IMG/VR virus record: IMGVR_UViG_3300031084_000004
Coordinates: 1-38,986 of that record
Origin: a virus
Reading direction: 5' to 3' (one strand)
Length of the DNA: 38,986 nucleotides
The notes under the pieces were generated by a model. That model saw only the letters and a program-made list of their open reading frames with translations. It was not told the DNA's origin and searched no databases. A program made the translations under genes and the position numbers. How positions within the stretch are numbered: the first letter of the stretch is position 1; the number at the start of each line of letters is the position of its first letter. This document shows, piece after piece, positions 1 to 38,986 of this stretch.

Positions 1-127
1 CCGTAGCAGCGGTCGCAAAACCTTCGGCCACAACGACCGGTCCGCTTTCAGCGTTGCCGATCGCGAACGTCCCGCCTTTAACCGGCACGCCCGCATGGAA
101 CAGCTTTTTGCCACCAGCTTCGGGTGG
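1..127. repeat. Terminal overlap, copy 1 (identical to 38860..38986)
   Basis: Compared base by base: ccgtagcagcggtcgc...caccagcttcgggtgg occurs at both window ends. The length of 127 matches a typical assembler k-mer overlap of a circular contig. Confidence 0.95.
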
Positions 128-652
128 GATAGACTGAACAGACTGGATCAGCCCATCTGCACCGAAGATCGGGACCAGCAGGTTATCGCCTTCCCGGCGT
201 GTGCCATATGGGGCGATATTCTTGCGCTCTAGGTAGCCGTTGCCCACGCCATTGATCGGCAGCGCCCGCGCCCAACGGGCACGGGCCTCCAGCCGGGCAT
301 TTTCTTCCCGGTGACGCTGCTGTGCCTCTCGGTGCGCTGCTTCCTTTTCACGCTTGGCGCGATCCGCTTCATCCAGGCGCGGGGCTTGACCACCAGTCAG
401 TGTCCGTATGGCGTCGCTGATCCCGACATTTTCCAGGCGTGATACGAAGTCTATGACATCGCCGTGCGCGCCGCATCCGAAGCAGTGGTAGGCGTTATCC
501 TTATAGACGACAAAGCTCGGACTTTTGTCGGCGTGGAACGGGCAGCACCCGACCTTGTTGCCGCCAGCGCGGCGCAGCGGGAGCGTCCGCGAGACAATAG
601 CCTCAAGCGGATATTCGCGCCGGATCGCGTCGAAATCATAGGCCACGTTCAC
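1..652 (-). CDS. Primase-helicase, N-terminal part (CHC2 zinc finger); continues through the circular junction into 37505..38859
   Basis: Own reverse-strand translation from GTG 652..650 (GGAG 6 nt upstream; GTGA overlap with the stop of 649..825). It gives VNVAYDFDAIRREYPLEAIVSRTLPLRRAGGNKVGCCPFHADKSPSFVVYKDNAYHCFGCGAHGDVIDF, the DnaG-type CHC2 zinc finger. The frame stays open to position 1 and is in frame with ORF 37505..38947 (total 2007 nt, 668 aa). Confidence 0.85.
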   Translation of the reverse strand, partial: MNVAYDFDAIRREYPLEAIVSRTLPLRRAGGNKVGCCPFHADKSPSFVVYKDNAYHCFGCGAHGDVIDFVSRLENVGISDAIRTLTGGQAPRLDEADRAKREKEAAHREAQQRHREENARLEARARWARALPINGVGNGYLERKNIAPYGTRREGDNLLVPIFGADGLIQSVQSIPPEAGGKKLFHAGVPVKGGTFAIGNAESGPVVVAEGFATAAT

Positions 653-825
653 GCTGTCTCCAGCTGATATGCGGTGATAAGAAGAGCGGCTTCGTCTGCC
701 GTCACCGCCTCGCAAGCCCCGGCCGTGACGATGACCGCTTTCTTCGCCTCAGGCGTCGGGCAGCGGTCGACCACAGCACGCAGCGCGTCGAGGTGCGGAG
801 GCAGGGCGAAGTCGCTGAGCGTCAT
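649..825 (-). CDS. Hypothetical protein (58 aa)
   Basis: Internal ATG 825..823 of ORF 649..867 forms an ATGA overlap with the stop of 822..1265. Its own stop overlaps the primase GTG (GTGA). Confidence 0.55.
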   Translation of the reverse strand: MTLSDFALPPHLDALRAVVDRCPTPEAKKAVIVTAGACEAVTADEAALLITAYQLETA

Positions 826-1265
826 GCGTGGGTCGCCCGAACAGGCGCACCGATGGATGCCAGCCAAGCAATCGCGCCCTCAGCCGTGCGACATACCGCC
901 ACGGGATGCCCGCGCAGGTGATACCAGTTGAGCGTCTTGATCTGGTCCTCGGACGGCATCTTCTGACCGTTCTTGAACTCGATGCGCGCGGTGGGCGCGT
1001 CAGCCCAGCTGATCCCAGTGTCAGGCTCACCCGGCGCCATTCCCTCGCGCTTGGCCTTCGCTGCTTCCCAATGCGACCGCTTCGCGCCGTTCGGCACGGC
1101 CATGACACGACACGCTTTGGCAGTGCGGCGCATGGTCGCGACGAAGGTGGCCTGTCGGCTGTCCTCGCTCTCCGGGCTGCGGTCTTTCGGCTCGACGTAG
1201 ATGGCCGGGTGAAGGACCTCTTTGGCCTGGTCTTCCAGCGCGTCCAGCATAGCGAACGCGTTCAC
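822..1265 (-). CDS. VRR-NUC domain nuclease
   Basis: 147 aa. Contains AVPNGAKRS ... GEPDTGISW...ARIEFKNGQKMPSEDQIKTLNWYHLRGHPVAVCRTAEGAIAWL, which fits the PD-(D/E)xK VRR-NUC pattern. GTG start with GTGA overlap to the upstream stop. Confidence 0.75.
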   Translation of the reverse strand: MNAFAMLDALEDQAKEVLHPAIYVEPKDRSPESEDSRQATFVATMRRTAKACRVMAVPNGAKRSHWEAAKAKREGMAPGEPDTGISWADAPTARIEFKNGQKMPSEDQIKTLNWYHLRGHPVAVCRTAEGAIAWLASIGAPVRATHA

Positions 1266-1450
1266 AGCAGCCGCCCTTTCTTCTGCATCGCCGCCTCAGC
1301 AACGCGCAGCTTGACACCGAAGGCATCCGCCAGGGTTTGAGGCGTATGAGCCGCCAGCTTTTCCGGCCGCGCGCAGTACAGGAACTGGAGCATATCCAAT
1401 TCGCGATCGGCAGCCGTACGAGGCTTGGGAAGCTTGGCGTATTTGCTCAT
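1262..1450 (-). CDS. Hypothetical protein (62 aa)
   Basis: Start MSKYAKLPKPRT at ATG 1450..1448, an ATGA overlap with the stop of 1447..2037. The longer ORF-track N-terminus is Arg/Gly-rich and unlikely to be real. Confidence 0.55.
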   Translation of the reverse strand: MSKYAKLPKPRTAADRELDMLQFLYCARPEKLAAHTPQTLADAFGVKLRVAEAAMQKKGRLL

Positions 1451-2037
1451 GCCGCCCACCGCACAGCCCGAAAGCCCTTGGCGCGCGCCCGGTCGACCAG
1501 TTCGGCATCCGTCATCCAGACGATGCCGCACATCCAGTATTTGCCGCCCTGGTTCTGATTACCATTCAGATCGCAGCGAAACACCGGACGATCACGGCGC
1601 ATGAAGTCGGCAGCCTGCCCAGCCTCCGACATGTCGCGCTGGTAGCCTTCGGGCCGGACGGGAATGACGAAAGTCTGGCGATCGACCTTGCGCGCCAGCG
1701 GACGCGGCGGCTTGCGGCGCTCGGCGATTTGCTCGCCACGCTTACGACCAAGGCCGAGCGACTGCGCCCAGGTGCTGATCTTGCAATACCGGACCCGGTA
1801 ATGCGCAGCCAGTTCCTTATAGGTGTGATGCTTGAAAAGCTCGGCGAAATCGGCGGGCACCGGATCCGGAACGCGGCCTGGCTTGGTCTGCCAAGTGCCG
1901 AAGCCAATCCGATTGGATGCGACCAGCACCGATTTGCGCGTCATGCCCAAGGCATCCGCCACTTGCTGGCCATTAGCGCCAGCCGCGACCATTTCGCGCG
2001 CCTTGGCGATGTTCTCGTCGGTCCACGTGCGCTTCAT
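1447..2037 (-). CDS. GcrA-like HTH DNA-binding protein
   Basis: 196 aa. The N-terminus MKRTWTDENIAKAREMVAAGANGQQVADALGMTRKSVLVASNRIGFG resembles the GcrA N-terminal DNA-binding domain (WTDE..L...G.S..QIA..LG.TRN.V.GK.HRLG). The C-terminal half is unassigned. Confidence 0.5.
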   Translation of the reverse strand: MKRTWTDENIAKAREMVAAGANGQQVADALGMTRKSVLVASNRIGFGTWQTKPGRVPDPVPADFAELFKHHTYKELAAHYRVRYCKISTWAQSLGLGRKRGEQIAERRKPPRPLARKVDRQTFVIPVRPEGYQRDMSEAGQAADFMRRDRPVFRCDLNGNQNQGGKYWMCGIVWMTDAELVDRARAKGFRAVRWAA

Positions 2038-2483
2038 GCCCGCACCTCCGACCGGCGCAGCAAGGCATCGAGCGAGTCCCGCAGGCCCTCGATCATGCTG
2101 CGATTGGATTGGATAAGGGCGGTGGGCACGGCATCCGCAGCCGCCAGCGCCTCATTGAAGAGCATTCCGACCTGCGCGATTTTCACGGCGGTCAAGCGGT
2201 CATTGCAGGGCGCGCGGTCACCTTCGTAACACATGCGCATGAGCGAGCCGGTGAAGCGACCATTCCACTCGCGCTTGCCGCGCGCATAGGCGACGACGCC
2301 CATCTCTGCGGTGCCATCGGCGTATTTAGCGGCCTGGTCCTCGCTCCTTCCAAGCACAGCGCCGATATCGGCCCAGGTCAGCTTGTCCTCGGTGCGGATC
2401 AGCGAGAGGCTATTCCCGAGATTGGACAGGACCAAGGAAGCGGAAAATGACGGGCGGTTGCCGTGGAAGCGCGGGTCAGTCAT
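2034..2483 (-). CDS. HTH regulatory protein (possibly CII/CP76-like)
   Basis: Start MTDPRFHG at ATG 2483..2481. HTH-like segment LTWADIGAVLGRSEDQAAKYADG. Lies in the early-left operon downstream of the cro-like gene. Confidence 0.4.
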   Translation of the reverse strand: MTDPRFHGNRPSFSASLVLSNLGNSLSLIRTEDKLTWADIGAVLGRSEDQAAKYADGTAEMGVVAYARGKREWNGRFTGSLMRMCYEGDRAPCNDRLTAVKIAQVGMLFNEALAAADAVPTALIQSNRSMIEGLRDSLDALLRRSEVRA

Positions 2484-2622
2484 TCGTATACCGCCCATTA
2501 TGGACAGAGTGACCCACCAGCCCGCGATCAATGCGATTACCTGCTGCAATGAATGCAGCAATCGCCAGCCCGAGAGCCGTGGCGATCAGCATCCAGCCGA
2601 TGAGGAAAAGAGCGATGTCCAT
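2476..2622 (-). CDS. Small membrane protein (48 aa)
   Basis: Own translation, below the ORF-track cutoff: MDIALFLIGWMLIATALGLAIAAFIAAGNRIDRGLVGHSVHNGRYTND. One hydrophobic helix. Overlaps the next start by 8 nt. Confidence 0.45.
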   Translation of the reverse strand: MDIALFLIGWMLIATALGLAIAAFIAAGNRIDRGLVGHSVHNGRYTND

Positions 2623-2625
2623 GTC

Positions 2626-2820
2626 TCAGCCTTTCCAGATATGGTCAGCGCAGCCACAGAGGACCGCGCGGCGGTGGGCGCAGGTCGGGGCTGGCGGGGT
2701 GAAGAATGCACCAGGCAAGCCAGCCCAGAAGAGCCGTTCGGTGCGCGATTGATCGGTCAGCATCCAATGCCGCGCCCAGCTGTCCGGCTCGCTGCCCGTG
2801 TTGATGGGGAGGGCGCTCAT
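2626..2820 (-). CDS. Hypothetical protein (64 aa)
   Basis: ATG 2820..2818 forms an ATGA overlap with the cro-like stop. Sequence: MSALPINTGSEPDSWARHWMLTDQSRTERLFWAGLPGAFFTPPAPTCAHRRAVLCGCADHIWKG. Confidence 0.45.
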   Translation of the reverse strand: MSALPINTGSEPDSWARHWMLTDQSRTERLFWAGLPGAFFTPPAPTCAHRRAVLCGCADHIWKG

Positions 2821-3014
2821 GCGGCGACAGATTTGGCAACAGTCTGTGCCAGCTCTTCGTATGTAGCGAGACCCTTCGACACGAAACCGTGCCAAGCCCC
2901 CGCAGGGATACTGTTGCGACGCGACCACGAACGGGTCGTGCTGAGCGGAAGGTCGAATGCTGAAGCCAGCGCTACCGGCCCCACTTCGTCCACGATCTGC
3001 TTGTGACTACGCAT
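2817..3014 (-). CDS. Cro-like/YdaS-type HTH regulator (65 aa)
   Basis: MRSHKQIVDEVGPVALASAFDLPLSTTRSWSRRNSIPAGAWHGFV resembles Cro/YdaS-type HTH proteins. It is divergent from the cI-like gene and is the first gene of the leftward operon. Confidence 0.6.
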   Translation of the reverse strand: MRSHKQIVDEVGPVALASAFDLPLSTTRSWSRRNSIPAGAWHGFVSKGLATYEELAQTVAKSVAA

Positions 3015-3022
3015 TGGTCATA

Positions 3023-3037
3023 TGTGCATTATGCACA
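3023..3037. promoter_or_regulatory. Operator OL1, perfect 15-bp palindrome TGTGCATTATGCACA
   Basis: 7-bp arms TGTGCAT/ATGCACA around a central T, read directly. Contains CATAAT on the minus strand. Confidence 0.7.
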
Positions 3038-3056
3038 GATGGTTGGCAAGTGCCAA
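3028..3056 (-). promoter_or_regulatory. Leftward early promoter candidate: -35 TTGGCA (3056..3051), 17-nt spacer, -10 CATAAT (3033..3028)
   Basis: Read on the minus strand. Both hexamers lie inside operator sites. The predicted transcript start is only about 7 nt before the cro-like ATG, so the message would be nearly leaderless. Confidence 0.5.
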
Positions 3057-3063
3057 ATGCACA
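3049..3063. promoter_or_regulatory. Operator OL2, degenerate copy AGTGCCAAATGCACA
   Basis: 11/15 match to OL1. Centre-to-centre distance to OL1 is 26 bp. Confidence 0.55.
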
Positions 3064-3086
3064 GACTTGCCGATTATGGCGACGAT

Positions 3087-3458
3087 ATGAATACGCCAGC
3101 AGAACGATTAAAATCGGCTCGGGAAGCCGCTGGGTTTGAAAACCCGCGTCAGGCTGCGCTTGCGTTAGGTCACAAATATGAGACCTATTATCAGCATGAA
3201 ACCGGGCAGCGTGGCATAACGGCAGCTAAAGCCGAGATATATGCGCGTCGCTTCCGCGTCACTTCGGAGTGGATCTTGTATGGGAAGGGGGATGGCCCTT
3301 CGCCTAGCGCTGACCCAACGGACGACGATCTTGCTGCAATGATTGAGAACGCTTTGCGCGAGTTGCCAGTGGGAGTGCCGCTCGGGGAGTTTCCGCGTCT
3401 CGTCGCACCAGCCCTTCGTGCGCAGCTAGAGCGCTTCCGAGTTGATCGCGAATTATGA
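3087..3458 (+). CDS. cI-like XRE-family HTH repressor (123 aa), no S24 peptidase domain
   Basis: Start MNTPAERLKSAREAAGFENPRQAALALGHKYETYYQHETGQRGI (XRE HTH) at ATG 3087. The ORF-track start at 3003 would run through the operators. The C-terminal ~50 aa show no Ser/Lys autocleavage-domain features. Confidence 0.7.
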   Translation: MNTPAERLKSAREAAGFENPRQAALALGHKYETYYQHETGQRGITAAKAEIYARRFRVTSEWILYGKGDGPSPSADPTDDDLAAMIENALRELPVGVPLGEFPRLVAPALRAQLERFRVDREL

Positions 3459-3765
3459 CCGATTCGGGCTGCAAGGACGTAGCCAAGCACAATCTCTCAA
3501 TTTCATTAGCCCACCACGCTATTCTTTCAGGTAGAATGGCGCATGACATGAGGCATATCTGACAGCGGATTGAGCAGGCTGGCTCGCGAAGCGTGAGCGG
3601 TGCGATTCTCGTTACCATGTTCTCTTTCTGTTCTTAAATTTCCAACATGACAAGAGCATCTTAACCATCCTCATTAATCCCGAGCAACATCGTCGGTTGA
3701 GGCAATAGTCCGCCATCGGATTGCATCCGGGGAAAACCCGGAGAGGCACAAATTTTTTTGCGATA

Positions 3766-3780
3766 TGTGCAAAATGCACT
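3766..3780. promoter_or_regulatory. Operator OR1, TGTGCAAAATGCACT
   Basis: Near-palindrome, 13/15 identical to OL1 (mismatches at arm position 7 and position 15); only position 15 breaks the inverted-repeat symmetry. Confidence 0.6.
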
Positions 3781-3791
3781 TGCTTTTGTTA

Positions 3792-3806
3792 TGTGCATAA
3801 TGCACA
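3792..3806. promoter_or_regulatory. Operator OR2, perfect palindrome TGTGCATAATGCACA, containing a -10-like CATAAT (3796..3801)
   Basis: Exact reverse complement of OL1. Lies 26 bp centre-to-centre from OR1, the same geometry as OL1/OL2, and 25 bp upstream of the first rightward gene. Confidence 0.7.
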
Positions 3807-3809
3807 CCA

Positions 3810-3825
3810 CCTCCATCAACGGAGG
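3810..3825 (+). promoter_or_regulatory. Small hairpin CCTCC-ATCAAC-GGAGG pairing the Shine-Dalgarno sequence of gene 3831
   Basis: 5-bp stem read directly. GGAGG (3821..3825) is the RBS of ATG 3831. Confidence 0.3.
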
Positions 3826-3830
3826 CACCC

Positions 3831-4031
3831 ATGACACAGGCCAACACCGCACCGCTCCCTTATCCCCGTGGCAGCCAGATTTGGGGCCGTCCCGGCCGTG
3901 AGACCCACGGCGTCACGATGAAGCTGATGGCGCAGGGCTTCTACGTCCACATCACGAAGACCGGCCGTCGTGTCGCTGTGTCGGCACGCACGCGCAAGCT
4001 GCTGCAAGCGCGCGGTCTGGCCGCCGCCTGA
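3831..4031 (+). CDS. Hypothetical protein (66 aa)
   Basis: ATG preceded by GGAGG with a 5-nt spacer. First gene of the rightward operon. Confidence 0.6.
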   Translation: MTQANTAPLPYPRGSQIWGRPGRETHGVTMKLMAQGFYVHITKTGRRVAVSARTRKLLQARGLAAA

Positions 4032-4086
4032 CTTCCCCGGAGCCTGCGAGTGCGACGCAGGCCGAGGATGAAATCAGGAGGTGGAT

Positions 4087-4263
4087 ATGCCCCAGGAAAA
4101 TCAGACGGCCAACGAACGCGTTGCCCTTCATTACGAGCGCAAAGCCACGCGAGTGCAGGGCGCGCTCTCTTCCATGTGCCTGATCTGGGCCGAAAAGGCC
4201 CACGCAGGCCATAGTAACCCGCTGGTGCGCCGCGTCGCTCGCATCATGGGTGCCGCAGCATGA
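4087..4263 (+). CDS. Hypothetical protein (58 aa)
   Basis: ATG 4087 preceded by AGGAGG. The ORF-track start (GTG 4081) lies inside the RBS. Confidence 0.55.
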   Translation: MPQENQTANERVALHYERKATRVQGALSSMCLIWAEKAHAGHSNPLVRRVARIMGAAA

Positions 4264-4526
4264 CCGCCCACGCCGCAATCACCGCGCAGGTGGATGTGCT
4301 GGTCGGAATGGCCGAGCCGCTAAGCGATCACGAGATCGTCGCCGTTATCCGCAAGCTGACCGAGCGGCTGACCTACAGCTACGGCGCGGACAAGATCGCT
4401 TACGGCTGCGACCTCGTGGACGACGATATCGCTGATGAGCAGCGGGTCGTGGAGCAGGGACTTCCTGCTGTCCACATGATCGAGACGCGCGCCGTTTCCC
4501 TCAACGCTGATGTGTGGGGTCTGTGA
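4260..4526 (+). CDS. Hypothetical acidic protein (88 aa)
   Basis: ATGA overlap with the upstream stop. Asp/Glu-rich centre (CDLVDDDIADEQRVVEQG). Confidence 0.55.
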   Translation: MTAHAAITAQVDVLVGMAEPLSDHEIVAVIRKLTERLTYSYGADKIAYGCDLVDDDIADEQRVVEQGLPAVHMIETRAVSLNADVWGL

Positions 4527-4975
4527 TGGCTGAGAAGATCATCAACCAGCCGTGGGAAGATGTTGCTGATGACGTCGTGACGGCGATTGAGAAGGCGGTT
4601 CAGCCGCTCATCAAGAAGGCGTCGGACGACATCTACGCCGGTCTTCTGGACACCACGCAGGATTATCTGCGCGACAATCTGGCGTTCAATATTGCTGAGC
4701 GGATCAGCGCGGCAGAGCGGCAGGCATCGGCCGATCGGATCGAAGCTGACCGGCTGCGTGGCGTCAATGCGACGTTGCTCGAAGCTCTCAATCGCCTGCT
4801 GCACGACGTCGATGATTTGACCTCCAGCAGCCAAGGCGTCGCGGGCCTGCACCTCAACGGCGATATCGCTCCTTGGTCCGACCTAGTGGAAGGCGGCCAC
4901 ATGGAGGCTTGGCTGGGAGAAGCAACCCACGAAGCCCGCGCCGCCATCACCCTCGCCACCGGAAAGGACGCATGA
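4526..4975 (+). CDS. Hypothetical protein (149 aa)
   Basis: ATG 4526 overlaps the upstream TGA (TGATG). Sequence has a helical, coiled-coil character. Confidence 0.55.
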   Translation: MAEKIINQPWEDVADDVVTAIEKAVQPLIKKASDDIYAGLLDTTQDYLRDNLAFNIAERISAAERQASADRIEADRLRGVNATLLEALNRLLHDVDDLTSSSQGVAGLHLNGDIAPWSDLVEGGHMEAWLGEATHEARAAITLATGKDA

Positions 4976-5262
4976 TGCAACTCCCGTTCGTTTCCCGCGC
5001 TTCCTACGATGCGGAAGTCGCGGCGCATGAGGCGACCGTGAAGCTTCTGAACGAAGCCAAGGATTTGATCGCCAAGCAGGCTCAGGATCTGATCACGGTC
5101 CGCGAGGCGTGCGCCAATCGGGTCCGCGAGGCCAATTCCGCCACCGAGCGACTGACCGTCGAGAACGCCTCGCTGCGATTGCAACTCCGCCCGTTCAAGG
5201 CACCGCGCCGTCGTGACGCCAAGGGCTGGTTTCTGCCGGAAAATCAGGAGCAGGCAGCGTGA
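4972..5262 (+). CDS. Hypothetical coiled-coil protein (96 aa)
   Basis: ATG 4972 forms an ATGA overlap with the upstream stop. Begins MMQLPFVSRASYDAEVAAHEATVKLLNEAKDLIAKQAQDL. Confidence 0.55.
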   Translation: MMQLPFVSRASYDAEVAAHEATVKLLNEAKDLIAKQAQDLITVREACANRVREANSATERLTVENASLRLQLRPFKAPRRRDAKGWFLPENQEQAA

Positions 5263-5429
5263 TCGTGGATCACGCAAACCCGTACCACGACGCGTTCTGC
5301 CGGTGCCGTGCGTGCAAGCCGCCGCTGGTCGGTGACCATACGCAGAAGACGGTCGCTCGCATTCGTGTGGTAACCGGGGCTGCTGCTGTCGCTGCTGCGA
5401 TCGTGCTGGGCAAGGGGCTGGGGCTGTGA
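5259..5429 (+). CDS. Small Cys-rich protein with C-terminal hydrophobic tail (56 aa)
   Basis: Own translation, below the track cutoff: VIVDHANPYHDAFCRCRACKPPLVGDHTQKTVARIRVVTGAAAVAAAIVLGKGLGL. GTGA overlaps at both ends; AGGAG 8 nt upstream. Confidence 0.45.
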   Translation: MIVDHANPYHDAFCRCRACKPPLVGDHTQKTVARIRVVTGAAAVAAAIVLGKGLGL

Positions 5430-6364
5430 GCATCATCACCGCGCCCGGCGCGTATCCGGACATCAGCAACGAGGACTATCACGGCCGTGAAATCTGCCCC
5501 GCACCGTCGATCAGCTCGACCGGCTTGAAGAAGATGGTGGGCGGTCCGTTCCAGGCGAAGGGCTGCACGCCGCGACACTACTGGGAAGGATCGCCGCTCA
5601 ATCCGAACCGCAAGCCGCAGGAACAGACGGATGCGCTTCGGCTGGGATCGGCCTTCCATGACGCGCTGCTGCTGCCTGCGCGGTGGATGGATCGGAACTG
5701 CTATCACGTCACGCCGGAAGGTTTCAGCCGCGCCAAGACTAAGGCCATGGCTGGCGACATTGCCGACGCCGACGCGGCGGAAGCGGCTGGCTGCACGATC
5801 GTCAGTGCTGAAGAGCGCGACCAGATCAACGCCATGGTCAAAGCCATGCGCGAGCATCCGACGTGCGACGCGCTGCTGACCGGCGGTCAGGCGGAAGTGA
5901 CACTGGCGTGGAAGGACGAAGAAACCGGCGTCTGGCTGCGCTGCCGTCCTGACTTCCTCCGCGACAACCTGTCGTGCGGGATCAACGTCAAGACGGCTGC
6001 TGACGCTTCGTTCGCGGGCTTTCAGAGCGACGTGACGAAGTACCGCTACTTCATGTCCGCCGCGCTCGAACTCGACGGGATCGAAGTCGTGATGGGCAAG
6101 CGCCCGCCGCTCTACGTCCACCCGACAATCGAGAAGCCGGGGAAGGGGTGGCAGCCCGGTGATTACCTGCCGGTCGCGCTGTGGACCCTGACCGACGAAG
6201 ATCTTGCCCATGGTCGTGCGCTCAACCGCATCGCCATCCGCCGCTTTGCCGACTGCCTGAGCGCGGATCGCTGGCCCGGTTACGCCGATGAGCCCGCTGC
6301 CTGCGGTGTCAGCGGCTGGGCGCGCAAACAGATTGACGAACTCATTGAGAAGGAGGCCGCATAA
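5426..6364 (+). CDS. RecE-like PD-(D/E)xK exonuclease (DUF3799/exodeoxyribonuclease VIII-like)
   Basis: 312 aa. The N-terminal GAYPDISNEDYHGREICPAPSISSTGLKKM is the signature start of this family. Sits directly upstream of recT. Confidence 0.75.
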   Translation: MSIITAPGAYPDISNEDYHGREICPAPSISSTGLKKMVGGPFQAKGCTPRHYWEGSPLNPNRKPQEQTDALRLGSAFHDALLLPARWMDRNCYHVTPEGFSRAKTKAMAGDIADADAAEAAGCTIVSAEERDQINAMVKAMREHPTCDALLTGGQAEVTLAWKDEETGVWLRCRPDFLRDNLSCGINVKTAADASFAGFQSDVTKYRYFMSAALELDGIEVVMGKRPPLYVHPTIEKPGKGWQPGDYLPVALWTLTDEDLAHGRALNRIAIRRFADCLSADRWPGYADEPAACGVSGWARKQIDELIEKEAA

Positions 6365-7071
6365 TGGCTACCGCAATTCAGAATGTCGAAGAACAGCCCC
6401 GCAAGGTCGTAGTCGCATCGGGCAACAAACTGGCGGCTTTCGTGCCCGCCACGCTGGACGAAGCATGGCGGCTCGCTGGCGCGCTCGCTCACTCGGGCAT
6501 GACCCCGAAGGCCTACGGTGCTGACCAGAACAAGATCATGGTCGGCATCATGGCCGGGGCGGAAGTCGGGCTGACCCCGTTTGCCGCACTCCAGTCGATC
6601 GCGGTCATCGGCAACAACCCGTCCCTCTGGGGCGATGGCGCACTTGCCCTGATCCAGGCATCGGGCCTGCTTGAGGACATGGAAGAGATGGACGACGGCA
6701 ATGTCGCCACGTGCCGCCTCAACCGGGTCGGCCGCGCTACGCCGATTGTCCGGTCGTTCAGCATGGAGGACGCCAAGAAGGCTGGGCTAGCCGGAAAGTC
6801 GGGTCCGTGGTCGCAATATCCGGCCCGTATGCGCCAGATGCGCGCCCGTGCCTTTGCCTTGCGCGACGGCTTCTCGGACGTGCTGAAGGGCCTGCACATC
6901 GCTGAGGAAGCCCGCGACTATCAGCCGATGGGGTCCGTCCCGGTCACGACCGCACAGCCCCTGACTTCCGCCGCCCTGCTCGGTCAGTCCGAACCTGTCG
7001 ACACCACCCCCCTTGACCCCAACGCTGGTGAGAAGCGGGGCGACGAGGACATGGGGGAGGCGGGGGAATGA
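6364..7071 (+). CDS. recT: RecT-family single-strand annealing protein
   Basis: 235 aa. Contains AGAEVGLTPFAALQSIAVIGNNPSLWGDGALALI and SGPWSQYPARMRQMRARAFALRDGF, typical RecT blocks. Confidence 0.85.
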   Translation: MATAIQNVEEQPRKVVVASGNKLAAFVPATLDEAWRLAGALAHSGMTPKAYGADQNKIMVGIMAGAEVGLTPFAALQSIAVIGNNPSLWGDGALALIQASGLLEDMEEMDDGNVATCRLNRVGRATPIVRSFSMEDAKKAGLAGKSGPWSQYPARMRQMRARAFALRDGFSDVLKGLHIAEEARDYQPMGSVPVTTAQPLTSAALLGQSEPVDTTPLDPNAGEKRGDEDMGEAGE

Positions 7072-7337
7072 GCGAGCCTACCGAGCACCTTCTCCTGAAA
7101 TGGGGAACCGTGAAGGCGTGGCATCTCAATGAAGATGGCCCGGCATTTGCTGCTCTCAAGCGCTACGCTGAGGGTGGCATGTCGGCAGGAGCAGCGCAGC
7201 AGCATGACACGCCCGATCAGAAGGCAGCCCTGTGCGACGTGATCGATGCAGTGGATGGCCCGATCAAGAACGACTGGTCTGGCGAGGTGATGACGAAGGA
7301 TCAGGCCAAGGCCTACGTCATGGAGTACCGCGCATGA
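7068..7337 (+). CDS. Hypothetical protein (89 aa)
   Basis: ATGA overlap with the recT stop; plausible amino-acid composition. Confidence 0.55.
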   Translation: MSEPTEHLLLKWGTVKAWHLNEDGPAFAALKRYAEGGMSAGAAQQHDTPDQKAALCDVIDAVDGPIKNDWSGEVMTKDQAKAYVMEYRA

Positions 7338-7441
7338 CCCACCTCTGCGCCTCCCCGTCGACCAATTCCCCGCATGAATGTGCTCGCTGCATCGCCATCG
7401 TCGTTGATGCCGAGCGCCAATGGAGTAATGCCCGTGGCTGA
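7334..7441 (+). CDS. Possible small Cys-containing protein (35 aa)
   Basis: ATG 7334 forms an ATGA overlap with the upstream stop. Sequence MTHLCASPSTNSPHECARCIAIVVDAERQWSNARG. Short, so uncertain. Confidence 0.3.
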   Translation: MTHLCASPSTNSPHECARCIAIVVDAERQWSNARG

Positions 7442-8153
7442 CCAAATACCCGATAGCACGAAGAGCGAGCACGTCTCTTGGACGGTCAATGCGACTTCTT
7501 ACCCGCGGAACCTCGATAGCGAGGACCTAGACGCTGAGACGATAGCCGTTCACTACCAGAAGGCACCGGAGAAGACTGAAACCGGCACGCGGATTTCGCT
7601 CTGCTTTCCGACGCTGATCGTCAGCGGCTATTGCAGTGAGCCGCGCGAGGTGGCCGATCGCGTCGCCCGCATCCTCAACGCACATTGGGATGAGCCCGCC
7701 GCGCCGCCCGCGATGGATCGGGAGGCGGTGGCAAAGGCGATCGGCGATGCTGATGGTGCGTTCGGCTATAGCTGCAACCTGACGCGGCTGGTCGACGGTG
7801 CAGCAACCTATACCCTGACGATGCCCGGCTACGAGCCTGCCGATTTCGACAGCATTGATGACGCGCACCTCGTGATTACCGAGCGCCGCAATGCTGCACG
7901 AGCCGACGCTATCCTCTCCACCCTCTCCGCAGACGCGATCCGCCAGGGGGAGGGGGGCTGGAAGGCTGAATTGCGCGAGTTCGCCAGCCTGATGGTGGAC
8001 GAGGTGATTGCGAGAACGAAAGTCCAGCTCGAAGCGGGCAACGGGCTATCCGTGGCCGATCAGCTCCTCATGCTCGAACAGCTTATTATCGAACGCAAGC
8101 GCCAAGCTCGTGCCACCCCCGCCTCTCACGCCAGCGATGGGGGAGAGGCATGA
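7428..8153 (+). CDS. Hypothetical protein (~241 aa)
   Basis: ORF track 7374..8153. ATG 7428 (GGAG nearby) or GTG 7434 fits the coupling with 7334..7441 better than 7374. No recognisable domain. Confidence 0.55.
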   Translation: MPVADQIPDSTKSEHVSWTVNATSYPRNLDSEDLDAETIAVHYQKAPEKTETGTRISLCFPTLIVSGYCSEPREVADRVARILNAHWDEPAAPPAMDREAVAKAIGDADGAFGYSCNLTRLVDGAATYTLTMPGYEPADFDSIDDAHLVITERRNAARADAILSTLSADAIRQGEGGWKAELREFASLMVDEVIARTKVQLEAGNGLSVADQLLMLEQLIIERKRQARATPASHASDGGEA

Positions 8154-8605
8154 GGTATTACGTTGATTGTGAGTTTGACGGCCACAATGGTCCGCTGCTG
8201 AGCATAGCTATTGTCCGCGAAGACGGCGAAAGCTTGCATATCGAGACGACAGAGCCTGCCCGAGATCCATGGGTGGTTGAGAACGTCATGCCGCACATGG
8301 GCAAGCATATGGCGGGGGTTTCGTTGCAAGTACCTGTCACCATGGCAGGTCGCAAATTGGTTGCCTTTATTGGGACGGATGAAGCGCCGACGATCGTAGC
8401 CGACAGTCCTGTGGATATAGCCCGGTTCTGCACGGCAATCAGTACCGCAGCCGGAGGTGGATATGCCCCCTTCGCTTTCCCACGCATGTCTTTCGAGGTC
8501 CGCGACGTCGATTGCTATCCGACCGCCTTGGTCGGAGCCGTGCAGCACAACGCTTGGTGGGACGCAATGGCCCTGCGCCATAGGCTTCAGGGAGACCGCG
8601 CATGA
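8150..8605 (+). CDS. DEDDh 3'-5' exonuclease (Rv2179c-like)
   Basis: 151 aa. MRYYVDCEFDGHNGPLLSIAIVREDGE (ExoI motif D-x-E) and HNAWWDAMALR (ExoIII H...D) match the small stand-alone Rv2179c-type exoribonuclease fold. Confidence 0.65.
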   Translation: MRYYVDCEFDGHNGPLLSIAIVREDGESLHIETTEPARDPWVVENVMPHMGKHMAGVSLQVPVTMAGRKLVAFIGTDEAPTIVADSPVDIARFCTAISTAAGGGYAPFAFPRMSFEVRDVDCYPTALVGAVQHNAWWDAMALRHRLQGDRA

Positions 8606-9207
8606 CCATCCGACAGACGCCGGATGCTGTGCGCGAGGCGATCCGAGAGGATATAGCAAAGCAGCTTGATGAGCCGTGGCGCGACCGTGTGATCCTCCGA
8701 CCGGAGCAATGGCAGATCGTCCTCGCCGCCCTCGACAGCCGCGCGGGCGATGCGGGGGATAGAACGGCATTGCCGCCGGGATGGAAGTCGTGGACCGGCG
8801 GGGCCTTCGCACCGCAGGACTATGGCGGGCGTTACATGCTCCGCAACGGGTCGCTCCATGAATGGCGACCGGGCGACAGTGCTGGTCCAAGCTGGAAGTG
8901 GGAATATGGCGACGGTGACGTCGTCGCATACTTCGCCACCCCCGCGCCCGCTGTCGATGCGGTCCCGGCGGGGGAGGCCGAGCCGTCACTCAACAGGCAC
9001 GACCTGTATCGGTTCATGGATACGCTCAAGCTGTCCGAGAAGCGCGACGTGGCAAAGGCGATCGGCTTCGACCCGGCACCCTTGCCCGGAGAGAATGACA
9101 TGAACCGCTGGCGGCGCATGTGGCTGTGGGCAGGAGAAAACGGCAAGCGTTCCGAGTTGGCGACGGCAATCCGCGCCGCCCTCTCGCACGGGGAGGGGCG
9201 GAAGTGA
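8602..9207 (+). CDS. Hypothetical protein (201 aa)
   Basis: ATGA-coupled ORF with no recognisable motif. Confidence 0.55.
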   Translation: MTIRQTPDAVREAIREDIAKQLDEPWRDRVILRPEQWQIVLAALDSRAGDAGDRTALPPGWKSWTGGAFAPQDYGGRYMLRNGSLHEWRPGDSAGPSWKWEYGDGDVVAYFATPAPAVDAVPAGEAEPSLNRHDLYRFMDTLKLSEKRDVAKAIGFDPAPLPGENDMNRWRRMWLWAGENGKRSELATAIRAALSHGEGRK

Positions 9208-9896
9208 GCCAGAAGCCGCGAATCTTGGACTTGTTCTGTTGCGCTGGCGGTGCGGCGATGGGCTATCATCAGGCCGGGTTCGATGTGGTCGGTATCGATC
9301 TGCATCCCCAGCCGCGCTACCCGTTTGGCTTCATCCAAATGGATGCGCTCGCTGTCGACAAGCGGTTCCTGCGCACCTTCGACGCAATCCACGCCTCGCC
9401 ACCGTGCCAAGGCTATACGGCGATGCGCCACGCTCCAGGCGCGAAGGGCGCACCCCGGCTGATCGCGCAGGTTCGCGAGATGCTTGAAGCTACCGGCCTG
9501 CCGTGGGTGATCGAGAACGTCGAGGAGGCCCGCTCCGAGATGCGGGAGCCTATCATGCTGTGCGGTTCAGGTTTTGACCTCGGCTCGCATGGCTGTGAGC
9601 TGCGTCGCCACCGCCTCTTTGAGAGCAATGTCGGCCTGTATAGCATGGGATGCCAGCACGGCGATAAGCCAGTGGTCGGGGTCTATGGCGGACACGCTCG
9701 CATCCGATCGGCGCGACATGGCGGTCGTGGCACCCGCGACGCCTGGCCAAATGGTCACAAGCCGGTCGCGGCTGAAGCTATGGGCATGGACTGGGCAACC
9801 CTTGCTGAAATGAGCGAGGCCATCCCGCCCGCGTACACACGGTTCATCGGGATGCAGCTTATGCAGCATGTCCGCGCCAATCGGCTCGCCGCATGA
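9204..9896 (+). CDS. DNA (cytosine-5)-methyltransferase, orphan
   Basis: GTG 9204 (GTGA overlap). Motif I ILDLFCCAGG, motif IV HASPPCQGY, motif VI VIENV. No adjacent restriction endonuclease candidate. Confidence 0.85.
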   Translation: MSQKPRILDLFCCAGGAAMGYHQAGFDVVGIDLHPQPRYPFGFIQMDALAVDKRFLRTFDAIHASPPCQGYTAMRHAPGAKGAPRLIAQVREMLEATGLPWVIENVEEARSEMREPIMLCGSGFDLGSHGCELRRHRLFESNVGLYSMGCQHGDKPVVGVYGGHARIRSARHGGRGTRDAWPNGHKPVAAEAMGMDWATLAEMSEAIPPAYTRFIGMQLMQHVRANRLAA

Positions 9897-9947
9897 CCGC
9901 CTCCGGTTTCGCGATGAGCGAGAGCAACAGGGTTAGGGGAGGGAGGG

Positions 9948-10310
9948 ATGGGTAGTTACGCGCATGAGCGGGCTAAGACCCCGGCGCAATGGTGTGCCGA
10001 GTTCGCGTCCCGTCAAATTCCAATGTCCGAACGCGCATTGAGGTCGAAGGCCCGCGCGATCGGCGCCTACATTACGCTCGGCAAGGCGATGCTGATCACG
10101 CCTGAGCAAATTGACCATATTCTAGAGGACGGCGCATGCCACTCGAACCCTATCTCCGTGGCACGACCTGGTGGGCAAAAGGCCGTATCCAGTTCAACGG
10201 GCGCGACATCACCGACTACATCCGCGAAAGCACTGGCGCATCTACAGAAGATGGCGCGCGGCAGTGGATCGCGGAACGTCAGGCGCGCGAAGAGCGGCGG
10301 ACGGTCCTAG
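9948..10310 (+). CDS. Excisionase-like/HTH protein; the last 175 nt overlap int out of frame
   Basis: Strong RBS (GGGAGGGAGGG) before ATG 9948. The first ~62 aa look protein-like (..ALRSKARAIGAYITLGKAMLITPEQIDHILEDG). The tail beyond 10136 is low-complexity S/T/G/R. Confidence 0.45.
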   Translation: MGSYAHERAKTPAQWCAEFASRQIPMSERALRSKARAIGAYITLGKAMLITPEQIDHILEDGACHSNPISVARPGGQKAVSSSTGATSPTTSAKALAHLQKMARGSGSRNVRRAKSGGRS

Positions 10311-11254
10311 GCCATGAAGAGGCACAGGAGCGCGAGTTCACGTTCAATGATGCGGTTGTTCTGTATGCGGCAACCGAGCAAATGGCGCGCTATCTGATCC
10401 CTATCGTTGAGCGCATTGGCGCACTGCCGATCAAGAAGATCACCCCGAAGATGATCCGCGAACTCGGGCGCGACCTGTATCCTGACAATGCCGTCGACAC
10501 ATGGCGGCGCTGGGTTATCGCTCCTGCGCGGGCAGTCATCAACAATGCCAGCGAGCTAGGCCACTGCCCGCCGATCCGTATTCCAGGCTACGACAAGCAG
10601 GAGCGCGTCAAGCAGGATCGGGCGCGCGGTAAGGTCAGCCGCAAGCCGAAGGTGCCTGGTGATTGGGACTGGATCCTCGCTTTCCGCGCGAAGGCTAGCA
10701 AACGGCACGCGGCCCTAGCGCTATTTATGTTCACGACCGGCGCACGGATTGGGCAGGCCGTCGCGATGCACCCCGACAATCTCCATCTGGATGAAGGCAA
10801 GGCCGTCATCCCCGGAGCCAAGGGACACGACGATCGCACTGTCCAGCTTATGCCAGAGCTGGTCGAAGAGTTGCGCGCTTTGAGGCCTAAGGTTCCGCGT
10901 GGCTGGGATGCACGCTATCGCCGCAACCTCCGGGTCTTCGGTTTTGCCGACAAGGATGGCCCGCGCAGCGGCTGGCGGACTGCCTGCAAGCGCGCTGGTA
11001 TCCCATACTTGCCGCCCCATTCTGCCGGTCGCCATGGCTTCGGGCAGGAAATGCGCGTTCGCCAAGGCGTCGATAGCAAGTCCGTCGAAAGCGTCGGTGG
11101 CTGGTCTGCAAAGGGCGGGATGGTCGACAAGATTTACACCCATGCCGAGGACAGCGACGCCAAGATTTTGGAGGCTCTTCGTACAGGTTTCGTACAAGCC
11201 GAAAATAAGATTAGCGCCAAGGCCGCAAAAATGCTAGAAAAAGATGATGAATGA
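10136..11254 (+). CDS. int: Tyrosine integrase
   Basis: 372 aa. Contains TTGARIGQAVAM (Arg I), HSAGRHGFGQEM (H-x-x-R) and KIYTHAE (catalytic Tyr). GAGGA RBS 6 nt upstream. Confidence 0.9.
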   Translation: MPLEPYLRGTTWWAKGRIQFNGRDITDYIRESTGASTEDGARQWIAERQAREERRTVLGHEEAQEREFTFNDAVVLYAATEQMARYLIPIVERIGALPIKKITPKMIRELGRDLYPDNAVDTWRRWVIAPARAVINNASELGHCPPIRIPGYDKQERVKQDRARGKVSRKPKVPGDWDWILAFRAKASKRHAALALFMFTTGARIGQAVAMHPDNLHLDEGKAVIPGAKGHDDRTVQLMPELVEELRALRPKVPRGWDARYRRNLRVFGFADKDGPRSGWRTACKRAGIPYLPPHSAGRHGFGQEMRVRQGVDSKSVESVGGWSAKGGMVDKIYTHAEDSDAKILEALRTGFVQAENKISAKAAKMLEKDDE

Positions 11255-11257
11255 TAG

Positions 11258-11307
11258 CTGCCCTCCGAAGGCAGAGGCCACAGGTTCGAATCCTGTCGGG
11301 TGCGCCA
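11258..11307 (+). other. attP core candidate: 3' 50 nt of a tRNA-Arg(CCG), from the anticodon arm to CCA
   Basis: CTGCC-CTCCGAA-GGCAG (anticodon CCG), AGGCC, ACAGG-TTCGAAT-CCTGT (T arm), CGGGTGC-G-CCA. No D arm or 5' acceptor strand upstream, so it is a fragment. Starts 4 nt after the int stop. Confidence 0.75.
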
Positions 11308-11432
11308 CCTTTTCCGCCGTTTGTGGCGATTCGCACCAGCCTCATGCTCGTAGAACCGTGCAGGAACATGCGCGGCCAAAACCGGAACGCGCGTACAATC
11401 GCCGTACATTGCCGCCTGCGCCTCCGGGGGCT

Positions 11433-11795
11433 ATGCCTTACGAGTCGTGGAGCAAGCTTGACCACGAGGTCATCTACTTCGTCGGCGCAGAGCGCGGCCC
11501 GGTAAAGATCGGCCGCTCAATCTCCCTCGTCCGCCGCATCCGTGAATTGCAGGTGGGTCATCCGGGGTTGCTGCATGTCTGGGCCATCGTGCCGGGCAAC
11601 AATCTCGATGAGGCGATCTACCACCACCGCTTCGCCAAGGATCGCGTGTGGGGAGAGTGGTTCGCACGCTCTGACGATATGCAGGAATTTTTGGACAGCC
11701 GGGCAGTGATGCGCGGCGATCTTCGGTTGCCCGCCCCGCGCCAACGGGACGGGCTGCCACAACGCAATGGAGGTGCGTGTGACGAACGATTGTAA
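11433..11795 (+). CDS. T5orf172/MUG113 (GIY-YIG-like) domain protein
   Basis: Start MPYESW at ATG 11433. VIYFVGAERGPVKIGRSISLVRRIRELQVGHPGLLHVWAIVPGNNLDEAIYHHRFAKDRVWGEWF matches the T5orf172 pattern. The ORF-track N-terminal extension runs through the tRNA fragment. Confidence 0.65.
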   Translation: MPYESWSKLDHEVIYFVGAERGPVKIGRSISLVRRIRELQVGHPGLLHVWAIVPGNNLDEAIYHHRFAKDRVWGEWFARSDDMQEFLDSRAVMRGDLRLPAPRQRDGLPQRNGGACDERL

Positions 11796-12018
11796 CACAT
11801 TCATTGAAGGAATGAATCCCGGCTGGGTCGAGTGGACTGGTGGCGAATGCCCTGTTCCGTTCAAGACGATTGTTCAAATCAAGCTGCGTGATGGAGCAGT
11901 AGAACGACCTCGCATTGCTGGTTTTTGGATGCGGACTGACGATGACCGCTCCTATTGGCAGCACGAGCCGAACGACCACAATAACGACATTGTCGCCTAC
12001 CGTGTGGTGCACGCATGA
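11767..12018 (+). CDS. Hypothetical protein (~79-83 aa)
   Basis: Start is ambiguous: ATG 11767, or GTG 11779 with GGAGG 5 nt upstream. Overlaps the previous gene by 17-29 nt. Confidence 0.5.
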   Translation: MEVRVTNDCNTFIEGMNPGWVEWTGGECPVPFKTIVQIKLRDGAVERPRIAGFWMRTDDDRSYWQHEPNDHNNDIVAYRVVHA

Positions 12019-12410
12019 CCGACCTGACCGAGCGGCTGCGGAAGCGGGCGGATGAGGACGCCAAGTGCGCGGAGAACAGCAAGGTCGTCGCTGACCTATT
12101 GCGACCGCAGCTTGATGCGTTCGAGGCTAATGAGGATCATGGCAACATCTATGCCATCCGCATGGCTGTGGATCATCGCGATAGCGTAAAGCGCGACGGC
12201 CAATATGCCGCTGACCTTCGCGAAGCCGCCACCACCCTCGAAACCCTCACGCAGGAAAACGCGCGGCTGAGGGAGTTGTGCGATGCGGCTTGTTCAAACG
12301 CTGAAACGGCGCTGGATTTCTTGGCTAAGGCGGGACGTCCTGAACTAGCAAAAATCCAAGCCATTTATGTCGCTAACCTCCGCAAAGCCCTCGGAGGCGG
12401 CGATGAGTAA
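12015..12410 (+). CDS. Hypothetical helical protein (131 aa)
   Basis: ATGA-coupled; coiled-coil-like composition. Confidence 0.55.
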   Translation: MTDLTERLRKRADEDAKCAENSKVVADLLRPQLDAFEANEDHGNIYAIRMAVDHRDSVKRDGQYAADLREAATTLETLTQENARLRELCDAACSNAETALDFLAKAGRPELAKIQAIYVANLRKALGGGDE

Positions 12411-12651
12411 GGCGAACCAAGCTGTTGGGTATCGCCTCTACTATGAGGATGATTTAGCCGAACGCGAATGGTTCGAGCGGCAGTGGAAGATATGGCCTGA
12501 GCGCGCGCATCAAGATCGCACCACGAACGTCTCTTTCCATTACGGCGGGGTATGCGCCTTTCGCGAGATCAATGGCCGCGATCCAGCGATGAGCAAGGAT
12601 TTCGCCAGCCATGTTGCTTGGCATGATCGGCACAAGGAACCCCACCCATGA
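12403..12651 (+). CDS. Hypothetical protein (82 aa)
   Basis: ATG 12403 with GGAGG upstream. Begins MSKANQAVGYRLYYEDDLAEREWFERQWKIW. Confidence 0.5.
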   Translation: MSKANQAVGYRLYYEDDLAEREWFERQWKIWPERAHQDRTTNVSFHYGGVCAFREINGRDPAMSKDFASHVAWHDRHKEPHP

Positions 12652-13037
12652 CCAACACCGACGCGAAGATCATGCGGGAGGCGGGGCTACGGGTGCTGGT
12701 CTGCGGTGGTCGTGATTATGACGACCGCGATCATATCTGGAACACGCTGACCGCGATCCATGGCGAGTGTAAGATCAGCCTAGTCATCCATGGCGCTGCG
12801 ACCGGTGCCGATAGTGAGGGGATGCTGTGGGCCGATTGCATGCCCGGCTGCAAGCACGCTCCTTTCCGCGCCGACTGGCGGACTCATGGCAAGGCAGCTG
12901 GTCCGATCCGCAACCAACGGATGCTGGACGAGGGGAGGCCCGATCTGGTCGTCGCTTTCCCTGGCGGTCGCGGCACCGCTGATATGGTCCGCCGCGCCAA
13001 GGCCGCTGGTATAGAAGTCCGGGAGATACGCCCATGA
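12648..13037 (+). CDS. Stand-alone SLOG-fold protein (DUF2493/YspA-like)
   Basis: 129 aa. Contains VLVCGGRDYDD..., VIHGAATGADSEGMLWA, WRTHGKAAGPIRNQRML and VVAFPGGRGTADMVRRAKAAGIEV, the conserved DUF2493 blocks. Confidence 0.7.
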   Translation: MTNTDAKIMREAGLRVLVCGGRDYDDRDHIWNTLTAIHGECKISLVIHGAATGADSEGMLWADCMPGCKHAPFRADWRTHGKAAGPIRNQRMLDEGRPDLVVAFPGGRGTADMVRRAKAAGIEVREIRP

Positions 13038-13222
13038 CCGACCCCACCGAAATCGCGCGCGTCGCGAGTAATTGGTCGTTTGGGTTCGCTTCATTTGCCA
13101 GCGTGGTTGGCTCAATGTTGGCGACCCGCGCTAACTGCACCGACACCGCGAAAATCTTGGCGTTCGCCAGTATCCTATTCTTGGCCGTAGCGCTGAAAGG
13201 CATGGTCTATGGAAAGCGCTGA
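13034..13222 (+). CDS. Small membrane protein (62 aa)
   Basis: Two hydrophobic stretches (WSFGFASFASVVGSMLA; ILAFASILFLAVAL). The N-terminal TEIARVA is shared with the next ORF. Confidence 0.5.
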   Translation: MTDPTEIARVASNWSFGFASFASVVGSMLATRANCTDTAKILAFASILFLAVALKGMVYGKR

Positions 13223-13460
13223 AATCGCGCGCGTCGCGGCTGGGCTGACGGATCAGCAACGTGGTGCATTGCTCAAGGCAAGCGTTGATTGGAAGCAGAT
13301 CCACAGCCCCGGCACCGGAGCATACAAGGGCGCTAGGATGAAGCCGTTGGTCGATTATAGCGGATGGGAAGGCCAGCATGGATGGCGTCACAGTGTACGC
13401 CTTTCCGGCTTCGGTATCGCCGTCCGTGACTATATCCTCAAGGGGACTGGCCGTGGATAA
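13209..13460 (+). CDS. Hypothetical protein, paralogue A (83 aa)
   Basis: Begins MESAEIARVAAGLTDQQRGALLKA and ends GFGIAVRDYILKG. Related to the next ORF. Confidence 0.5.
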   Translation: MESAEIARVAAGLTDQQRGALLKASVDWKQIHSPGTGAYKGARMKPLVDYSGWEGQHGWRHSVRLSGFGIAVRDYILKGTGRG

Positions 13461-13689
13461 CGAAATCGCTCACATCGCCAAAGGGCTGACGTGGGCGCAA
13501 GAATACGCGCTCACTTGGCTTGGCACGACGATTGGCTGCGTGGCCAGCAACCGAAGGCTTGCCGACAGCTTGGTTTATAAGGGGTTGGCAGTTCGCACGC
13601 CCTACTCGCACAATGCGCGGATGCTTGACTGGACAAAGCGCGGCCGCGCCGTCCGCGACCACATCCTGCGGGAGAAGAGCGGTGGGTGA
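13453..13689 (+). CDS. Hypothetical protein, paralogue B (78 aa)
   Basis: GTG 13453 overlaps the upstream TAA by 8 nt. Begins VDNEIAHIAKGLTWAQEYALTWL and ends RGRAVRDHILRE, the same pattern as paralogue A. Confidence 0.45.
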   Translation: MDNEIAHIAKGLTWAQEYALTWLGTTIGCVASNRRLADSLVYKGLAVRTPYSHNARMLDWTKRGRAVRDHILREKSGG

Positions 13690-13975
13690 GAAGATTGAAG
13701 GCGTCGTAATCGTCCACTTCAATGAAGATGGCGAGATGAGTTATCACGTCTTTGGCGAGAAGGTGCGGCTGTTCATCGTAGACGAGCGGGTGCCGAATGA
13801 TCGCGTGTACGAATGGCTGAGCCGGTCAGAGCCTAGCCAGCTGCGTGAGATGATCCCGGCCGGTAGTGACATCGGCAACCAAAATGACGAACGCCACGAG
13901 GCCATCAAGCACCGCGTCTTAGCGGCTGGCGATGGGCGGTCGTACCTGTCTGTAGTGGAGAATGACCATGACTGA
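13682..13975 (+). CDS. Hypothetical protein (97 aa)
   Basis: GTG 13682 overlaps the upstream stop by 8 nt. Begins VGEKIEGVVIVHFNEDGEMSYHVFGEKVRLFIVDERV. Confidence 0.45.
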   Translation: MGEKIEGVVIVHFNEDGEMSYHVFGEKVRLFIVDERVPNDRVYEWLSRSEPSQLREMIPAGSDIGNQNDERHEAIKHRVLAAGDGRSYLSVVENDHD

Positions 13976-14258
13976 CGTGAAGGTCGAGCAGTGCGACCGA
14001 GTGGCAGCCGCTGGCACTATCCCGGACGATGGTTCGCATGTCTCGCACATGATGGTTGATGCCATCCTTAACGGTCGTGCTGATGACTGGCCCCTCGTTC
14101 TCGCCTTCGCCCGCCACCGCCAAGCAGCCGAGAAGGCGACGCGGGAGCGGGATGCGGGGATTGCTGAGGATTGGATTGATGAGGCGTTCGCGACGGACCA
14201 TGAGAACCGCATCGCTCGTTCTATCGCCACCGCCATCAGGAGCCAGAACGATGGGTAA
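13962..14258 (+). CDS. Hypothetical protein (98 aa)
   Basis: ATG 13962 or 13968; overlaps the previous gene's stop. Confidence 0.5.
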   Translation: MTMTDVKVEQCDRVAAAGTIPDDGSHVSHMMVDAILNGRADDWPLVLAFARHRQAAEKATRERDAGIAEDWIDEAFATDHENRIARSIATAIRSQNDG

Positions 14259-14688
14259 ACTGGAAGAAGCAATCATCCTCGCAACACAGGCCCACGCCGG
14301 TCAGGTCGACAAGGGCGGCGCGCCATACATCTTCCATCCGCTCCGGGTGATGATGGCGATGACCAGCGAACAGGATCGCATTGTCGCGGTGCTGCACGAT
14401 GTGGTCGAGGACAGCGATTATGAGCTGACTAACATTGCCAGCCAATTCGGCGTGGCTGTGTACGATGCTGTCGACGCGCTGACCCGGCGTGATGGCGAGA
14501 CGTACGAGGCTTTCGTCGAGCGGTGCTCCAAGAACACAACCGCCCGGCGCGTGAAGCTCGCGGATCTGGCGGATAATATGGACCTGAAACGCTTGGGCCG
14601 TGACCCCACGGCAGAGGATGCGCGCCGGTTCCACCGCTACAACAGCGCGCGGGCGTATCTGACGACATTTGGAGACGACCATGACTGA
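14251..14688 (+). CDS. HD-domain small alarmone hydrolase (RelA/SpoT-homologue hydrolase-only protein)
   Basis: ATG 14251 (AGGAG 9 nt upstream). ILATQAHAGQVDKGGAPYIFHPLRV, AVLHDVVEDS and VKLADLADNM are the H / HD / ED / (A)D..N motifs of the (p)ppGpp hydrolase domain. 145 aa, with no synthetase domain. Confidence 0.7.
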   Translation: MGKLEEAIILATQAHAGQVDKGGAPYIFHPLRVMMAMTSEQDRIVAVLHDVVEDSDYELTNIASQFGVAVYDAVDALTRRDGETYEAFVERCSKNTTARRVKLADLADNMDLKRLGRDPTAEDARRFHRYNSARAYLTTFGDDHD

Positions 14689-14860
14689 CTTGCTGACCCT
14701 GACCCGCTTCGCGATCGGCCGGGCGCTGGTTCATGCTGGTCTATCCGTGATGCCAGCCGGTCGCGTGCGATCCGAGCTTTCCCAGCTTTACGAGGTCTGG
14801 GCTACTCGCGCTCGGGACCGTGCCATCAAGCCTTACCCTCACCCCCTGGATATGGAGTGA
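14681..14860 (+). CDS. Hypothetical protein (59 aa)
   Basis: ATG 14681 with GGAG upstream; overlaps the hydrolase stop by 8 nt. Confidence 0.45.
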   Translation: MTDLLTLTRFAIGRALVHAGLSVMPAGRVRSELSQLYEVWATRARDRAIKPYPHPLDME

Positions 14861-15249
14861 CCATGACTGACTTGCTGGAACTCGCTGCCAGGGTCGAGGG
14901 GCTGACCGGGCCGGATCGGGAGGTGGATGCGCTGGTATGGCTGCATCTGCCCGAGCAGGCTGGCCATGCGTGGAAGCACGATGGAAACAAGAAGGCACAC
15001 GCCCGCCAAATTGCTGGTGTGCCCTTCGTCCCCGTGTATACGGCTTCGGTCGACCATGCCCTCAAGCTGGTGCCGAATGGTGCGTGGGCAGAGGGTTCGC
15101 TTGGATCGCACGTTGATCGGCGTTCATCGCTGGAGATCCATAAGCCCTGCACATATGATCCCATCGGGCGCGCTACCGCAGCCACCCCAGCCCTAGCTCT
15201 AGTCTCCGCCTGTCTCCGCGCCCGCGCGCATGGGGGAGGGGAGGGGTGA
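14857..15249 (+). CDS. Hypothetical protein (128-130 aa)
   Basis: GTG 14857 (GTGA overlap) or ATG 14863. Begins MTDLLELAARVEGLTGPDREVDALVW. Confidence 0.55.
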   Translation: MTMTDLLELAARVEGLTGPDREVDALVWLHLPEQAGHAWKHDGNKKAHARQIAGVPFVPVYTASVDHALKLVPNGAWAEGSLGSHVDRRSSLEIHKPCTYDPIGRATAATPALALVSACLRARAHGGGEG

Positions 15250-15371
15250 TGCACATTTTCCACCGCTGGTCGAAATGGCGAGACGTGGCGACAGGTGAAA
15301 GCGGCCACGTCCTCCAAGAAAAACGCTGCGCCATCTGCGGAAAGGCAATCAGAGAATGGAGCTGGAAGTGA
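15249..15371 (+). CDS. Small zinc-ribbon-like protein (40 aa, DUF1660-like)
   Basis: Own translation, below the track cutoff: MHIFHRWSKWRDVATGESGHVLQEKRCAICGKAIREWSWK. TGATG overlap with the upstream stop. Confidence 0.45.
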   Translation: MHIFHRWSKWRDVATGESGHVLQEKRCAICGKAIREWSWK

Positions 15372-15703
15372 CCGATAACCCGCTGGTCGAGGCTGTGGCG
15401 CGGGCTGTCGCTGCGTCGGAATGGGAGGCAGGCTATGGCCTAGAAAAGCTGCTATACCGGACAAAAAATGAGGCAGCCGATGCGGCATGGCCTGACTTCT
15501 GTGGTCAAGCCCTCGCCGCCCTCCGCGCGATCGAGGACGCGGGGTGGAAGGTGGTGCCGGTTGAGGCAACGCCGGAAATGGAGATTGCAGCGACCGAGGA
15601 TTGGATGACGATCAGAGCTGCCGAGGATAGGGCAGTAGCAATCTGGTCCGCTATGCTGGCTGCCGCTCCTACCTTTACGAAGGTAGATGACTCTGCTAGA
15701 TAA
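15368..15703 (+). CDS. Hypothetical protein (111 aa)
   Basis: GTG 15368 (GTGA overlap, GGAG 8 nt upstream); ATG 15356 is the alternative. Last gene before the terminator. Confidence 0.5.
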   Translation: MTDNPLVEAVARAVAASEWEAGYGLEKLLYRTKNEAADAAWPDFCGQALAALRAIEDAGWKVVPVEATPEMEIAATEDWMTIRAAEDRAVAIWSAMLAAAPTFTKVDDSAR

Positions 15704-15734
15704 TTGCTGTCAAGACGCAACCTTGGCTGTACTG

Positions 15735-15774
15735 AAACCGCTCGGCAATCCAGACTGTCGGGCGGTTTTTCTTT
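15735..15774 (+). terminator. Rho-independent terminator of the rightward accessory operon
   Basis: AAACCGCTCGGCA-loop-TGTCGGGCGGTTT stem (about 10 bp with 2 mismatches) followed by TTTTTCTTT. Confidence 0.7.
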
Positions 15775-16279
15775 GCATATTGAGGGTGACAACGTAGCGC
15801 CACCCTCCTAGCCCGATGCCGAAGCAGAGCGGGGACCTGAAACTGGAGCGGAGGCGGGGAGTTGCACCCTGCCGTTTCTGTATGGTCGCAGGCCTAGGAA
15901 CCGCTCCCACCATATCCCCGCAATCTCGGGTCCGCATAGGTGCCGGTCTTTCCCGGCTGTCAGGTTTCACAGCAGCACTGGATCGCCTCAGCCGCAAGCT
16001 ATGTCCCAGCCCTTGCGAGGGGCCAAAAAGAGATGAACCACCGTCCATCCCATCCCTCCGCATATCGAAGAGGGGAAGTATGCTGCACCGACCCCTTAGC
16101 ACACCGTTGGCTTAGCTACTTGGTCAGTCGGTCGCCAGTGCAACCCAGCCACTTTACACGACTCGGTCAGAAATGCTAGCGGGGATGCGTCGCTGAAGAG
16201 CGCGGTTTTTGATCGAACCAAGGGCTGCCCGGCTCTCCAACACCTAGGGTCTGGAAGATGGTCCAGACAGTCGGGCAGT

Positions 16280-16453
16280 TCACTCCACCCGCAAATTCAA
16301 CCGCCGCTCCACCTCATCCTGCGCCGCCTGCCGCAGAGCATCGACGGCTACTTGCTTGGTCAGCGGATTCTTGTCCGACGCCACAGCTTTGCCAATCGCG
16401 CGGACGGCGATCTTGAGTGCAAAATTCGCGATTGCGCCGATCGGGAGTTTCAT
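16280..16453 (-). CDS. Small amphipathic protein (57 aa), last gene of the late/lysis operon
   Basis: Own translation: MKLPIGAIANFALKIAVRAIGKAVASDKNPLTKQVAVDALRQAAQDEVERRLNLRVE. ATGA overlap with the upstream stop. Confidence 0.45.
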   Translation of the reverse strand: MKLPIGAIANFALKIAVRAIGKAVASDKNPLTKQVAVDALRQAAQDEVERRLNLRVE

Positions 16454-16701
16454 GGGGTGGTTTCCTTTGGTGCGGATGCTGCGAGCTGATCGGTGAGAGC
16501 GCCGGTCCGCTCGTCAGTCCATGCGGCGCGGATGGTCGTCACGATGTCTTTCGAGAATACCAGCAGACCGCCCGCGATCGTTCCCAAGAGCGTCTGGCTG
16601 TCGCTCGGGATACGGGACGAAATTGCGCCCCATGAGATGCCGCCCAGGATCAGCAGGGCTAGGGCAGCGAGGCCGAATAGAGCGGCGCGGTCGCGGTTCA
16701 T
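16450..16701 (-). CDS. Two-TM membrane protein (83 aa), holin/antiholin or spanin-type lysis accessory candidate
   Basis: Hydrophobic segments AALFGLAALALLILGGISWGAI and LLGTIAGGLLVFS. Directly downstream of the endolysin. Confidence 0.45.
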   Translation of the reverse strand: MNRDRAALFGLAALALLILGGISWGAISSRIPSDSQTLLGTIAGGLLVFSKDIVTTIRAAWTDERTGALTDQLAASAPKETTP

Positions 16702-17288
16702 GCTGCCATCTCCCCCGTCTTACCTTGGAGCCACGTCAGGAATTGCGCCACGGTTTTTCCACGCAGGATCGACGGGTTAGCTTGGGTCGCGGCATCACCC
16801 GCCAGCAAGTCAGCTCGCGCACCCTTGTCTGCACCGATCACTTTCGCGGCGGTCTGCGGCCCGAAGAAATGGGCGGCGTAGAGCGATGCTTTGTTGATCG
16901 GAATGCCTTGGCGCGCGAGATAGGCTGCATTCTTCTCAGTGAAGGTCAGAGCGCGTGCCGTCTGCTCCTCCGGCGTCGGCTTCAACCCACCGAACGCCTG
17001 CGATGCGTCTACACCCCATTTGCCGCCCTCGCCAAGCCATGTCGACTTGATGAACTGGTACAGGCCTGAGGCGCTGGATGTCGGCGCTTTGACATACGGA
17101 CGATTGCCGCTCTCGATCTTCGCTAGCATAGGCCAATAATCGTCGGGGATTTTCGGCTGAGCATCCATTCTCTGCATCTCAAAGCTGTCCGCCAGCGCGT
17201 CAATGACCTGCACATGGCTGGCGAGAAATTTGCGGTCAGGCGCGAATGGCCGGATCGCGTCGAACAGGGCGGTGCGGCGGTCGGTCAT
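16698..17288 (-). CDS. Endolysin, SLT/lytic-transglycosylase-like
   Basis: ATG 17288 (ATGA overlap). MLAKIESGNRPYVKAPTSSASGLYQFIKSTW fits the catalytic E-S ... GLxQ motif of SLT-type muramidases. Confidence 0.7.
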   Translation of the reverse strand: MTDRRTALFDAIRPFAPDRKFLASHVQVIDALADSFEMQRMDAQPKIPDDYWPMLAKIESGNRPYVKAPTSSASGLYQFIKSTWLGEGGKWGVDASQAFGGLKPTPEEQTARALTFTEKNAAYLARQGIPINKASLYAAHFFGPQTAAKVIGADKGARADLLAGDAATQANPSILRGKTVAQFLTWLQGKTGEMAA

Positions 17289-17719
17289 TCTCCTACTCCT
17301 GCAATGCGGTCTAGCGATGCGACGGCCGCTGCGACCAGTGGGCTGGCAGGCTGACCATCGACCCGGATGGCGCTGACCTGCACTTGGATGAGTTGCTTCT
17401 TGAGGCTGTCGATCGTCGCCTGTTGCTCTTGCACGCATACGTTCAGACGCTGGACCTCAGCCTGCATCTTCTCTTGTCCCTCCATGCAGGCCTCATGCCT
17501 CGCATCAGCAGCAGCGATCTCGCGCGTGAAGCGGGCCGTCGCGTCCTCAAGAAGCTGGCCCATCCGCTCCTCGACCTTGGACTGACGATTGGCGAGCGCT
17601 TCAAGCACGGCAGGCAAGCCCTTCCACCAGCCAATGAGGCTGATGGCGACCAGCACCCAAATGCCAGCACCACCGGGCGTCCAACCCTTGGAAATGAAGG
17701 GGAGTAATTCCTCCATCAC
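17285..17719 (-). CDS. N-terminal TM plus coiled-coil protein (144 aa), i-spanin-like or holin-associated
   Basis: TM segment GAGIWVLVAISLIGWW followed by a long heptad-like helix (QSKVEERMGQLLEDATARFTREIAAADARHEACMEGQEKMQAEVQRLN). Confidence 0.45.
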   Translation of the reverse strand: MMEELLPFISKGWTPGGAGIWVLVAISLIGWWKGLPAVLEALANRQSKVEERMGQLLEDATARFTREIAAADARHEACMEGQEKMQAEVQRLNVCVQEQQATIDSLKKQLIQVQVSAIRVDGQPASPLVAAAVASLDRIAGVGE

Positions 17720-18238
17720 TTACGGCCGCGTTTTTCCAAATGCTGCGCCAGACGGACGCAGAAGATAGCGGCAAACGCCATAAAGATGAGTGATCCTAAG
17801 CCAGACACCCGGTCCTCCCAAAGCATAGATGCAGGCCAGTTGCGCGAGGAACGTCAGGTCCAGCGCGCGGTTATAGACGCCCCATTCGATCAGCCCGAAA
17901 TCGCGGACGGTGTGGAAGCATTGCTGAATCGCCAGCAGTGAGAAGATTGACCAGCCCCACCAGAAACGGCGGAAAGACCAGTTCAGCCGCCATCCGCTGA
18001 CCAGCACAAAGGCCCCCAGCAGCGCATCGGTAATCGACCACAGGTGCTCGCTCTCCAGCGGCAACCCGATCGACCATAGTATCGATGCAGGGGGCCAAGG
18101 CGACCAGGCAAGAAGATAGAGCGCCCATGCGCCAGCAATAGCCGTCATGATGCTGGCGGCGGCCCTGCGGTGCTTGGGATGAGCGTGCAGGGCGAAGACA
18201 TAAGCCAGCGCCACCAGCGTCATGAACAGCCAGCGCAT
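17720..18238 (-). CDS. Polytopic membrane protein (172 aa, 4-5 TM)
   Basis: ATG 18238. Several Trp-rich hydrophobic helices. Function is open: large holin, or superinfection exclusion. Confidence 0.5.
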   Translation of the reverse strand: MRWLFMTLVALAYVFALHAHPKHRRAAASIMTAIAGAWALYLLAWSPWPPASILWSIGLPLESEHLWSITDALLGAFVLVSGWRLNWSFRRFWWGWSIFSLLAIQQCFHTVRDFGLIEWGVYNRALDLTFLAQLACIYALGGPGVWLRITHLYGVCRYLLRPSGAAFGKTRP

Positions 18239-18239
18239 A

Positions 18240-18434
18240 TTACGGCAGCTTAGGCTTCGGGGGCGGGGTATCACCGCCACCGCCACCACTCAGCGGCTGC
18301 ACGATCGCGTCGTCGTCGCCCGCGTCCAGCACGCCGTCACGGCATTCGTCCCGGAATCGCTCGCGCTTCGCCTCGTCCGTCTCGGTGGCGATTTGCTCCG
18401 CCAGATGCTGGCAGTGTTGCGGGTGGTCCATCAA
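18240..18434 (-). CDS. Hypothetical acidic protein (64 aa)
   Basis: ORF-track ORF. Acidic core and a GGGGGDTPPPKPKLP tail. Confidence 0.4.
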   Translation of the reverse strand: MMDHPQHCQHLAEQIATETDEAKRERFRDECRDGVLDAGDDDAIVQPLSGGGGGDTPPPKPKLP

Positions 18435-18652
18435 TTATCTCCTGCCGGGATAGCGCCCAGCTCCGCATTGATGCGCGCAATGTCCTCGCGCGCTGATATC
18501 ACGCTCCCCATGATCCTGTTGAGGTGAGCGATAATAAAAACTACGTGCTTCTGGCCCTCAGGTGAGGCTTTCACTAGATCTGATATCATAGATTTCGCGA
18601 GACTGTCGATGTCATCCAGTCCAGCGGTTGTTTTTCCGTAGTCGTAGCTCAT
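18431..18652 (-). CDS. Hypothetical protein (73 aa) immediately downstream of the tailspike, low GC
   Basis: ATG 18652 with GAGGAA RBS. The local sequence is visibly AT-richer (e.g. gataataaaaactacg). Confidence 0.5.
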   Translation of the reverse strand: MSYDYGKTTAGLDDIDSLAKSMISDLVKASPEGQKHVVFIIAHLNRIMGSVISAREDIARINAELGAIPAGDN

Positions 18653-18659
18653 AAATTCC

Positions 18660-20597
18660 TCATGTTGACTTGACGACATTGATGACCTGCCAGTTGCTGT
18701 ACAGGTCAAGCCATTTTATTGTAAAGCTGTCACGTGGGTTGAGAAGCAGTTCGCCGTTGATGTACAGATTGCCGCCACTCGCAAGGCGATAGTAGCTTCC
18801 GGTGTGTACGACTAGCGTAACCTCGGAGCCAGGCCCTTGCTGGCCAGTAAAGTTATTTATGCTTTGACGATTGTTAGCGTCGGAGCCACCCTGAATTGCA
18901 GCTGTCGAAAGCCCGCGCAGATCAATACTGAAGCCGGATGGTGACAGTACCACCATAGTGTTCGACGAAACGCCGGTCAGATTGATAGCCGTTCGGTCTG
19001 GAGAAATCTGCTTGAAGGCGTTGGGCATCGCTCCGCCCAACGTCACATAGGACCGATCGCAATAGCCTTCGATCAGGTTGTTGCCCGTCATCAGGCTCGA
19101 TGCCGTGATCATTCGGCAGATAGCGCCCTGACCAGCACTGGTCGCCGAGCCCGCCGCATTCCGCAACTCATTGTTAGTGAACGTGAGAGTCGCAGCTTCC
19201 TGATAGTCGACGCACCGAATGCAATTCTCAAAGTCGCTTTTGTCGATTACCAGCGCGCCGCGATCGAGAAGGACAGCACCGTCCGAGCCCTGCATGGTCG
19301 CGGTTAGGTGAATGGCATAGGGCTGGTTACCGTTGACTGGCGATGCACCAGCCTCATTTTCTGCGGCGCAGATCGGCTCGCCATTGCTCTTACGCCATTC
19401 GCGGCTGACGCAGACATTGTAGCCCGACATGATAGAAGCGCCCGACGATCCGCTGTCAAACTCGCAGGCGTCGCTAAACGTAATCTGTCCAACCTTGCCG
19501 GTGATTGCCCAGCATAGCGACGACGCCGTGGGCCGGAAAAGCTGGGTTCCGCGAAAACTGATGAATTGGTTCACGGCATCATTGTTTGAGTCGGAGCGGC
19601 CACGAAGCCAGATGCCCATACGACCGAAGCCGTAGCCGATGATGTTCTCCATCTCGCCATACCAAGCCCCAGCAGCAGACGTGCCATCAGGGTGGCGCGC
19701 ATAGAAATAGAAGCCAATCTCTCCGGCCCCGCCGTGCCCGAAAACTTGGAAGTTTCGGTTTGCCCAACCCTGAACGACGCCATCCGGGATGGTGAACATC
19801 GGCGCAGTGGAACCGGGATAGTGCGAGATCGCGCTATTGGCCTTGTTCGAGCCGACAAGCTCCAGCGCGTTCGCCATCTCAAAATTCGAAATGCTCACCC
19901 AGCCGGGAGGCCATGCAAGTGGCCGGTTGAGAGCCAGGGCAGCGGCTTTCGCTTGGTCAACTGCCATTTTCTGGTCGCCAGCCGCTTCAGCAGCAGCGCG
20001 CGACGGATACCCGACGACACCATAGCGCTCCATATAGACCGGGTAGCGACGAAGGTCCTGGTCAAGCGACTTGTCGGTGCCGCCCGAAGGAGCAGAAAAC
20101 GCCACCTGTGACACACCCTGCCGCACCAGTGCGCCGGTCGTCAGCGGCACGGCGTCAAGCCTAATAACGTTCACGCCATCAGCCGTGTAGGGCGCGCCTG
20201 CGGTCTGGTACAGGAACGTGCCCGCAGCCGTGCCGCCATCACTGCCGCTCGGGGGGGCGAAGATGTAGCTGGCGTTCGATACCGAGGCGGCTTTCAGTCC
20301 CGCTAGCGTCGTGTAGGTGCTGTTTGCGGGGCCGGTGGGGCCTTCTGGGCCGGTCGCCAGCCCGTCAACGTTACGCAGCCAGCGTCCTACCTGACCCGGT
20401 GTCTTGTCATATGGCCGCAGAACATCCTTGCCGTCATCAGCCTCTACCGAACCAGGATCATACTCGAACAGGCCTTCAAGACCGTTGACGAGGAACAACG
20501 CGCCAAGCGGAAGAAGCGTCGATGGCACTGAGCGTAGATCGTTCGCAGTTTTCACCTGCGCCAGATTGCCAGGAAAGGTTACATTGACAGCAGCCAC
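18660..20597 (-). CDS. Tailspike / receptor-binding protein with beta-helix (depolymerase-like) body
   Basis: 645 aa. The N-terminal ~100 aa carry a short GPEGPTGP collagen-like element. The remainder is Gly/Ser/Asn/Thr-rich with repetitive beta-strand-like segments typical of pectate-lyase-fold tailspikes. Sits at the end of the virion module. Confidence 0.65.
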   Translation of the reverse strand: MAAVNVTFPGNLAQVKTANDLRSVPSTLLPLGALFLVNGLEGLFEYDPGSVEADDGKDVLRPYDKTPGQVGRWLRNVDGLATGPEGPTGPANSTYTTLAGLKAASVSNASYIFAPPSGSDGGTAAGTFLYQTAGAPYTADGVNVIRLDAVPLTTGALVRQGVSQVAFSAPSGGTDKSLDQDLRRYPVYMERYGVVGYPSRAAAEAAGDQKMAVDQAKAAALALNRPLAWPPGWVSISNFEMANALELVGSNKANSAISHYPGSTAPMFTIPDGVVQGWANRNFQVFGHGGAGEIGFYFYARHPDGTSAAGAWYGEMENIIGYGFGRMGIWLRGRSDSNNDAVNQFISFRGTQLFRPTASSLCWAITGKVGQITFSDACEFDSGSSGASIMSGYNVCVSREWRKSNGEPICAAENEAGASPVNGNQPYAIHLTATMQGSDGAVLLDRGALVIDKSDFENCIRCVDYQEAATLTFTNNELRNAAGSATSAGQGAICRMITASSLMTGNNLIEGYCDRSYVTLGGAMPNAFKQISPDRTAINLTGVSSNTMVVLSPSGFSIDLRGLSTAAIQGGSDANNRQSINNFTGQQGPGSEVTLVVHTGSYYRLASGGNLYINGELLLNPRDSFTIKWLDLYSNWQVINVVKST

Positions 20598-20760
20598 CGC
20601 CGGCCCCCTGAAAAAGCATAGGTCAGGAGCTATTTTAGGCGATTGGCTGCTGTGCTATAGCAACGTCATGTCCAACTCTCTACACATCGCGATCGTATCT
20701 GCGCTCAGTGTCGCTTTTACGACCAGCATCCGGGCTTCGCGACCTTGGCGAAGGCGCAAA

Positions 20761-22416
20761 CTATCGAAGCTGATCTACAGCTGCGGGCGCTGCTATGGGC
20801 GCTGCCGCCGCACCATATTCAAGCAGGCGGCCAAGGCCCGGTGACACCGCCCGCTGCCGTGTGAGGACGGGCACTGCTACTTGCGCGCCTGCATAAAATG
20901 GCGCCTGAGCAAGGCCCATGAGGTTTGCAGTTAAGCTGGCCGCCTGCTGGCGGTCACTGGTCCCGCTATTCGCAGTTCGGCTGGGCAAAACCGCCGATGC
21001 CGGATCCGAAAGGTCCTGATTGAGAGCTTCCCCGCGGGCATACCCACGGTTACGCACGGTATCACTGCTGCGCTTGACTGCCTGCGAGTAACCATTGGGG
21101 CTGATCTCACCGCGGCTATTCAGCGATGCGCGCTCTGCCTGCACCAGTGATTTATAGCCTTGATTGATGGCGCGAAGTTGTGCAGCTTCTGCCGGGTTCT
21201 GGCGAGCCGCTGCCTCGCGCAATGCCTGCTGCACCTCCCCGAGCAAGTCGCCTAGATCCTGAGTATCCGCATCAGAACTTGTCGTATAGCGACGGATGCG
21301 CTGGCCAAGCCGTTCTTCGACCCGCTTCAACGCCTGCCCGTCAAGCGTCGTGTTACCGCCCCAAAAACGGTTCAGGTCTTCTAGGATGCGATTGAACTGA
21401 TCAGCGCGGCCGGGTGCTAGGGTTTGAGCCTCAGCATGGATCGCGCCAAGATCGGTGAGAAACTGCTGGTCACCTTGGACAGTCAGGTTGGGCAGTAGGG
21501 CATCATAAGCCGCGCTGATCCGATCTCCCGCGTACCGGATGGCTTGACGCCCGCTGCGAACATTCTGTGGCAGAGACAGGCCGATCGGCTCCAAGGAGCG
21601 ATTGACCGCTGCGCGTCCGAAATCGTCCAGAGATCGGGCGCGGGCGCCGTCAATCATGGAGCCGACGAACGGCGTGCTGGCAGCGCGTTCTTCGGTACGG
21701 GCTGCGATCTGGCCAAGACGGCTACCCGATGCCTGACCTAGCTGGCCTGGCGTTACGCGAATCCCTGCGTCGAGTAGCGCGCGAATATCGTTAGGCACAT
21801 TCGGGGCGGCAATACGCGATCCAGCGCGAAGAAGGCCACTAAGCACACCGCCTGCTGCCCCTCCAATTGCTGCATCTTGTGCGACCTCACCGACGCTGTT
21901 CCCATTGCTGAGCAGCGCACCACCTGCTGCGCCTTGGACCAAAGCACCGCCCCGCAATGCTGCTAGTGGCGAAGATGCCACCGCCTCCCCGACAAAACGC
22001 CCTGCGCCACGCGTAAGGCCATAGCCCTCGCGCGCGGGAGCAAAGTTGTCGACGAGTTTACCTTGACCGCTCAGCGCGTCACCCCAATTAGAACCGGCAA
22101 GCGTCTGACCGGCCTTGTTCAACCCGCTTTGCAGCCAGCCGGCAGCGCGATCGAGGACGTTGGCACCGCCCTCTGCAACGCCTGTCGCAAGTTCCTTAAA
22201 GCCAGTGCCAACATCACTCAGCAACTCGCTTTCAGGATCGTTTACGGCCTGCTGCATGGAAGCTTGTTCAGGCGCTTTGACTTGAACATTGCCACCTGCG
22301 AACTCCTGCGGTAGATTTCTGCGCGCAAGTTCGACGATTTGGTCCTGTGACAGATCGTCAGGGCCTTCGATCTCGTAGACCTTGCCATCTGGCTGTTCGA
22401 TGCGGAATTTTGCCAT
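20761..22416 (-). CDS. Internal virion (ejection) protein, large
   Basis: 551 aa from ATG 22416 (GTG 22419 is the alternative). Gly/Ala-rich hydrophobic N-terminal third and a helical remainder. Position is equivalent to podovirus ejection proteins. Confidence 0.5.
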   Translation of the reverse strand: MAKFRIEQPDGKVYEIEGPDDLSQDQIVELARRNLPQEFAGGNVQVKAPEQASMQQAVNDPESELLSDVGTGFKELATGVAEGGANVLDRAAGWLQSGLNKAGQTLAGSNWGDALSGQGKLVDNFAPAREGYGLTRGAGRFVGEAVASSPLAALRGGALVQGAAGGALLSNGNSVGEVAQDAAIGGAAGGVLSGLLRAGSRIAAPNVPNDIRALLDAGIRVTPGQLGQASGSRLGQIAARTEERAASTPFVGSMIDGARARSLDDFGRAAVNRSLEPIGLSLPQNVRSGRQAIRYAGDRISAAYDALLPNLTVQGDQQFLTDLGAIHAEAQTLAPGRADQFNRILEDLNRFWGGNTTLDGQALKRVEERLGQRIRRYTTSSDADTQDLGDLLGEVQQALREAAARQNPAEAAQLRAINQGYKSLVQAERASLNSRGEISPNGYSQAVKRSSDTVRNRGYARGEALNQDLSDPASAVLPSRTANSGTSDRQQAASLTANLMGLAQAPFYAGAQVAVPVLTRQRAVSPGLGRLLEYGAAAAPIAAPAAVDQLR

Positions 22417-24125
22417 CACTGCACCCGCGTAATTTTGAGGCCGCCGCGATTGGCGGTCTGCCCTACGCCTAGCCGGCCTTGGTTCTCTGGCGCCTTGCGG
22501 TCGTAGGGATTGGGCTTGACGCGCGGGACGCTAGATGATCCGGGACCCGCCGCTGTACGGAGCGCCTTCAACGCCGCTTCACGCTGGCGTCGCTTGTCAG
22601 CCTGCACCTCTGGTCCATCACCTGGTTCAGGGAACAGCACACGCGCCTTTTGCGCCGCCTCTTCTTGGCTAATTACAGCGCCCGACTCTTGGCGCAGGAT
22701 CGCGGTCGCAAATGCAAGCTGGGCAGACAGGACGCGGCGATCGACCTGCGAAAGATTTTGCCGAACCGGGTTACCCGCGCTCAAGTCGCTGAGAGCAGCA
22801 GTCAACAAGGTGGGCTTATATCCGCTCACCTGGTTCAGCGTGTTCTGCGCCTCCACAGCGGAGCCGAGATAGCCGACAGCCTTTGCCTGTCCCTCGGTAA
22901 GACTGCCCGCTTTTGAACCGAGCGTCGTAATCTGCCCCTTGGGACCGATCTGGAATTGCGCGGCAGGATCTAGTCCCTGCGCCCGCTTCTCGTCAGGCGT
23001 CATGAGGCGGTAGCCCTGCTTGGGAGGCCGCACATTGATGACGCCCGGCTGACTCTGCTGAGCTTGCGCCTGCTCCCCACCGACCGGCAGCCCTTCGACC
23101 ATCGTCTGGATCGTATTCTGACCGCGCGCCCGGTTGCGCCGGACCTGTGCCGCCGCAGCCCGCAGACCTTCGGACTTGCTCCCAAAGGTACGATAGTCGC
23201 CAGTACGCGGATCTCGCAGATTGCCCGGGTTATTGTTGCGATCCGCGATTGAGCCGCGTCCACCTTCCGACAGAGTGAGTGCCTGAGCGATTTGCAAATC
23301 CGTCATGCCAGGCGGAAACGGCGCGGTCGGGTCGATGCCAAGCGCACGCGATATGCCAGAAATCTTGCCGTCGACCGCCGCATCAGAGTTATCGCCACCG
23401 TTTCGCGCGCGAGGTGTCCAGCCGTATTGCGTGCGACCGCCTGACGGTGGCGGCGCAGCCGAGCGACCGGTTGCACCCCCAGCTGTGCCAGTACCTGGCT
23501 TTTGCAGCCAGTTTCCGCCCTCACTGTCAAACACCCATTCCGGCGCCTTCTGGTTCTCGTAAAGCACCTTGCCTGTGCCGTCGACAAGCGCGCCGCCATC
23601 ACCGACGACACGCGCTTCCTGCTGCTTCAAGCGCGCAGCGAGGGCGGCTTTCCCCGCTTCCGACAAAGCATAAGCACCATCAAGCCCCGCATCTGTCCAG
23701 TCGACGGACGCGAGCTCCTGATCGCTGAAGCCCGCCTGTTTGAGTAGGGGAAGGGCTGCCTGTGCGCGCTGTTCGACAGGAATGGCTTTCAGCGTTGGAT
23801 GAAGGCGGCCAATTACGTCGAATTCGCGGTTGAGCTGTGCAAGCTGATCCTGTCGCAGGCTGCCGAGCGCGTTGGCGAAGTCGAAGTCACCACCTAGAGC
23901 TGCCTCTTGCCGCGCACCCGCAAAATCACCGCCACGCGCGCGGTTAGCCAGCTGGATCCGTGCCGCGTCCTGCTGTTGCCCTTTGCCGAATTCGTACGCC
24001 TGCTGATCCGCGCGCTGCTGCGCCAGCTTGATCTGCTGCTGTTGCGCCTGCGCATTGCCGATCTGCTGGAGGCTGTCGAGATAGTTGTACTGATTGCGAC
24101 CAGCCAGGCCCCACTCGACTGTCAT
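22416..24125 (-). CDS. Internal virion (ejection) protein with a central ADRNNNPGNL domain
   Basis: 569 aa. Gln-rich coiled N-terminus and a central TLSEGGRGSIADRNNNPGNLRDPRTGDYRTFGS block. TGATG coupling to its neighbours. Confidence 0.5.
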   Translation of the reverse strand: MTVEWGLAGRNQYNYLDSLQQIGNAQAQQQQIKLAQQRADQQAYEFGKGQQQDAARIQLANRARGGDFAGARQEAALGGDFDFANALGSLRQDQLAQLNREFDVIGRLHPTLKAIPVEQRAQAALPLLKQAGFSDQELASVDWTDAGLDGAYALSEAGKAALAARLKQQEARVVGDGGALVDGTGKVLYENQKAPEWVFDSEGGNWLQKPGTGTAGGATGRSAAPPPSGGRTQYGWTPRARNGGDNSDAAVDGKISGISRALGIDPTAPFPPGMTDLQIAQALTLSEGGRGSIADRNNNPGNLRDPRTGDYRTFGSKSEGLRAAAAQVRRNRARGQNTIQTMVEGLPVGGEQAQAQQSQPGVINVRPPKQGYRLMTPDEKRAQGLDPAAQFQIGPKGQITTLGSKAGSLTEGQAKAVGYLGSAVEAQNTLNQVSGYKPTLLTAALSDLSAGNPVRQNLSQVDRRVLSAQLAFATAILRQESGAVISQEEAAQKARVLFPEPGDGPEVQADKRRQREAALKALRTAAGPGSSSVPRVKPNPYDRKAPENQGRLGVGQTANRGGLKITRVQ

Positions 24126-24805
24126 CAGTAGATACCCCCGCCCACGATTCCGTACGAGTTGCGTGGTGCCTGGCCATAGCTCGACGCCAAGTTTGATCCG
24201 ATATCGGTCAGGTTTTTCAACGCGTTTTGCAATGAGCTCCCGCCGATCAAGGAGGCATTGCTGCTGGCATCCGCGCTATTCTGAAGCGCCGCGTTGTTCG
24301 CCTGCGTGGTTGCCGTAGACACACCCGCAACGTTGCCGATCGCGCTGTTCCCGGTCTGGATCAACGTGTTCAGGTTGCCAAGATACTGCTGCTGGGTCTG
24401 GTTCGCCAAACCCATGCCCCGCTCTTGGAGGGCTTTTAGCGTAGCACCGCTGTCACCCATCCCGCGCGCATATGCGCCAGCATTAACGGCCCCGAGGCCA
24501 GTCTTCAGGAGGTCCTGGTAACCCGCCGAATTGCGCCAGGTGTCCAGCGCCGCTTGCGACGATGCGCTATTTCCACCGGCGCCCAACAACCCCGCATAGA
24601 TAGAACCTGCCGCATTGCCGCGGTCGATCGTCGGCTGGGAAAGTCCAGTGATGAAATTCCTGTTCGCCTCATTCGCGGCGATCTGCATCTGCGCGGTCTG
24701 CTGCTGGGTCTTGGCGGCTGCCTTGGCGCTCTTTCCGCCAGTTACGCCGCCTAGCACCGAACCGAGAGCGCTGACTCCTGCCGCTGCGATTAGAGGTGCA
24801 ACCAT
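24125..24805 (-). CDS. Internal virion protein, Gly/Ala/Gln/Asn-rich (226 aa)
   Basis: N-terminal hydrophobic helix MVAPLIAAAGVSALGSVLGGV followed by low-complexity sequence. Confidence 0.45.
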   Translation of the reverse strand: MVAPLIAAAGVSALGSVLGGVTGGKSAKAAAKTQQQTAQMQIAANEANRNFITGLSQPTIDRGNAAGSIYAGLLGAGGNSASSQAALDTWRNSAGYQDLLKTGLGAVNAGAYARGMGDSGATLKALQERGMGLANQTQQQYLGNLNTLIQTGNSAIGNVAGVSTATTQANNAALQNSADASSNASLIGGSSLQNALKNLTDIGSNLASSYGQAPRNSYGIVGGGIY

Positions 24806-24808
24806 GAG

Positions 24809-25231
24809 TTAAGCCCTAAAGACGAACAGTGTCTCCCCAGGATTTGCTTCATATAAGCATAGGGGCGTCTCCAGCATATCAGTCGGCACGCCGCCGAGCT
24901 TACGGTAAAACCACTTGGCAGCAGGCAGCCGGTCAGGGACTGAGCCAAACGCAATGTCGAGGTATGGAAGCATCCATTCCTTCATTGCGAAAGCGGTTTC
25001 GAGCGCCCGCTTGCCCCGGCACGTCGGCGCAAAGACCGTCATGACCTCCCAGATGCGCGGCTCTTTCTGTTCGTACACTTGGAAAGCATCCTCGCCATTC
25101 GAGAGGATCACGCACGCATCAACCGCAGGCGACCAGTCAATGTCGCGGCCATCATAAGAGACATTGGTGATGACGCCATCCATGCGGGACACACGGTTGG
25201 CAAGATCAGCGTCTGTTTCACGTCGTATCAT
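24809..25231 (-). CDS. Hypothetical protein in the virion module (140 aa), weak GNAT-like hint
   Basis: CRGKRALETAFAMKEWML faintly resembles acetyl-CoA-binding motif A (R-x-x-G-x-A). The assignment is tentative. Confidence 0.3.
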   Translation of the reverse strand: MIRRETDADLANRVSRMDGVITNVSYDGRDIDWSPAVDACVILSNGEDAFQVYEQKEPRIWEVMTVFAPTCRGKRALETAFAMKEWMLPYLDIAFGSVPDRLPAAKWFYRKLGGVPTDMLETPLCLYEANPGETLFVFRA

Positions 25232-25854
25232 AGCTCTACCTGACGGGGGCGAACATATCCCGGACGCGTAGGGCCATCGCCACCGTCAACCTCACCAGCA
25301 TCAGGTATCTCGACCGCTCCAACAACATGCGTGTTGCCGGTCTGCGTGGGAGGCGTGGTTTGCACCTGATAAATTACGCTGCCGCCGTCGCGCTCGGGAT
25401 CACTGTAGTAAACATACGCTACAGTACCTGGCGCTGTTGAGCCGATCGTTCCACCGCTTACAGAGACGGCGGTAGGCGAGCCCATTGCCTGCGGGTAATA
25501 GCGAGTATGAGCGGCGATCGTAATCGTCGTGGGGGTGGCAGTTATTACGCTTGCAGGCTCGATATAGCTGGTCTGAAGCGAAACCTCTCGTTGCTGGGCA
25601 GCTGTGTTGCTGGACGCTGTATCTGCTGCTACTTGTGCCGCGTCAGCCGCCGCCTGAGCAGCGGCGGTAGCCTCGTCCAAGCGCTCTAGCGCAGCTTGAA
25701 TTTCCGGAATTGCAGCAATGCGATTGATGGCCTCTGTGACATTGGCGTTGTTGTCGTTAATGAGGCGGACGAACCAAGCAGCTGGGCGCCCCTCCTTGTC
25801 AACAATGGCCAGCGCTTGTTGCAATCGCGCCACACTGACGAAAGCTTTCGCCAT
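25228..25854 (-). CDS. Tail/virion protein (208 aa)
   Basis: ATG 25854 (TGATG overlap). Ala-rich coiled segment followed by a beta-rich C-terminus. Confidence 0.4.
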   Translation of the reverse strand: MAKAFVSVARLQQALAIVDKEGRPAAWFVRLINDNNANVTEAINRIAAIPEIQAALERLDEATAAAQAAADAAQVAADTASSNTAAQQREVSLQTSYIEPASVITATPTTITIAAHTRYYPQAMGSPTAVSVSGGTIGSTAPGTVAYVYYSDPERDGGSVIYQVQTTPPTQTGNTHVVGAVEIPDAGEVDGGDGPTRPGYVRPRQVEL

Positions 25855-27176
25855 CAGGACCAGGCCTCGTTGGCATAGCATCCAGAGATGCGTAGGCGAA
25901 CCGCTGGATCAACACAGCTCACCTCGATCGTCCGATAGGGCTGGTCTGGCATCCCAAGGCGCCACAGAATGGCTACGTCGTACGGGGCGAGTGCCTCAAC
26001 CTCGTCGTAATAGGTCGGGAAGTCGTCTTGTCCGTCTTTCCATCGAAAACGCACAATCGTTAACGTAGAACAGCCAACCCCCACCGAAACGCTATCATTC
26101 CGGGGAGGCCTGCCGTTGATCGCTACCGTCGCGGTCAAACAGCGCTCAAATGCTGCGCCGTCGTCGGTTAGCGCGTTGCCATCTACGACAAACAGCCGAC
26201 CATCCACATCAGAGCCTGCAACGATCTGTCCGTTGACCTGATAGCCATAGCCGACCGGCCACGTGAACTCGCTCCATGCCTGGGTAGCAGCATCATAGGC
26301 AAAACGCCCCTGTCCAGGCACCGTCAGAACGTAAAAGCTGTGGCCATCAATGCCGAAGACCCATGCCGAGCATGGCCCAGTGGCTTTGCGTATCCGTTCG
26401 GCTATCCCATTGTCGCTAATGACCTGAGGCACCGACGACGCGCGATACACTTGATAGTCATCGCCCACCCAGACAAGGGTGTTGTCGAAACGCCTCACGG
26501 TATCGCGTGCCAGGCAGCCGCGCTCGAAATTGCGCCCAGACGCCCGCTGGAATGGTGCGTCTTGGTCCCCAGTGGGCTGCCAGACCTCAATATTTTCGTC
26601 ACCAAAAATCCAGAATTCGTCGCCCAATCGACGCAGCGCCTTGGCTTTATCAGGCAGACTTTCGGCGGTGGCAAAATTCAGCGCGTTGATCGTCGTCTCA
26701 CCCGGCACAAGCCAATAAAAACGTCCATTCGGCAGCAATATGAGGCCGTATGCGTTCAGCTGATCAACGTCCTGCACAAACCCGTTTGACGGGGCATCGT
26801 TGGGCAATGTCACCACATCGATCTGCGTATTGTAGCGGTAAAGCTTCCCGTCCGCGGCGACCAGCGAAAGGAAAGGCGTCGACACGATCGCGACAGGCGA
26901 CGCAGCGGCTAGAGTGCCTTTGGCTGCGGTCCCAGCAAATAGCTGGCTATTCTGTACCGCCAGACGCTCACCGGTCGCAGTGCGATAATGCAATCCCATG
27001 ATCGGTGCGTCGCCTAGTCGATCGGTGAGCGATAATCCCGGACGCTGGATGCGTAGCGTTTTATCCGGGCTAATCCCGCTCTTATCCTCCTCTAGGTACA
27101 TATTGCGCAAGACGACCTCAGGCACGAGGCCATCGCTGCGCTTATAAGAGCCAATGCCAAGCGGGACGAGCGGCAT
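25854..27176 (-). CDS. P22 gp10-like tail hub / packaged-DNA stabilisation protein
   Basis: 440 aa. The N-terminus MPLVPLGIGSYKRSDGLVPEVVLRNMYLEED and a repetitive beta-propeller-like body resemble the phage stabilisation-protein family. Position is after the gp4-like adaptor. Confidence 0.5.
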   Translation of the reverse strand: MPLVPLGIGSYKRSDGLVPEVVLRNMYLEEDKSGISPDKTLRIQRPGLSLTDRLGDAPIMGLHYRTATGERLAVQNSQLFAGTAAKGTLAAASPVAIVSTPFLSLVAADGKLYRYNTQIDVVTLPNDAPSNGFVQDVDQLNAYGLILLPNGRFYWLVPGETTINALNFATAESLPDKAKALRRLGDEFWIFGDENIEVWQPTGDQDAPFQRASGRNFERGCLARDTVRRFDNTLVWVGDDYQVYRASSVPQVISDNGIAERIRKATGPCSAWVFGIDGHSFYVLTVPGQGRFAYDAATQAWSEFTWPVGYGYQVNGQIVAGSDVDGRLFVVDGNALTDDGAAFERCLTATVAINGRPPRNDSVSVGVGCSTLTIVRFRWKDGQDDFPTYYDEVEALAPYDVAILWRLGMPDQPYRTIEVSCVDPAVRLRISGCYANEAWS

Positions 27177-27583
27177 CAGACCGGCGCGCGAATGAGAATG
27201 TTGATCCAGACCGGCGTTGTGACAGGGGCAATTACATTTAGCACTGCGCCAAGCACCGATACTACCAGCGTCTTAGTAATGCGCTGTACAAGGATAACGA
27301 CCTGTGTATTCGTCGCGCTGTTCTCTTCCACGCTCGCGTCATTGCGGTAGGCCGCTCCATTCGGCGTTTCAGCAGTTGTGGTAACAGCCGGAATAATCCC
27401 AGTGGCATAAGACTGCGGAAAGGTGAAGGTTACGCGCCCATTGGCGTCAGGGGTTACCTGAACGCGCAAAGCCTGTTGGCGATTAGCGCTCGTCAGTCCG
27501 CTGGTAGCGGCGTTCATAGCAGTCTGAATATCATCCAAAACTTTTTGAGGGACGAGGGGCGTCGTAGCGCCAATATCGCCCAT
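27176..27583 (-). CDS. Virion protein (135 aa)
   Basis: TGATG-coupled ORF in the head-tail joining region. Confidence 0.45.
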   Translation of the reverse strand: MGDIGATTPLVPQKVLDDIQTAMNAATSGLTSANRQQALRVQVTPDANGRVTFTFPQSYATGIIPAVTTTAETPNGAAYRNDASVEENSATNTQVVILVQRITKTLVVSVLGAVLNVIAPVTTPVWINILIRAPV

Positions 27584-28005
27584 TAGAAGACCTCCAAGAC
27601 AGAAACATTTTGGGCAGTGCCAGCAACGCCAAATAGTGCTGCAGTAGTGGGCACGACAATGCTCGCGCCTTTAGTGCCAGGAAGTAGGTCGCCAGTGCTG
27701 ACTGTAACTCCTGAGGTGCCGATATAAACGTCATTGGTGCCAAGGTTCGTGATCTTCACGCTACCCCTATTCGCGCGTGCAGCGACGATTTGCGTCGCGG
27801 ATGCCCCAACAGAAACCTGCGATGTCGAAAGCCCGCTGCTGCCCCGCGATACCGTGGGGAAAGAGGCACTGTCGCTGGCTGGCGTGACGGACTGGCTGCT
27901 AGATGCTGGCTGCGGGCCACTGGCACCGCTTGCCACCATCGGATTGCCGTTCAGATCGACAAGGAAAACCGCCCGCGCGTTCGTGTCACGATCAAGGTAA
28001 GGCAT
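27583..28005 (-). CDS. Virion protein (140 aa)
   Basis: TGATG-coupled ORF; Ser/Thr/Gly-rich and beta-rich. Confidence 0.45.
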   Translation of the reverse strand: MPYLDRDTNARAVFLVDLNGNPMVASGASGPQPASSSQSVTPASDSASFPTVSRGSSGLSTSQVSVGASATQIVAARANRGSVKITNLGTNDVYIGTSGVTVSTGDLLPGTKGASIVVPTTAALFGVAGTAQNVSVLEVF

Positions 28006-28628
28006 CAGAAATATACCCCAGGCACGACGCGGCGCGGCGTCGATGGATTGGTGACCATGTTGGAAATGAAGCGCTGCGACTGGCGCAGGGTGGATTGACC
28101 GATCTCTGCGCCAAACGTGTCAGCGATCTCGATCGCAAGAACGGCCGACAAACCCTCGGGATCATCGGCAGAACGCGGCGCTTGGTTATCGAGCTGTAGG
28201 CTATCGATCAGCGTCCATTCGCGCTGAGAGCCATCGTAAATCCACGTCTCGACCTGACCGCCGTTTGTGTCTTTAAGCTGCACGACGGCGCCGTCACAGG
28301 GCGGTCGGTTGCTGCCGTCAACAGCCTCGTAATTCATGCGCTCCTGATCATAGGGGAGCGGTTGAGCAAACATCGGCACATACTCAGGCAGCGTCACGGT
28401 GATGACGCGCGCATCGCGCAAGATCCGCTGATTTTCCTCCGCCACGCAGTCAGCGAGCGGGATAACGTCTTGCAGGCGACCAAACGCGCCGGATGCGACC
28501 CAAGAGCTATACAGCCCTTGGAGCGCAGCCAGCGCGTCGGTCTGATCCGCCACACGGGGCTCACGCCCCCCGCCAAGCCTACCCAGCTTGCGGAGAGCGT
28601 TGTTTACGATGTGGCGGCATGTGGCCAT
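28005..28628 (-). CDS. P22 gp4-like head-to-tail adaptor
   Basis: 207 aa. The N-terminus IVNNALRKLGRLGGGREPRVADQTDALAALQGLYSSW matches the characteristic start of gp4-type tail accessory factors. Confidence 0.5.
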   Translation of the reverse strand: MATCRHIVNNALRKLGRLGGGREPRVADQTDALAALQGLYSSWVASGAFGRLQDVIPLADCVAEENQRILRDARVITVTLPEYVPMFAQPLPYDQERMNYEAVDGSNRPPCDGAVVQLKDTNGGQVETWIYDGSQREWTLIDSLQLDNQAPRSADDPEGLSAVLAIEIADTFGAEIGQSTLRQSQRFISNMVTNPSTPRRVVPGVYF

Positions 28629-28957
28629 CAGCGGGTCGCTTCGACCAGCTTCTGGCGCAGCGTCTCAACGCTGGCATTGCCGGATACGGTGACACCGAGC
28701 TTCTTCAGCTCGGTGCGCAGCGCGCCCTTTTCGGTGCCAGCGTCGGGATCGACATCATCGGGCTCGCGCGCAGGAGTCGCTTCCGCTTTCGCGTCGTCGA
28801 TCGCGAACATCGGATTGTCCTTGATGCGGTCAGCATACTCGTGGCCCTCCGGAACGTCGGTTGCTTCACCCTTGATGAATCGCAGGTCACCCAGACGGAT
28901 GATCTGCGCTTGGGGATCGTCATCACCCAGCCACATTGCCTTGAAGGTCTTCGACAT
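28628..28957 (-). CDS. Hypothetical head-associated protein with C-terminal HeH/Rho-N-like motif (109 aa)
   Basis: C-terminal LRTELKKLGVTVSGNASVETLRQKL. Confidence 0.45.
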   Translation of the reverse strand: MSKTFKAMWLGDDDPQAQIIRLGDLRFIKGEATDVPEGHEYADRIKDNPMFAIDDAKAEATPAREPDDVDPDAGTEKGALRTELKKLGVTVSGNASVETLRQKLVEATR

Positions 28958-28969
28958 GTCTGCGCCTCC

Positions 28970-29404
28970 TTACGCGGGGTTTTCGATGACGCCGGACAGC
29001 TCCGCCATGATCGTGCCAGTGGCGCTGGTCGTCGCACCACCGATAGTCAGGATGACGGTCGTGAAGCCGGCGTTGTTGAAGTCGCGGCCCGTGTCCGCAA
29101 TCGCCGTGGTGCTGCCGGCCGTGGCAGCCGACACCGCGTTAAAATAGCGGGTCGGGTTCGCCGCATCACCGAGCGACAGCGTAACGCCGGCTCCCAGCGC
29201 ATCCCACTTCATCGCGCCGGAGCGGACGAGGAAGTTGCGGTGCACCCGGAACATGCGGACGATGTCACCCGATGCGATTGCGCCGGTCGACTGCGTGCCG
29301 AGAGTGAAGAGGCCGCGCGCATTCTGGATCGAACGACCGTCACCGGTCGGCCCCGACACAGGATAGGTCGGAGGCGTCATCTGAAGGCTGTTGAACGTCG
29401 CCAT
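28970..29404 (-). CDS. Putative capsid decoration/auxiliary protein (144 aa)
   Basis: Immediately downstream of the major capsid gene; beta-rich, Gly/Thr/Ala-rich. Confidence 0.4.
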   Translation of the reverse strand: MATFNSLQMTPPTYPVSGPTGDGRSIQNARGLFTLGTQSTGAIASGDIVRMFRVHRNFLVRSGAMKWDALGAGVTLSLGDAANPTRYFNAVSAATAGSTTAIADTGRDFNNAGFTTVILTIGGATTSATGTIMAELSGVIENPA

Positions 29405-29416
29405 GATTGGTCCTCC

Positions 29417-30586
29417 TTAGACCTGAGCCGGAACGGCGGTGAGCGAGGTGACGATGCCGTACTGAGCACCACCGAAGCTGGTCTTGGCGGTGCCGCGCAG
29501 CGTTTCGATCGCCATGCCGGGGCGGAACTCGTAGTCCTCCAGACGGTCTTCGCGGACAGCATCGCGCTGTCCGTAGCCAACGGCGATTGCCGACTGACCG
29601 CAGAAGAAGCCCATTGCGACATCGGCACCCGATGCACCCGCGCCCGGAAGCAGCAGGATGTCGTCGATCTCGGGAATCTCCCGGATCACGACACCGAGAT
29701 ACATCAGATCGCCGTCCTGGAAGAGCGGGTTGCTGTCGACGCCGCCAGCTTCGCGCGGACGCGACGAAGTGTTGATGTTGACGATGGTCGAGTCCTGCGA
29801 CAGCACCGCAAACTCTCGGCTGCCGACGAAGTAGATGAACCATTCGCGGCCCGCTGTCATATCCGACTTGTAGGGACGAATATTGCTGGTGAACTGCGTG
29901 GTCGAGCCGACCGGGATCTGCTTGCCCGCCTGCTTGGCAATCGTCTTCAGCAGCCGCACGTGCGCAGCCGACGACTGGCCCGTGGCCGTCGACACGTTGC
30001 CCAGTGAGGTCGCCCAGTTGAGCGATGTGCTGTTGCCGCGCGCATTGCCGAACACGATGCGATCGCTGTTGTTCGCCAGATAGGTGTTGCGCTGAGCTGC
30101 CGTCGACAGGCTATACAGCACCTGGCTATCGGTGCCAGGCAGGCCCTTGGTGTCGACGGTGCCGGGGATGATGACTGAACCGAAAGCGTTGATGACCTCG
30201 TCGCGCATCGTCTCCGACGACCACTGACGCAGCTGTGTCTTCGACGCGTTCCAGAGGTCCAGCGCCGTGCGGAAAGTGGTCGACTTGGGCAGCTTGGCGC
30301 CCTGACGGATCCAGTCCACGACAACCTTGGTGTTGGCCAGGCCGATATCGACTTCGTTGCCCTTCAGGATCTCCGAACCGCGAACGCCGCGACCCTTGAT
30401 GCGCTGGATCAGCGGGAAGTTGATCGTATCACCCGCGACCGACACCAGCTGATAGTCGAGCCGGATGATGGCGGCGTCGTCGGTGCCCATGTATGGCTTG
30501 AAGCCGGACTCGCGGACATATTCATAGGTGAGCTTGGTCGACCACTCCTGACGCTCAAGCGCCGTGGCCAGCTGAATTTCTGCCAT
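29417..30586 (-). CDS. Major capsid protein (HK97-fold class)
   Basis: 389 aa, between the scaffold and decoration genes. Size, position and sequence character fit the DUF4043/N4-gp56-like capsid family, from memory. Confidence 0.7.
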   Translation of the reverse strand: MAEIQLATALERQEWSTKLTYEYVRESGFKPYMGTDDAAIIRLDYQLVSVAGDTINFPLIQRIKGRGVRGSEILKGNEVDIGLANTKVVVDWIRQGAKLPKSTTFRTALDLWNASKTQLRQWSSETMRDEVINAFGSVIIPGTVDTKGLPGTDSQVLYSLSTAAQRNTYLANNSDRIVFGNARGNSTSLNWATSLGNVSTATGQSSAAHVRLLKTIAKQAGKQIPVGSTTQFTSNIRPYKSDMTAGREWFIYFVGSREFAVLSQDSTIVNINTSSRPREAGGVDSNPLFQDGDLMYLGVVIREIPEIDDILLLPGAGASGADVAMGFFCGQSAIAVGYGQRDAVREDRLEDYEFRPGMAIETLRGTAKTSFGGAQYGIVTSLTAVPAQV

Positions 30587-30589
30587 TTC

Positions 30590-31351
30590 TTACTTTCCCA
30601 CGATGTTTGCGAGAAAGCCGTCGCGCTCCCCCTGCGGCGTCACAGCAGCCGGAGCGGTGCGCTCGGATGCGATCGACTTGGGGGGTGCGGTAGGCTTAGC
30701 CGCCGATTGGACAGGTGCAGCCACGGGGGCTGCACCAACGGGCACGCTCTGCGGTGCATATCCTCGCTTGGCTGCTTCGCGGGTGAACCAGTCGTCCACG
30801 TTATCGCCAATGTCGGACACGAGCGCATCGCGCTTATGCTGCTGGACGATCCACTGGATGGGGCGGGTCTTGGCCATGTACTCGGCAGCGAAAGCAGGAT
30901 TTGCCTGCGCCCGCGTCTGAGCCCATTCGACGGCAGCCTGCACAGCCTCTTGGCCATGCTTCTCCACTGCGTCCTCATGCGACCGCTCGAAACGGTCGGT
31001 AATGATAGCCTGCTGCACCAGCTGCTGTTGCTGCTGGGCAAAGCCCTCCGGATCGTCGAGGGGATCGATACGCTGCGGTGCTTGGCGCTGCTGCGCCTCG
31101 TACTGCTCGACCTTTCGCTTGTACTCCTTGGCCTCGTCACGCCAGTTGAGAGCCGTCGCGAGAGGTACGGTTCGCGATTCATCTCGTGGTGCTTCGGGTT
31201 CCGGAGCGGGCGTCGGTTTCGGCTCAGGTTCGGCTACCGGCTCCGCAGCTACGGGTTCGGCAACGACTTCTTCTGCGACAGGCGCAACTTCAGGAGCCGT
31301 CTCCGGCTCTTCGGTTGCCATCAAGTCGCTAAGAAAGTCCTGATCCGCCAT
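30590..31351 (-). CDS. Scaffolding protein
   Basis: ATG 31351 with AGGAGG upstream. Acidic Pro/Glu/Ala-rich N-terminus followed by long helices. Lies between the portal and capsid genes. Confidence 0.6.
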   Translation of the reverse strand: MADQDFLSDLMATEEPETAPEVAPVAEEVVAEPVAAEPVAEPEPKPTPAPEPEAPRDESRTVPLATALNWRDEAKEYKRKVEQYEAQQRQAPQRIDPLDDPEGFAQQQQQLVQQAIITDRFERSHEDAVEKHGQEAVQAAVEWAQTRAQANPAFAAEYMAKTRPIQWIVQQHKRDALVSDIGDNVDDWFTREAAKRGYAPQSVPVGAAPVAAPVQSAAKPTAPPKSIASERTAPAAVTPQGERDGFLANIVGK

Positions 31352-31496
31352 CTCATCCCTCCTTGCCTGTGTCGTCGGCAACTCACGCAGCGCCCGGTCA
31401 TCGGCGGCATGGGGGACTGTTGACGAGCGTCCCCGCCTCGAACACGGCTATTAGGCATAGCCGCACGAGTATTTTCCGGGTTGCGCTAGAAGGCGG

Positions 31497-33461
31497 TCAA
31501 GCCGCTTGAGGCTCTTCTCGCAGATGATCAGGCAGCAGAGCGTCCAGCGCCGATTTCTCGGTTTCGACCTGCGTCTGCTGTGCCTTGGCATTGGCAAGAT
31601 TGGCCTGAGCCGCCTTGTGCATGGTGTCGGCCTGCGACTGCTCTGCGGTCGACTGCTGCTTCTCTTGCAGGGCTTGCGTCAGCTGCTGTACCTGTTGTGT
31701 CAGCGCCATGACCTGGTTCTGCTGCTGCTCGTCGCGGCCCTTCTTGATTAGCCCTATGACGCGCGTTTTGTCGGCAATCGGACTCGCCTCGATCATTAAC
31801 TCGAAAGCGGGGCTATAGACGGCCTCCAGGCCGCCAGCCTGACCAACAAGCTGCACGAGCTCTGCCCACACCTCCTGAGCCAGCGTGGCTGTGTCCTGAA
31901 CGGTGTCGAGGATAATATCCACGTCCAGCTCAGCCAGCCGGTTGTTATAGCCGGTCACGCCCATAGCCTGCTGCATAGCGGGTTGTCCGGTCAGCGGGTC
32001 AACCATCTGCTGGCCATCAGGCCCTGCCATGGGCTGCATCACCGGCCCCATGATCGGCTCATTGACCTGCACGAACTCAGGCGCGCGGGTGTCGTCGGTA
32101 ATGCGGATAAACCATGGGTCGGTTTTGAACTGACGCGCACGGCACCACATTTGCCGGTACACGCGCAGTTCCCAATTGCTCAGCCGCCCGATCGGCCGGG
32201 CAAGTTCGGTGAGGCCTGCCTGCTGAGACACGAGGCGCGCGCGACCTGACTGCGATGCGCCTTCTTGGCGCCCCAGAACAGCCGGCGTTGGACCCATGCG
32301 CTCAATCTCACCCTTGGCCTCCTGATTGCGCAGGATGTTGGCCTGGGTCATGTCATTGGTCGGGATTAGTGACCAGCCGTAGGGCAGCACGCCGTCAGCC
32401 TTGGCAGCCTCCGAGCGGGCAATGTCCGCATCGGCCGGGTTACCCTGCTGATTGGGGTCATACTGAACCTGGCGGCTGTTCATCAGGTGCAGCGAGCGCG
32501 ACCGAGATGCGTTAATCTCGTCCTGGATCGGCATCATGTCGTCCACGATGCCGTAGCGGCCATTGTCTAGGTCGACATAGCAGCTAGTCGCCTCGATTGG
32601 GTTGGTGGGGCGCCCCTTCTCGTCGTTGTACGGGCTTGGTCCATATTCCAACACGCCCGCCGCCACATAGACGATGCGCTTCCACTCGCCATCGTCCAAT
32701 GCGTATTCCTCGCAGAGAAGGACGCGGCGCCGCTTGCTGTTGATCCAGCCCAGCCCCTGATCCCCGCGGTCCTCAAAGGTGTCGCTGAAGATGCTTTCGC
32801 TAGGGCTCAGTGGGTCGCCAATCTCGCGGATGCGCTCAGGCCAGCGACGGCGGATGGCATCAGCATCCATCCACTTCGCGATACCCATGAACCTGGCGTC
32901 GCTGAAATCGTGGCGGCGCGAATAGGGGTCGTAATAGAATTCTTCCCATCGGATCTGCGTCGGCACGATGTCGTCACCGTCCATCTCGACGATGACCGCG
33001 CCAGCGCCCTCTACGAAGTGATTATCCGCCACGTCCAGCTTGATGTTGGCGAAGTCAGACTGGTCCGCGATGAAGCGCAGAACCTTTGTGACGACATCGG
33101 CCGCATCTTGATCGCCGGGGTTGCGCGGGTAAGCTTGAGGATCGCTACGGGCCTGCTCCAGAACGCCTAGGACACCGTTTACAGCTGGGCGGATGCGGTT
33201 GGTATATATCGGAGGCTGCGCACGCAGGCGAAGCGTCTGGCGGACCTCTGAAGTCAGCTGGCCCGGCCCGTCGTAATATTCACGCGCCTTCTTCGACTTG
33301 GCACGGCGTCCGCGCGGATCATCCCGCGCCCCCTCAGACCGCCTGCGCAGTTCCTCGATACGGGGCGGCGTGCCCTTGATGTAGTCAGGCAGCGTCTGTG
33401 TCTCGCCAGAAATGACGATACCGTCGCGGTTCTCATCCGTCAGGGCGTTTTGTTCAGGCAT
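31497..33461 (-). CDS. Portal protein
   Basis: 654 aa, directly downstream of terL. Gln-rich coiled-coil C-terminal barrel-like tail, as in P22-type portals. Confidence 0.75.
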   Translation of the reverse strand: MPEQNALTDENRDGIVISGETQTLPDYIKGTPPRIEELRRRSEGARDDPRGRRAKSKKAREYYDGPGQLTSEVRQTLRLRAQPPIYTNRIRPAVNGVLGVLEQARSDPQAYPRNPGDQDAADVVTKVLRFIADQSDFANIKLDVADNHFVEGAGAVIVEMDGDDIVPTQIRWEEFYYDPYSRRHDFSDARFMGIAKWMDADAIRRRWPERIREIGDPLSPSESIFSDTFEDRGDQGLGWINSKRRRVLLCEEYALDDGEWKRIVYVAAGVLEYGPSPYNDEKGRPTNPIEATSCYVDLDNGRYGIVDDMMPIQDEINASRSRSLHLMNSRQVQYDPNQQGNPADADIARSEAAKADGVLPYGWSLIPTNDMTQANILRNQEAKGEIERMGPTPAVLGRQEGASQSGRARLVSQQAGLTELARPIGRLSNWELRVYRQMWCRARQFKTDPWFIRITDDTRAPEFVQVNEPIMGPVMQPMAGPDGQQMVDPLTGQPAMQQAMGVTGYNNRLAELDVDIILDTVQDTATLAQEVWAELVQLVGQAGGLEAVYSPAFELMIEASPIADKTRVIGLIKKGRDEQQQNQVMALTQQVQQLTQALQEKQQSTAEQSQADTMHKAAQANLANAKAQQTQVETEKSALDALLPDHLREEPQAA

Positions 33462-33485
33462 AGGCGGACATGATTGTCGCCTTGT

Positions 33486-34958
33486 CTAGCCCCATGCGGA
33501 AGACGTACTCGCAGGACGGGGAGGGCGGTAATCGCCGGGGGGTGGATTGTTCGACGGTGCAACATGGCGCACGACGGCTGGATGTGCCTCATCCAGTGCT
33601 CGGCCGATCAGCGACGAACAGTCCACATCGTCGTCATGCTTGCCGGCTGGGAACATGAGATGCTCGGACACATCGGCACCGGGCTCGAAGCGCACTTTAC
33701 CCATAGCGGCGCGCGCCTGGAAGCCACGGGCGCGAGCAGGCTTGTCGCTTATGGACGACAGCCATTCAAGGCGGCAGAAAATCCCGCGCTCCATCATGCG
33801 ACGACGCAGCATCGGCTCGATCGCCTTCTGGATCACGCCAGCCTCACCGAACCAAGCAAGTGGCTTCCAGCGTTTAATCAGGTCCAGCTTTTCTTCAATC
33901 CACACGTCAGACGTGGACTGTCCTCGCCATCCACCCATGCGGTAAATTGTGCCGTCCGGTCCGACGCCCCAGATGCGGTGCACGGTGTAATCGCCTCCGC
34001 CATCAGTGACCGCGTAATCGCTAGTGCCGTAGTAATTCAGCGGAGGTAGGGGCGCTTCCCACTCTTGCAGCCAGTCGCGCTGGAAATATGTGCCTTCATC
34101 GGGCTGGGGCTGCTGCTGGTAGAGGGCGGACCATTCCCGAGGGCCTATGGTATCCTTGATGCGCTGGAGAGCGGCCACGCCGTACCATTCGGGCCACAGC
34201 GCCTCACCATCTGCGTTGATGGCAGGCAACTCTAGCACTGTCCATTGCCCGCCATCCTCAACGCACCCCTCTTGCTCAAGCAAGCGACCCGCAAGATCAT
34301 CCTCATGCCAGCGCGTCTGAATTAGAACCACCGCCCCGCCAGGCATCAATCGGGTGTAGAGGGTAGAGCGATACCAGTCCCAAACTAATTCACGCCTGCG
34401 CTCGCTGTCCGCTTCCTCACGGTCCTTGAACGGGTCGTCGATCAGCGCGATGTCAGCACCACGGCCGGTGACAGCCGTACCGACGCCCGCCGCGACATAG
34501 GTGCCGCCCTTATTGGTATTCATGCGGTTGGCGGCCTGGCTATCGGGTGCCAGCGATATGCCGCTGAACACATCACCAAATTCCCGGCTAGCCACGACGT
34601 TACGCACATTGCGCCCGAAGTCCGATGCAAGGTCGCTGTTGTAGCTGGCGGCGATGATCTGACGCTTCGGCTGGCGACCCAGACACCACGCAGGAAAGCG
34701 CTTGGACGCCAGCTCAGACTTGCCGTGACGAGGCGGCATGAAGATCATCAGCCGGTCTATCTCGCCACGCTCAACGGCCTCCAGCTTCTCCGCGATGCGC
34801 TGGTGGTGCCCGGCCGGGACATAGACCGGGTTTGTGTACTCAGTGAACGCGAGAAGCCGACGCCTCGCCAGTTGCTTCCGAAGCGTCTCCAGTTCCGCGA
34901 TCGAGGAAAGGAGCAACTGCCGCTGTGAGGCTTCGGATGCGGTCTGCAAGTTCGTCAT
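33486..34958 (-). CDS. terL: Terminase large subunit
   Basis: 490 aa. Walker A MIFMPPRHGKSE, followed by LIDDPFKD, VLIQTRWHEDDLAGRL and the C-terminal nuclease region. Confidence 0.9.
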   Translation of the reverse strand: MTNLQTASEASQRQLLLSSIAELETLRKQLARRRLLAFTEYTNPVYVPAGHHQRIAEKLEAVERGEIDRLMIFMPPRHGKSELASKRFPAWCLGRQPKRQIIAASYNSDLASDFGRNVRNVVASREFGDVFSGISLAPDSQAANRMNTNKGGTYVAAGVGTAVTGRGADIALIDDPFKDREEADSERRRELVWDWYRSTLYTRLMPGGAVVLIQTRWHEDDLAGRLLEQEGCVEDGGQWTVLELPAINADGEALWPEWYGVAALQRIKDTIGPREWSALYQQQPQPDEGTYFQRDWLQEWEAPLPPLNYYGTSDYAVTDGGGDYTVHRIWGVGPDGTIYRMGGWRGQSTSDVWIEEKLDLIKRWKPLAWFGEAGVIQKAIEPMLRRRMMERGIFCRLEWLSSISDKPARARGFQARAAMGKVRFEPGADVSEHLMFPAGKHDDDVDCSSLIGRALDEAHPAVVRHVAPSNNPPPGDYRPPRPASTSSAWG

Positions 34959-35226
34959 CGCTCATGTCACTCGTATCGTCGGTGATGTTGAGGTTCACAT
35001 CCTTTGGCAGGAGGCTGGCGATCACCTTCACGTAAACGTCAGGCTTCTCCTCACGACAGGCTTTGATGGCCGCAACGCCGTTAGCGTTGAAGTCGTCGTG
35101 GAGCGCCTCCACAAATGCTTCAGCCAGCCGATTGCGGGCGCCTTTCGGGCGTCCGGCTGGGTTGCCGGACTGCCCTGGCTTGAAGGGAATACCGCGCTGC
35201 TTAGGCGCTGTAGCATCAGCATCCAT
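34840..35226 (-). CDS. terS: Small terminase subunit candidate (DUF5681-like)
   Basis: ATG 35226. GIPFKPGQSGNPAGRPKGARNRL is the DUF5681 signature. The 3' 119 nt overlap terL in another frame. Confidence 0.6.
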   Translation of the reverse strand: MDADATAPKQRGIPFKPGQSGNPAGRPKGARNRLAEAFVEALHDDFNANGVAAIKACREEKPDVYVKVIASLLPKDVNLNITDDTSDMSDDELADRIRSLTAAVAPFLDRGTGDASEATGEASASRVH

Positions 35227-35516
35227 CACCACCCCCCATGACCACGCAGGCAAGTTCCCACGTCGAAGCCGTCATCCAGATCCTCGATCCGCTCCTGAGC
35301 CATCCATGACTTGCGCAGCTTACGCTTCAGGACAGGGCGAGTGGCGGGTTTTTTGGGCATAGCCGGCGGAGTGTACTTCGCACCGATTTGACGGCGCCAG
35401 CGCTCGATGGTTACACCGCCGACGTTGAACCGCTTGCGCAGCTTTAGATTGCCCTCACAAGCCGCGTAGGCGGGAAATTCGGGCGGCATGGGTAAAGTTG
35501 GCCTGGGCATGTTCAC
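35226..35516 (-). CDS. HTH-containing protein (96 aa)
   Basis: LRKRFNVGGVTIERWRRQIG is an HTH-like segment. Upstream of terS. Confidence 0.45.
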   Translation of the reverse strand: MNMPRPTLPMPPEFPAYAACEGNLKLRKRFNVGGVTIERWRRQIGAKYTPPAMPKKPATRPVLKRKLRKSWMAQERIEDLDDGFDVGTCLRGHGGW

Positions 35517-35665
35517 CCCTCCCTGCTGTCGCGCTCAAGGGCGCGGAGGCGTGGAATGCGGAAGCGGTTGCGCCGCAATGCCTGCCGATGGATTTCCTCG
35601 TAGGTCGTCGGCAACGGAACTCCATCCGTGAATTTGCTCAAATCCACCTTCAGCTCGTCGCTCAT
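35513..35665 (-). CDS. Hypothetical protein (50 aa)
   Basis: ATG 35665 forms an ATGA overlap with the upstream stop. Confidence 0.4.
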   Translation of the reverse strand: MSDELKVDLSKFTDGVPLPTTYEEIHRQALRRNRFRIPRLRALERDSREG

Positions 35666-35850
35666 GCTGCGTCTCCGATCTGACGGCAGGTCCAATAGGT
35701 CACGTTGCTAACCTCGACCTCGAATGTCCGTTCGCACCTGCCGCATTCGATCTCGGTCAAATCTTCATCGTAAAGCCAGCCGCCATCGTGCGTTTGCTCA
35801 TGCCCGCAATACGGACATTTTGGGGCGGAGCTGCTGAACGTCTCGCTCAT
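35662..35850 (-). CDS. Zinc-ribbon protein (62 aa)
   Basis: CPYCGHE ... CGRCERTF, two CxxC pairs. Confidence 0.55.
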   Translation of the reverse strand: MSETFSSSAPKCPYCGHEQTHDGGWLYDEDLTEIECGRCERTFEVEVSNVTYWTCRQIGDAA

Positions 35851-36170
35851 TCCCCGTCCCCCTGCGCGGCGGGGAGGGCGCGATCGGCAAGCTCATTGAG
35901 CGCGGCAAAAGCATCGGTCTTCATGCGCTCACAGGACGACGACCAAGCATCACCTGACTTGATGCACGATGCCGAGAAGCCGATCCATGCTCCGACGATG
36001 CCAGCCAGACGGTCAGTGTCCATCTCGCTGATAAGGTCGTCCCCCACGCGATGTGGCGCTGCTACGGTCGCGCTCAGGCCAAGGCCCGACTGATCCCCAT
36101 GGAAGCCATGCTCCGTCGCGGCAGTCTCTGCCCTTTCCTTGCCGGTCAACGATGACTCCTTCTCCATCAC
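35847..36170 (-). CDS. Hypothetical protein (107 aa)
   Basis: ATGA-coupled ORF. Confidence 0.45.
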   Translation of the reverse strand: MMEKESSLTGKERAETAATEHGFHGDQSGLGLSATVAAPHRVGDDLISEMDTDRLAGIVGAWIGFSASCIKSGDAWSSSCERMKTDAFAALNELADRALPAAQGDGE

Positions 36171-36334
36171 TTCTCTCCCATCATCTTGAGGTAAAATCCG
36201 ACCGTCTCCGCGCTCACGCCGTGTCGCCTAGCGACTGGATCCGGATTGGCTGCGACCCGCTTGCGTGTGGCGGCATCGGCGCGCAGCATGCCGATCAGCA
36301 TCGGGGTGAGTCCCGTCTCAGGCCGCGCGGGCAT
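36167..36334 (-). CDS. Small HTH protein (55 aa), first gene of the leftward late operon
   Basis: ATG 36334 (GGAG 8 nt upstream). Contains ..VARRHGVSAETVGFYLKMM. The ORF-track N-terminal extension looks non-coding. Confidence 0.45.
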   Translation of the reverse strand: MPARPETGLTPMLIGMLRADAATRKRVAANPDPVARRHGVSAETVGFYLKMMGEK

Positions 36335-36371
36335 AAAAATGCTCCGTGTACGAAAAATCTGCGGAACCCTG

Positions 36372-36400
36372 TTGACGGCTGCATGTTTTTCCTTTAGATA
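36372..36400 (+). promoter_or_regulatory. Sigma70-like promoter TTGACG-17 nt-TAGATA for the 36429..36789 cassette
   Basis: Hexamers and spacer counted directly. Lies 29 nt upstream of ATG 36429. Confidence 0.5.
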
Positions 36401-36428
36401 AAACATCAGACGCAACGGAGACACTGAG

Positions 36429-36602
36429 ATGACCACCTACACCATCACCAACACCGCTTCGGGCATCGTCCTGGGCCAGTACGAAGCTGCTACCGAAGCC
36501 GAAGCTCTGGACCTGATGGCACGCGATGCTGGCTATGCCGACTACGCTTCGATCCCCGAGCAAATCGGTGGCGGCGAAGATCTGGTTGTGACTGCCGCCT
36601 GA
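36429..36602 (+). CDS. Small acidic protein (57 aa)
   Basis: Own translation: MTTYTITNTASGIVLGQYEAATEAEALDLMARDAGYADYASIPEQIGGGEDLVVTAA. GGAG 9 nt upstream. Confidence 0.5.
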   Translation: MTTYTITNTASGIVLGQYEAATEAEALDLMARDAGYADYASIPEQIGGGEDLVVTAA

Positions 36603-36603
36603 A

Positions 36604-36789
36604 ATGGCAGGCATCCCCGGCAAAGGGGGGCGCACCGGTAAATCCGGGCGTCCGTCCGACACCCCAGGCATACGGAAAGTGCCGATCAGCGTATCAGTCG
36701 CACCAGCCACCAAAGCCAAGCTGATGGCACAGGGGCCAAAGTGGATGACGGCACGGCTGGAGGAACTGGCAGCCGCGCTGGAGGGGTAG
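36604..36789 (+). CDS. Possible ribbon-helix-helix DNA-binding protein (61 aa)
   Basis: Basic Gly-rich N-terminus, then RKVPISVSVAPATKAKLMAQG...TARLEELAAAL (beta-strand plus two helices, CopG/Arc-like pattern). Confidence 0.4.
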   Translation: MAGIPGKGGRTGKSGRPSDTPGIRKVPISVSVAPATKAKLMAQGPKWMTARLEELAAALEG

Positions 36790-36808
36790 GGGGTCATCGT
36801 CCTACCCC
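36783..36808. terminator. GC-rich hairpin between convergent genes (putative bidirectional terminator)
   Basis: GGGGTAGG-10 nt-CCTACCCC. It overlaps the TAG of 36604..36789 and ends 2 nt before the ssb stop. No U-tract on either strand. Confidence 0.4.
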
Positions 36809-36809
36809 C

Positions 36810-37280
36810 TCAAAACGGCACGTCGTCATCAAGGTCGTCACGGCCGAACGATCCTGCCTGAGACTGCCCCCGCTGCTGGTTGCCGCCGGAATTTCCCGCA
36901 GAGCCTCGCTCAGAGCCATTTGCCTGCCCCGGCCCATCCAGCATCGTCAGGACCGAGTTGAAGCCCTGAAGTGTGATTTCCGTCGAGTACCGATCGGCGC
37001 CCGACTGATCCTGCCACTTGCGGGTGGTCAGCTGGCCTTCGATGTAGACCTTCGATCCCTTGCGTAGGAAACGCTCAGCGACGTTCGCTGAGCCCTCGTT
37101 GAAGACCTTCACCGTGTGCCACTCGGTCTTTTCCTTCTTCTCACCGCTGTTGCGATCCTTCCAGCTTTCGGAGGTCGCAATCCGAAGCTCGACGACCTTG
37201 CCGCCGTTCTGAAACGACCGGCTTTCCGGGTCGCGGCCTAGGTTGCCGACGAGGATCACTTTGTTGACGCTGCCTGCCAT
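36810..37280 (-). CDS. ssb: Single-stranded DNA-binding protein
   Basis: [19 protein letters not shown]..., an OB-fold, a Gly/Gln-rich linker and the acidic tail DDLDDDVPF. Confidence 0.95.
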
Positions 37281-37298
37281 TTCTCTTTCTCCCTAAAT

Positions 37299-37328
37299 CC
37301 GGCCCGCCGCCATGAGAGGCGGGGCCGG
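37299..37328. other. Strong GC hairpin (10 bp plus bulge) between the iterons and ssb
   Basis: CCGGCCCGCC-9 nt-GGCGGGGCCGG. It is followed (plus-strand direction) by the tandem TAGTAC-G-TAGTAC element at 37330..37342. Confidence 0.45.
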
Positions 37329-37372
37329 GTAGTACGTAGTACTAGGTGTCTCCGCTCCGCAGATTTGCAGGC

Positions 37373-37526
37373 TACTTCCGCAAGCAATTTCAACGACTTG
37401 GCGTTTACCTCCGCTTGCTTCCGCAGTACTTCCGCAAATGTACTTCCGCAGTACTTCCGCAAGCAATTTCAATGGGTTAGCGGCAATGGTGCGGAAGTAA
37501 CCCATCACCGACCACCTACTTCCGCA
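37373..37526. repeat. Iteron cluster, putative origin of replication: TACTTCCGCA x5 direct, one variant, one inverted
   Basis: Direct copies at 37373, 37427, 37441, 37452 and 37517. Variant TGCTTCCGCA at 37416. Inverted copy TGCGGAAGTA at 37490..37499. Two copies extend to a 21-bp exact repeat, TACTTCCGCAAGCAATTTCAA (37373..37393 and 37452..37472). Confidence 0.7.
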
Positions 37527-38986
37527 GGCCGCTCGGGCCACCGAACGACCCGCAAACCCTGCTTTTTCGAATGGCTGTCGACCTGCTCGGTCGCGATCAA
37601 TTCGGCCGCACCCCATGCCTTGATCTGTCCGATCGCGGCGTTGCGACTGATCTTGAAACGGCTTTGCAGCCAAGTGCCGAGATACCGTTCGGTGGCGTTG
37701 TGGGATGCCGAAAACGGGTTCCCTTCGCGCCAGCGGCGGTCGATCTCGCACAGCGCATACCAAGCGTGGGCATCGCTGAATTGGTGGCCAACGGGAGCGC
37801 CGTCATCCTCCTGAGGAGGCAAGACGAACGTGCCGTTCATCCACATGAAACCAATCTCTGTGCCCTTGCGGGCATAGTTGGCTTTCTCATTGCGAAGGAC
37901 GCGATAGTCGGGGTCAACAACCACGCCATCGTCGTTCTTCGGGGTTTCGAGGAACAGGCGCGAGCGCACCTGATTTTCCCAGGCGGTTGAGCCTGAGTAG
38001 CTGTCACCGGCTTTATTGGGGAAGCCGACCATGGTGACGGCACCGTCAATCGCGCGCGCCATGGCGTTGCACAGATTGACGAAGGCCGCGACCTCTTGAC
38101 GGGCGTTCTCGTTGCCGGTGAACATATGCGAGGTATTGTCAAGGGACACGTGACGGACGCTCAGCGCCAGCGACGTGTCGACAATCTCCCCGTATCGTTT
38201 GGAAGCACGAATGGTGCGCGCCTCATCGAAAGTGCAAAGCTCGTTGCCTGGCTCGCCGTAAAGCGACAGCAGGTGAACCTTGCCGCGCGTATCCTCCAGG
38301 CTGATGCCCAACCCGGCGCAGATTGCCGCCTGACGGCGATGCAACTCGCTCGGATCGTCCTCGCAGGTGATATAGAGAGTGGGCACCTGCTCGACCTCAA
38401 CACCCAGGAAGGGCAGGCCCATACCGATGCAGGTGCATTTCAGCTGTTCCAGCAGCGATTTACCAGCCGCACCAGCGCCCGTCAGAAGCGTGGCTTGGTG
38501 GTAGGGTACCAAGCCTTCGACCATCCAGCGGCGCTCGGGGATGTCTTGCCCCTGCCAATCCGCAGGCGAAATGACGCCAAGCGGCAGACCGGTGTGCGGG
38601 GCGAAGCAAGCCGCAACATCGTCCAGCCCGTAATGTGCAGCCTGGTCGTTGAAGTCTGTGCCATCGGCGCCCATCATCTCAGGTGCGACGACGCGGCCCT
38701 TCACCGCATCCGCAGCGCGCTGAGCATCCTCAATGCCGTTAGTATCGGCAGCGATTATGATCTCGCGACCGGGATAGCGCTGCGCCGCGATCTCAGCAGT
38801 CAGGAGTAACGCGCCTTTGCTGAAGCCGATCAGCACCAAATAGCCAGTTGCCGCCTGCACCGTAGCAGCGGTCGCAAAACCTTCGGCCACAACGACCGGT
38901 CCGCTTTCAGCGTTGCCGATCGCGAACGTCCCGCCTTTAACCGGCACGCCCGCATGGAACAGCTTTTTGCCACCAGCTTCGGGTGG
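37505..38986 (-). CDS. Primase-helicase, TOPRIM plus P-loop (RepA/DnaB-like) part; the N-terminus is at 1..652
   Basis: VVVAEGFATAATV...EIIIAADTNGIEDAQRAADAV (TOPRIM-like), then LLTGAGAAGKS (Walker A) and LYITCEDD (Walker B-like). The frame is open to the window end, and 38860..38986 duplicates 1..127. Confidence 0.85.
   Translation of the reverse strand, partial: PPEAGGKKLFHAGVPVKGGTFAIGNAESGPVVVAEGFATAATVQAATGYLVLIGFSKGALLLTAEIAAQRYPGREIIIAADTNGIEDAQRAADAVKGRVVAPEMMGADGTDFNDQAAHYGLDDVAACFAPHTGLPLGVISPADWQGQDIPERRWMVEGLVPYHQATLLTGAGAAGKSLLEQLKCTCIGMGLPFLGVEVEQVPTLYITCEDDPSELHRRQAAICAGLGISLEDTRGKVHLLSLYGEPGNELCTFDEARTIRASKRYGEIVDTSLALSVRHVSLDNTSHMFTGNENARQEVAAFVNLCNAMARAIDGAVTMVGFPNKAGDSYSGSTAWENQVRSRLFLETPKNDDGVVVDPDYRVLRNEKANYARKGTEIGFMWMNGTFVLPPQEDDGAPVGHQFSDAHAWYALCEIDRRWREGNPFSASHNATERYLGTWLQSRFKISRNAAIGQIKAWGAAELIATEQVDSHSKKQGLRVVRWPERPAEVGGR
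38860..38986. repeat. Terminal overlap, copy 2 (identical to 1..127)
   Basis: Direct comparison of both ends. Confidence 0.95.

Follow-up and report, generated by a model that had tools for sequence, protein, structure and literature searches.

The 15 small genes at positions 11433-15703 of the window, i.e. the whole 38,986-nt stretch of viral DNA analysed here, probably represent the distal, hypervariable part of an early operon, a rack of independent accessory cassettes rather than a multi-gene machine. The window is a temperate phage whose portal and virion proteins belong to P22-type families, and its host is probably a Sphingomonas relative. Its plus strand carries, in order, a repressor-like gene, RecE, RecT, an RNase H-like gene, a methyltransferase, the integrase, attP and the array, and its minus strand codes for the primase/helicase, SSB, terminase, P22-type portal, capsid and lysis proteins. 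The recombinase genes belong to the same early operon as the array and were assigned from PHROG and Pfam DUF3799 matches (phrog_412 exonuclease VIII, E = 3.5e-66; phrog_561 RecT-like, E = 9.5e-36):

5426..7071, plus strand: RecE-like exonuclease and RecT-like single-strand annealing protein

All 15 short ORFs listed in an earlier note, made from the sequence alone, are found on the plus strand of the ORF listing. Their start codons with the best context coincide with those of a separate gene calling of the source contig (ENA ERZ27247400 k141_218975), which differs solely in missing the 40-aa g14 and in extending g1 upstream. The distances from each stop to the next start, from g1 to g15, are -17, -4, -8, -4, -4, -14, -8, -8, -8, -8, -8, +2, -1 and -4 nt; the note's description of genes coupled by ATGA, GTGA, TGATG and 8-nt overlaps is thus correct. 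GC3 (0.56-0.75) exceeds GC2 (0.33-0.52) in each of the 15 frames, as expected in a genome of 61% GC, and hence they behave as coding sequences. We compared them with those of about nine distinct related arrays, namely L185, L213 (Sphingomonas sp. NPDC019816), L243/L248, L244, L246/L250, L247, L249 and L251-253. The genes are as follows:

11433..11795, plus strand: g1, 120 aa, MUG113/T5orf172-like, GIY-YIG clan (Pfam MUG113, phrog_8130)
11779..12018, plus strand: g2, 79 aa, phrog_9174 family (PHROG E = 2.7e-17)
12015..12410, plus strand: g3, 131 aa, recurring slot (alleles in relatives)
12403..12651, plus strand: g4, 82 aa, recurring slot (~70% identical in L244 and L248)
12648..13037, plus strand: g5, 129-aa YAcAr-family SLOG protein (PF10686, phrog_289)
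13034..13222, plus strand: g6, 62 aa, hydrophobic (g7/g8-family leader plus a 154-nt insertion)
13209..13460, plus strand: g7, 83 aa, g7/g8 family member (pairwise comparison, relatives)
13453..13689, plus strand: g8, 78 aa, g7 paralogue, recurring slot (33-44% identical in eight related arrays)
13682..13975, plus strand: g9, 97 aa, slot with unrelated genes in relatives (array comparison)
13968..14258, plus strand: g10, 96 aa, recurring slot (48-57% identical in related arrays)
14251..14688, plus strand: g11, 145-aa Aph1-family HD-domain (p)ppApp hydrolase, cassette in the window array only (PDB 7SMG, HD_4)
14681..14860, plus strand: g12, 59 aa (repeat family D4; L185 homologue)
14863..15249, plus strand: g13, 128 aa, alpha+beta, widespread uncharacterised phage family (protein clusters, AlphaFold2)
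15249..15371, plus strand: g14, 40-aa miniprotein with a single CxxC, slot occupied by other genes in relatives (ORF list)
15368..15703, plus strand: g15, 111 aa, phrog_5913, recurring slot (37-44% identical in relatives)

Among these genes, only g11 has a well-supported predicted activity: judging from its sequence, it most likely hydrolyses (p)ppApp. Its residues 4-140 align with PDB 7SMG, '(p)ppApp hydrolase' (E = 8.1e-30), and it matches Pfam HD_4 (33.9 bits, cut-off 27.2) and phrog_990 (E = 1e-42). The HD motif is H49-D50, and D20, R91, D111, R114, R129 and Y130 correspond to D24, R96, D116, R119, K133 and Y134 of Aph1 (PMC10083569), five of the six being identical and K replaced by R at R129. 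This refines to the Aph1 family what had been read as an HD-domain alarmone hydrolase. A counter-defence or immunity role for g11 alone is plausible, since toxins of the (p)ppApp-synthetase type are neutralised by Aph1, the family's founding member (PMC10083569). That g11 is the immunity partner of such a toxin on the same phage, as Aph1 guards against the MuF-fused Apk2 toxin in Bacteroides caccae (PMC10083569), is very improbable in spite of this founding precedent. A RelA/SpoT-synthetase or MuF domain is recorded for no called gene of the genome and was not found in 10 late proteins, and only 0.4% of the 1,181 Aph sequences whose context has been examined adjoin MuF genes (PMC10083569).

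The SLOG fold proposed for g5, a stand-alone SLOG/DUF2493 protein in the note, was likewise recovered (PF10686, YAcAr, E = 1.3e-18, 67 bits, cut-off 28.2; phrog_289, E = 3.8e-27), and g5 is a predicted nucleotide-binding or nucleotide-processing protein. It consists of an array-specific 13-residue leader, MTNTDAKIMREAG, fused to the SLOG domain, and the alignments of its 76 tblastn relatives mostly begin at residue 14, i.e. past the leader. Across the arrays, seven mutually unrelated cargo genes, SLOG being one of them, follow this leader. The GIY-YIG-like assignment of g1 also holds (Pfam MUG113, E = 1.4e-5, 26 bits, cut-off 22.3; phrog_8130, E = 2e-14). In this Sphingomonas phage group a g1 homologue often opens the gene series past attP; it comes first after the integrase or tRNA in L117, L121, L213 and L251.

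For g2, searches of Pfam, NCBIfam and PDB returned no match. The proposed pair of paralogues, g7 and g8, are only weakly alike in a pairwise test (30% identity, E = 3e-4), but single homologues in relatives bridge both. The g10 family comprises 41 protein clusters, and all those with a source name are from Sphingomonas. None of the 97 clusters of the g13 family has a Pfam domain; the AlphaFold2 model of g13 (pLDDT 91.5) retrieved only uncharacterised phage proteins with Foldseek (E = 1.7e-5) and weakly resembles DUF2591/ABA-sandwich proteins. The g15 start is most likely GTG 15368 (MTDNPL...) and not ATG 15356 by sequence comparison, because relatives carry an ATG at the former position.

The note had gone further and proposed that the SLOG and HD proteins belong to a coherent nucleotide-signalling or immunity system. 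On this reading, the 15 genes would be one counter-defence or nucleotide-signal system in which SLOG senses or sequesters a signal and the HD hydrolase degrades it. Both domains are indeed nucleotide-related, the Aravind group has predicted signals derived from NAD+/ADP-ribose as the targets of YAcAr SLOG domains in phages (PMC7824862), and one viral contig, L073, carries relatives of g5 and g11 on the same strand, ~1 kb apart. However, this is the single locus with both genes among ~110 (74 viral loci with g5 relatives and 37-38 with g11 relatives) in tblastn searches at E <= 1e-3, which highly diverged HD or SLOG relatives in nearby genes could escape. Neither gene has a conserved neighbour, as the most frequent neighbour family occurs in at most six of 74 SLOG loci and five of 38 HD loci. 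Neither SLOG nor HD was found in any of the ~9 arrays with common junctions, where six other, unrelated genes take the place of SLOG or the slot has collapsed, and PADLOC yielded no defence match. The co-occurrence check suggested in the note thus shows that the families are not co-conserved in relatives, as in a random mosaic, and a single system is highly unlikely. Nevertheless, the g3, g8, g10, g13 and g15 slots hold diverged homologues in relatives rather than unrelated genes, and therefore a conserved set of families makes up part of the array.

The case for a rack of cassettes rests on the junctions. In ~9 related Sphingomonas phage or prophage arrays, linkers of 26-55 nt, each specific to its slot, occur in collinear order with 97-100% nucleotide identity; each runs from the last codons of one gene through the stop/start overlap into the first 8-13 codons of the gene that follows. 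Identity ends abruptly at the linker edges, the DNA between linkers is unrelated or strongly diverged, and the inter-linker lengths vary among the arrays. The linkers are as follows:

12013..12046, plus strand: J3, g2 stop, g3 start, MTDLTERL (100% identical in L213, L244, L246, L248, L250, L251)
12221..12275, plus strand: J3m, inside g3 (95-100% identical in six relatives)
12380..12407, plus strand: J4, g3 end, Shine-Dalgarno GGAGG, g4 ATG (100% identical in L213, L246, L250, L251)
12643..12689, plus strand: J5, g4 stop, g5 start, 13-codon leader (exact 35-mer in eight other public contigs)
13022..13066, plus strand: J6, g5 end, g6 start (97-100% identical in seven relatives)
13221..13250, plus strand: J7, second half of the g7/g8-family leader (repeat and array comparison)
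13641..13695, plus strand: J9, g8 end, g9 start (92-100% identical in eight relatives)
13966..13999, plus strand: J10, g9 stop, g10 start (97-100% identical in L185, L243, L247, L248)
14095..14169, plus strand: J10m, inside g10 (89-97% identical)
14222..14253, plus strand: J11, g10 end, g11 ATG (100% identical in L243, L244, L248)
14860..14897, plus strand: J13, g13 start (97-98% identical in L243, L247, L248)
15214..15251, plus strand: J14, g13 end, g14 start (92-100% identical in seven relatives)
15369..15401, plus strand: J15, g15 start (97-100% identical in L243, L244, L246, L247, L248, L251)
15503..15556, plus strand: J15m, inside g15 (array comparison)

At J5, identity drops abruptly on both sides. 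The g3 alleles are only 29-36% identical, yet have 100%-identical patches at their start, middle and end. In L244 and L251, the J10 position was matched only within longer alignments (75% and 84% identity). The only backbone gene common to the window and L213 shows 95% protein and 86% DNA identity, and 66% of its codons for conserved residues are identical, versus all of the ~64 linker codons (P ~ 4e-12 at the backbone rate).

Perfect linker identity could also partly reflect selection on translation-initiation regions or N-terminal peptides, beside recombination. That functional constraint alone has kept the junctions, because they serve in translation initiation or coupling or encode N-terminal targeting peptides similar to the capsid-targeting leaders of T4 internal proteins, appears unlikely. 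Several linkers include both the Shine-Dalgarno motif and the start codon of the gene that follows, the reading frame of the J5 leader continues into seven of eight cargo genes, and many cassettes begin with MTD or MTN, all in line with such constraint. However, synonymous sites in the linkers are invariant too, in contrast with a 34% synonymous codon change in the conserved backbone protein, and the abrupt identity breaks and the mid-gene linkers J3m, J10m and J15m do not fit it either. Moreover, the leaders differ between slots and thus are not one common tag.

Insertions and deletions also point to exchangeable cassettes. Two insertions are specific to the window, g6 and g11+g12, and on either side of each lies a perfect direct repeat of a leader, 18-19 nt in length. 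That of g6 is 18 nt long (13049-13066 and 13221-13238, repeat family D1); relatives have a single gene there, MTDPTEIA(R/H)VAAGL..., and a slot length of 173-200 nt versus 586 nt in the window. The first 19 nt of g12 are identical to the g13 start (14677-14695 and 14859-14877, repeat family D4), and the g12 homologue in L185 is 91% identical and fused to the last residues of g13. The g11+g12 insertion is missing in every related array covering the slot: g11 is absent between J11 and J13 in L243, L247 and L248 and from L185, L244 and L251, and J11 directly abuts J13 or J15 in L243, L244 and L248.

The borders of the array are as follows:

11257..11307, plus strand: attP core, the 3' ~51 nt of tRNA-Arg(CCG) from anticodon arm to CCA (sequence reading, partial Rfam tRNA match of 24.3 bits)
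11308..11432, plus strand: attP P' arm and untranslated g1 leader, between attP core and g1
15734..15779, plus strand: intrinsic terminator closing the operon, 14-bp stem and U tract
15779..15844, unstranded: conserved non-coding patch just past the terminator (84-96% identical in L118, L213, L244, L246, L247, L251)

Three observations support attP beside the array. The 3' part of tRNA-Arg(CCG) begins 3 nt past the integrase stop; the core shows 92% identity with the 3'-terminal 49 nt of a tRNA-Arg(CCG) that ARAGORN called in a Sphingobium MAG (L224); and similarity to L116, whose integrase is 98% identical, stops exactly at the tRNA CCA, at 11307. ARAGORN found no complete tRNA at 11257-11307. 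Phages with 79-98% identical integrases are without the array, similarity being lost at 11307 or 11408, just before g1, and positions 11358-11408 are conserved in three phages with integrases 66-80% identical. The 11308-11432 segment folds no more stably than shuffles (z = +1.35), and a consensus scan predicted neither a sigma-70 promoter nor a terminator in it. The textbook terminator reported at 15735..15774 was confirmed as a 14-bp stem and 8-nt loop spanning 15734-15769, with UUUUUCUUUG behind it (dG -23.6 kcal/mol, z = -3.3 versus shuffles); the consensus scan did not pick it up. The block is thus accessory, non-core, adjoins attP and is closed by a terminator, as first described.

This position makes lysogenic conversion by the array possible. 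The array would then be a moron-type island expressed mainly in lysogens by read-through from the host tRNA and benefiting the lysogen, e.g. against (p)ppApp toxins; this reading bears on when the array is expressed and who benefits, and the cassette-array anatomy is compatible with it. In two actual lysogens of relatives, L213 (tRNA-Gln, with host genes beyond it) and L230 (tRNA-Val), a host tRNA gene directly precedes the array and its MUG113-like first gene on the same strand. The stretch from the tRNA end to g1 has no predicted terminator, and a strong one lies at the far end of the array. In P22-like phages, conversion genes such as gtrABC and oac sit between attP and the late-operon end, the slot that the array occupies here. 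However, the consensus scan located no promoter of the array's own, which classic morons have, its genes adjoin int and the early operon and run in the same direction, and most cargo genes do not resemble defence genes. We thus regard this reading as doubtful.

In the favoured cassette array, translationally coupled genes are joined by slot-specific linkers, between which the cargo of related phages is replaced, lost, duplicated or strongly diverged. Homologous recombination at linkers between co-infecting phages and resident prophages would swap cassettes, and ectopic recombination between similar leaders would add or delete them. The upstream RecE/RecT pair of the same operon probably assists, as linker length matches the short homology used by such recombinases; phage recombinases have been documented to carry out relaxed homologous recombination (PMC3945230). 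On the circular genome, early-operon transcription would read across int and attP and end at the 15734 terminator. Integration would sever the array from the early-operon promoter and leave it immediately behind the rebuilt tRNA gene, making low-level read-through in lysogens possible. The cargo genes would act individually, g1 as a GIY-YIG-like protein and g11 by hydrolysing (p)ppApp and thus neutralising (p)ppApp-synthetase toxins. Such an accessory-cassette region is of an already known kind.

The window looks like a complete temperate phage genome. It is a circular permutation of the 39-kb (39,000-bp) metagenome contig k141_218975 (ENA ERZ27247400), since the gene for the primase/helicase, a protein of 668 aa as called on that contig, crosses the window ends, with its two parts at 1 to ~560 and 37505-38986 on the minus strand. 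The minus-strand genes code for primase/helicase, SSB, terminase, P22-type portal, capsid, virion and lysis proteins and end near 16280. The plus-strand operon starts near 3057 with a repressor-like gene, and its RecT gene is followed by those of an RNase H-like protein, a C5 methyltransferase and a tyrosine integrase.

Features of the early operon, the attachment site and the accessory array
5426-6364, plus strand, RecE-like exonuclease gene of the early operon
6364-7071, plus strand, RecT-like annealing protein gene of the early operon
10136-11254, plus strand, tyrosine integrase gene
11257-11307, 3' ~51 nt of a tRNA-Arg(CCG), the attP core, 3 nt past the integrase stop
11433-15703, plus strand, fifteen ORFs (g1 to g15)
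15734-15779, strong terminator, 14-bp hairpin followed by a U tract (dG -23.6 kcal/mol, z = -3.3)

The earlier note had described fifteen coupled plus-strand ORFs ending at a terminator, and our analyses confirmed this anatomy. Stop-to-start distances from g1 to g15 are -17, -4, -8, -4, -4, -14, -8, -8, -8, -8, -8, +2, -1 and -4 nt, and GC3 exceeds GC2 in every array frame, a coding-type pattern. Independent gene calls on the source contig match the array ORFs except the 40-aa g14, which is uncalled. ARAGORN found no whole tRNA at attP, and Rfam matched the partial tRNA alone, both for the whole window at the gathering threshold and for 11200-16400 at an E-value threshold. A small plus-strand ORF immediately upstream of the integrase start and overlapping it (9948-10139) has no PHROG match; it could code for an excisionase. 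Two conserved non-coding patches (15779-15844 and 15936-15964), with no tRNA or Rfam match in the window, lie within the 576-bp gap separating the convergent operons; in another phage, L118, the first patch adjoins a phage-encoded tRNA-Arg(CCT) gene (L118 13333-13409).

Phages with 98%, 80% and 79% identical integrases lack the array, and their DNA similarity to the window ends at 11307 or 11408, just before g1. For the phage with the 98% identical integrase (L116), similarity ends exactly at the CCA of the tRNA and a different element starts there. Immediately past the tRNA-derived core, L116 carries a large serine recombinase gene with resolvase and recombinase domains (10999-12780, minus strand), an indication that another mobile element occupies this tRNA site in tandem.

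Relatives of the array were found elsewhere. An INPHARED search with the whole region matched a tRNA fragment and a 122-nt patch of the SLOG gene g5, and no related phage. Two prophages, that of Sphingomonas sp. NPDC019816 (L213) and one on an IMG/VR contig (L185), are collinear with the array and match it solely in short segments where genes end or start; these are 26-63 nt long and 97-100% identical, apart from a few with 83-89%. We call these segments linkers and number them J3 to J15 along the array. An exact search with the first 35 nt of g5 yielded seven further contigs from IMG/VR and metagenomes, and a second junction, together with a g10 homologue, led to L251-253, a 47.8-kb phage whose integrase and endolysin domain are different. 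In total, about nine distinct related arrays share up to 14 linkers, whose order is kept; the distances between them vary widely, and identity stops abruptly at their edges.

The cargo between the linkers is a mosaic. The 13-residue leader that opens g5, MTNTDAKIMREAG, precedes seven mutually unrelated proteins, SLOG among them, and homology with the SLOG proteins of other phages starts at residue ~14, past this leader. The g11-g12 segment, 606 nt between J11 and J13, is missing from three relatives, in which J11 abuts J13; in L244, another related array, J11 abuts J15. The J6-J9 slot measures 586 nt in the window against 173-200 nt elsewhere, and it holds the g7/g8 duplication as well as g6 (a leader copy and an insertion). 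On either side of each window-specific insertion (g6 and g11-g12), a leader stretch of 18-19 nt is repeated perfectly. The slots of g3, g4, g8, g10, g13 and g15 contain diverged homologues (29-70% protein identity) that retain patches of 100% identity.

The identity of the linkers is in excess of that of the backbone. The endolysin, the sole backbone gene common to the window and L213, is 95% identical as protein and 86% as DNA, and 66% of the codons for its conserved residues are identical. The ~64 linker codons of the same pair are all identical (P ~ 4e-12). Judging from this comparison of codons, the linkers are much younger than the backbone. Upstream of the integrase gene, the methyltransferase gene also has linker-type segments where it starts and where it ends (9169-9207 and 9887-9923), and these are shared with L251 and L116 at 97-100% identity; the phenomenon therefore reaches past the fifteen genes into that part of the early operon. 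Outside the array, the first ~44 residues of the endolysin (MTDRRTALFDAIRPFAPDRKFLASHVQVIDALADSF...; 16698-17288, minus strand) are 95% identical in L185 (10001-10570), and the remainder is transglycosylase-like in the window and lysozyme-like in L185, such that the leader is kept and the cargo swapped.

Other origins for this pattern were considered. Chimaeric assembly was rejected as the source of the linkers, because they are present in the isolate genome L213 and in three more genomes (L185, L244 and L246), which we took as isolates from their IMG accession format. A diversity-generating retroelement was rejected as well, since the variable segments are of unequal length and lack homology instead of differing by point mutations. 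Lastly, an integron-like array, with attC sites and IntI, does not fit junctions that are unlike each other and devoid of inverted repeats, or an integrase gene that adjoins a tRNA-derived attP core.

In the earlier note, the SLOG protein g5 and the HD-domain hydrolase g11 were proposed as possible parts of an undescribed system that manipulates host nucleotide signalling or immunity. This proposal is not supported. In IMG/VR we compared 74 loci that carry a g5 relative and 37 that carry a g11 relative, including 8-kb flanks, and the two families occur together at a single locus (L073) among about 110. When same-strand ORFs within 4 kb were clustered, no neighbour family recurred at more than 6 of the 74 SLOG loci or, around HD genes, at more than 5 of 38 loci, and the arrays that share the linkers of the window have neither gene. 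None of the 15 proteins matched a PADLOC model (E <= 0.01), which also led us to reject known anti-phage defence systems as cargo. Regarding co-conservation, the array is a random mosaic, an outcome that the earlier note had itself named as counting against its proposal. The g5 and g11 genes are independent and were acquired separately, and the combination of SLOG and HD is not worth pursuing as a unit.

Taken alone, g11 is the most informative cargo gene as regards function, and its assignment as an HD-domain alarmone hydrolase can be refined. It matches Pfam HD_4 with 33.9 bits (cut-off 27.2), and its best solved relative is the (p)ppApp hydrolase Aph1 (PDB 7SMG; E = 8e-30), residues 4-140 aligning with 8-144 of 149. 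The alignment is end to end, g11 being a single HD domain of 145 aa and Aph1 having 149 aa, and g11 has the catalytic motif of a RelA/SpoT-type hydrolase HD domain, its H49-D50 being aligned with the HD residues of 7SMG. Ahmad et al. (2023, PMC10083569) distinguish Aph enzymes from (p)ppGpp hydrolases by the signature D24, R96, D116, R119, K133 and Y134. The equivalents in g11 are D20, R91, D111, R114, R129 and Y130, i.e. five of the six are identical and K133 is conservatively replaced with R. Both D24 and R119, the residues shown to set the specificity of Aph1 (PMC10083569), have their counterparts in g11. Among ten array proteins searched against NCBIfam, g11 alone had RelA/SpoT matches, which were sub-threshold. 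Given the 7SMG alignment, the signature residues and the HD motif, g11 is best named a predicted Aph1-family (p)ppApp hydrolase, which is more specific than 'alarmone hydrolase'.

The Aph1 protein of Bacteroides caccae is the immunity protein for a phage MuF-fused (p)ppApp synthetase (PMC10083569). A toxin-immunity pair of this Apk2/Aph1 type was rejected for g11, as the genome has no neighbouring RSH synthetase toxin or MuF: no RelA_SpoT (RSH) or MuF domain is on record in Pfam for its called genes, and none was found in ten late proteins. This agrees with the rarity of that context, most Aph homologues being devoid of a MuF neighbourhood (PMC10083569). Detoxification of toxin-made (p)ppApp has been shown for one member of the Aph family (PMC10083569), and the phage SAH PaSpo serves to neutralise toxSAS toxins (PMC9712102). 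By homology, g11 probably detoxifies (p)ppApp from host or competitor toxins, and homology likewise supports its status as a stand-alone candidate counter-defence or immunity gene. It resembles the Aph1 of the B. caccae temperate phage in its full-length alignment, its HD motif and its phage origin. In contrast with Aph1, it has no adjacent or detectable (p)ppApp-synthetase toxin, and it belongs to an early accessory array, whereas the aph1 gene adjoins a head-morphogenesis MuF gene. As a predicted Aph1-family hydrolase of an alphaproteobacterial phage, with no cognate toxin, g11 is a testable candidate counter to toxSAS-type or T6SS Tas1-type toxins.

The stand-alone SLOG/DUF2493 assignment of g5 was borne out by its matches to PF10686 (67 bits vs a cut-off of 28.2, covering profile positions 2-66 of 66) and phrog_289 (E = 3.8e-27). 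YAcAr/DUF2493 SLOG proteins are common in phages, including jumbo phages (PMC7824862), and the literature that we found on their ligand or activity consists of predictions. The g5 protein is well above the PF10686 threshold; what sets it apart is that it is a lone domain preceded by the array-specific 13-residue leader. As for g1, which the earlier note called T5orf172/GIY-YIG-like, MUG113, of the GIY-YIG clan, passes narrowly (26.0 bits vs 22.3), and T5orf172 itself is below its cut-off (14.1 vs 20). The protein also has PHROG matches down to 2e-14. MUG113-like genes do not universally come first after attP, as they are present in the window, L117, L121, L213, L230 and L251 and absent from L118, L122 and L124.

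The other cargo genes yielded less. The AlphaFold2 model of g13 is confident (pLDDT 91.5), and Foldseek matched it to uncharacterised phage proteins alone, with weak likenesses to dsRBD, DUF2591 and ABA-sandwich folds. All clusters of the g10 family with a source name are from Sphingomonas. Sequence searches of the PDB gave nothing meaningful for g1, g2, g5, g13 and g15, including no solved relative of g5, and array genes other than g1, g5, g10, g11 and g13 had no matches in the profile and sequence searches run. In L213, the slot after the MUG113-like gene (13820-13320, minus strand; positions 2684-3181 of the reverse-complemented stretch 10601-16500) codes for a 165-aa protein, by its sequence a putative phage N6-adenine methyltransferase, which is a further case of alternative cargo. 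A 50-kb phage with a 67% identical endolysin (L027/L151, IMGVR_UViG_3300047470_000529) carries SLOG, g13-like and g8-like genes in an order unlike that of the window. These three families recur in arrays that lack the window's linkers.

We propose that co-infecting phages and resident prophages swap cassettes through homologous recombination at the linkers. The same operon codes for a RecE/RecT pair, which would be the obvious catalyst, because short and imperfect homologies suffice for recombinases of this sort; the relaxed homologous recombination that phage recombinases carry out is documented (De Paepe et al. 2014, PMC3945230). Many cassettes start with ATG-ACN-GAC, and the starts of g12 and g13 share 19 identical nt. 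Insertions, the duplication and deletions may have arisen by ectopic recombination between such similar leaders.

Expression of the array probably results from read-through of the early operon across int and attP on the circular genome. Integration would separate the array from the early promoter, and the rebuilt tRNA gene would then lie immediately upstream of it, in the same orientation. In L213, host genes are followed by a tRNA-Gln and, 105 nt further on, by the MUG113-like gene; L230 has the same geometry with a tRNA-Val upstream of the array. Read-through expression in lysogens is possible. Judged as a moron, the array has its own terminator (15734-15779), and the stretch that separates g1 from the attP core has no predicted hairpin, terminator or sigma-70-like promoter, the promoter scan being crude for alphaproteobacteria.

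A bolder reading, to which we give somewhat less than even credence, is that the early operon of these Sphingomonas phages is built on standardised, slot-specific linkers of 26-55 nt, covering stop/start overlaps and first codons, which stay near-identical across otherwise unrelated backbones because they are landing pads for the phages' own RecET-type recombinase. If so, the operon would be a homologous-recombination counterpart of the integron, capturing and swapping accessory genes that include counter-defence ones such as the Aph1-type hydrolase, and few natural cases would illustrate the linker model of modular phage evolution as cleanly.

The region belongs to a known kind, the hypervariable accessory blocks of temperate phages, and its linker architecture, though also of a known kind, is its most interesting feature. 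It is most like the early regions of lambdoid phages, with their mosaics at boundary sequences, and the T4-type hyperplastic regions with their PeSL cassettes (PMC2839356, PMC4122927). As expected of a linker mosaic, short conserved boundary sequences flank non-homologous or diverged cargo, they are collinear across phages, and their codons are significantly more conserved than those of the backbone. P22-like phages have conversion genes (gtrABC, oac) in the interval from attP to the late operon's end. The array occupies this position too, and the genome that carries it has portal and virion-protein families of the P22 type. In contrast with the P22-like locus, its cargo is unrelated, it has no evident promoter of its own, and it consists of many small coupled genes rather than one conversion operon.

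PeSLs are non-coding, with many copies per genome. In contrast, the linkers of the window differ from slot to slot and for the most part are coding: the end of one gene, the overlap and the next gene's first codons. They are also devoid of inverted repeats, and we rejected the PeSL type, a repeated non-coding promoter and stem-loop, as their model. Arbiol et al. (2010, PMC2839356) and Comeau et al. (2014, PMC4122927) present PeSLs as mobile regulatory cassettes with composite promoter-terminator motifs. The array shares with T4-type regions small, mostly unknown and dispensable early genes that are exchanged singly, and short motifs that flank the cassettes. It differs from them in belonging to a temperate phage and in the translational coupling of its genes, which form a single operon. 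Alternative cargo in shared slots represents a catalogue in which small host-takeover or anti-defence genes can be mined one by one.

As in the lambdoid mosaics and the linker idea of Susskind and Botstein, the array displays gene-by-gene exchange in an early, non-essential region of a phage that codes for an annealase of the RecT/Redbeta/Erf type, and short stretches of identity beside non-homologous DNA. Unlike in lambdoid phages, the hosts are from the sphingomonad clade, nearly every junction of the 4-kb array is a linker, and the linkers keep their order in about nine arrays from phages with little other backbone DNA in common. With linkers at nearly every junction, the array is a tractable natural system in which to measure recombinase-driven, gene-by-gene mosaicism.

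Follow-up and report, generated by a model that had tools for sequence, protein, structure and literature searches.

The aph-like gene and its operon

The window (the whole 38,986-nucleotide stretch of viral DNA analysed here) carries on its plus strand an open reading frame (ORF) of 145 codons plus stop, which begins with ATG at 14251 and ends at 14688. Its translation is identical to the 145-aa protein described by an initial annotation of this DNA, and the three motifs listed in that annotation were located at residues 29 to 33 (HPLRV), 48 to 55 (LHDVVEDS) and 102 to 110 (KLADLADNM). We term this the aph-like gene, after the phage enzyme Aph1. The features of the locus are given below with the evidence for each.

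14251..14688, plus strand (stop codon included): aph-like gene, encoding a predicted single-domain Aph1-family adenosine 3'-pyrophosphohydrolase of 145 aa (ORF translation, match to 7SMG, AlphaFold model, dN/dS)
14238..14242, plus strand: Shine-Dalgarno-like AGGAG, 8 nt 5' of the ATG and within the end of the upstream ORF (read from the sequence)
14251..14511, plus strand: N-terminal HD core, aa 1-87 (Pfam HD_4 at aa 7-87, N-terminal part of TIGR00691)
14503..14685, plus strand: C-terminal Aph-specific region, aa 85-145 (7SMG as sole PDB match, signature mapping, conservation)
14677..14695, plus strand: stop/start overlap with the next gene (GACCATGACTGACTTGCTG), one copy of a repeated gene-junction sequence (repeat families D5/D6)

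The TAA stop of the upstream ORF (14256-14258) overlaps the start of the aph-like gene with its ATG at 14251 (ATGGGTAA), and the stop codon of the aph-like gene in turn overlaps the ATG of the next gene (ATGACTGA). The AGGAG site and these stop/start overlaps at both ends indicate translational coupling of the gene to its neighbours in a compact operon on the plus strand. The gene-junction sequence at 14677-14695 is present in three copies in this operon, the other two lying at 13964-13982 and 14859-14877. A scan for promoters and terminators yielded nothing above shuffle expectation inside the operon, and terminator-like hairpins were found only after 15850.

Homologues of the protein are 138 to 167 aa in length (median 145) and their alignment begins at residue 1 to 4, which favours the ATG at 14251 as the start codon over an in-frame TTG at 14056. 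The longer TTG-initiated ORF from 14056 was rejected as a mechanical ORF of GC-rich sequence, as was a 148-aa antisense ORF at 14236-14682. The aph-like gene is under purifying selection: comparison with its counterpart on another phage contig (76% identity) gave a dN/dS of 0.165, with 58 of the 97 nucleotide differences falling at third codon positions.

Family placement, active site and fold

The initial annotation proposed a hydrolase-only RelA/SpoT homologue (RSH) possessing the HD-domain motifs and nothing else. This proposal is supported by sequence, profile and structure. Pfam HD_4 (PF13328) aligned with residues 7 to 87 at 33.9 bits against a gathering threshold of 27.2, the one other Pfam match fell below threshold, and TIGR00691 matched with its N-terminal part only. 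The protein is thus a single domain, lacking any synthetase, TGS or ACT region. With HD_4 above its curated threshold, a length of 145 aa and neither synthetase nor regulatory domains, it has the composition of a small alarmone hydrolase (SAH).

A more precise assignment can be made, since the protein belongs to the Aph1 family of adenosine 3'-pyrophosphohydrolases. In a sequence search of the PDB, the top match was 7SMG, the '(p)ppApp hydrolase' Aph1 (E 8e-30, residues 4-140 aligned with 8-144). Hydrolase domains of Rel/SpoT, together with MESH1, RelH and PaSAH, followed at E values from 1e-12 to 0.02, mostly over the N-terminal half. The family was delimited by Ahmad et al. 2023 using the HD-free C-terminal 53 residues of Aph1, Y90-E143 (PMC10083569). 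When the corresponding HD-free C-terminal 61 residues (aa 85-145) were searched alone, they matched 7SMG residues 90-144 (E 3e-6), and no RSH hydrolase other than 7SMG was matched by this region in the whole PDB.

Aph1 (BACCAC_01146 of a Bacteroides caccae temperate phage) shares about 41% identity with the protein over its whole length (149 versus 145 aa), and is likewise phage-encoded and of compact fold; Aph1 forms a homotetramer (PMC10083569). Alignment of the two revealed a complete set of metal ligands, with H29, H49-D50 and D105 identical to Aph1 H33, H53-D54 and D110; these residues are invariant in 107 homologues. The catalytic His and Asp residues therefore align exactly with those of Aph1, contrary to the misalignment that the initial annotation had named as grounds for abandoning its proposal. 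The N-terminal HD core contains, in addition to H29 and the HD motif H49-D50, the specificity residue D20 (Aph1 D24) and an ED motif, E53-D54, all of them likewise invariant in the 107 homologues. The C-terminal region contributes R91 (Aph1 R96), the metal ligand D105, N109 (equivalent to N114, the ribose-contacting Asn), D111 (D116), R114 (R119), R129 (K133) and Y130 (Y134).

Thus, the Aph1 signature D24, R96, D116, R119, K133 and Y134 corresponds to D20, R91, D111, R114, R129 and Y130, with five of the six residues identical and the sixth changed from Lys to Arg. This substitution is common in the family. The K133 position is occupied by Lys in 74 and by Arg in 31 of the 107 closest homologues, and Arg was found there in 18/41 viral and 24/81 genomic homologues. 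Across the same 107 sequences, the other signature residues and the catalytic ones show little or no variation.

An AlphaFold2 model was built on the 107-sequence alignment and was obtained with high confidence (pLDDT 95.5, pTM 0.90). It superposes on 7SMG with TM scores of 0.92 (query) and 0.94 (target) and an rmsd of 1.1 Å over 139 columns, whereas comparison with MESH1, PaSAH, RelH, Rel and SpoT gave TM scores of 0.66-0.80 with an rmsd of 3 Å or more; for the larger SAHs the TM score normalised to the target was 0.56-0.66. The model reproduces the compact eight-helix fold of Aph1, without the helix 0 and C-terminal helix 9 of other SAH/Rel hydrolases.

We considered whether the protein might instead have nothing to do with alarmones and be an ordinary HD phosphohydrolase, such as a dNTPase or nucleotidase, as phage databases label the family simply 'metal-dependent phosphohydrolase'; indeed PHROG 990, which bears that name, matches the protein at E 1e-42. 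However, every significant match, by sequence or by structure, is to an RSH hydrolase. Foldseek comparison of the model with the PDB returned 37 matches at E<=0.001, every one of them an RSH-type hydrolase, with no dNTPase or other generic HD enzyme among them, and no HD enzyme of the SAMHD1/dGTPase or YfbR type was present among the matches. A generic HD enzyme such as a dNTPase, raised by the initial annotation as a potential refutation, is excluded at the level of homology, and we consider this explanation barely credible.

A phage genome without a partner toxin

The two ends of the window carry an exact 127-nt direct repeat (1-127 = 38860-38986). This repeat is typical of a circular assembly, and the window is accordingly a complete circular genome of about 38.86 kb. 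Its minus strand encodes a P22-type portal, the large terminase, the major capsid protein, SSB and a Toprim/AAA_25 primase-helicase. The plus-strand early block encodes an HTH regulator, a pair comprising a PDDEXK exonuclease and a RecT-like protein, a C5 cytosine methylase, a tyrosine integrase, a MUG113/T5orf172 protein and a SLOG (YAcAr) protein. The initial annotation's description of the gene as phage-encoded is borne out by the portal, terminase, capsid, SSB, primase-helicase and integrase genes on the same window. This gene content, structural genes together with an early block including a tyrosine integrase, marks the phage as temperate. The aph-like gene sits in the early/accessory operon, outside the head-morphogenesis module. 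No tRNA was found in a scan of the window.

Megablast of window positions 12000-24000 against GenBank phages returned no match, so the phage has no close sequenced relative there. Relatives were found elsewhere. A related phage contig (Logan L001), with 85% amino acid identity across the lysis-side genes, carries the same gene at the same operon position (76% identity). A prophage-like region of Sphingomonas beigongshangi encodes a hydrolase of 65% identity, again at the same operon position, and also has counterparts of the MUG113-like protein, of the ORF at 14857 and of part of a tail protein. Among named homologues, those most similar to the protein belong to Sphingomonas (65-69%) and Porphyrobacter (53%), and the GC content of the genome is about 61%. 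Our best guess is that the host is probably a sphingomonad.

The temperate phage in which Aph1 came to light encodes it downstream of two other genes, one for Apk2, a (p)ppApp synthetase toxin fused to MuF, and one for the immunity protein Tis1 (PMC10083569). The aph1 gene follows these two genes directly and lies in the head module, whereas the gene described here is an orphan in the early/accessory operon. This difference bears on the suggestion that the protein provides immunity to a (p)ppApp synthetase toxin carried by the phage itself, protecting the producer as in the MuF-Apk2/Tis1/Aph1 cassette. In favour of such a role are the discovery context of Aph1 itself and the recurrence of the arrangement. 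In pneumococcal prophages a 527-aa MuF protein is followed by a 69-aa ORF and then the HD protein, and a MuF-toxin/Aph arrangement was also recovered in IMG/VR loci L018 and L003.

We therefore searched the genome for a toxin or partner gene. No RelA_SpoT or MuF domain was detected with Pfam in essentially every ORF of at least 100 aa together with the small neighbours. Two Apk probes, the Apk domain of a pneumococcal MuF toxin (phmmer) and a profile of three Apk sequences, were run against the stop-to-stop ORFs of the genome, the profile against all of them, and neither gave a match even at E<=10. The portal is of the plain P22 type and carries no toxin fusion. PADLOC models matched neither the aph-like gene nor its nine neighbours, PHROGs and Pfam assigned no function to eight small neighbouring ORFs, and none of the neighbours, the SLOG gene included, co-occurs with homologues across 37 IMG/VR loci. 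The flanking small ORFs are unrelated even between three related sphingomonad phages.

Lacking any conserved partner gene, and in a genome devoid of (p)ppApp synthetases and MuF toxins, the aph-like gene is an orphan that travels alone. A toxSAS module, in which an SAH adjoins a toxic small alarmone synthetase, is not found here, the genome having no synthetase; nor is a MuF-Apk2/Tis1/Aph1 cassette, with its adjacent MuF-fused toxin and Tis1-like gene. The small ORF overlapping the start of the gene was examined as a conserved partner or Tis1-like immunity protein and was rejected, as it is related neither to the ORFs that precede the gene in two related phages nor to the small ORF of the pneumococcal prophages. 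The absence of a MuF, RelA_SpoT or Apk-like domain from a complete genome largely refutes the immunity-protein reading, and the plain portal, the unrelated upstream ORF and the location in the early operon rather than the head-morphogenesis module also count against it, leaving it highly improbable.

An orphan state is in keeping with the wider family. MuF-linked genes account for <1% of Aph homologues, and most cellular Aph homologues have no toxin linkage (PMC10083569). Given the rarity of the MuF context, the cassette does not define the enzyme family.

Among the upstream small ORFs, similarity is confined to the final ~10 codons, a stretch overlapping the ribosome-binding region.

Predicted substrate and role during infection

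Aph1 hydrolyses pApp, ppApp and pppApp, and its activity on ppGpp is undetectable; the double mutant D24R/R119A gains ppGpp hydrolysis, establishing both positions as adenosine specificity determinants (PMC10083569). The equivalent residues D20 and R114 are kept in the protein and are retained in all 107 close homologues. Consequently, an adenosine 3'-pyrophosphohydrolase is predicted over a ppGpp hydrolase, and the sequence favours (p)ppApp, a toxic adenosine alarmone, rather than (p)ppGpp as the substrate.

The initial annotation suggested two roles for the enzyme, one of which was to blunt the host stringent response. According to this explanation, the enzyme would be a (p)ppGpp hydrolase that lowers host ppGpp and thereby keeps transcription and translation running during infection. 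The protein is indeed a member of the RSH hydrolase superfamily (HD_4, N-terminal part of TIGR00691), and homologues are named guanosine-3',5'-bis(diphosphate) 3'-pyrophosphohydrolase in databases. Furthermore, all 12 of the Aph homologues assayed hydrolyse ppApp but two of them also show modest ppGpp activity (PMC10083569), and ATfaRel, an SAH of the PbcSpo subfamily in the classification of Jimmy et al., reportedly degrades ppGpp together with ppApp. Against this, D20 and R114 occupy the very positions that required mutation (D24R/R119A) for Aph1 to use ppGpp, and are invariant in the closest homologues. Where Rel has its guanine contacts (R43/R44/S45 in TtRel) the protein has D-K-G, and the true ppGpp hydrolases are much less similar to the protein, with matches mostly in the N-terminal half. 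As the specificity residues point to an adenosine substrate, blunting of the stringent response through (p)ppGpp would be the less likely of the two suggested roles, and we regard it as unlikely.

It is also conceivable that the enzyme acts upon another 3'-phosphorylated adenosine substrate (NADPH, pAp/PAPS or a 3'-modified defence signalling nucleotide), much as metazoan MESH1 does on NADPH. MESH1 ranks next after Aph1 in the structural comparison, and structures of it exist in complex with NADPH and with PAPS; RSH hydrolases are described as substrate-promiscuous (PMC9765508), and most orphan Aph homologues lack an assigned physiological role (PMC10083569). However, every assayed member of the Aph1 family hydrolyses ppApp efficiently (PMC10083569), and the protein keeps the family signature with its single Lys-to-Arg change. 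The TM score to MESH1, which possesses an extra helix, is about 0.78 compared with 0.92 for Aph1. We judge such a substrate to be quite unlikely.

We infer that the aph-like gene probably encodes a metal-dependent adenosine 3'-pyrophosphohydrolase of the Aph1 family, acting as an orphan detoxifier against RSH-type pyrophosphokinase toxins made by others. By analogy with Aph1, a metal ion (Mg2+ or Mn2+) held by H29, H49, D50 and D105 would activate water to cleave the 3'-pyrophosphate, and D20 and R114, together with D111, R129 and Y130, would form a pocket into which adenine fits but guanine does not. In this manner pApp, ppApp and pppApp would be converted to AMP, ADP and ATP plus pyrophosphate. 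The enzyme would be expressed with the early/accessory genes of this temperate sphingomonad phage, protecting the infected cell or lysogen, and hence the phage, from RSH-type pyrophosphokinase toxins of other origin. It is because the phage has no toxin of its own that the enzyme is best read as a broad antidote to the toxins of others. Candidate targets would be (p)ppApp synthetases, namely T6SS effectors resembling Tas1/Apk1, the MuF-Apk toxins of rival phages and toxSAS of the FaRel type. They may also include the toxSAS/CapRel defences that pyrophosphorylate tRNA-CCA ends, the product of which is likewise an adenosine 3'-pyrophosphate. The neutralisation of toxic pyrophosphokinases or defences, the second role suggested by the initial annotation, is thus favoured by analogy as the better supported of the two. 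If the prediction is right, the phage carries an antidote to adenosine-pyrophosphorylating toxins, among them T6SS Tas1, rival prophage MuF-Apk and toxSAS/CapRel immunity.

Precedents for such a role have been described. Standalone SAHs of the Salmonella phages PVP-SE1 (PbcSpo) and SSU5 (PaSpo) neutralised all five toxSAS tested in E. coli, namely FaRel, FaRel2, PhRel, PhRel2 and CapRel (PMC7229694). In the PVP-SE1 genome the sole match to the protein described here was gp220, a full-length homologue of 39-40% identity (E 1e-19), and since it is the only match, gp220 is presumably the PVP-SE1 SAH assayed by Jimmy et al. 2020. The protein is accordingly a full-length homologue of the sole RSH-hydrolase-like gene of PVP-SE1, whose SAH was classed as PbcSpo, and on sequence grounds this phage 'PbcSpo' SAH appears to be an Aph1-type enzyme. 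Like the aph-like gene, gp220 is a standalone orphan phage gene, and it carries D24, D116, R119, K133 and Y134. It differs in possessing Gly at the R96 position and a longer N-terminus (169 aa as annotated), and in belonging to a lytic 146-kb myovirus, where it adjoins a thymidylate kinase.

ATfaRel, the SAH antitoxin of the FaRel toxSAS of C. marina, was compared by description. It too is a single-domain RSH hydrolase that degrades the product of a toxin, but it adjoins its own toxin gene and its reported activity extends to ppGpp as well as ppApp. Both ATfaRel and MESH1 strip pyrophosphate from tRNA CCA ends (bioRxiv 10.1101/2021.04.30.441581), and ATfaRel restores aminoacylation of pyrophosphorylated tRNA. 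Repair of tRNA by an Aph1-type enzyme is plausible by analogy, because toxSAS modification leaves the tRNA with an adenosine 3'-pyrophosphate whose 5' side is a phosphodiester, a group similar in chemistry to the Aph1 substrate pApp.

The remaining SAHs are more remote. PaSAH/PaSpo (the P. aeruginosa SAH 6YVC and PaSpo of Salmonella phage SSU5), MESH1 and RelH are also HD-fold RSH hydrolases, some of them phage-borne (SSU5) and some able to neutralise toxSAS. They are nevertheless distant relatives (for PaSAH, E 0.005; TM about 0.77, rmsd above 4 Å), larger proteins (about 175-200 aa) that possess one more C-terminal helix, form dimers and act on (p)ppGpp. SAHMex of Methylobacterium extorquens resembles the protein in its alphaproteobacterial origin and in its preference for (p)ppApp, a preference that is predicted here. 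It represents a separate MESH1-like family with a signature comprising F21, D98, D99 and others and a ~30-fold slower turnover, and is missed by Aph1-based searches (PMC10083569).

A bolder proposal is that the orphan Aph1-type hydrolases of phages without a toxin of their own are true counter-defence enzymes, whose adenine-specific 3'-pyrophosphatase pocket would strip the A76 pyrophosphate placed on tRNA by CapRel/toxSAS and degrade (p)ppApp from FaRel-type and T6SS toxins. CapRel is a bona fide anti-phage system (PMC9712102), and in the literature searched we found no demonstration of a phage SAH acting as counter-defence during a real infection. We put this proposal forward tentatively, as one that may well prove incorrect. 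If true, it would allow phage and lysogen to evade both abortive infection and killing by other bacteria. The enzyme family, its structure, its specificity determinants, its association with phages and the neutralisation of toxSAS by phage SAHs are already published (PMC10083569, PMC7229694); the aph-like gene of this phage adds a data point rather than a concept.

Homologues are abundant, with 7061 database proteins matching at E<1e-5. They were found in 389 GenBank phage records, 260 of these at 80% coverage or more, including phages of Aeromonas, Pseudomonas, Vibrio, Klebsiella, Salmonella, Cronobacter and Streptococcus. Among species-representative genomes, at least 505 stretches encode a relative, across many phyla. 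Should the counter-defence proposal hold, the 389 phage records would constitute a widespread anti-defence family, so far annotated otherwise. In public records such proteins go by the unspecific 'HD domain-containing protein' and 'metal-dependent phosphohydrolase', or by the erroneous 'GTP pyrophosphokinase'. The Aph signature permits a more specific name for such phage proteins. The triad D24+R119+Y134 is present in 77/81 genomic and 30/41 viral homologues examined. The most distant viral homologues, in which Arg or Ala takes the place of D24, may be guanosine-type enzymes.

Toxin-linked and misnamed homologues of the hydrolase

In other phages, homologues of the predicted (p)ppApp hydrolase were found downstream of an Apk-like domain of the (p)ppApp-synthetase toxin type:

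Streptococcus phage IPP64 (L041), 2213-4417: MuF-fused Apk-like toxin domain, then a 69-aa ORF, then the hydrolase homologue
Phage locus L018, 6060-7811: MuF-fused Apk-like toxin domain, hydrolase homologue directly downstream
Phage locus L003, 6111-6986: Apk-like toxin domain, hydrolase homologue directly downstream

An N-terminal MuF match was absent from the Apk-like protein of L003. The gene order in these loci is the classical toxin/immunity layout of Apk2-Tis1-Aph1 (MuF-fused (p)ppApp synthetase, immunity gene and hydrolase), whereas the hydrolase of this window is an orphan gene.

Many homologues of 140 to 145 aa in RefSeq and UniRef (for example the proteins P0057, P0079, P0100 and P0119) carry the name 'GTP pyrophosphokinase' and are without a synthetase domain. 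This label is a systematic misannotation, which the Aph1 signature of six specificity residues could serve to correct.

Operon surroundings of the hydrolase

The plus-strand early operon, with the tyrosine integrase gene in its middle, includes the following features:

10136-11254, plus strand: tyrosine integrase
11244-11795, plus strand: MUG113/T5orf172-domain gene, overlapping the integrase gene
12648-13037, plus strand: protein of the SLOG family, related to YspA/cpYpsA (Pfam YAcAr PF10686, E 1e-18; PHROG 289)
13209-13460 and 13378-13689, plus strand: two adjoining small ORFs, both with the motifs EIA..A.GLT..Q..AL and G.AVRD.IL
13964-13982, 14677-14695 and 14859-14877: three copies of the junction repeat GACCATGACTGAC(T/G)TG, each across a stop/start overlap

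SLOG domains are predicted to bind nucleotide ligands, and the SLOG gene lies 1.2 kb upstream of the hydrolase in the same operon; co-occurrence of the two was found in none of the other phage loci examined. The small ORFs look like tandem paralogues, and an exact 18-nt repeat, GAAATCGCGCGCGTCGCG, was found at 13049 and 13221; neither ORF matched Pfam, PHROG or PADLOC.

At the junction repeats, three successive gene products begin with MTD. Copies 1 and 2 belong to a 44-nt repeat (70% identity) and flank a two-gene unit comprising ORF 13962 and the hydrolase. The copies may mark places where modules are exchanged through short homology; alternatively, they could be no more than a conserved translational coupling signal.

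Genome ends and candidate replication origin

The window terminates at both ends in an exact 127-nt direct repeat (1-127 = 38860-38986), the signature of a circular assembly, and thus represents a complete phage genome of ~38,859 bp, as opposed to a partial sequence or a prophage flanked by host DNA.

37281-37504: repeat cluster, intergenic, lying between the primase-helicase gene and the SSB gene

In this cluster TACTTCCGCA(A/G) occurs about five times in direct orientation, and two of these copies lie inside longer 31-nt repeats. The cluster also has an inverted copy, TGCGGAAGTA, as well as a GC-rich hairpin around 37300-37330. The repeats look like iterons, and the region is a candidate replication origin.
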